A DNA stretch of 24,000 bases from Thermoplasmatota archaeon (GTDB taxonomy: Archaea; Thermoplasmatota; SW-10-69-26; JACQPN01; JAIVGT01), in assembly GCA_036003985.1 (NCBI GenBank), contig DASYRW010000313.1, positions 8,727-32,726 of the forward strand. The letters are read 5' to 3'. The stretch's first letter is position 1. Each line of letters opens with the position of its first letter. The position numbers and the translations under genes are program-made. Positions 1 to 24,000 of the stretch are shown one piece after another. The notes beneath the pieces are model-generated. The model made no database searches. It had not been told where the DNA came from and was given only the letters and a program-made list of their open reading frames with translations.

Positions 1-262
1 GCCGGAGCATCTCGCTCTGCAGCTTGCGCATGTCCTTGGCGAGGGCCTTGCGCTGCGCCTCGGCGCGGCGGATGTGCTGCTTGAGGCCGCGCCGCTCGCG
101 CCGGTCGGAGGTGTTGCGGTAGTCGGTCCAGAGCACGCGCAGCACGCGCTGGTTGTCGGCCATCTGGGCGCGGAGGTGGCGGCGGCGTGCGTTGAGCTTC
201 GCGCCGCGCGCGTCGGGGTCCTCGGTCGGCGCGCGGGGCGCAGCGAACATCCGGAGGCGCAT
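1..262 (-). CDS. hypothetical protein, N-terminal part only (continues past the left edge); basic, coiled-coil-like
   Basis: Absent from the ORF track because it has no stop in the window. Reverse-complement reading from the ATG at 262-260 gives MRLRMFAAPRAPTEDPDARGAKLNARRRHLRAQMADNQRVLRVLWTDYRNTSDRRERRGLKQHIRRAEAQRKALAKDMRKLQSEML... Nearly every third codon position is G/C, as in the confident genes. No family recognised. An alternative ATG lies at 250. Confidence 0.4.
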   Translation of the reverse strand, partial: MRLRMFAAPRAPTEDPDARGAKLNARRRHLRAQMADNQRVLRVLWTDYRNTSDRRERRGLKQHIRRAEAQRKALAKDMRKLQSEMLR

Positions 263-391
263 GGCCCTGCATCGCGCGCCGCGCGCCATCAAGGACCCTG
301 GCGCAAGGGCTGGAGTGTTCTAGCACAAGGCCTGGGCGCGTCGCGGCTGGCAGCCCAAGGCCTTAAGCAGGCGCCCTGCCGGTGGGGGCCC

Positions 392-658
392 ATGGCCCTC
401 TCCACGATCGAGGTCCTGCTCCGGCTCGCCGTCGCGGCGCTCTCGCTGCTGGCCTTCGCGGTGGGCGCGGTGGCCTTCGCGCGGCGCCCCACGGGGCGCG
501 TGCTCCTGATGCTGGGGCTGTTCTCGGTGTTCCTCGTGCAGGGCGTGCTGCTGCTGCTCGATGTGGTGGTCGAGGACTCGCCGCTGCCCGAGGACGCGTA
601 CTTCGCGTTCCAGTTCCTCGAGGTCTTGCTCGTGACCGCCGTGTTCGTCAAGCGCTAG
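392..658 (+). CDS. small integral membrane protein (88 aa, about 3 predicted TM helices)
   Basis: Only the 3' part of track ORF 74..658 looks coding: MALSTIEVLLRLAVAALSLLAFAVGAVAFARRPTGRVLLMLGLFSVFLVQGVLLLLDVVVEDSPLPEDAYFAFQFLEVLLVTAVFVKR. The ATG at 392 lies 23 nt downstream of a CCTTAAGC box (361-368). The stop is 6 nt before the next gene. Confidence 0.6.
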   Translation: MALSTIEVLLRLAVAALSLLAFAVGAVAFARRPTGRVLLMLGLFSVFLVQGVLLLLDVVVEDSPLPEDAYFAFQFLEVLLVTAVFVKR

Positions 659-664
659 GCCACC

Positions 665-1231
665 ATGGCGGAAGAAGCCCTCGCCTTCGAGGCGCGCCGC
701 AGGCTCATGGGCCTCCTCGAGCGGCATCCGGGCGTGCACCTCCGCGAGCTCGAGCGCCTGAGCGCGTTGCCCCTCAGCACGCTGCGCTACCACCTTGAGT
801 ACCTGCAGCGCCACGGGCTCGTGGACGCGGAGCAGGACCGGCAGTTCGTCCGCTACTTCGCGCGGCGCGACCTCGAGCCGGCCGAGCGGCAGACGATCGC
901 CGCGCTCCGGCAGGCGGCCTTGCGGCGCGTGCTCATGGCGCTGCTCGAGGCGGGCGGGGAGGCCAGCTACGGCCAGCTCAGAGCGAGCCTCGCCATGCCT
1001 GCGAGCACGCTGAGCCTGCACCTCGGCGAGCTGCTGCGGCGCGGGCTGGTCGCGCGCACCCAAGCCGGAAGGGCGTCGCGGTACACCGTGGTGCACGGGG
1101 AGCGCGTGATCCGACTGCTGCTGACCTATCGCAGCAGCTTCCTCGACGCCTTCGTGGACCACCTCCTCGCAGCGCTGTACCCCGAGGATCTGCCGCGGGG
1201 CGGCGAGCCGCCGTCGCCCGAGGATGGCTAG
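665..1231 (+). CDS. transcriptional regulator with two tandem ArsR/winged-helix-like HTH domains
   Basis: 188 aa with two repeats of an HTH-like unit: LRELERLSALPLSTLRYHLEYLQRHGLV and YGQLRASLAMPASTLSLHLGELLRRGLV. High GC3. Tightly linked to the upstream membrane protein gene. Confidence 0.8.
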   Translation: MAEEALAFEARRRLMGLLERHPGVHLRELERLSALPLSTLRYHLEYLQRHGLVDAEQDRQFVRYFARRDLEPAERQTIAALRQAALRRVLMALLEAGGEASYGQLRASLAMPASTLSLHLGELLRRGLVARTQAGRASRYTVVHGERVIRLLLTYRSSFLDAFVDHLLAALYPEDLPRGGEPPSPEDG

Positions 1232-1232
1232 C

Positions 1233-2012
1233 TCACCGCGGCGCGAGGTCCTCGGCGCCCGCGAAGGCGTTCTGCAGGAACGCGTACACGTCGTCGAGGC
1301 CCTCGAGGGTCTCGGCGCTGGCCGGCGTGAGGCGCGTGTACGTGCCAAGCTCCTCGAGGACGCGGAAGATGCTGGTGTTGAGGTGGTGGTACATGGTGGG
1401 CTCGTCGGCCGCGATGGCGTCGTGCAGCTCGTCGGGCTCCTCCATCCACCGCTGCAGCTTCTCCAGTTCCTCGGGCTGGAGCAGGTCGGTCTTCGTGAGC
1501 ACGTTCACCATCGGCACCTGGAAGCGGAACTGGGTCGTCGCGGCCAGCAGGATCTGCGTGACGAACGCCGCGGGGTTGCGGGCGAGGAACGGGTCCACGA
1601 GGAACGCCAGCGCGCTCCGGCCCGGCGCGAAGCGCTCGACGATGTGGCGACCCGCCTCGCGGAACACGAACAGCTCCATCTGGCCGGGCGTGTCCAGCAA
1701 GACCAGATCGCTGCGGAAGCTCCCGATGGCCTCCATCACGTCCTCGGCCTGCAGCGCGAGCATGTCCGCGGCCGCGACCTGCGCGCCGTTGGGGCCGAGG
1801 CCGTGCTGCGCCATGATGTCGCGCACCTTCACCCAGTCGCGGATGTCCACGTCCGGGACATACGGCAGGCTCTCGGCGCCCGGGTCGAGGTTGACCGCGA
1901 TGGCGTCCAAGGAGTGCTCCTGCATCCACCGCTGCAGGCCCGCGGTGAGCCGGCTCTTGCCGCTGCCCGCGGTGCCGACCAAGTACAGGAAGACGCCGTC
2001 GGTGTCCGCCAC
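1233..2012 (-). CDS. GPN-loop GTPase (PAB0955/XAB1 family)
   Basis: 259 aa. P-loop GTAGSGKS, the literal GPN motif in HGLGPNGA, LLDTPGQMELF (switch II-like) and NVLTKTDLL (NKxD-like). This family is archaeal/eukaryotic. The start codon at 2012 is GTG, 24 nt from the CTTAAG box at 2036-2041. Confidence 0.9.
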   Translation of the reverse strand: MADTDGVFLYLVGTAGSGKSRLTAGLQRWMQEHSLDAIAVNLDPGAESLPYVPDVDIRDWVKVRDIMAQHGLGPNGAQVAAADMLALQAEDVMEAIGSFRSDLVLLDTPGQMELFVFREAGRHIVERFAPGRSALAFLVDPFLARNPAAFVTQILLAATTQFRFQVPMVNVLTKTDLLQPEELEKLQRWMEEPDELHDAIAADEPTMYHHLNTSIFRVLEELGTYTRLTPASAETLEGLDDVYAFLQNAFAGAEDLAPR

Positions 2013-2034
2013 GCCCCCGCGAGTGCCCGCGTGG

Positions 2035-2042
2035 ACTTAAGG
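2035..2042. promoter_or_regulatory. palindromic TATA-like box (ACTTAAGG) apparently shared by two divergent leaderless genes
   Basis: CTTAAG at 2036-2041 is the only A/T cluster in the 52-nt intergenic region. The GTG of the GPN GTPase gene (2012, minus) and the ATG of the SnoaL-like gene (2065, plus) each lie about 24 nt from it. Confidence 0.45.
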
Positions 2043-2064
2043 CTCGCGGCCCCCATGGCCAGCC

Positions 2065-2493
2065 ATGCCCGCGCCCGAGGCCAACATGGCGATGGTGCAC
2101 GCCCATGCGGTCCACGAGCACCGCCGCGACCTGGCCCAGCTGCTGGCCACGGTCGCCGACGACGCGGTCTACGAGGACGTGCCGCGCGGCCTGCGGTGGG
2201 AGGGCAAGAAGGAGGTCGAGCGCTTCTACCTGGAGCTGCTGGGCGCCTTCCCGGACCTCGACTTCCAGCTCGTCGCGCGCCGCGGCGGGCACGACCACGT
2301 CGTGGAGGAGCTCACGGCAACGGGCACGCACCGGGGTCCCCTCGGCGGCATCGCGCCGACGGGCAAGCCGGTCAAGTTCCGCCTCTGCATCGTGTTCCCG
2401 ATCCGGCCCGACGGAACGATCGGCGGCGAGGTCGTGTACTACGACCTGCTCGGCATCTACCGCCAGTTGGGGCTGCTGCCGGAGGGGCTGTAG
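2065..2493 (+). CDS. SnoaL-like / NTF2-fold ester cyclase family protein
   Basis: 142 aa. The pattern LLATVADDAVYEDV...GKKEVERFYLELLGAFPDLDFQLV...GTHRGPLGGIAPTGKPVKF...DGTIGGEVVYYD is typical of SnoaL-like cyclase domains. The ATG at 2065 is 24 nt from the CTTAAG box. An alternative in-frame ATG lies at 2086. Confidence 0.8.
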   Translation: MPAPEANMAMVHAHAVHEHRRDLAQLLATVADDAVYEDVPRGLRWEGKKEVERFYLELLGAFPDLDFQLVARRGGHDHVVEELTATGTHRGPLGGIAPTGKPVKFRLCIVFPIRPDGTIGGEVVYYDLLGIYRQLGLLPEGL

Positions 2494-2531
2494 TTCGCGA
2501 AGGGGGATCGCCGCCAGCGGCGCGATCGGAC

Positions 2532-3878
2532 CTAGTTCCGCCCCGCGCGCTGGTGCAGCAGGCGCTGCATGTGCTCCACGCGCCGGCGCAGGAGCTCGGG
2601 CTTGCCGATGTCGTGGCGCGCGCGCAGCCCCTCGCCCCGCACATGCTCCAGCGCGGCCTCGCAGCGCCCCTCGGCCTCGGCGAGGGTCGGCGCCTTCGCC
2701 AGGATCGCGCACGTCCGGCTCGTCGAGGTCGCGATCCTGCCCTGGTCCTCGTGCACAGCTGCCCAGAAGAGCTGGGCGCCGCCGCGCTGGATCGCAGCCT
2801 CGTCGGCGCGCACGGCGATGCCGGCCTTGCCGCCCTCGGCGCCGTAGCCGGGCGGCACGACGTACTTGCACACGGTCGCCAGCGCCTCGAAGCGCACCTT
2901 GGCGTGGCTGAGCGTGCCGGCCGCGATGGCCTCGCAGGCCTCGAGGTAGTCGGACGCAAGCAGCCCGAGGACGTTCATCGCCTCGGGGTCGCCGAAGCGC
3001 GCGTTGCACTCGATGACCTTCGGCCCGTCGGCGGTGAGCATGAACTGGCCGTAGATCGCCCCGCGGTAGGGGCGGCCGTCCTTCGCCATCGCCGCGACGA
3101 TGCCGCGCAGGATGCGCTCGGCCGCGGCCAGGTCCGCGCGCGTGAGGAACGGGAGCAGGCCGTCGCGGTCGGAGTAGCTGCCCATGCCGCCCGTGTTGGG
3201 GCCGGTGTCGCCCTCGAAGGCGCGCTTGTGGTCCTGCACCGCGGGCATCGTCGCGAGGGTCGCGCCGTCGCAGAAGGCCTGGAGGGTGAATTCCTCGCCC
3301 TCGAGCTTCTCCTCCACGAGCACACCGCCGCTGCCGCCGATGCGCTGCGCGAGCACGTCGCGCGCGTAGGCCTCGGCCTCGGCCGCGTCGCGCAGGTGGT
3401 CGCCGCTGACCTTCACGCCCTTGCCGCCGGTAAGGCCGACGGGCTTGATGGCGACGCTGCCCAGGGCCCGGATGGCGTCGCCGAGGCCAGCTGGCGACGT
3501 GAACAGCGTGTGGCGCACGCGGCCGTCGAGGCGGTGGCGATCCATGAGGTCGCGGAGGTAGGCCTTGCTCGTCTCGACCTCCGCCGCGGCCTTGGTGGGG
3601 CTTGCAACGCGCACGCCCTGCGCCGCCAGCGCGTCCATAGTGCCCGCTTCGAGGGGCGCTTCCGGGCCGGCGAGCACCAGCTCGACGCGCCAGGCCCGTG
3701 CGGCCTCGGTGACGACGCGGACGTCGCTCTCGGGCGCGAGCTTGGAGTCCTTGGCCAGCCGCGCGAGGCCGGGGTTGCGGGCCTTGCTGACGACGAACAG
3801 CTCCGCGCCGCTGCGCACGAGGGCCTGGGCCATGGCGTGCTCGCGTGCGCCGCCGCCGATGAGCAGGACGCGCGTCAT
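2532..3878 (-). CDS. purD: phosphoribosylamine--glycine ligase
   Basis: Internal ATG of track ORF 2532..4103. The product starts MTRVLLIGGGAREHAMAQAL and contains AIKPVGLTGGKGVKV, GEEFTLQAFCDG, QDHKRAFEGDTGPNTGGMGSY and IECNARFGDPEAMNVL, all classic PurD/ATP-grasp motifs. The 75-codon extension upstream is Ser/Arg/Ala junk. Confidence 0.93.
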   Translation of the reverse strand: MTRVLLIGGGAREHAMAQALVRSGAELFVVSKARNPGLARLAKDSKLAPESDVRVVTEAARAWRVELVLAGPEAPLEAGTMDALAAQGVRVASPTKAAAEVETSKAYLRDLMDRHRLDGRVRHTLFTSPAGLGDAIRALGSVAIKPVGLTGGKGVKVSGDHLRDAAEAEAYARDVLAQRIGGSGGVLVEEKLEGEEFTLQAFCDGATLATMPAVQDHKRAFEGDTGPNTGGMGSYSDRDGLLPFLTRADLAAAERILRGIVAAMAKDGRPYRGAIYGQFMLTADGPKVIECNARFGDPEAMNVLGLLASDYLEACEAIAAGTLSHAKVRFEALATVCKYVVPPGYGAEGGKAGIAVRADEAAIQRGGAQLFWAAVHEDQGRIATSTSRTCAILAKAPTLAEAEGRCEAALEHVRGEGLRARHDIGKPELLRRRVEHMQRLLHQRAGRN

Positions 3879-3901
3879 CGGGCGGGGATGGGGCTGGGCT
3901 T

Positions 3902-3940
3902 GAAAAGGCTTTGCCGGGCGCGCGAAGCCGCAGCCTTTTC
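3902..3940. promoter_or_regulatory. pair of inverted TATA-like boxes (GAAAAGGC ... GCCTTTTC) for divergent purD and tldD
   Basis: GAAAAGGC (3902-3909) and its exact reverse complement GCCTTTTC (3933-3940). The purD ATG (3878) and the tldD GTG (3964) each lie about 24 nt from the nearer box. Confidence 0.45.
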
Positions 3941-3963
3941 CGGGCTCGCCACCATGGCCCCGC

Positions 3964-5376
3964 GTGCCCACGGCTGCCCTCGACGCGCTGGCCGATCCGG
4001 CCGAGCGCGCGCTCCGGCTCGCGCTGCGCGCAGGGCTCGAGGGCGAAGTGCGGGCCGAGCGCACCGTGGAACGCGTCCTCGCCACCCACGGCGGACAGCT
4101 CACCGCGGCGACCTCGACCGAGGGCGGCGGTGTGGGCGTGCGGGTGCTGCACCGCGGGCGCGCCGGCTACGCGTCCACGACCGACCCCACGCCGGCCGAG
4201 CTCTCACGCATCGTGGGCGAGGCCGCGCGCATGGCGGGCGCGCGCACGGGGCGGCGCGCCGTCGCCGTCGCGAGGTCCGCCGCTGCGTTGGCCGCGCCAG
4301 GCGGCGACGATGCCGACCTCGAGGCCAAGCTCGACCTGCTCCGCCGCGCGGCCCGCGCAGGCCAGGAGGCGGGCAAGGAGGTGGCGGCCGTCGTCGCTGG
4401 CTACCAGGAGCGCCTCGGCGCGCGCGTCGTGCTGCGCACCGACGGCGCGCGGTGCGCCTGGGAGCCACGCGCGGTGACCCTCGACGTCAGCGTGGTGAGC
4501 CGCGCCGGCCAAGGCCTGGCGAAGGGGCGCGCCTTCCACGGAGGGAGTTTCGGGCTGGAGGGCTTCACCGGCGAGCAGGGCCCCGAAGCCCTGGCGCAGC
4601 GCGCGGCCCAATGGGCGGCGGAGCGGCGCGACGCGCGTCGGCCTCGCGCCGGCAAGCAGCGCGTGCTCGCGGACCCGCTCCTCGCAGGCGTGCTGGCGCA
4701 CGAGAGCTTCGGCCACCTCGCAGAGGGCGACCTCGTGCGCAGCGGCTGGAGCGTGCTGCGGGGCCGCGAGGGAGCGCGCCTCGGCAGCACGCACGCCACC
4801 ATCGTCGACACCGGCCTGCCCCCGGAGGGCGCGGGCGGCATCGCGCTGCCCTTCGACGATGAGGCCACCCCCTCGCGCGAGGTGACGATCCTCGACCGCG
4901 GCCGGCTCGCGGGCTTCCTCCATGGTCGCACGACCGGCGCGACGACCGGCAACGCGCGCGCGGTGGACTACCGCTTCGCGCCGATCTGCCGCATGCGCAA
5001 CACGTTCTTCCGGCCGAGCGACCTGCGGCTCGATGAGGCCATCGAGCAGCTGCGCGACGGCATCTACGCGTGCGGGTCCACGGGGGGCGAGGCGCGGAGC
5101 GACGGCAACTTCGTGTTCACCGCGGTGCGCGCGTACCGCGTGGAGCGCGGGCGCGTGGCGGAGCCGCTGCGCGACGTGGCGCTGGCGGGCAACATCCTGC
5201 GCGCGCTGCGGGGCGTGGAGGGCTGCACGCGCGAGCTCGTCATCCACGCGGGCGCGAACGTAAGCTGCGGAAAGTGGGGACAGTGGCCGCTGCCCGTCGG
5301 CTACGGCGGCCCCCACGTGCTGCTGGGCGAGGTCCTGGCCGGCGGCGAGGGAACCACCTGGGAGGGCGCGCGATGA
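3964..5376 (+). CDS. tldD: TldD-family metalloprotease
   Basis: 470 aa with the HExxxH motif in LAHESFGHLAEGD, plus FDDEATPS, GNARA and PICRMRNTF, typical of TldD. GTG start at 3964, 24 nt from the GCCTTTTC box. The stop overlaps the pmbA start (ATGA at 5373-5376). Confidence 0.9.
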   Translation: MPTAALDALADPAERALRLALRAGLEGEVRAERTVERVLATHGGQLTAATSTEGGGVGVRVLHRGRAGYASTTDPTPAELSRIVGEAARMAGARTGRRAVAVARSAAALAAPGGDDADLEAKLDLLRRAARAGQEAGKEVAAVVAGYQERLGARVVLRTDGARCAWEPRAVTLDVSVVSRAGQGLAKGRAFHGGSFGLEGFTGEQGPEALAQRAAQWAAERRDARRPRAGKQRVLADPLLAGVLAHESFGHLAEGDLVRSGWSVLRGREGARLGSTHATIVDTGLPPEGAGGIALPFDDEATPSREVTILDRGRLAGFLHGRTTGATTGNARAVDYRFAPICRMRNTFFRPSDLRLDEAIEQLRDGIYACGSTGGEARSDGNFVFTAVRAYRVERGRVAEPLRDVALAGNILRALRGVEGCTRELVIHAGANVSCGKWGQWPLPVGYGGPHVLLGEVLAGGEGTTWEGAR

Positions 5377-6707
5377 CCCTCGCCCGCCTCGCCGAGCAGG
5401 CGGTGAGGGCCGCGCTCGCCGAGGGCGCCAGCGATGCGGAAGCGTACGCGTGGGACGCCGCGGAGCTCCAGGCCAGCAAGATCGGCGTCGACGCGAGCCT
5501 GAAGGAGTCGCGGACCAGCGGCTTGGGCGTGCGCGCGGTTCGCGGGGGCGCCCTCGGCTTCGCTTCCGCGACGCCCGCTCGCCCCGCCGAGGCGGAGCGC
5601 GCGGCCCGGCAAGCAGCACGGCTCGCGTCGCTGCTGCCGCGCACGGGCGCGACGCTGCCCGAGGTTGCGCGCGGAGCGACGCGCGGGCCGGGGTACGACG
5701 CGGCGCTGGCCGCCCTGACGCCCCGCGACGCCGGGGCGTGGGCCGAGGCGGCGCTGCGCGAGGCGCGCGCGGGGAAGCGCGGCGCCGTGGCCTTCGCCAG
5801 CGCGACGGTGCAGCGCAGTCGCTGGCGCTTCGCGCTCGCCAGCAGCCGGGGCGTGCGCGCGGCGCAGCGCGGGGTGCGCGCCTCGATCGAGGTCGAGTGC
5901 CGCGTGCGCGACGGCGCGCGCGAGCGCACGGGCATGGCCACGCGCGTCGCGCGCGCGGGCTTCGCGCCACGCGGCGTCGGCCGCGACGCGCGCTGGCGGG
6001 CCGAGGCGATGCTCGGCGCGCGGCGGCCCAGGGTGCTCGCCTCGGAGGTCGTGCTCGACGCCGAAGCCGCGCTGCTGCTGCCGCAGCTGCTCGCGCCCGC
6101 CCTCACCGGAGCGTACGTCGCGGAGGGCCGCAGCATCCTCGCGCGTCGTCAAGGCGAGCGCATCGCGTCGCCGATCCTGACCGTGCGCGACGGCCCCGGC
6201 CAGGGCGGCATGGCGGCCCAGGCCGTGGACGACGAAGGCACGCCCGGCCGCGACCGCGCGCTCGTCGAGGCCGGCGTCCTGAAGGGCTTCGTGCTCGATC
6301 ACGCGTCCGCCGCCAAGCTCGGCGCGGCGAGCACCGGCAACGGCCTGCGCGGCGGCGGCGACCAGCGTCATCGCGTGCCGCCCGCGCCGCTGCCGATGGG
6401 CCTCGCGGTCCAGCCCGGCAAGGGCGATCTCGAGGACCTCCTCGCACGCGTGGACCGCGGGGTGCTCGTGCGCTGGCAGCTCATGGGGCTGGCGAACATC
6501 AACGCGACGACGGGCGATTTCAGCGTCGTCGCGCCCTGCGCGTTCTTGATCCGCCGGGGCGCCGTCGCCCACCCCCTGCCCCCGACGACCATCACGGGCA
6601 ACCTGCTCGGCGCGCTGCAAGGCCTCCAGCAGGTCGGCGCGGCGCCCCGAGAGCCCGGCCTGCGGCTGCCGCCGCTGCGCGTCGCGGGCTTGACCTGCGC
6701 GGCGTAG
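5373..6707 (+). CDS. pmbA: PmbA/TldE-family protein (TldD partner)
   Basis: Internal ATG of track ORF 5070..6707. The product starts MTLARLAEQAVRAALAEGASDAEAYAW...GLGVRAVRGGALGFAS and has VDDEGTPG...GNG...NATTGDFS with no HExxxH motif, as expected for PmbA. ATGA overlap with tldD. Confidence 0.85.
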   Translation: MTLARLAEQAVRAALAEGASDAEAYAWDAAELQASKIGVDASLKESRTSGLGVRAVRGGALGFASATPARPAEAERAARQAARLASLLPRTGATLPEVARGATRGPGYDAALAALTPRDAGAWAEAALREARAGKRGAVAFASATVQRSRWRFALASSRGVRAAQRGVRASIEVECRVRDGARERTGMATRVARAGFAPRGVGRDARWRAEAMLGARRPRVLASEVVLDAEAALLLPQLLAPALTGAYVAEGRSILARRQGERIASPILTVRDGPGQGGMAAQAVDDEGTPGRDRALVEAGVLKGFVLDHASAAKLGAASTGNGLRGGGDQRHRVPPAPLPMGLAVQPGKGDLEDLLARVDRGVLVRWQLMGLANINATTGDFSVVAPCAFLIRRGAVAHPLPPTTITGNLLGALQGLQQVGAAPREPGLRLPPLRVAGLTCAA

Positions 6708-6722
6708 CCGGGCATGGAGGGC

Positions 6723-7307
6723 CTACCACGGGACTTCCTTGTGCCCGTAGCGGTGGCCGAGCCAGTTGGTCGCGAGGTGCAGCGCCGGCGTGAGCACGAG
6801 GATGATGACGGCGAGCGGCAGCGTGAGGGTCGCGCGGAGCCAGTTCTCCTGTGCAAGGCCAGCCCAGATCGCGGCCTCGCCCAGCAGGAGCGCGAGCGCC
6901 CACGCGCCGAGCACGAAGTCGAGCTGGTCGGGGCCGTACCACGCCGCGCCGCGCTCCTTGCCCACGCGTCGCTTGACGAAGCTCTTGGTCGCGTCGCCGA
7001 GCAGCGCGCCGAAGGCGAGGCCGGCCGCGATGGGCACCCACGCCGCACCGGGCCCGAAGTCCGTGAGGCCGTTGCCGGCGAGGGGCGCGAGCGCGTGCAG
7101 CGCGGCGCCGACGAGCACGCCCGCGAGCCCGCCGAGGAGGAAGCCCCGCCACGTCTTGCCGGGCCCGAACACGCGCCGCCCGTCGCGCAGCACCTTGCCG
7201 AAGTCCATGGGCGTGCCGCCGCCGAGCTTCACGGCGCTCATGTTGGCCGCGTAGGCTGGGAGCATGAGCCAGATCGCCTGCGCCAGCCACACCCACGCTT
7301 CGGCCAA
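6723..7307 (-). CDS. carS: CDP-archaeol synthase (CDP-2,3-bis-O-geranylgeranyl-sn-glycerol synthase)
   Basis: The 3' two-thirds of track ORF 6723..7469 reads WLMLPAYAANMSAVKLGGGTPMDFG...GKTWRGFLLG...GDATKSFVKRRVG...DQLDFVLGA, matching the CarS (DUF46) pattern. The start is uncertain. I place it at TTG 7307; GTG 7292 is an alternative. The upstream extension overlaps the VOC gene, and an AAAAGGC-type box sits at 7338-7344 just downstream of the VOC gene stop. Confidence 0.8.
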   Translation of the reverse strand: MAEAWVWLAQAIWLMLPAYAANMSAVKLGGGTPMDFGKVLRDGRRVFGPGKTWRGFLLGGLAGVLVGAALHALAPLAGNGLTDFGPGAAWVPIAAGLAFGALLGDATKSFVKRRVGKERGAAWYGPDQLDFVLGAWALALLLGEAAIWAGLAQENWLRATLTLPLAVIILVLTPALHLATNWLGHRYGHKEVPW

Positions 7308-7353
7308 AGGAGTCGCCGGGGCATGGCGGCGGGTGCCAAAAGGCTTGCCGGGC

Positions 7354-7863
7354 CTACCTGCGCGCTCGGGCGCGCCGCGCGCGTGGCGGCCGCGGGCGCT
7401 CGAAGCGGCCGTACTCCGCCGGCACGCGGAAGCCGGGGATGCGCTTGGCGAAGGCCAGGTAGTAGCCATCGGGTGTGCGCACGCTGATGGTGCGCTCGCC
7501 CCAGAACTGGTCGGCGGGCGGCTCGTCGATCAGCGCGCCCTTGGCGCGGATGCGCTCGTAGTACGCGTCGACATCGGCGACGACGAAGTTCAGCACGACG
7601 CCCCCGTGGAGCGGACCGCGGCGCAGCACGTTGCCGAACTCGCCGAAGTCGTAGTCCGTCGCCAGCAGCGCGGGGATCGATGCGATCGCCACCCCCGATG
7701 CGCGCATCCCGCGACCGAAGGAGACGAGCGCGTGCGCCACGGTGCCATCGGCAGCGACGAACCGCTCCACCTCGCGGAACCCGAGGATGTGCGTGAAGTA
7801 CTCGACGTTCTTCGCCACGTCCTGCACGAAGATGCCGACGGGGAATCCAGGGCGTGCGGGCAT
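7354..7863 (-). CDS. VOC (glyoxalase/bleomycin-resistance/dioxygenase) family protein
   Basis: 169 aa: GIFVQDVAKNVEYFTHILGFRE...ALVSFG...VVLNFVVADVDAYYERIRAKGALIDEPPADQFWGERTISVRTPDGYYLAF, the typical beta-alpha-beta-beta-beta VOC module pattern. Confidence 0.8.
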   Translation of the reverse strand: MPARPGFPVGIFVQDVAKNVEYFTHILGFREVERFVAADGTVAHALVSFGRGMRASGVAIASIPALLATDYDFGEFGNVLRRGPLHGGVVLNFVVADVDAYYERIRAKGALIDEPPADQFWGERTISVRTPDGYYLAFAKRIPGFRVPAEYGRFERPRPPRARRARARR

Positions 7864-7887
7864 GCTGCACGAGACGCGGGGCGGGTC

Positions 7888-9468
7888 TTAATCCCGCGAG
7901 GTTTCGGCCCGGGTGCAGGGCCGCTGCGGCAGCGCGAACGTGAAGGTCGCGCCGCGACCCCGGCCCGCGCTGGCGGCCCAGATGCGGCCCTCGTGCTGCT
8001 CGACGAGACCCTTGCAGATGAACAGCCCGAGCCCGGTGCCGCGCTCCGTGACCTCGTGGGCCTCGTGGACCTGGCTGAAGGGCTTGAACAGCCGCGCCAG
8101 CTCCTCGGGCGCGAGGCCGCGGCCCGTGTCCTCCACCGCCACGAGCGCCTCGCCCGCGCCGCGCGTGGTGCGCACGGCGACGCGGCCGCCGGCCGGCGTG
8201 AACTTGAGCGCGTTCGTGATCAGGTTGAAGAGCACCTGCGTGATGCGGTGCGCGTCCGCCACGACGTCGGCCGGGGGCCCCAGCTCCGCGACGAGGGCCA
8301 CGCCCCGATCGGCCGCCGCGCCTTGGAACGACTGCAGGGCGTCCTGCACGAGGCGGTTCAGCTCGAGCGGCGCGCGCTCCACGCGCAGCCTGCCCGCCTG
8401 GAGTTGCGCGACGTCCTTCAGGTCGGCGACGAGCCGGCTGAGCTGCTCCAGGTTGCGGTCGAGCATCGCCAGCGCGCGGTCGTGGTCGCCAACGGCGTCG
8501 GCCCCGAGGGCGCGGCGCAGCAGGTGCAGCTGGATCTTGATCGGCGTGAGGGGCGTCGCGAGGTCGTGGCTGATGTTGTTGATGAGCTGGGTGCGGAAGC
8601 GGTCGTGCTCGCGCAACTGCTCCATCGCACGCTGCAGCTCCAGTTGCTGGCGCTTGCGGTCGGTGATGTCGCGGAAGTACCAGCCGCGACCGTAGTACGT
8701 TCCATCGCGGCCATGGACGGGCGTGCTCCAGCGTTCGAACACGCGGCCGTCCTTGAACCGCACCTCGTCGCGCGTCTCGGCGTCCGGGTGGTCGAAGAGC
8801 CACTCGATCTTGGCGATGAACTCATCCGGGTGCTCGAGCTTCTCCAGCACCGAGCGCAGGGCTTGCTCGTCGCTGCCGCCGCGCTGGAGGAGGTCCTCGG
8901 GCACGCCCCACATCTCGAGGAACCGGCCGTTCATCGACACGACCTTGCTCGCCGCGTCCACGATCAGGATGCCGTCGATGCTCGCCTCGTTCTGGCTCTC
9001 GAGCAGCGCCTTCTCGAAGTGCAGCTCTTGCTCGGCCTGGCGCCGCGAGGCGATGTCGCGCAGCAGCAGGAGCCAGCAGGCCGGCGCGGGCCCCGCCGGC
9101 AGCAGCGTGCCCTCGAGGGGCAGCGCGCTCCCGTCGGCGCGGCGGCCGTCGAGCTCCAGGCTCGTGCCGGCCGGCCTCGGGCCGCGCAGGGCCTCGCCGA
9201 GCGCGGCGCCGTCGCGGGGCGCGAGCCATCGGTCCATGGGCCCGCCCAGCAGCTCGGGCATCGCGGCGCCGAACAGGTCGAGGGCGCGCAGGTTCGCGTC
9301 GAGGACGCGCGCATCCGCGTCGAGGAGGAGCGCGGGCGCGGCGAGGTCGCCGGGCGCGCCCGCCCAACGGCCAGGCTGGGCCAGCGGCGCGAGCTCGGCG
9401 CCCGCCTTCGCCATGGCGCTGCGGAGCCGCGGGGGGTGAGGCGGGATGCGGCCAGGGCCAGCGCTCAT
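7888..9468 (-). CDS. cytoplasmic sensor histidine kinase (PAS-PAS-HisKA-HATPase_c)
   Basis: 3' half of the 1047-aa track ORF 7888..11031. From the ATG at 9468 (MSAGPGR...) there are two PAS-like segments, an H-box NNISHDLATPLTPIK, an N-box VLFNLITNALKFT, a G1 box VEDTGRGL and a G2 box GTGLGLFICKGL. No TM segment seen. The start ATG overlaps the stop of the upstream gene (ATGA). An alternative ATG lies at 9414. Confidence 0.9.
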   Translation of the reverse strand: MSAGPGRIPPHPPRLRSAMAKAGAELAPLAQPGRWAGAPGDLAAPALLLDADARVLDANLRALDLFGAAMPELLGGPMDRWLAPRDGAALGEALRGPRPAGTSLELDGRRADGSALPLEGTLLPAGPAPACWLLLLRDIASRRQAEQELHFEKALLESQNEASIDGILIVDAASKVVSMNGRFLEMWGVPEDLLQRGGSDEQALRSVLEKLEHPDEFIAKIEWLFDHPDAETRDEVRFKDGRVFERWSTPVHGRDGTYYGRGWYFRDITDRKRQQLELQRAMEQLREHDRFRTQLINNISHDLATPLTPIKIQLHLLRRALGADAVGDHDRALAMLDRNLEQLSRLVADLKDVAQLQAGRLRVERAPLELNRLVQDALQSFQGAAADRGVALVAELGPPADVVADAHRITQVLFNLITNALKFTPAGGRVAVRTTRGAGEALVAVEDTGRGLAPEELARLFKPFSQVHEAHEVTERGTGLGLFICKGLVEQHEGRIWAASAGRGRGATFTFALPQRPCTRAETSRD

Positions 9469-10451
9469 AGCGGGTGCTCCACGGTCGGGCCCGTCCACAG
9501 GCTGGGGGGGTTCGCCTGGCAGTAGGCCAGCCGCGCCGGGGCGGGGTCGGGGCTGTTGGGCGTCTGGAAGCCCTGCGCGACGCTCCAGGCATAGTCCTGC
9601 ATGGCCGCGTCGTGGGCGGCGCGCGCCTCGGGCGTGGGCAGGCCCTCGATGGCGAGCGCATTGGCCCACGACCCCTCGCGCCAGCCCGCGATGGGCTCGA
9701 TGGTCAGCCACGTCGCGGTGTCGCCGGCCCGGGACGTGTGGGTCTTGCTGTAGGTGGGCGGCGAGGGTGGCGTCGGCCCGTCGTAGAGCGCGAGGTAGTA
9801 GGCGGCGTCGTCGCTGTCGTCCGCGAGCACGTGGTTGATGCGGTCCATGTCGGGCTTGCGGCTGTGGCCGTTGGCATCCGTGGTGCCGAGGGTCGCGATG
9901 GCCACGCCGAGGTCGTAGTTGACGTGGGCGTTGATCCCGAGGAACTCGTCCTGCAGCACGCTCGTGTGCAGGCCGCTGCCCGCGCGGAAGGCCTCCTGCC
10001 AGCCTTTCTGCACGTGCGCGACGTCGCCGGCTTTCCAGTGGTTCCACGCGTCCAGGTACAGCGACGCGAACACGGTCGTGATCGTGGCGAGGTAGTCGTT
10101 GTCGTCGAAGTAGCCCTGCAGGACGTGCTCGCGCACGCTCCACGTCATCGTGAGGTACAGGAGCGCGAAGACCGCGTTGCCATCGCAGGCCCCGTCGAGC
10201 TGTGCCCAGTGCTTCGTCATGATCTTGGCCGTGCGGTCGAGGCGCTTCAGCTCGGGGTGGGTCGCGTAGATCGGATCGCTCGAAGGCTGCACACCGAGGC
10301 TGATTTCCGCGTCGGTGAGCCACGCGTCGGCCTCCGCGGGCGTGCGGATCACGAGAACATCTGGGATGTACACGTACAGGGACGCGCCTCCTGGCGCCAC
10401 CACCAAGCCGGCCGCGGCGACGGCCAGCGCTGCGAGCGCGGTGCGGTGCAA
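9465..10451 (-). CDS. secreted hypothetical protein, DUF5995-like (assignment from memory)
   Basis: 328 aa. N-terminal signal-like segment HRTALAALAVAAAGLVVAPGGA. Core motifs FALLYLTMTWSVREHV, FASLYLDAWNHW and LGINAHVNYDLGVA resemble DUF5995-type proteins. The start codon at 10451 is TTG, preceded by GGGGGAG. High GC3. Confidence 0.7.
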   Translation of the reverse strand: MHRTALAALAVAAAGLVVAPGGASLYVYIPDVLVIRTPAEADAWLTDAEISLGVQPSSDPIYATHPELKRLDRTAKIMTKHWAQLDGACDGNAVFALLYLTMTWSVREHVLQGYFDDNDYLATITTVFASLYLDAWNHWKAGDVAHVQKGWQEAFRAGSGLHTSVLQDEFLGINAHVNYDLGVAIATLGTTDANGHSRKPDMDRINHVLADDSDDAAYYLALYDGPTPPSPPTYSKTHTSRAGDTATWLTIEPIAGWREGSWANALAIEGLPTPEARAAHDAAMQDYAWSVAQGFQTPNSPDPAPARLAYCQANPPSLWTGPTVEHPL

Positions 10452-10649
10452 GGCCGCTCCCCCTGTCCGTCCACTGGAGCGGTCGCTCCCGGGACTTAGG
10501 CCTTCGCCGCAAACGCCGGCGCGCGCCGCGGGAACAGGGCCGCGCCGTGGACCCGGAGGGCCGGACGGGGCGCCCCGCGGGGGACCGTGCGGTGGCCAGG
10601 CAACATGCGCGGGCCACCCTCTTTAGGCGGGGAGCGCGCTCCGCCCCCG

Positions 10650-11000
10650 ATGGCCGCGACCCTCGACGACCTCCGCCGCGACCTGAGGGCCTTCGTCGCG
10701 GCGCGCGACTGGGCGCAGTTCCACAGCCCGAAGAACCTCGCCGCGAGCGTCGCCATCGAGGCCGGCGAGCTGTTGGAGCAGTTCCAATGGACCGACCCTC
10801 GGCCGGAGGAGGTGATGGCCGACCCCGCCTGGCGGGAGCGCGTCGAGGACGAGCTGGCGGATGTGGCGTTGCTCGCGCTGACCCTGTCGGAGCGGCTGGG
10901 CATCCGGCTCGAGGACGCGATGCAGCGCAAGCTGCGGCGGAACGAGGCGCGCTACCCCGCGAGCGAGTACCGCGGCAGCGCGCGGAAGGCGCCGAAGTAG
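10650..11000 (+). CDS. MazG-like nucleotide pyrophosphohydrolase (small all-alpha NTP-PPase)
   Basis: Internal ATG of track ORF 10587..11000: MAATLDDLRRDLRAFVAARDWAQFHSPKNLAASVAIEAGELLEQFQW...VEDELADVALLALTLSERLGI...KLRRNEARYP. It has the EAGELLE and ELADV metal-binding pattern of MazG-like domains. A CTCTTTAGG box lies at 10619-10627, 22 nt upstream. Confidence 0.8.
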   Translation: MAATLDDLRRDLRAFVAARDWAQFHSPKNLAASVAIEAGELLEQFQWTDPRPEEVMADPAWRERVEDELADVALLALTLSERLGIRLEDAMQRKLRRNEARYPASEYRGSARKAPK

Positions 11001-11078
11001 GTTCGGCGTGTTCGGTCCACCCTCCCCTCAAAGGCCTCGTAGGCGAACCTTCCGTCCCAAGGGTGGGCGGGCATCAAA

Positions 11079-11954
11079 CTACGAAGCGCTTGGCCCGCCG
11101 ATGTCGAACCCGGGCTCCTGGCCCTCGGGCGCGCCGCGCGCAACCTGCAGCGCGGGGTCCGCCAGCGCGCCGTACGCTTCGGGCCGCCGCCGGGGCAGGC
11201 TGAGGCTCCGCCGGCGCTCCTCGCGCAGCTGGTCGAGGTCCAAGTCGGCGAGCACGACCTCTTCGCCCAGCTCGTCGCGCGCCTCGGCGAGCATGCCCCA
11301 CGGCGCCGCGACGAGCGAGCGCCCGACGAGCCGGCCAGGCCCAGGACCGCTGACGCTGCCCGCCTTGAGCACGAAGCAAGCATTGTCGTAGGCGCGCGCG
11401 ACGAACATCGCCTTGCGCGCGTCCTTGCCCCGATCGTTGGGCTTGAGCCAGCTCATGACCGGCACGAGCAGCACCTCCGCCCCGCGCAGCGCGAGGATGC
11501 GCACGCCCTCGGGGTGCAGCACGTCGGCGCACACCACGCCGCCGACGCGCGCGCCCTGCCACGCGAAGGGAACGAGGTCATGGGCGGGCAACACGCCCCA
11601 GCGTTCCTCGGTCGGCATCGGATGCAGCTTGTCCTGCTGCCCCACCAGCGCGCCGCGGTCGAACACGAACAGCGTATTGTGCAGGTGGCCCTCGTGCCGC
11701 GCGAGCGCGTTGCCCGCGATCGCGAGGCCGAGGTCGCGGCTGATGTCCTGCACCGCCTCGCGCGCGCCCGCGCTCAAGCCCTCGGGGTCGCGCGGGGGGC
11801 CGTCGCCCCGCGGCAGGAACCAATACTCGGGAAGCAGCGCCAGCTGCGCGCCTGCGGTCGCGGCGTGCGAGGCCATCGCGCCGGCGTGGGCCCACGCCTC
11901 CTTGGGGCTGGGCTTCAAGGCCATCTGCAGGCAGGCCGCGCGCACCGCCGTCAC
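11079..11954 (-). CDS. carbon-nitrogen hydrolase (nitrilase superfamily)
   Basis: Track ORF 11079..12038. It begins with the VRAACLQM pattern typical of the family and has the Glu-Lys-Cys triad context: LLPEYWF, QDKLHPM and GGVVCADVLHPE. I prefer the GTG at 11954 because the ATG at 12038 would overlap the divergent gene start and leave no promoter. Confidence 0.85.
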   Translation of the reverse strand: MTAVRAACLQMALKPSPKEAWAHAGAMASHAATAGAQLALLPEYWFLPRGDGPPRDPEGLSAGAREAVQDISRDLGLAIAGNALARHEGHLHNTLFVFDRGALVGQQDKLHPMPTEERWGVLPAHDLVPFAWQGARVGGVVCADVLHPEGVRILALRGAEVLLVPVMSWLKPNDRGKDARKAMFVARAYDNACFVLKAGSVSGPGPGRLVGRSLVAAPWGMLAEARDELGEEVVLADLDLDQLREERRRSLSLPRRRPEAYGALADPALQVARGAPEGQEPGFDIGGPSAS

Positions 11955-12036
11955 GCTGCCGGCGAGGGCCGGCGCGGGACAAGGAGCTTTCGCACCCGCC
12001 GGAAACCTTTCGTGCCCCGCTCGCGTTGGGGCGAGC

Positions 12037-12252
12037 ATGGACGCCGTGCCCCTCGCGGCCCTCGCGGGCGAGCGCGTGCTGGGCTGGCGCGTCCTCGACG
12101 GCGCGCTCTGGCTGCGGACGCCGCGCGGCGAGGTGCCCTGCGTGTGCGACTGCGGCCGCGTTCACCTGCTGCCGGACGAGGACGCAGACGCGCAGCAACT
12201 CCACCTGCGCTGCCACGGCTGCGGCCGCGTGGCGCGGCTCGCGATGGCCTAG
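12037..12252 (+). CDS. small zinc-ribbon-like protein (71 aa)
   Basis: 3' part of track ORF 11413..12252: MDAVPLAALAGERVLGWRVLDGALWLRTPRGEVPCVCDCGRVHLLPDEDADAQQLHLRCHGCGRVARLAMA. It carries CxC and CxxC pairs. An AAACCTTT box at 12003-12010 lies 26 nt upstream of the ATG. GC3 is high. Confidence 0.5.
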   Translation: MDAVPLAALAGERVLGWRVLDGALWLRTPRGEVPCVCDCGRVHLLPDEDADAQQLHLRCHGCGRVARLAMA

Positions 12253-12292
12253 GCCCGGCAAGCTTTTGCGCGCGGCGCGCGATGGCGCCCCG

Positions 12293-13189
12293 ATGATCCT
12301 CGGCTCGCACGTCAGCGTCGCGGGCGGCCCCGAGCACGCCTTCGGCCACGCCGCCGAGATCGGATGCGACGCGATCCAGGTCTTCGTCAAGCCCCCGCGC
12401 AAGCTCCGCGGCATCAAGGACTTCACCCCCGAGCAGATCCATGCTTGGGAAGCGGCGCGCGCGACGAGCAAGGTCCAGGCCATCGTGGTCCACGCGAACT
12501 ACCTCATCAACCTCGCCGGCCAGGGGCACACGGGCGAGTACAGCCGCGAGGCTTTGCTGGACGAGATGAAGCGCGCCCACGAGCTGCGCATCGGCACGGT
12601 CATCTTCCACCCCGGCCAGCACTTCGGCGGCGGCGAGGAGAAGGGCCTGAGGACCATCGCGAAGAACCTGCAGTGGTGCCTCAAGAAGGGCAAGGACTAC
12701 GGCGACGTCACCATCGCGCTGGAGAACATGGCGGGCCAGGGCACGATGCTGGGCTATGACTTGCAGCAGCTGCGCACGATCATCGACCTCACCGGCGAGC
12801 CGCGCCGCTTCGGCGTGTGCATCGACACGTGCCACACGCTCGCGGCCGGCTACGACCTGCAAACCCGGGAGGGATACGCGAAGACGATGGAGCTGGTCGA
12901 AGCGCTCTTCGACGACACCACCGCCGGCGTGCGCGCGTTCCACGTCAACGACTCCAAGACCCCGAGGGGCAGCCGCGTGGACCGCCACGCCGAGATCACC
13001 AAGGGCACGATGGGCGCCGCGGGGTTCAAGTTGCTGCTGCAGGACCCGCGCTGGCGCGATGCGCCCGGCGTGCTCGAGACGCCGCACGACGACAACAAGG
13101 GCTTCGCGAAGGACCTGAAGCGCCTGCGCAAGCTCGAGGCCGAGCCGCTGACCGACAAGGATCTCCCGAGGCAGCGTGTGCTCGGGTAG
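12293..13189 (+). CDS. nfo: deoxyribonuclease IV / endonuclease IV (AP endonuclease family 2)
   Basis: Internal ATG of track ORF 12026..13189: MILGSHVSVAGG...CDAIQVFVKPPR...IVVHANYLINLA...IFHPG...IALENMAGQG...GVCIDTCHTLAAGYD...AFHVNDSK...GSRVDRHAEI..G. These are the canonical Nfo metal-ligand motifs. A GCTTTTG box at 12262-12268 lies 24 nt upstream. Confidence 0.93.
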   Translation: MILGSHVSVAGGPEHAFGHAAEIGCDAIQVFVKPPRKLRGIKDFTPEQIHAWEAARATSKVQAIVVHANYLINLAGQGHTGEYSREALLDEMKRAHELRIGTVIFHPGQHFGGGEEKGLRTIAKNLQWCLKKGKDYGDVTIALENMAGQGTMLGYDLQQLRTIIDLTGEPRRFGVCIDTCHTLAAGYDLQTREGYAKTMELVEALFDDTTAGVRAFHVNDSKTPRGSRVDRHAEITKGTMGAAGFKLLLQDPRWRDAPGVLETPHDDNKGFAKDLKRLRKLEAEPLTDKDLPRQRVLG

Positions 13190-13252
13190 GCGCGGGCGGC
13201 GGCTGCATAGCCTTATGGGTCGCACAGCCCGTCGCAGACTGGGAGGTTTCCG

Positions 13253-13465
13253 ATGCGTGTCCTCATCCCCGTGCTGCTGCTGGCCGCTGCGCTTCCGGCG
13301 CTTTCGCCAAGCGCGTCGGCGTGCCATATCGTGCTGCCCCTCGATGTGGAATGGTCCGACGGCGGCAAGAGCTGGGTGCATGTGTACTACGACAGCTGCC
13401 TCCACATGCTCTGCGTCGACAGCGCCTTCGGGCTGCTGGCGATCCACGAGTGCGCGCCCGGCTAG
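13253..13465 (+). CDS. small secreted Cys-containing protein (70 aa)
   Basis: MRVLIPVLLLAAALPALSPSASA is a signal-peptide-like N-terminus. The mature part has 4 Cys. A GGAGG lies 6 nt upstream of the ATG (13242-13246). No family recognised. Confidence 0.5.
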   Translation: MRVLIPVLLLAAALPALSPSASACHIVLPLDVEWSDGGKSWVHVYYDSCLHMLCVDSAFGLLAIHECAPG

Positions 13466-14455
13466 CTAGCGGATCCCGAACAGCGCCTGGCCCAGCAGCA
13501 GCACCGCGAGCAACCGCAGCGCGAAGCCGGCGAAGACGGCCAGCAGGAACGGCCTCAGCCGCAGCCCCATGCCGCTGAACAGGTAGACGGGGACGATGTC
13601 GAAGGGGCTGAACGGCACGGCCAGCATGAGGCCCAGCGCCGCGTACCCAAACCGGCGCGCGAACCGCTCCGCCCGGGCCATGAATGCGCGCGTGAGCCGG
13701 CTCCGCGCCTCGAGTTTCGCGACGCCCGCGCGCAGCGCGGGGCCGAGCGCGTAGATGATCCAGGCTCCTGCCGCCTTGCCCGCCGCGCTCGACAGCACCA
13801 CCAGCCAGATGCCCAAGGTGCCCACCGACGCGAGCGCGATCGGCTCGACGGGGATCGGCAGGAAGAGGTTCGTGCCCATCGAGGCGAAGTAGAGCGTGAA
13901 CAGCACGTTCCACGCGACGCTCAGCCGCGGCGAGGCAAGCGCAAGCCCGAGCAGGCCCACGAGCCACACCCAGACCGTGCTGAGCAGCACCAGGAACAGC
14001 AGCGTGCGCTGCATGCGCGGCGTGAGGAGCTGCGGGTGCCGGACTGCGCGCGCGAAGTCGCGGCGCGTCGCGGGGTCGCTGAAGATGTCCACGACCTCGT
14101 GGTACTGCTTCCACACGACGTCGGCGAAGCGGTTCGCGGCGCGGCCCGGGTGGCCCAGGCGGTGCAACCGTTCGCCCGTGGCGCCGAGGGGGTGGCCCTC
14201 GAGGCGGGTCGTGCTCGTGACCACCACCTGGCCGCCCTCGACGCGCACGAGGTCCTGGAGCAGCAGGTGCTCGCGGTCGGCGAGGATGTGGCCGTGCTCG
14301 ATCCGGAACTCGCCCGGGGCTGGCAGCGGCGTGGCCACCCACGACGTGGGGACGGACTCGCCGCCCTCCAGCAAGCCGGTCTCCCAGTCCTCGCGCTCGC
14401 CGCGGGGGCCGCGCTCCAGCCGGAGCCGCACGCGGACGCGCAGCGGAGGGGCCAT
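13466..14455 (-). CDS. membrane protein: about 150-aa N-terminal soluble domain of unknown family plus C-terminal VTT/DedA (SNARE-associated) domain
   Basis: 329 aa. The C-terminal half has several TM helices with the DedA/VTT-like re-entrant signatures NLFLPIPVEPIALASVG and AVPFSPFDIVPVYLFSGMG. The N-terminal domain is unrecognised. High GC3. Confidence 0.75.
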   Translation of the reverse strand: MAPPLRVRVRLRLERGPRGEREDWETGLLEGGESVPTSWVATPLPAPGEFRIEHGHILADREHLLLQDLVRVEGGQVVVTSTTRLEGHPLGATGERLHRLGHPGRAANRFADVVWKQYHEVVDIFSDPATRRDFARAVRHPQLLTPRMQRTLLFLVLLSTVWVWLVGLLGLALASPRLSVAWNVLFTLYFASMGTNLFLPIPVEPIALASVGTLGIWLVVLSSAAGKAAGAWIIYALGPALRAGVAKLEARSRLTRAFMARAERFARRFGYAALGLMLAVPFSPFDIVPVYLFSGMGLRLRPFLLAVFAGFALRLLAVLLLGQALFGIR

Positions 14456-14456
14456 G

Positions 14457-14594
14457 TCACCGCCTGCGCCGCCGCAGCGTGCCCAGCCGAAACAGGGCGC
14501 CCAGGACCATGGCGCCCAGCCGGCGGCGCGCGAGCTTGCCCTCGCGGAAGCTCTCGCTCTGGATCTGCGTGAGCTTCTCGTCGAACTGGGTCAT
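14457..14594 (-). CDS. possible 45-aa ORF (below the track cutoff), amphipathic N-terminus plus a short hydrophobic, Arg-rich C-terminus
   Basis: Read by hand: MTQFDEKLTQIQSESFREGKLARRRLGAMVLGALFRLGTLRRRRR. Almost every codon ends in G/C. The stop TGA (14459-14457) is 1 nt before the ATG of the VTT gene. A GGCTTTAGCC box (14618-14627) lies 23 nt upstream, the spacing seen at the other promoters here. Confidence 0.4.
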   Translation of the reverse strand: MTQFDEKLTQIQSESFREGKLARRRLGAMVLGALFRLGTLRRRRR

Positions 14595-14640
14595 CGGCTG
14601 GCGCAAGCTCAGCCAAGGCTAAAGCCTTGCGCGCGCGGCC

Positions 14641-16602
14641 TCAGCAGGCGCACTTGTGTCCCGCGCCGTGGCTGTCCCCGCACCCGCAGCCACCAGCTGG
14701 GCTGCCGACTTTGAGCGACACGACCGCGCCGCCCGCGTTCTGCGCCGCGAAGGGGCTCACCGTCGGGAGCGCCGTCGAGGCCTTCAGCGGGTGCTCGATG
14801 GGGCGCCCGATGGCCTTCTCGTAGTGGTCGATGATGCGCCGCTTGTCCTCGAGGGCCAGCTCGCGCTTGTACTTCGTCTCGTAGTCGCGGATCTTGCCTT
14901 CCGCGGTGACGTACTGCGGGTTCTGCTTGGCCCACTCCTTGGGGTCCATGCTGTACTTGCGCTGCACGCGGTCGCGATACAGCTCGGGGATAACGTTGAA
15001 CGAGCAGAACGGCACGACGCGGCCATCGGGCATGGCGTAGTGGATGTCGCACCGCTCGACGCGGTCCACGTCGTAGTTGTACGGGTCCATGAAGTGCATC
15101 ATGCCGATGAACAGGCTGTTGTAGTGGAACGCGCGCAGGCCGTCGTAGTCGCCCTTGACGAAGGCGTCGAAGAGCATCTTGCCCATGTCGAGGCCTTCCG
15201 GCATCTTGGCCTTGTCCACGAAGGTGTCGAGCTTCCACACCAGCTTGCCCAGCGCGGCAGCGCGCGCGAGGTTGCGGTGCTTCGCGGCGGTGATCTCGTC
15301 GGCGCTCTCCTCGAGGAACTCGAGCATGCCCTCGATGTCCACGAAGCGCGAGATGGGCACGAGCTTCCCACTCGGGGTCTTGAACACGTACGTGCCGACG
15401 CCGCAGCTGAAGTGGATCGAGAGGTTGTAGGTCTGCTTGCCCTTCATCGCCTCGACGAACTTGCTCACCTTCACGCTGATCGGGACGGTGAAGAAGTCGC
15501 GCTTGGCGATCTCCCCGTTGGTCTGCTCCTCGATCTTCTGGCACGCGCCGGGGATCGTGATGCGCTGGCGCTCGCGGAGCTTGTCGGGCATGCGGCCCAC
15601 CAGGCTCACGGGCTGGAAGTTCACGGCCCTGACGATGTCGAGGTTCGCGGCGCCGAACCTGATGATGTCGCCCAGCTCGTGGTCGTTCACGCCGCCGATG
15701 ACGGTCGGCACCAGCACGACCCCGATGGGCGCGCGCCGCGCCGCGTCCAGCGCGGCGGGCATCTCCCAGAAGTTCTTGGGGTTCGTCTTGGGCGTGACGC
15801 CGTCGAAGCTGAGGTAGAACACGTTGGCGCCGGCCTCGCGCGACTTGCGGGCGATGTCGGGATCTTTGGAGATGTTCACGCCGTTGGTGTTCAGCTGGAC
15901 GTGGTCGTAGCCCTCCTCGCGGGCGATCTTGATGATGTCCACGAGGTCGAGCCTGCCTGTGGGCTCGCCGCCCGTGATTTGCACGCAGTTGGCGCCCGTG
16001 GGCTTCTCGTTCTTCATGGCGCGCAGCATCATGCGGATCTGGTCCTGGGACGGCTCGTAGAGAGGCTCGCCCTCCTTCGCGTAGAAGAAGCAGTACCAAC
16101 AGGAGAGGTCGCAGCGGTTGGTGATGACGATGTTGCCGAGGCCGGTGTGGGACTTGTGCTTGGGGCACAGGCCGCACATCTTGGGGCAGTCGATGTCCTG
16201 CTCCTTGACGTTGCCGAACACGTGGGCCGTCTCGAGGTGGTTCGCGAAGTCCGCCGCGACGCGGGCTTCCTTGAACATGTTGTAGTCTTCCCAATACTTG
16301 TCCCACACGAAGCCGTGCTCCTCGCACCGCTTCACGAGCTTGACCTGGTTGCCTTCCTCGAAGATCACGGCAGTGACCTTCATCTTCGCGAACTTCTCCT
16401 CGTCCACGCAGTAGGGGCAGAGGGACTTGGTGACGCGGATGACGGTGACGTTCTCCTTGCCGGCAAGGAGCTCGCCGATGAGCTGCTTCACCTGCTCGGG
16501 GCTTTCTTTGACGTTGTGCGAGATCTCGAAGGGGATCTCGGCCTTCGAGCCGGGGCTCCGGAAGGTCGCGTTGGGCGCAAGCTGCTCGACGCGGGCTGCC
16601 AT
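14641..16602 (-). CDS. tes: radical SAM enzyme, tetraether lipid synthase (Tes / GDGT-MAS, COG1964-type) family candidate
   Basis: 653 aa from the ATG at 16602, with GGAGG 8 nt upstream; the track start at 16617 is a TTG. N-terminal Cys pairs CPYC...RCEEH, an auxiliary motif CPKMCGLCPKH, the radical SAM motif NRCDLSCWYCFF (Cx3Cx2C), then GGEPT, LNTNG, FYLSFDG and the C-terminal CDIHYAMPDGRVVPFCSFN. This architecture fits my recollection of the Tes/GDGT-MAS family. Confidence in the radical SAM call is about 0.95; the Tes call needs a homology search. Confidence 0.75.
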   Translation of the reverse strand: MAARVEQLAPNATFRSPGSKAEIPFEISHNVKESPEQVKQLIGELLAGKENVTVIRVTKSLCPYCVDEEKFAKMKVTAVIFEEGNQVKLVKRCEEHGFVWDKYWEDYNMFKEARVAADFANHLETAHVFGNVKEQDIDCPKMCGLCPKHKSHTGLGNIVITNRCDLSCWYCFFYAKEGEPLYEPSQDQIRMMLRAMKNEKPTGANCVQITGGEPTGRLDLVDIIKIAREEGYDHVQLNTNGVNISKDPDIARKSREAGANVFYLSFDGVTPKTNPKNFWEMPAALDAARRAPIGVVLVPTVIGGVNDHELGDIIRFGAANLDIVRAVNFQPVSLVGRMPDKLRERQRITIPGACQKIEEQTNGEIAKRDFFTVPISVKVSKFVEAMKGKQTYNLSIHFSCGVGTYVFKTPSGKLVPISRFVDIEGMLEFLEESADEITAAKHRNLARAAALGKLVWKLDTFVDKAKMPEGLDMGKMLFDAFVKGDYDGLRAFHYNSLFIGMMHFMDPYNYDVDRVERCDIHYAMPDGRVVPFCSFNVIPELYRDRVQRKYSMDPKEWAKQNPQYVTAEGKIRDYETKYKRELALEDKRRIIDHYEKAIGRPIEHPLKASTALPTVSPFAAQNAGGAVVSLKVGSPAGGCGCGDSHGAGHKCAC

Positions 16603-16619
16603 ACGAGGAACCTCCAAGC

Positions 16620-16643
16620 AACTTTCAGCAAGTTCTGAAAGTT
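16620..16643. promoter_or_regulatory. perfect 9-bp inverted repeat AACTTTCAG-N6-CTGAAAGTT, candidate operator
   Basis: Lies in the 90-nt divergent intergenic region between the tes-like gene (ATG 16602) and the GbsR/MarR-like gene. It sits 18 nt upstream of the tes ATG, downstream of the TATA-like boxes at 16650-16673, so it would cover the expected tes transcription start. Confidence 0.45.
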
Positions 16644-16649
16644 TGGAAC

Positions 16650-16673
16650 GCTTATCAAGGATGACGCATATAG
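16650..16673. promoter_or_regulatory. AT-rich TATA-like boxes (GCTTATCAAGG, CATATAG) of the divergent tes / GbsR-like promoters
   Basis: These are the only AT-rich elements between the two start codons. Their spacing to TTG 16684 and ATG 16693 (plus) and to the IR/SD/ATG 16602 (minus) is compatible with archaeal TATA-to-start distances. Confidence 0.4.
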
Positions 16674-16692
16674 CCCTTTCGAGTTGCGGGCG

Positions 16693-17247
16693 ATGACGGG
16701 TTCAACTCAAGCCGAGCGGAAAGCCAAAGCAACTAGCACGGCCAGCAAGGCCGCGCCCGCGGAAATCAAGGACAAACTGTACAGCAGCTTCGCCAACGTC
16801 GCGGCGCTCATGGGCTACAGCGAGGTCCACGGCCGCATCATCGCCGCGTTGACCGCGGACGGCGGCCCCGTGTCGCTCGGCGACCTCGCCAAAGAGACCG
16901 GCTACAGCCTCAGCAGCATCTCCACCAGCCTCGACTTGCTGGAGGTGCTCGGCATGGTCCGCAAGGTCAAGGTCGCGGGCGACCGGCGCGTCTTCGTCCA
17001 GCTCGACGGCGACTTGCTCGAGGGCATGAAGCGCGCCATCGTGATGAAGGGCCAGAAGGGCGTCGAGAACGCGTTCAAGGAGTTCACCAAGTACGAGGCC
17101 GCGCTGGCCACCATGCCCGAGAGCGACGACCGAGCGAAGATCGCCAACGTCCTCGCGACGCTGCGCAGCGAGCTGGAGCGGCTGCAGGCGTACCTCGAGC
17201 TGCTGGGCGCGATCCAGCTGCCGAGGGAGCCGCCGGTGCGGCGGTAG
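16693..17247 (+). CDS. GbsR/MarR-like winged-helix transcriptional regulator
   Basis: 187-aa track ORF. The core YSSFANVAALMGYSEVHGRIIAALTADGGPVSLGDLAKETGYSLSSISTSLDLLEVLGMVRKV matches the GbsR (COG1510) style wHTH. ATG at 16693; the alternative TTG at 16684 lies 26 nt from the CTTATCAA box. Divergent from the tes-like gene. Confidence 0.8.
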   Translation: MTGSTQAERKAKATSTASKAAPAEIKDKLYSSFANVAALMGYSEVHGRIIAALTADGGPVSLGDLAKETGYSLSSISTSLDLLEVLGMVRKVKVAGDRRVFVQLDGDLLEGMKRAIVMKGQKGVENAFKEFTKYEAALATMPESDDRAKIANVLATLRSELERLQAYLELLGAIQLPREPPVRR

Positions 17248-17304
17248 CGGCCTCGATGTACGGTCAAGGAATCGCGCCACGCACGGTCTGCCTTGGCCAG
17301 GTCG

Positions 17305-18142
17305 CGCACGGGAAAGGTCGGCCCGCCCCCGGGAGGCGATGTGGGCGGCGGGCCGCGGCAAGAGCAGCAGAAAGGTGAAAGGCACCGCGCCGGTCAGGAC
17401 GCCGGGCGAACCCTTGCGGGTTCCTTCGGCGCTCCGCCGGTCCTCCGTCAGGTCGAGGCTTGCGCCTCGTCCAGACCCGGGCCCTCTCGAGCCCGGCACG
17501 CTCCCCCTTGCGAGGGTGCGGGCCGCTTGCGCGGCGGACCGGGTGTCCGACCGTTTTGGCGCTGGGTCGCGCCCCGCCTCGCGGCGGTGGCGACATCCGT
17601 GCGCGGCGGCGTGCGCTTGCGCGCGCGTCGCCGGTCGTGCGTGCACGGGCTTGCGCCCGTGGCGAGGGCGTTCGACCTCGCGAGCCCTTGCGGGCCCGCG
17701 GGCGTTCCCGGCGCAGGGACCTTGCGCCTCGGATCCTCGCGAGGATCCTGGGATCTGCACGAGAGCTTGCGCTCCCGGTCTGTCTGCCGAGGTCCCGGCA
17801 CTCCGCGATGGGATGCGTCGTGCCGCTGGTTGCCCCCACCGAAATCCAGGTAATGAGCCTGGTCCCGGCGGTTGGCTGGCATTCCCTGCTTCGGCCCCGC
17901 GAGGGGCCTACCGCGTTTCGCGTTGCCTGCGGTCGCCGCGGGGATCAGCCGCGACTTGCGGTGCTTGCGCACCGCCAGGGTCGTCCTCGCGCCGCACGTG
18001 TCCCAGGGGCGCCGCCCGTCGGCGGGGCCTTCCTCCTCGCGGAGGTCCCGCGGCTCCCTCGCGGGAGTCGCGTCCCGGGCGCGCGGTTCGGGCGCACCTT
18101 GCGCCCCTTCCGGCGCGGTGTTTGTTACAATCCGGTGCGGGG
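17305..18142 (-). ncRNA. candidate large structured RNA (unknown family); alternatively an array of palindromic repeat elements
   Basis: No credible CDS. At least 17 short GC hairpins. 12 copies of CTTGCG and several C-TCGC-G loops read as GCAA/GCGA GNRA tetraloops on the minus strand. An AT-rich TTATTTTA element lies at 18167-18175 (minus sense) about 25 nt upstream of the proposed 5' end. A pyrimidine-rich tract (minus sense, 17358-17382) followed by an 8-bp GC hairpin (17320-17354) lies near the proposed 3' end. Ends and strand are inferred, not demonstrated. Confidence 0.35.
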
Positions 18143-18258
18143 GCTTGAGGCTGCCGGCGGCAACGCTAAAATAATGGGAAACGAAGCGCCGCGCACTTTA
18201 TGGCAGCGCGCTTCCGCTGGAACGCGAAGCTTCATGGCAGGTGCGGTTCGTCTGAACC

Positions 18259-18648
18259 TCAGAGCGGGTTCGGCGCGGTCGGCGCGCCCGCGACGAGGCG
18301 CGCGTTGGCCTCGAGGCGCTCGGCCTCGGTACACACCTGCCACTTCTCGCCCCACGCCTTCATCACGTGGAACACCTGCTCGAGCTCCTCGCCCTTGGGG
18401 GTCAGCGAGTACTCGACGCGGATGGGGCTCTCGCTGTGCACGCGGCGCGCGACGAGCTGGCGCTGCTCCAGGTGCTGCAGGCTCTCGCTCAGCACCTTGG
18501 CGCTGATGCCGCGCACGCTGCGGCGGAGCTCGTTGAAGCCGCGCGGGCCCTTGGTGAGCTCGTGGAGGATGATCAGGTACCACTTCTTGCCGATGATCTT
18601 GATCGTCTCGGTCACCGGGCAGAGGTCGGCGCGGCCGCCGTGCGCCAT
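18259..18648 (-). CDS. HxlR-family winged-helix transcriptional regulator
   Basis: 3' part of track ORF 18259..18840: MAHGGRADLCPVTETIKIIGKKWYLIILHELTKGPRGFNELRRSVRGISAKVLSESLQHLEQRQLVARRV...RVEYSLTPKGEEL, the canonical HxlR pattern. I prefer the ATG at 18648. Codons between 18705 and 18649 (TTG GAT GGT AAC TTA GTC CCT) are unlike the GC3-rich genes here. Confidence 0.85.
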   Translation of the reverse strand: MAHGGRADLCPVTETIKIIGKKWYLIILHELTKGPRGFNELRRSVRGISAKVLSESLQHLEQRQLVARRVHSESPIRVEYSLTPKGEELEQVFHVMKAWGEKWQVCTEAERLEANARLVAGAPTAPNPL

Positions 18649-18722
18649 CGCGGCGCCGACCGCAGTGAGGTCGTTCACGCCAGGGACTAAGTTACCATCC
18701 AACATAAAGTTTCGTTCCGTAA

Positions 18723-18739
18723 CTTCAGGTTGTCTGAAG
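18723..18739. promoter_or_regulatory. inverted repeat CTTCAG-N5-CTGAAG upstream of the HxlR gene, related to the tes operator candidate
   Basis: AACTTCAGgttgtCTGAAGG shares the AACTT(T)CAG ... CTGAA(A)G half-sites with 16620-16643. Confidence 0.3.
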
Positions 18740-18808
18740 GCTGCCCTTCCCCGGCCACGGTGCTTCCCGCCTGGCCTCTCCCCAGGGGCGCGTGGCTCGG
18801 TCGAGGCA

Positions 18809-18835
18809 AACTTATTATATTTCATTAGTTTATGT
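18809..18835. promoter_or_regulatory. AT-rich block (AAACTTATTATATTTCATTAGTTTATG) carrying promoter box(es) for the basic-tail protein gene and possibly the divergent HxlR gene
   Basis: The longest AT-rich run in the window. TAGTTTATG ends about 20 nt upstream of the ATG at 18854. Confidence 0.45.
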
Positions 18836-18853
18836 CCCAAACCAGGGTCCCGG

Positions 18854-19294
18854 ATGGCTACGGATTTCGTTGAATCGAAGCCCCTTCATAAGGTGCCCTT
18901 CAAATCGGGGAAGGACATCCTGGAAACCCAATATAAGAGCGGCCGCTCCGTCCTCGAGCGCTCCGACTGGGCCCGCGCGTCCTTCGACAGCCTCCGGCGC
19001 CGCTTCGTCCATGTGCCCGAGGAGCAGCTCGTGCGGCTCTTCCACAACAAGACCCAGTCGCAGTTGGAGATGATCCAGGGCGACGCGGTCTTCCTCGAGT
19101 ACAACGCCACGCACCCCATCGGCCGGCGCCGCGTCAAGGTCCGGCGGAAGCTCGCGCCCCTCGCCGCGCCGAAGGTGGCCGCACCGGCGAAGCGCGCGGC
19201 CCCGCCGAAGCCCGCCAAGGCGAAGGCGAAGCCCAAGGCGCGGCCCGCCCCGAAGCCCCGCAAGGCCTCGGCGGCGAAGCGCCGGAAGCGCTGA
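18854..19294 (+). CDS. hypothetical protein with a Lys/Ala/Pro-rich, histone-H1/AlgP-like basic C-terminal tail
   Basis: Internal ATG of track ORF 18200..19294: MATDFVESKPLHKVPFKSGKDILETQYKSGRSVLERSDWARASFDSLRRRFVHVPEEQLVRLFHNKTQSQLEMIQGDAVFLEYNATHPIGRRRVKVRRKLAPLAAPKVAAPAKRAAPPKPAKAKAKPKARPAPKPRKASAAKRRKR. An AT-rich block at 18809-18835 lies about 20-40 nt upstream. Confidence 0.7.
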   Translation: MATDFVESKPLHKVPFKSGKDILETQYKSGRSVLERSDWARASFDSLRRRFVHVPEEQLVRLFHNKTQSQLEMIQGDAVFLEYNATHPIGRRRVKVRRKLAPLAAPKVAAPAKRAAPPKPAKAKAKPKARPAPKPRKASAAKRRKR

Positions 19295-19336
19295 TGGCGC
19301 GGCCTTTATCCTGCTGGGCTCCCTCCTGAGATCGAG

Positions 19337-20188
19337 ATGGAGAAGGCGCGGGCTCTCGTCGAGGCATTCGAGGCGCTCCGCGACCGCCTCAAGATCAACC
19401 TGCTCTTGGTCGTGACCGACCAGTCCGAGCTGGTCGATCTGTGCCTCCAGCGCAGCCCGGTGCCCGTGATCCTCGCCACGAGCGACGAGGGGCTCCGGCG
19501 CCGCTACGCGGGCAAGGTCAAGGCGTCGCTCCCGTTCCCCGGGGGCGTCCGCAGCACCGTCAGCGCGTTGAACCAGCTCAACGACCTGCTGCTCCAGACC
19601 TACCTCGAGGGCGCGCTGCAGCTGAGCGACAACGTGCTCGTGCTGGCGAGCCACGGCGAGGCCATCGACGCCATCGTGGTCTTCGACGTGGACAAGGACC
19701 TGGAGCTCGCGCGGCTGCGCTCGCAGTTGGAGGACTCGGCGAACCTCAAGGTGGTGGAGCGCGTGATCGCGCTCGCGAGCGAGCTGGCGCGCGAGGGCCG
19801 GGAAGGCCACCGCGTGGGGGCGATCTTCGTGGTGGGCGACAGCGGCAAGGTGCTCGAGCACTCGCGGCCCCTCGTCATCAACCCCTTCGCGGGCCACCCG
19901 GAGAAGGAGCGCAACATCCTCCAGGACAAGAACTGGGAGACCGCGAAGGAGTTCAGCCGCCTCGACGGCGCGTTCGTCGTGCGCAGCGACGGCGTGATCG
20001 AGGCCGCCGGGCGCTACTTGGAGACCGACAAGGGCATCGAGCTGCCCTCGGGCCTCGGGGGCCGCCACCTCGCGGCGGCGAGCATCACCAAGAAGACCAA
20101 CAGCGTCGCGGTCACGGTGAGCACGAGCGGCGTGATCCGCGTCTTCCGCGATGGTCGCATCGTGGTGGTCCTGGGCCGCCACGCATGA
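19337..20188 (+). CDS. dacZ: diadenylate cyclase, archaeal DacZ type (N-terminal PK_C-like domain plus DAC domain)
   Basis: 283 aa. The C-terminal DAC-domain motifs are GAIFVVGD, LDGAFVV (DGA motif), GLGGRHLAAASIT (RHxAA motif) and VAVTVSTSGVIRVF. The roughly 130-aa N-terminal regulatory-like domain is as in DacZ. A CTTTATCC box at 19304-19311 lies about 25 nt upstream of the ATG. Confidence 0.88.
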   Translation: MEKARALVEAFEALRDRLKINLLLVVTDQSELVDLCLQRSPVPVILATSDEGLRRRYAGKVKASLPFPGGVRSTVSALNQLNDLLLQTYLEGALQLSDNVLVLASHGEAIDAIVVFDVDKDLELARLRSQLEDSANLKVVERVIALASELAREGREGHRVGAIFVVGDSGKVLEHSRPLVINPFAGHPEKERNILQDKNWETAKEFSRLDGAFVVRSDGVIEAAGRYLETDKGIELPSGLGGRHLAAASITKKTNSVAVTVSTSGVIRVFRDGRIVVVLGRHA

Positions 20189-20249
20189 ACGCGTTCGATC
20201 GCGGCCCCAGCACCGATTTATAGGCCCGAGAGGTTAAAATGCCGGGCCC

Positions 20250-21842
20250 ATGGCGCGCATCGTCCTCGCCACCGACTACACGCTCATGAGCAACTACTGG
20301 GAGCTGCCCCTGAGCACGTTCTTCAGCTGCATCCCGGCGGACGTGTGGGCGAGCCGGCTCGCGTTCCGGATCCTCGCGCCCGACCCCCCGCACGACCGCG
20401 GCGTCGCGCGCGTTGCGCCCTACGGGCTGCGCAAGCTCGAGGCCGCGCTGCTGAACGGGCCGGCGGCGTACCGGCGCGACGAGGTCGTCGTCGCGCACCC
20501 CCGCTACCTGCACAAGTTCATCGGGCCCGAGACCGAGGTCGTCGCGCTCAGCGCCATGGATCCGCTCGGGCTCGGGCCCGTCAGCATGACCTTCACCAAC
20601 GGCGGCGAGTTCGAGGCGTACACGAAGCACGAGTTCGCCAAGCTCGCGCTCGCGGCCAATGGTTTGGCGGCGAACGGCCGCAACGGCCACGGCGTCAACG
20701 GCCACGCGGCGAAGCGCTCCTACAAGGTCGTGGTGGGCGGCCCCGGCGTGTGGCAGTTCGAGCACCGCCCCGCCGTGCTCGACCAGCTCGGCATCGACCA
20801 TGTGGTCCACGGCGAGTGCGATGTCGCCGCGCCGCACCTGCTGCGCGACCTCGCGGCCAAGGGCGGCGACCGCTTCATCAAGGTCAAGGACTTCCCGCGC
20901 GTCGAGGAGATGCCCGACATCGTCGGCCCAGCCATGCACGGCATGGTCGAGACGATGCGGGGCTGCGGGCGCAACTGCGAGTTCTGCGACGTCAACCTGC
21001 GCCGCGCGCGGGACTATCCGATCGACAAGGTGCTGCGCGACGTGCGCGTGAACGTCGAGCAGGGCGGCTTCCGCAAGGCGTGGCTGCACAGCGACGACAT
21101 CTTCCTGTACCGCTGCGAGAACCGCGCGACCTTGGAGCCGAACGTGGACGCGGTCGTGGAGCTGTTCCAGGCCGTGCGCGAGTTCCCCGGCATCGCGCAC
21201 TGCAACCCCACCCACGGCACGCTCAGCCCTGCCGTGAGCCACCCGCGCATGGCCGAGCGCATCTCCGAGGTCGTGGGGGCTGGACCGCAGAAGTGGATCG
21301 GCATCCAGAGCGGGGTCGAGACCGGCTCGCCCGAGCTGATGAAGAAGTTCATGCCGCGCAAGGCGTTGCCCCTCAGCGTCGCGGACTGGCAGCACATCAT
21401 CGTGGACGCGGTGCGCCACCTCAACGCCAACTACTGGTACCCGGCCATGACGGTCATCGTGGGCCTGCCGGGCGAGACCGAGGAGGACGCGTGGGAGACC
21501 GTGCGGCTCATCTTCAGGCTCGAGCACGAGATCGAGCAGCCGCACTTCATCATCGCGCCGCTGTGCTTCGTGCCCGTGGGCGTGCTGCGCGACGAGGGCT
21601 TCTACCGCATCGGCGAGAAGCTCGACGAGGCGCGGTACAACGTCATCTACCACTGCTGGCGCCACACCGTGCTCGAGATGGACCAGAGCCTCTGGCTCGT
21701 GAGCCGCATGCCCTCGCCGGTGAAGGCCCTCGTCAACGTGCTGGGCCGCGCCGGCGGGCGGTGGATCCTGCGCGGGCTCGAGAGCTACGCGCGCGACCGG
21801 AACTTCAGGCTCAAGCAGCCGCGCGACTTCGGGTTCACCTAG
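20250..21842 (+). CDS. radical SAM protein with N-terminal B12-binding-like (Rossmann-like) domain, archaeal family of unknown function
   Basis: 530 aa. The radical SAM motif is MRGCGRNCEFCDV (Cx3Cx2C). Upstream is a domain reading IVLATDYTLMS...APYGLRKLEAALL...EVVALSAMDPLGLGPVS...KVVVGGPG, typical of class-B-like enzymes, interrupted by a low-complexity insert ANGLAANGRNGHGVNGH. Downstream are IQSGVETGSPELM and VIVGLPGETEED. A GATTTATAGG box lies at 20215-20224, about 25 nt upstream. Confidence 0.85.
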   Translation: MARIVLATDYTLMSNYWELPLSTFFSCIPADVWASRLAFRILAPDPPHDRGVARVAPYGLRKLEAALLNGPAAYRRDEVVVAHPRYLHKFIGPETEVVALSAMDPLGLGPVSMTFTNGGEFEAYTKHEFAKLALAANGLAANGRNGHGVNGHAAKRSYKVVVGGPGVWQFEHRPAVLDQLGIDHVVHGECDVAAPHLLRDLAAKGGDRFIKVKDFPRVEEMPDIVGPAMHGMVETMRGCGRNCEFCDVNLRRARDYPIDKVLRDVRVNVEQGGFRKAWLHSDDIFLYRCENRATLEPNVDAVVELFQAVREFPGIAHCNPTHGTLSPAVSHPRMAERISEVVGAGPQKWIGIQSGVETGSPELMKKFMPRKALPLSVADWQHIIVDAVRHLNANYWYPAMTVIVGLPGETEEDAWETVRLIFRLEHEIEQPHFIIAPLCFVPVGVLRDEGFYRIGEKLDEARYNVIYHCWRHTVLEMDQSLWLVSRMPSPVKALVNVLGRAGGRWILRGLESYARDRNFRLKQPRDFGFT

Positions 21843-22132
21843 CGCCGCGGGACGTCCTCCCACGTCCGCGTCACGTCCGCCAGGGGCCGTTCGAGGAACT
21901 TCGCGCGCACCTGCTGCTCCGCGTCCTGGCCGAGCACGTTGCAGATGCTCAGTGCCATGAACAGCACGTCGCACGCCTCGTCGCCCGCTCGCTGGGCCTC
22001 GCCTTTGCGCACGGCGCGGGCCAGCTCGCCCACCTCCTCTTGCAGGACGCTCACGAGGAACGGCAATCCCGCTTGGCGGTCCATCGCGGCGAACCGCTCC
22101 GCCAGCGCGTCCTGCAGCGCGCGCAGCTCCAT
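21839..22132 (-). CDS. MazG-like nucleotide pyrophosphohydrolase domain protein (97 aa)
   Basis: 3' end of track ORF 21839..22960: MELRALQDALAERFAAMDRQAGLPFLVSVLQEEVGELARAVRKGEAQRAGDEACDVLFMALSICNVLGQDAEQQVRAKFLERP..., with the EEVGEL and DEACDVL acidic pairs of MazG-like folds. Its stop overlaps the stop of the convergent radical SAM gene by 4 nt. Confidence 0.7.
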   Translation of the reverse strand: MELRALQDALAERFAAMDRQAGLPFLVSVLQEEVGELARAVRKGEAQRAGDEACDVLFMALSICNVLGQDAEQQVRAKFLERPLADVTRTWEDVPRR

Positions 22133-22286
22133 GCCTCGGCAAGGATGGTCGCGCCCATGAACCCGCGGGTTTCGGAGCGCTCGGAACCGCGCGCACCCGC
22201 AGCGGCCGGGCCGACCGTCGCCGTTATCCGCCGGCGAGTCGGTGCCCGGCCGGGCGGCGAGGCGCGTGGGGCAGCAGGTCGCGGAC

Positions 22287-23231
22287 ATGGGGGCCGGCGC
22301 GGCGGCCGCGCCCACCGCCGACGCGGGCATCGCCGAGCTGGTCCGCGCGTACGAGGGGGCGCTGCGGTTCACGGACACGCTGCCGGCCTTGGGCCGCGTC
22401 CGCCTCGAGCCCGAGGCTCCACCCGAGGAGGCCACGCGCTGGGCCGCGCTCGCGCGCCGCCTGCGCACGCGGCGCCCGTGGGTGGCCCGCCCGCTCGTGC
22501 GCTGGTTCGTCGAGTCCCACGCGCGCCGCCAGTTCGAGGCGATCGCGCGCCACGTCCGCTTCGAGGCGGCGGGCGCGACCGGCGACCCCGGCGCGCCGCC
22601 CATGGCGCGCAGCCGCATGCTCGACGAGCTGGCGCGCGAGATGTTCTCGTGGCGCAGGGGCGCGGCGGGCTTGGCGGGGCTGGTCGCGCTCTCGCCCCTC
22701 GCCGTCGCGCAGTACGTGCTGCAGTGGGTGGAGCCGTTGCTCGCCGCGGTCGGCATGCCCCTCGGGTTGCTGATCATGTTCCTCGCGGTGGCCAGCGTCG
22801 CGTACGTCGCGTACTGGGCGCTCGTGGTTCCGCTGCTGTTCCTCGGGTTCCGCCCCAAGCGTGCGATCTTCTGCGGCGGCCACACGGGTCCCGCGCTGTG
22901 GTCGGTGTCCGATGCGGCCTGCCACTGGCGGCGCAAGGACGGCGCGTTCCCCACCACCAACGTGTACGCGCTTGAGGATCGCGTGTTCCGCCAGCTCGGC
23001 GCCGCGAAGGGTCGGGAAGTGCCCCTCGATCTCTACGCGCACCCCACCGCGCTCTTCGGCGTGCCGGGGGCGCTCGTGTGGACCTTCATCGGGCTGCTCA
23101 TCGCGCGCGACGCGGCGGGCGACCTCGGCACGATCGCGGGCGCCGCCGCGCTCTTCGTGGTGCTGCCGTGGGTGGGCGTGGTGCTCCTCTACCGCGACGC
23201 GGTCGCGCGGTTCCGTCGCCGGCCGTCGTAG
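22287..23231 (+). CDS. hypothetical membrane protein (N-terminal soluble region plus about 4 TM helices)
   Basis: Track ORF 22242..23231, where the first codon is GTG. Hydrophobic stretches: [73 protein letters not shown] and [18 protein letters not shown]. No family recognised. The start is uncertain (ATG 22287 or GTG 22242). Confidence 0.55.
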
Positions 23232-23304
23232 CGCGCGCCGCGCATCGCCGCCGCCTGCCCGCCAAAGCCTCTTATACCCCGGGGGGGATGGGCCGCCGAA
23301 GGCC

Positions 23305-24000
23305 ATGCCGGTCAACGTGGACCTGTCGAAGCTCCGCCACGGCACGGAGCTGCTGAAGCGCGGCTTCGCGTCGATGCAGAAGGGAGGCGTCATCATGGAC
23401 GTGACCACCCCCGCGCAGGCCGCCATCGCCGAGGAGGCGGGCGCCGTCGCGGTCATGGCCCTGGAGCGCGTGCCCGCCGACATCCGCGCGGAAGGCGGGG
23501 TGGCGCGCATGGCCGACCCGCGCGTCGTGGCGGAGATCGTCGACGCGGTCACGATCCCGGTGATGGCCAAGGCGCGCATCGGCCACTTCGCCGAGGCTCA
23601 GATCTTGGAGACCCTCGGCGTGGACATGATCGACGAGTCCGAGGTGCTGACGCCCGCGGACCCCTACTTCCACATCGACAAGCGCGGCTTCACCGTGCCC
23701 TTCGTGTGCGGCGCGCGCACCCTGGGCGAAGCAACGCGGCGCATCTTCGAGGGCGCGGCCATGATCCGCACCAAGGGCGAGGCCGGGACGGGCAACGTCG
23801 TCGAGGCCGTGCGCCACCGCCGCCAGATCGCGCGCGCCATCCGCGAGGTCCAGGCCCTCGACAAGGACGCTCTGCGGGCCCTCGCGGGCCACCACGCGCA
23901 GCGGTACGGCGCGCTGCTGGCCGAGGTTCGCGCGGACGCGGGCACGCCCCAGGCCGCGCAGCCCAAGGACCGGCTCTTCGCCGACGCGACCCTCGAGATC
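23305..24000 (+). CDS. pdxS: pyridoxal 5'-phosphate synthase, lyase subunit PdxS (runs off the right edge)
   Basis: Absent from the track because it has no stop in the window. Hand translation from the ATG at 23305: [72 protein letters not shown]...[36 protein letters not shown]...[39 protein letters not shown], the near-invariant PdxS core. A CTTATACC box at 23271-23278 lies 26 nt upstream. Confidence 0.93.

Follow-up and report, generated by a model that had tools for sequence, protein, structure and literature searches.

The tes Locus and Its Surroundings

In the window, by which we mean the whole stretch of 24,000 nucleotides of Thermoplasmatota DNA that was analysed, three genes follow one another on the minus strand: tes, encoding a tetraether lipid synthase (14641..16602), a gene for a micro-protein of 45 amino acids (14457..14594), and an open reading frame (ORF) for a protein of 329 amino acids (13466–14455) that carries a DedA/VTT membrane domain. 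tes is separated from the micro-ORF by a spacer of 46 nt (14640–14595), and the micro-ORF from the VTT gene by a single nucleotide; tes, spacer and both downstream ORFs lie exactly where a preliminary description of this DNA had placed them. The micro-ORF and the VTT gene are referred to as “the pair” in the following.

Divergently from tes, on the plus strand, a regulator of the MarR family is encoded (16693..17247; Pfam MarR_2). This gene is found in every related locus (numbered here with the prefix L) that reaches that far, including that of the outgroup MAG L014, with 63–80% identity between loci, and is a conserved partner of tes. Upstream of tes, there is also a candidate structured RNA of roughly 0.75 kb that matches no Rfam family; lying beside the pair, it may deserve more attention than the tes/VTT finding.

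The CDP-archaeol synthase gene carS (6723..7307, minus strand; PF01864) is located about 6 kb from the pair, as had been pointed out before, with genes for endonuclease IV, a nitrilase-family protein and a MazG-like protein in between. CarS occupies an equal relative position in L004, L011, L012 and L100, and lies within 4–7 kb in all loci that are long enough. The whole neighbourhood is syntenic, and genes unrelated to lipids are as syntenic as tes and the VTT gene; variable genes occur directly downstream of the pair, namely an FHA and a kinase gene in L008 and a hydrolase gene in L100 and L104.

The Tetraether Lipid Synthase

The tes product is composed of 653 amino acids and its gene starts with ATG, with a GGAGG motif 8 nt upstream. 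The protein matches the NCBIfam equivalog model for Tes (NF045702) with 673.5 bits, at a cut-off of 450, over positions 2–485 of the 486-position profile, which confirms its earlier attribution to the Tes family. According to Pfam, it comprises a Zn_ribbon_HMPTM domain (46 bits, residues 55–105) and a Radical_SAM domain (98.8 bits, residues 158–316), with the CxxxCxxC motif at C164/C168/C171 being invariant across the aligned Tes homologues (n = 16). Identity to the Tes proteins of Thermoplasmata, including those named as Tes by NCBI, is 57–63%. By its full profile match, the 653-residue protein is a bona fide tetraether synthase, and its predicted activity is the tail-to-tail C–C coupling of archaeol-type lipids to GDGT.

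The C-terminal tail of the protein is rich in Cys and His (GGCGCGDSHGAGHKCAC). It is shared with some Tes homologues from other lineages, whereas the Tes of the nearest relative, L014, is devoid of it. The tail had been considered as a mark of VTT-linked tes genes, which was rejected given its sporadic occurrence in other lineages.

The Micro-Protein

The 45-residue micro-protein (MTQFDEKLTQIQSESFREGKLARRRLGAMVLGALFRLGTLRRRRR) comprises an acidic N-terminal stretch, which is probably helical, as well as a short hydrophobic segment, and ends in a poly-Arg tail. Its gene had initially been noticed for a strong GC3 bias, and 44 of its 45 codons indeed end in G or C. Conservation of the ORF, earlier proposed as a test, is now evident from a profile search that retrieved 23 homologues of 43–63 amino acids. 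In the alignment, 13 residues are invariant and the first 15 residues are nearly so; the median dN/dS is 0.42 (about 0.4 across the first 36 codons). The length is 43–48 amino acids in 21 of the 23 homologues and was called as 63 amino acids in the other two; the one of these two that was examined, L004, has an upstream GTG extension. Every aligned homologue keeps a C-terminal RRRR(R) run (3–5 Arg, with invariant Arg at positions 42–43). Neither Pfam nor NCBIfam contains a match to the product. This pattern of conservation marks the micro-ORF as a real, conserved, translated micro-protein.

The tight coupling to the 329-residue gene that had been described for the window is a general feature of the family: at all nine junctions examined (8 distinct loci), the micro-ORF stop lies at −1 to +6 nt from the VTT-gene start. 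The notion that both ORFs represent one frameshifted gene was rejected, as the micro-ORF retains its stop codon and a frame of its own in every locus.

The constant distance between the two ORFs, together with the Arg run in every aligned homologue and the missing Pfam or NCBIfam match, would fit an upstream regulatory ORF that yields no functional protein and whose translation, perhaps with stalling at the C-terminal Arg residues, governs how the VTT gene is translated. However, the near-invariance of the first 15 residues, the dN/dS of about 0.4 over the first 36 codons, and the constant length of 43–48 amino acids in 21 of 23 homologues point to selection on a protein, and in L014, the homologue is not followed by a VTT gene at all; a purely regulatory role is, thus, very improbable.

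The 329-Amino-Acid Membrane Protein

The C-terminal part of the 329-residue protein (residues 146–329; 13466..14020 with the stop codon, minus strand) is a DedA/VTT membrane domain. Pfam VTT_dom (PF09335) aligns to residues 201–323 over profile positions 1–122 of 123 with 43.1 bits at a cut-off of 33.9, so that the VTT/DedA assignment made from the letters alone holds; the same Pfam family is found in the precomputed annotation of all 22 family members. In a search of 5.8 billion clusters, no DedA protein from outside the family was reached at E 0.001. Of the Escherichia coli proteins compared by hhalign, YqaA gives the closest correspondence (E 0.0019 over 122 columns with 29% identity, at a probability of only 14.6%), followed by YqjA (E 0.071, 65 columns) and YdjX (E 0.41, 10 columns).

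Two invariant motifs, T195-N-L-F-x-P200-x-P202-x-E204 and P281-x-S-P284-x-D286, are placed as in the YqaA alignment. They contain the invariant acidic residues E204 and D286, each within a proline-rich segment that is presumably re-entrant, and the second motif is devoid of a basic residue. The AF2 model reaches a pLDDT of about 85–96 at both motifs. On the basis of these features, the domain is provisionally assigned to the YqaA/COG1238 type, the assignment being provisional because the similarity is weak.

The N-terminal part (residues 1–145; 14021..14455, minus strand) is an orphan domain, probably cytoplasmic, with five long antiparallel strands and three helices in the model, and is conserved across 21 family members. 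When its profile was run against 1.84 billion representative proteins, the domain's own cluster was the sole true match. Two additional profile matches, the 4072-residue STAND/ankyrin protein P0143 and the helicase-associated-domain repeat protein P0144, were rejected as artefacts of repeats and HGH motifs. The AF2 pLDDT is 86.7 for the full-length protein and 78.5 for the N-terminal domain modelled separately. A fold search of the PDB with both models returned nothing at E ≤ 0.001, the best matches, with TM-scores of ≤0.3, being half-barrels from fluorescent proteins. The novelty that had been claimed for this domain is, thus, upheld, with 145 residues as its extent.

A VTT-only paralogue, P0022, is 52% identical and lacks the β-sheet part of the N-terminal domain. 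It has neither a micro-ORF nor tes nearby; its contig is of equal GC content and comes from the sample that also yielded L100.

The Spacer and a Putative Promoter

The 46-nt spacer between tes and the micro-ORF is free of an oligo-T terminator; given also its shortness, co-transcription of the pair by read-through from tes is possible. It contains a palindrome, caaggc-ttta-gccttg on the coding strand (14614..14629, minus strand), which the preliminary description had singled out as a hairpin or box. The element is present at this position; as a hairpin, however, it lacks distinction, considering that no conservation of its second arm was found in related loci and that the window contains 22 perfect 6-bp stems with a 4-nt loop (119 with loops of 3–8 nt).

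The first arm and the loop of the palindrome contain a promoter-like box, GGCTTTA (14620..14626, minus strand), a putative TATA-like element 26–32 nt before the micro-ORF ATG. A GCCTTT(T/A) box occupies the equivalent position, 26–33 nt before the ATG, in 7 of 9 distinct loci, among them both loci whose pair is not immediately preceded by tes. On its two strands, the window contains only 16 copies of TTTW, and the motif is present at −34 to −22 of 7 out of 23 gene starts, compared with 0.5% of random positions. As the box, hence, appears to be a TATA-like signal that precedes many genes here, the pair probably has its own promoter.

Distribution and Synteny of the Pair

The family of the 329-residue protein comprises about 22 proteins among 5.8 billion clusters, all of them metagenomic, and the pair is confined to one uncultured Thermoplasmatota clade with 72% GC. 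When the VTT family alignment was searched against 185,579 GTDB representative genomes, 207 pattern matches were obtained, none of which is a relative. Since a scan of JGI metagenome contigs yielded only 2 loci, neighbourhoods were gathered protein by protein.

The gene order tes, micro-ORF, VTT gene is ancestral in the family; 7 of 9 judgeable lineages keep it, among them the branch that is most basal in a rough tree. The two remaining lineages, L012 and L013, keep the pair with another gene upstream and have no tes elsewhere on their contigs. Outside the clade, the arrangement was not detected in the tes loci compared. In L014, the nearest MAG (Tes 82% identical), the pair does not follow tes and no VTT gene was detected close to it; a homologue of the micro-ORF is located 3.7 kb downstream of tes, which implies that the micro-protein is more widely distributed in tes neighbourhoods than the VTT protein. 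In L013, the gene that precedes the pair was compared with the BNR gene ahead of this orphan micro-ORF, and the two are not homologous. In L016 (Tes 63% identical), the pair is absent directly downstream of tes and no VTT gene was detected nearby.

In 80 further archaeal genomes, all of them GTDB representatives, the family HMMs gave no match at distances of up to 6 kb from tes. Searching near tes by phmmer with single E. coli DedA proteins proved too insensitive, as the positive control barely scored, and was replaced by Pfam scans of all multi-TM neighbours. Among the 60 multi-TM neighbours of the 80 tes loci, VTT_dom is not among the best 25 of 41 Pfam families, in a scan in which a VTT match weaker than E 1.5e-7 could escape notice. 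The co-occurrence of tes, micro-ORF and VTT gene that had been envisaged for archaea, thus, extends to seven verified lineages of the family itself, while synteny with tes was not detected in the other archaeal lineages covered.

Between loci, the VTT protein is only 54–67% identical, compared with 83–94% for Tes. Tolerance to metals, pH and drugs has been reported for other DedA proteins, and the cassette might likewise encode a transporter for a non-lipid or stress-related substrate, apart from membrane-lipid biosynthesis. The fast evolution and narrow distribution of the family, the variable genes directly downstream of the pair (L008, L100, L104), and the fact that indium resistance is the only phenotype cited for COG1238 (Todor et al., bioRxiv 10.1101/2023.01.04.522824) are in line with such a role, but the neighbouring genes give no hint of any particular stress or substrate, and we regard it as rather unlikely.

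Two Probably Separate Units beside Each Other

The preliminary description had proposed the micro-protein and the VTT protein as an accessory pair of Tes. In its clade-specific form, this would give the DedA domain the task of scrambling archaeol-type substrates or GDGT products, or of presenting them across the membrane, with the N-terminal domain docking on Tes. The same-strand gene order in seven lineages and its ancestry, the short spacer without a clear terminator, the micro-ORF homologue near tes in the outgroup MAG and the proximity of CarS speak for this proposal, as does the presence of lipid scramblases and polyprenyl-phosphate flippases in the DedA superfamily (Todor et al., bioRxiv 10.1101/2023.01.04.522824). 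However, neither the nearest outgroup nor any of 81 further tes loci was found to have the pair beside tes, L012 and L013 retain it behind another gene, it is preceded by its own conserved promoter box, and lipid-unrelated neighbours are equally syntenic. Furthermore, the VTT protein is far less conserved between loci than Tes, its domain resembles COG1238, for which no flippase activity has been demonstrated (Todor et al., bioRxiv 10.1101/2023.01.04.522824), and tes homologues expressed without partners gave GDGT in Methanococcus maripaludis (PMC8941075). Among the papers searched, none names both tetraether lipid synthase and DedA. Dedicated Tes accessories are, thus, unlikely: the pair is restricted to one clade, has its own promoter-like box, and is kept without tes directly upstream in two lineages.

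Instead, with a probability of roughly 0.6, we favour the interpretation that tes and the MarR gene form one unit, while the micro-ORF and the VTT gene constitute a clade-restricted cassette with its own promoter that is not an obligatory partner of Tes. Being a two-gene unit of its own in one narrow clade, the pair shows little sign of a general Tes helper, and inherited gene order is the best explanation for its position beside tes.

In this two-unit arrangement, transcription of the cassette would start at the TATA-like box in the 46-nt spacer, probably giving a leaderless mRNA. The micro-protein would be translated first, and the ribosome would re-initiate 1 nt later on the 329-residue gene, so that both products would be made together. 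The 329-residue protein may, as DedA proteins do, move its substrate across the membrane or scramble it, the substrate being a membrane lipid or some other amphipathic or small molecule. Its N-terminal domain and the basic, partly hydrophobic micro-protein may act as a module on the cytoplasmic side of the membrane that serves regulation or the binding of partners, possibly through physical association of the two proteins. The cassette would have arisen, or have been inserted, downstream of tes in the ancestor of the clade and would have stayed there mainly because the local gene order is conserved; it appears to have been invented within a single narrow clade of uncultured, high-GC Thermoplasmatota.

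A pair working with Tes would bear on the question of how two diether lipids in opposite leaflets meet for tail-to-tail coupling. It is quite improbable that, in this clade, the micro-protein and the N-domain DedA protein associate in a lineage-specific complex that works with Tes, e.g., by scrambling or positioning archaeol-type substrates or new GDGT between the membrane faces. Such a complex would represent the first factor known to assist tetraether synthesis and would, for the first time, assign a function to a protein of the YqaA type, which is the least understood of the DedA subfamilies. As a general mechanism, a link between the pair and Tes is unlikely. The pair is, nonetheless, a clean example of a clade-restricted DedA protein with an orphan domain and a conserved, coupled micro-protein, and a useful test case for DedA regulation, while its wider importance is modest.

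Comparison with Known Systems

In comparison with the known Tes/GDGT-MAS enzymes (NF045702; M. jannaschii MJ0619; Zeng et al. 2022; Lloyd et al. 2022), the 653-residue protein exhibits no essential difference; the full-length model match, the radical SAM motif and the N-terminal zinc ribbon are common to both.

The membrane half of the 329-residue protein (residues about 185–320) aligns end to end with E. coli YqaA. In COG1238 proteins, re-entrant helix 1 carries an acidic residue and re-entrant helix 2 is free of basic ones (Todor et al., bioRxiv 10.1101/2023.01.04.522824), and this pattern, i.e., an acidic residue in the first proline-rich segment and an acidic instead of a basic one in the second, is shared by the protein described here. 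In contrast, YqaA is a single-domain protein of 142 amino acids, as are 99% of the COG1238 proteins with regard to their single domain (Todor et al., bioRxiv 10.1101/2023.01.04.522824), whereas the 329-residue protein has an additional orphan domain of 145 residues and a coupled micro-ORF upstream. With the UndP/polyprenyl-phosphate flippases of COG0586 (YqjA, YghB and UptA type), it shares the superfamily and the predicted core of two facing re-entrant loops, but the alignment with YqjA is only partial (65 columns, E 0.071). What is new here is a clade-restricted DedA variant with a micro-protein partner.

Gene Organization of the tes Region

At a probability of about 0.6, we read the micro-ORF and the VTT/DedA gene downstream of tes as an autonomous, coupled cassette, consisting of a YqaA-type DedA protein with an orphan domain and a basic partner peptide, whose adjacency to tes is inherited. 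The window has a G+C content of 71.8%, rising to 90–100% at the third codon positions of the coding frames. On its minus strand, tes (16602–14641; 653 aa, ATG start with GGAGG 8 nt upstream) is followed by a 46-nt spacer containing the palindrome caaggc-ttta-gccttg (14629–14614), by the 45-aa micro-ORF (14594–14457) and, 1 nt later, by the VTT gene (14455–13466; 329 aa), while CarS (PF01864) lies on the same strand as tes at 6723–7307. The JGI calls of the window-bearing contig contain tes, the micro-ORF and the VTT gene in identical form, and the positions that the preliminary description had assigned to all these features agree with the sequence. Directly downstream of the VTT gene, gene content up to endonuclease IV is variable, the stretch being occupied in the window by a 70-aa ORF on the plus strand (13253–13465), in the related locus L008 by an FHA protein, a peptidase-like protein and a Ser/Thr kinase (3866–8476), and in the related loci L100 (11247–12675) and L104 (1219–2647) by two small ORFs together with an alpha/beta hydrolase.

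The Tetraether Lipid Synthase

Membership of the 653-aa protein in the Tes family, first proposed from the sequence, is confirmed by the NCBIfam equivalog for tetraether lipid synthase Tes, which is matched over the full profile at 673.5 bits (cut-off 450); the protein carries a radical SAM domain and an HMPTM-type zinc ribbon. Its relatives are the Tes proteins of Thermoplasmatota, with 82% identity to that of the ‘Candidatus Thermoplasmatota archaeon’ MAG GCA_035541015.1 and 57–63% identity to those of Thermoplasmata, Thermoplasma volcanium among them. The protein ends in a Cys/His-rich tail, GGCGCGDSHGAGHKCAC (window 14641–14700), which is similar in all clade members, sporadic in Tes of other archaeal lineages, and missing both in the closest relative (L014, the locus of the above MAG) and in cultured Thermoplasmata; this tail may constitute an extra metal site.

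Linkage of tes to the Pair

The order of a divergent MarR gene, tes, micro-ORF and VTT gene was verified in seven distinct lineages and, to judge by contigs of matching length, is probably present in three more. A complete tes is contained on the contigs of the window’s own lineage (L001–L003), L004, L008–L010, L011, L100 and L101, and L007 holds the 3′ end of tes only. A rough neighbour-joining tree rooted on a VTT-only paralogue places L101 as the most basal member; since L101 has tes next to the pair, this arrangement is ancestral in the family. It has been lost in two loci, where the micro-ORF, the VTT gene and the promoter box nevertheless persist, the pair being preceded in L012 by an opposite-strand HTH regulator and about 0.9 kb without tes, and in L013 by an unrelated beta-propeller-like gene.

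It was the link to tetraether synthesis that gave the finding its interest, the pair having been proposed to form a lipid-handling module with Tes. The synteny on which this proposal depended is, however, seen only in one narrow clade. In the outgroup L014, tes is followed by opposite-strand AsnC regulators, and in L016, a locus from another Thermoplasmatota lineage with a 63%-identical Tes, by four small unknown genes tightly packed on the same strand as tes (7693–8923; 133, 76, 69 and 125 aa), two of which were scanned and gave no Pfam match. Farther afield, 80 tes loci of GTDB representatives were sampled with up to 6 kb on each side (less at contig ends), mostly from Thermoplasmatota, but also from Aenigmatarchaeota, Iainarchaeota, Micrarchaeota, Archaeoglobaceae and halobacterial MAGs. 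Around these loci, none of the profile HMMs (VTT half, N-terminal domain, micro-protein) gave a hit, and the VTT domain is absent among the Pfam matches listed for their 60 ORFs with at least three hydrophobic segments; the same scans list other lipid genes near tes, including UbiA, CarS, CDP-alcohol phosphatidyltransferase and PAP2.

A role of the pair as Tes accessory would, thus, be limited to this clade, where the ancestral gene order speaks for it. Not only tes and VTT are syntenic: the HxlR, MarR, endonuclease IV, 71-aa ORF, nitrilase-family, MazG-like and CarS genes likewise hold their places in these loci; between loci, Tes proteins are 83–94% identical, whereas the VTT proteins share 54–67%. 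A literature search found no paper connecting Tes with DedA, and Methanococcus maripaludis expressing tes homologues alone made GDGT (Zeng et al. 2022, PMC8941075), so that in the published system Tes works without a partner. We regard the accessory model as unlikely even in its restricted form and prefer an autonomous cassette, which would have arisen in one uncultured, high-GC Thermoplasmatota clade and sits beside tes because the gene order of the region is inherited.

The Micro-Protein

Neither Pfam nor NCBIfam has a family that the 45-aa product matches. In every related locus, an ORF of 43–63 aa precedes the VTT gene, and the consensus of the micro-protein, MTQFDEKLTQIxSESFREGRLxRRRxGAxxLGALFRLxxLRRRR, includes 13 invariant positions. 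A profile search returned 23 members, located, where checked, on contigs that also carry a VTT-family gene, and over the first 36 codons pairwise dN/dS has a median of 0.42. At all nine junctions examined (eight distinct loci), the stop codon of the micro-ORF lies between a 1-nt overlap with the VTT start and 6 nt before it, a geometry that suggests translational coupling. The small ORF is thus conserved, and its tight attachment to the VTT gene, as initially suspected, is substantiated.

An orphan homologue, MTHLDEKLTQIHGES / MTHLDEKLTQIHGESGLHRPIVRGRLARMLFAALARIAFARRPRRR, is found in the outgroup L014 (9775–9915, contig DATLFM010000070.1), 3.7 kb downstream of tes; in between are two AsnC genes, a histidine kinase and, last, a BNR-repeat gene whose stop is overlapped by the start of the homologue. 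No VTT gene comes after it, and the micro-protein therefore either predates its DedA partner or can be separated from it. The stop–start spacing might also be viewed as that of a purely regulatory upstream ORF; set beside the dN/dS value and the homologue standing on its own, this explanation is very improbable, and the micro-ORF is a real gene.

Probable Promoter Signals of the Pair

The palindrome in the spacer, to which the preliminary description had drawn attention as a hairpin or box, is present, but as a hairpin it is neither special nor conserved: the window has 22 perfect hairpins of this stem and loop size (6 bp, 4 nt), and in an alignment of the 80 nt upstream of the micro-ORF ATG from seven loci the second arm varies. 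Conserved in this alignment is a GCCTTT(T/A) box ending 24–26 nt before the ATG, which two more loci have likewise; it is exact in seven of the nine distinct loci and degenerate in the other two, and both loci with a non-tes gene directly upstream of the pair are among the seven.

TTTW is very rare in the GC-rich window, whose two strands, 48 kb in all, have 16 sites between them; 7 of the 23 called gene starts have one at −34 to −22, versus 0.5% of random positions. This is the position expected of an archaeal TATA box in leaderless or near-leaderless mRNAs, and we infer that the box has this function; its conservation there indicates that the pair has its own promoter. As a general promoter grammar of this organism, TTTW is concentrated 22–34 nt before start codons, usually as GCCTTT(T/A), a placement that points to mostly leaderless transcripts; a few genes, including tes and the 70-aa ORF, have a GGAGG Shine–Dalgarno sequence instead. 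Since the spacer is without an oligo-T run, read-through from tes into the pair is possible.

A Candidate Structured RNA between HxlR and MarR

On the minus strand between HxlR and MarR/tes lies a candidate large structured RNA of about 0.75–0.9 kb (window ~17270–18250, core 18119–17384), with homologous stretches in L100 (6449–7320), L004 (3634–4541) and L014 (about 1000–2000). The region has no consistent coding frame and no GC3 periodicity, gene callers place genes on opposite strands in two contigs and nothing in two others, and nucleotide identity is ~75% over ~900 nt in L100 and L004. GNRA-capped hairpins (GCAA, GCGA, GAGA) number 13 on the minus strand, that of HxlR and tes, versus 3 on the plus strand, and clusters of such hairpins recur at this position in L004, L100 and the outgroup L014. 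From four sequences, RNAalifold yields a structure of 248 predicted pairs, which a 17-bp long-range helix (18119–18101 with 17402–17384) closes. Pair changes on both sides amount to 56, compared with 23.3 ± 3.5 in shuffles (0 of 500 reach this value) and 5–16 in slid controls, with the caveat that these four sequences also served to derive the structure. About 45 nt upstream of the closing helix is TTATTTTA, a box that is AT-rich and TATA-like. No Rfam family matches even at E ≤ 5, and the region looks like an undescribed large structured RNA.

The VTT/DedA Protein and Its Relation to Known DedA Families

The VTT/DedA domain, as had been recognized, occupies the C-terminal half of the 329-aa protein (Pfam, residues 201–323; 43.1 bits, cut-off 33.9). 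Among 5.8 billion protein clusters, the family comprises only 22 proteins including the window’s own, all metagenomic (JGI and Logan) and none from NCBI genomes; 21 of them are full length, the other 20 being 54–67% identical to the window protein and all having the N-terminal domain. GTDB r232 (one genome per species) contains no relative, and the JGI metagenome contig collection only two.

Residues 1–145 make up an orphan domain: when 1.84 billion representative proteins were searched with a profile built from 15 sequences, nothing outside its own cluster was retrieved apart from two weak matches, dismissed as repeat artefacts. Confident AlphaFold models (pLDDT 86.7 for the full-length protein, 78.5 for the isolated domain) have five long antiparallel strands, then three helices, then the membrane helices, and neither model has a significant neighbour in the PDB. 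Of the novel cytoplasmic domain initially described, the novelty, therefore, stands, while the location is a likely one: according to the positive-inside rule, an Arg-rich segment before a membrane helix indicates the cytoplasmic side, and such a segment just before the first membrane helix supports this placing.

A 214-aa VTT-only paralogue, P0022 (8001–8645 on L005, a 358-kb contig of JGI sample 3300036851), is 52% identical to the membrane half of the window’s protein, lacks the beta-sheet part of the N-terminal domain, and has neither a micro-ORF nor tes nearby; its contig, likewise of 72% GC, stems from the sample that also yielded L100. P0022 probably represents the ancestral state, before the N-terminal domain had been joined on. 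Together with the micro-protein, this domain may serve on the cytoplasmic face as a module for regulation or docking, and, by analogy with the superfamily, the substrate would cross the membrane via two putative re-entrant loops that face each other and bear E204 and D286. This substrate may also be a non-lipid, a variant that sequence data alone do not separate from the reading as an autonomous cassette.

Profile comparison of the membrane half with three E. coli DedA proteins gave an end-to-end alignment solely with YqaA (COG1238; 122 columns, 29% identity, E 0.0019), as opposed to YqjA (COG0586; E 0.071) and YdjX (COG0398; E 0.41). E204 is an invariant acidic residue in the first proline-rich segment, and the second segment contains the invariant D286 with no basic residue nearby. 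Such a pattern has been described for COG1238, which was judged unlikely to flip undecaprenyl phosphate and whose function was noted as unknown (Todor et al., bioRxiv 10.1101/2023.01.04.522824); the 329-aa protein shares with it the acidic first and the acidic, non-basic second segment. Provisionally, the membrane half is assigned to the YqaA type (COG1238), with which the invariant residues are consistent. What is new here is not a system but a DedA protein that is fused to an orphan domain and accompanied by a coupled micro-protein.

Follow-up and report, generated by a model that had tools for sequence, protein, structure and literature searches.

A candidate large structured RNA gene between GbsR/MarR- and HxlR-family regulator genes in uncultured Thermoplasmatota

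Results

Genes and features at the locus

The window, by which we mean the whole stretch of 24,000 nucleotides analysed here, carries two convergent regulator genes whose stops, at 17247 on the plus strand and at 18259 on the minus strand, delimit a gap of 1,011 nt, as had been given in a preliminary description of this DNA. The same description had set this gap apart from the other intergenic gaps, said to be shorter than about 200 nt, in agreement with the JGI gene calls for positions 6693-24000 of the window. The locus is laid out as follows:

16693-17247, plus strand: GbsR/MarR-family regulator gene (Pfam MarR_2, E = 4e-10), convergent with the predicted RNA
17310-18143, minus strand: predicted RNA gene of about 830 nt, both ends being predictions
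18167-18174, minus strand: TATA-like box TTATTTTA in the conserved block CGTTTCCC-TTATTTTA-GCGTTGCCGCCGGCA, its orientation taken from the strand of the RNA
18212-18222, no strand assigned: palindrome TTCC-N3-GGAA (TTCCGCTGGAA), a candidate transcription-factor site
18259-18648, minus strand: HxlR-family regulator gene (Pfam HxlR, E = 5e-29)

The extent of the predicted RNA follows the cross-species conservation in alignments A1 and A2, and nhmmer matches cover the same region; the 5' end was put about 21-25 nt downstream of the TATA-like box and the 3' end after a terminal hairpin and UUU tract. A basic-tailed protein of 146 aa is encoded among the neighboring genes as well.

Non-coding character of the gap

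The segment is non-coding, as had been proposed from the lack of a credible coding sequence. Its open reading frames (ORFs) have a flat GC content at the three codon positions (GC1, GC2 and GC3 of 0.65-0.82), and the confident genes of the window have GC3 of 0.91-0.98 and GC2 of 0.4-0.6. No codon phase stands out in the substitutions with respect to three other species (66/66/62, 54/51/57, and 66/70/67), and 62 of 71 indels are not multiples of three. Neither a conserved reading frame nor a protein homologue was found: the 269-aa ORF of the plus strand, listed by JGI as hypothetical, matched nothing outside its own cluster in searches of 5.8 billion and 1.84 billion proteins, and translations of the spurious ORFs, used as a proxy for a nucleotide homology search, yielded no new homologues. 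Gene callers chose different strands for the region in different species.

Hexamer and hairpin census

The hexamer CTTGCG, previously counted by eye, is present in exactly 12 copies at the positions then reported, all on the plus strand and between 17413 and 18103 (691 nt); the expectation of less than one copy held as well (about 0.35 per 700 nt per strand), and the remaining 23.3 kb of the window have 23 copies on both strands. All the hairpins described earlier are present, with CTTGCG capping perfect GC hairpins. Counting perfect tetraloop hairpins with at least four Watson-Crick pairs, there are 21 in the 861 nt of the element (about 24 per kb), compared with 197 in the other 22.9 kb of the window (about 8.6 per kb). 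The element's tetraloops belong to the GNRA class in 11 of 21 cases when read on the minus strand and in 1 of 21 on the plus strand; among the 197 background hairpins only 5 (plus) and 6 (minus) do so. With a GC content of about 73%, the element has approximately one GNRA loop per 70 nt. Within the gap no repeat family was found, and only the loop hexamer recurs.

Conservation and distribution

At least four further species-level lineages (L082, L087, L217, and L213) have a homologous segment next to this GbsR/MarR gene, and in three of the four full-length homologues it lies between the GbsR/MarR and HxlR genes. Full-length elements of 947-1089 nt (L082/83/84, L087/88, L217, and L213-216) bring the full-length lineages to five, plus strain variants, and L085 and L089 have the element in part, as L080 may do (terminal hairpin only); nhmmer E-values of the homologues range from 1e-273 to 2e-06. 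The GbsR/MarR gene is the syntenic anchor in every homologous locus. An HxlR gene, reading in the direction of the RNA, directly precedes it in the window, L082, L087, and L213, not in L217. By sequence comparison, position and sequence blocks are thus conserved in at least five species-level lineages, and the element is found in a clade of uncultured Thermoplasmatota.

On a tree of the MarR proteins the RNA-bearing lineages span the whole tree, deepest branch included, a distribution that fits an ancestral element descending vertically, with loss. The locus has no element in L001, with 9 nt between the stops of MarR and HxlR, nor in L081, with a DUF4382 gene coming next after MarR; in these lineages the element must then be dispensable or have moved elsewhere.

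Dispersed copies of the hairpin unit, which according to the preliminary description would have spoken for a repeat array, were found neither in the window nor in 1.2 Mb of related archaeal loci, in which both nhmmer and a model of the domain 2 hairpins (R1) returned one copy per locus; in the 1.2 Mb, R1 matched only its four training loci and did not detect L213. Searches by blastn against plasmids and phages gave no match, nor did a 26-nt conserved block against viral contigs. The pattern GACCGNCGGAGCGCCNAAGG hit at least 120 loci in metagenomes, all chance matches in unrelated contigs as judged by nhmmer, and its two matches in viral contigs were likewise due to chance.

Strand of the predicted RNA

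The minus strand had been favored on a majority of loops, and the asymmetry of the GNRA loops in all five species backs that choice, with 49 tetraloops on the minus strand against 3 on the plus strand when pooled (11/1, 12/1, 12/0, 8/0, and 6/1 per species). At homologous hairpins the loops swap among GCAA, GCGA, GAAA, and GAGA, on different stems, and it is only when read on the minus strand that they stay within the GNRA class. The one hairpin flagged as an exception, at 17893-17908, does have a GCGA loop on the plus strand; its homologues carry minus-strand GCAA in L082, L087, and L217 and GAAA in L213.

Folding against dinucleotide-shuffled controls pointed the same way, with z-scores of -7.6 (minus) and -3.6 (plus) for the window and of -4.5 and -3.2, respectively, for L087. 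The RNAalifold energies of the two strands under ribosum scoring, -558.6 vs. -547.7, were of no help in the choice. The conserved G-U pairs of the hairpin at 17832-17876 would be A-C mismatches on the plus strand. At the Watson-Crick pairs of the window, G-U and A-C combinations numbered 54 and 39, only weakly towards the minus strand (p = 0.15), hence the strand call rests mainly on the loops.

Signals upstream

The palindrome TTCCGCTGGAA lies about 70 nt upstream of the predicted RNA start; its arms are invariant in all five species and its middle 3 nt vary. It occurs once upstream of the RNA at each element locus, L087 having a second, unrelated match. Since no second TTCC-N3-GGAA was found upstream of HxlR or MarR, a regulatory link to the neighbors could not be shown. 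The window, L082, and L217 share one and the same TATA-like block, which L087 and L213 have in a weaker form. Both this block and the palindrome are kept in L217, whose element is preceded not by HxlR but by a divergent gene for a secreted protein. From these signals we infer that the RNA is probably an independent transcription unit with a candidate promoter of its own.

Predicted fold and its covariation

The sequences were aligned with MAFFT, and the minimum free energy (MFE) structure of the window alone was projected onto alignment A2. The predicted structure comprises five domains that would be closed by an invariant 11-bp long-range helix (P1); from 5' to 3' along the RNA it reads:

18110-18120, minus strand: 5' strand of P1, CACCGCGCCGG, 11 bp with 17383-17393
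17992-18106, minus strand: domain 1, a hairpin at 18090-18106 followed by a junction helix around three hairpins
17662-17990, minus strand: domain 2, three subdomains bounded by a long-range helix (17982-17990 with 17662-17670)
17832-17876, minus strand: the most conserved long hairpin, GCCAGCCAACCGCCGGGAC...UUUCGGUGGGGGCAAC (helix 25)
17674-17794, minus strand: a peripheral, fast-evolving subdomain of GCAA-capped hairpins
17644-17661, minus strand: hairpin CACGGGC-GCAA-GCCCGUG, 7/7 pairs kept in L082, L087, and L217
17545-17640, minus strand: domain 3, a pair of long hairpins with GCAA and GCGA loops (helices 36-39)
17437-17542, minus strand: domain 4, four hairpins bounded by a helix that pairs 17536-17542 with 17437-17443 (helices 40-44)
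17395-17436, minus strand: domain 5, helix CGGAGCGCCG/CGGCGUCCUG and a GCAA hairpin (helices 45-47)
17383-17393, minus strand: 3' strand of P1, CCGGCGCGGUG, a block also present in the partial homologues L085 and L089
17310-17382, minus strand: 3' tail and candidate termination region, with a linker rich in pyrimidines (CCUUUCACCUUUCU), the terminal hairpin (17320-17354) and then GACCUUUCCC

Covariation, whose absence the preliminary description would have taken against a structured RNA, was well above that of slid and shuffled controls. The projected structure left 84.0% of the alignment cells paired, compared with 38-42% when partners were slid; 75 pairs were changed on both sides (15-31 in the slid controls), the covariation score was 0.204 (0.054-0.071 in the controls), and none of 500 shuffles reached any of the observed measures. 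Scored in the non-window species only, 82, 89, and 77% of the pairs were kept, against approximately 40%; most of L213 aligns poorly, with 52% of pairs kept. RNAalifold reported compensatory changes in 66 of 251 pairs. Compensatory substitutions preserve the helices to a degree that kinship and base composition do not explain, as is generally the mark of a conserved structured RNA. Individual helices of the model, above all long-range ones with little variation, are provisional.

Within P1, pairs are kept in 10/10, 11/11, and 10/10 cases in L082, L087, and L217, respectively, and the helix, being invariant, shows no covariation. Domain 1 has 10 of 36 pairs changed on both sides; its junction hairpins carry the loops GCGA, GCGA, and an invariant GACG, and compensatory changes in the outer helix keep its pairing even in the distant L213. 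Double changes fall in helices 19, 20, 23, 24, 30, 32, and 34 of domain 2 and total 13 in domain 3. In the hairpin at 17832-17876, on which model R1 found one match per locus, three G-U pairs are kept in 5 of 6 sequences. The loop of the hairpin at 17644-17661 reads GCAA, GCAA (on a lengthened stem), GCGA, and GCAA across species, and the loops of domain 4 (GCAA, GCAA, GAGA, and GCAA) interchange among GCAA, GCGA, and GAGA. The sequence block of domain 5 is kept in seven lineages, partial ones included. Conservation is strongest not in the GNRA hairpins but in internal blocks, among them GCCAGCCAACCGCCGGGAC and the GACG hairpin, which is invariant. A hairpin with a short U tract recurs at the position of the tail in L082, L085, L087, L217, L080, and L089, with differing sequences, which suggests a terminator.

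All of the 9-13 strain-level substitutions between the window and L078/L079 fall in 17674-17794, whose hairpins are retained, and the flanks are almost identical. This excess in one subdomain was counted against the structured-RNA reading. Mutagenesis of the diversity-generating retroelement (DGR) type was rejected for the patch because the substitutions are not adenine-specific.

Searches for known families and motifs

The preliminary description knew of no archaeal family with this look, and Rfam 15 offered none on either strand, in the window or in the four homologous loci. The models searched took in GOLLD, ROOL, OLE, HEARO, raiA, group II intron domains, archaeal RNase P, and SRP RNA; there was no match in the 24-kb window at the gathering threshold and none in L082, L087, L217, and L213 at E ≤ 1. 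The sole match of the gap search at E ≤ 10, to sR53, lies inside the HxlR ORF and was ascribed to chance. Literature searches found no description of such an RNA. Among single motifs, box C/D-like sequences were looked for and not found, resemblances to K-turns and to the CR-I of RNase P seen by eye were dropped since they are not conserved, and neither half of the 11-nt tetraloop receptor (CCUAAG...UAUGG) is present in any of the five homologues, so that any receptor the RNA may have would lie in the minor groove of a helix.

Discussion

We regard the segment from about 18143 to about 17310, on the minus strand, as an undescribed large and highly structured non-coding RNA of some 750-830 nt, a reading to which we give a probability of roughly 0.75. 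The checks proposed in the preliminary description, as far as they were run here, all favored a structured RNA. A promoter of its own would probably drive its transcription on the minus strand, and its C(GNRA)G hairpins (8-12 in the four closer lineages, 6 in L213) would act as architectural elements, docking in minor-groove receptors of GC-rich helices, either within the molecule or in other copies of it, and giving rise to a compact, very stable particle. Such a particle may serve as a protein scaffold or as a ribozyme, as do group I and II introns, RNase P, and the ROOL, GOLLD, and OLE assemblies, and the upstream palindrome may put its expression under control, possibly by one of the two flanking regulators. 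This mechanism, scaffold or ribozyme role and regulated expression included, is offered tentatively, at slightly short of even odds.

The known systems help to place the element. Like OLE, GOLLD, and ROOL it falls in the size class of approximately 600-850 nt, with multiple domains, many hairpins, blocks of invariant nucleotides and single chromosomal genes, and their biochemical function, too, was unknown at discovery. In contrast to them, it matches none of their Rfam models in sequence or structure, has an archaeal and not a bacterial host, and carries GNRA loops at a far higher density (about one per 70 nt, at ~73% GC); it lies outside the prophage or tRNA context of GOLLD and ROOL and is not accompanied by the oap genes of OLE. 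GOLLD, ROOL, and OLE form homo-oligomeric RNA-only complexes (PMC12286853), a plausible model, by analogy, for an RNA so rich in GNRA loops.

In group I and II introns and in RNase P RNA the tertiary fold is stitched together by GNRA tetraloops docking in helical receptors, and the element resembles these RNAs in being large, GNRA-rich and, in the predicted fold, built of domains that radiate from a closing helix. It differs from the introns in lacking exon context, splice-site motifs, domain V, and an intron-encoded protein, and from RNase P RNA in lacking the P4/CR-I to CR-V motifs; it is also about twice the size of archaeal RNase P RNA. Group II introns are marked by a domain V with an AGC triad, a GUGYG 5' end and usually an encoded reverse transcriptase, and the 34-nt hairpins inspected here by eye held no stem with the AGC triad.

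The C(GNRA)G hairpins could alternatively be repeated sites titrating a hairpin-binding protein, as in the CsrB/RsmZ sponge RNAs, in which one short loop motif is likewise repeated on different stems. Each RNA has 6-12 copies of a single loop class on varied stems, the peripheral hairpins evolve quickly and differ in length between strains and species, and a candidate regulated promoter lies upstream, all of which would suit a sponge. The hairpins occupy, however, homologous positions in conserved multi-helix junctions, together with an invariant 11-bp closing helix and long-range helices, and the strongest conservation falls on GCCAGCCAACCGCCGGGAC and the GACG hairpin rather than on the GNRA hairpins; the sponge RNAs known to us are much less constrained in global architecture. 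We consider a sponge unlikely.

Lower still we rate the possibility that the HxlR mRNA has a long structured 3' UTR which, as such or after processing, acts in cis on HxlR or on the convergent MarR gene. In the window, L082, L087, and L213 the element comes directly after HxlR and reads in its direction, the region from the HxlR stop to the core is partly conserved, and the T-rich block can also be read as an archaeal terminator. Yet the element of L217 keeps palindrome and TATA block with no HxlR upstream, and L001 has HxlR without the element; moreover, some 800 nt in five domains far exceed any archaeal UTR element known to us.

A mobile or selfish RNA, or its remnant (an ORF-less group II intron or a retroelement RNA) between convergent genes, would account for a large RNA rich in GNRA loops, for its presence or absence at one locus among relatives and for the clean 9-nt junction in L001. 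We consider it very improbable given that Rfam shows no intron or retroelement match, that an ORF for a reverse transcriptase or nuclease is lacking, that every locus has a single copy and searches of plasmids, phages, and viral contigs gave nothing similar, and that the element appears ancestral on the MarR tree and shows, by eye, no AGC hairpin like that of domain V.

A DNA-level array of the REP/BIME or MITE kind, suggested by dense GC palindromes between convergent genes, or an oddly composed protein-coding gene, suggested by long ORFs open in several frames, deserves hardly any weight, being already contradicted by an element with one copy per locus in the window and in 1.2 Mb of related archaeal loci, whose stems are all mutually unrelated, whose loops are strand-asymmetric (not required of a DNA palindrome) and whose long-range helices covary, and by the lack of periodicity, the frame-breaking indels and the absence of protein homologues.

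Returning to the structured RNA, large RNAs (>500 nt) with a conserved intricate structure are rare, and almost all the known ones are ribozymes or the cores of essential ribonucleoproteins: rRNA, RNase P, and group I and II introns. We know of no described archaeal counterpart of large structured RNAs of this kind. The element may even represent a first "ornate" large RNA class of Archaea: an RNA about 800 nt long, folded by its unusually dense C(GNRA)G hairpins into a compact and perhaps homo-oligomeric particle that acts in its own right as catalyst or scaffold, and expressed from a regulated promoter beside HxlR and GbsR/MarR; taken as a whole, this fuller proposal is doubtful, the odds being against it.

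Public annotation stands corrected for the region, which is now listed as a "hypothetical protein", on differing strands in differing assemblies. The RNA would be among the very few large structured archaeal RNAs of unknown function, and the element, its domains defined and a putative promoter at hand, offers a tangible candidate that can be aligned and made in vitro.

A conserved, GNRA-rich fold in a non-coding gap

The gap between the end of the ORF for the GbsR/MarR-family regulator (MarR; 17247, +) and that of the HxlR ORF (18259, -) measures 1,011 nt, as the preliminary description had it, and the element within it (a predicted non-coding RNA gene, about 17310-18143, -) is demonstrated here to be a conserved, covarying, strand-specific and GNRA-rich fold. 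The 12 copies of the hexamer CTTGCG noticed by eye were all recovered in place, on the plus strand between 17413 and 18103; the other 23.3 kb of the window, whose G+C content is about 72%, hold 23 copies on both strands together, or about 0.35 expected per 700 nt and strand. Perfect tetraloop hairpins with at least four Watson-Crick pairs number 21 in 861 nt of the element, and their loops are GNRA on the minus strand in 11 cases and on the plus strand in one, a bias that had been proposed; outside the element the same class counts 197 hairpins in 22.9 kb, GNRA in only 5 (+) and 6 (-). The resulting density is about one GNRA loop per 70 nt, a value that rRNA and introns are not known to reach. 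Against dinucleotide-shuffled controls the folding advantage was 7.6 sd for the minus strand and 3.6 sd for the plus strand. No repeat family was found within the gap, where only the loop and its closing pair recur; the stems differ, which contradicts a reading as DNA repeats.

The gap was also said to lack a credible CDS, and its ORFs have indeed flat GC1, GC2 and GC3 values (0.65-0.82), unlike the confident genes of the window (GC3 0.91-0.98). Compared with three other species, substitutions in the element show no preference for any codon phase, and 62 of 71 indels have lengths not divisible by three. Public annotation nonetheless has 'hypothetical proteins' of 268-415 aa across the RNA gene, on a strand that varies by assembly (L-numbers denote related metagenomic loci), with none in L087:

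Called ORFs over the RNA gene
Window 17339-18148 (+)
L082 10488-11423 (-)
L217 2212-3459 (+)
L216 2019-2825 (+)

The 269-aa plus-strand ORF (a JGI hypothetical protein) had no relative beyond its own cluster in a word-indexed search of 5.8 billion proteins, and scanning 1.84 billion representatives exhaustively with HMMER added none. Flat composition, even codon phases, frame-breaking indels and absent protein relatives contradict a coding reading, and the calls are spurious, since stop codons are few at 73% G+C.

Distribution among related lineages

Homologous loci were found with MarR homologues as anchors, the JGI counterpart of the window being contig Ga0376048_0001273 (L077). The counterpart sought in other lineages was recovered at full length in four, giving five full-length lineages with the window, all metagenomic.

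Loci related to the window (MarR identity; element; MarR-HxlR gap)
L082/L083/L084: 71%; full-length; 1,020 nt
L087/L088: about 66-67%; full-length; 947 nt
L217: 71%; full-length; 0.8-kb insert between MarR and element, upstream neighbour not HxlR
L213-L216 (NCBI GCA_035541015.1): about 61-63%; full-length; 1,089 nt
L085, L089: partial copies at contig ends
L080: contig ends after a single hairpin similar to the terminal one

Two loci lack the element: L001, with just 9 nt separating the stop codons of MarR and HxlR, and L081, where a DUF4382 gene comes after MarR. Because both are nested among the carriers in the MarR tree, where carriers include the deepest branch, the pattern fits an ancestral element later lost or relocated in the non-carriers. 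Element-like sequence was absent from PLSDB plasmids, INPHARED phages and IMG/VR contigs, and the tests run contradict a mobile element. In L080, L085, L088, L089 and L090 the contig ends within the RNA gene or right at its margin. Short-read assembly may fail across hairpins so rich in GC, in which case the RNA would be under-represented in MAGs.

Conserved pairing and strand

In a MAFFT alignment of the element minus strands (window and other species), long invariant blocks separate hairpins whose stems vary by species. The structure was folded from the window sequence alone and then projected onto this alignment, so the other species had no part in fitting it. The covariation sought in related genomes was found: standard pairs occupied 84.0% of cells, vs. 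38-42% in controls with the 3' partners slid by 1-3 columns, double changes occurred in 75 pairs (15-31 slid; shuffled mean 37), the covariation score was 0.204 (0.054-0.071 slid), and none of 500 shuffles reached any observed measure. Considering the non-window species only, L082, L087 and L217 kept 82, 89 and 77% of pairs (slid controls about 40%), with 24-31 double changes each vs. 4-17, and the distant L213 kept 52% vs. about 38%. RNAalifold reported compensatory changes in 66 of 251 pairs. When domain 1 was realigned over five species, G-C to A-U and C-G to U-A changes preserved its outer helix in L213, and even near-identical strains display a G-C to C-G flip in the GCAA hairpin 17760-17777. 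Individual helices are provisional.

The loops provide the strongest argument for the minus strand, GNRA counts (-/+) being 11/1 in the window, 12/1 in L082, 12/0 in L087, 8/0 in L217 and 6/1 in L213. In homologous hairpins the loop varies among GCAA, GCGA, GAAA and GAGA (mostly GAAA in L213) while the stem varies too, and selection therefore acts on the GNRA class rather than on a repeated sequence. The plus-strand GNRA hairpin flagged at 17893-17908 is present, as an exception specific to this lineage: the homologous hairpins have minus-strand GCAA or GAAA loops. Five of six sequences retain three G-U pairs in the most conserved hairpin (17832-17876); read on the other strand, these would be A-C mismatches. 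By folding z-score the minus strand is preferred for both the window and L087, and a strand-neutral count over the window's Watson-Crick pairs leans the same way without significance (G-U 54 vs. A-C 39, p = 0.15).

Predicted architecture

The anatomy was taken from the helix table of the predicted structure.

Features of the RNA (all minus strand)
18110-18120 with 17383-17393: invariant 11-bp closing helix around a core of about 740 nt
17992-18106: domain 1, a junction with three hairpins, one the invariant CGCC-GACG-GGCG
17662-17990: domain 2, the largest, containing the most conserved hairpin and, at 17674-17794, a peripheral subdomain that evolves fast
17644-17661: GCAA hairpin after domain 2
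17545-17640: domain 3
17437-17542: domain 4, four capped hairpins
17395-17436: domain 5, last of the core
Downstream of the closing helix: 3' region of pyrimidine-rich linker, hairpin 17320-17354 and short U tract

The main rival explanation, a CsrB-like protein sponge, is disfavoured by the conserved junctions and the long-range helices. Hairpin 17320-17354 and its U tract form a candidate termination region; other lineages have an analogous hairpin and U tract of different sequence at the 3' end. Two strain variants are almost identical to the window in their flanks: L078 has 6 SNPs over 8.3 kb, L079 no SNP over 3 kb. Their peripheral RNA subdomains (window 17675-17784; L078 2797-2906, L079 1650-1685) carry 13 and 9 clustered substitutions, respectively, with the hairpins retained. 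A local substitution hot spot, recombination of the patch or assembly from mixed strains would each explain this cluster; DGR-like mutagenesis was rejected, as the changes are not adenine-specific.

Upstream region and neighbouring genes

Upstream sites
18167-18174: TATA-like box TTATTTTA, within a 30-nt conserved block upstream of the RNA
18212-18222: palindrome TTCC-N3-GGAA, arms invariant, centre variable

Every element locus has the palindrome at the equivalent position. L217 keeps both sites, its upstream neighbour being a divergent secreted-protein gene instead of HxlR; most likely, then, the RNA is transcribed from a promoter of its own, possibly a regulated one, whose orientation we infer together with both transcript ends. 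Given L217 and L001, a role as 3' UTR of HxlR is unlikely. Two small minus-strand hairpins between the HxlR stop and the TATA-like box (GGUUC-AGAC-GAACC, 18254-18243; GCGCGCU-N7-AGUGCGC, 18191-18211), the second with some compensatory change in L087 and L217, may be part of either the RNA unit or the 3' end of HxlR.

L217 also holds a lower-G+C stretch (58%, 0.8 kb, 1611-2430) between MarR and the RNA, which may contain a small Cys-rich ORF; the product of the divergent gene in HxlR's place (3456-3833) has a signal-peptide-like N-terminus. A 146-aa ORF (18854-19294, +) without Pfam or NCBIfam match has a Lys/Ala/Pro-rich basic C-terminal tail (…AAPKVAAPAKRAAPPKPAKAKAKPKARPAPKPRKASAAKRRKR) and could bind nucleic acid; it lies beside HxlR and DacZ in L082, L087 and L213, and in L001 is inverted, in frame into HxlR. 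Three adjacent imperfect tandem arrays (5831-6039; 23-27-nt units, 82% G+C, TRF scores 58-79) are probably inside a coding region. The gene upstream of MarR encodes the tetraether lipid synthase Tes (14641-16617, -). The divergent tes/MarR (16693-17247, +) promoter region contains a perfect inverted repeat, AACTTTCAG-N6-CTGAAAGTT (16620-16643), conserved in L001 and probably the MarR operator, which hints that MarR controls the synthase.

Affinities and possible role

The comparison with Rfam 15 (4,227 families) that had been proposed returned no match at gathering thresholds over the whole window; the gap gave at E <= 10 only a chance sR53 match inside the HxlR ORF, and four homologous loci none at E <= 1. 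As modelled there, the RNA is not a member of GOLLD, ROOL, OLE, HEARO or raiA, nor of group II intron domains, RNase P or SRP RNA, and full-text literature searches on large structured RNAs in archaea or Thermoplasmatota retrieved nothing relevant. The nearest analogues of the RNA are, on the one hand, the bacterial 'ornate' RNAs, which assemble into homo-oligomers of RNA alone (PMC12286853), and, on the other, ribozymes stitched together by GNRA loops; it belongs to neither group. The canonical 11-nt tetraloop receptor is absent, which leaves helical minor grooves as the receptors, if there are any. Judging from the behaviour of GNRA loops in solved RNAs, the caps would make tertiary or quaternary contacts building a compact, very stable particle, which may act as a scaffold or a ribozyme.
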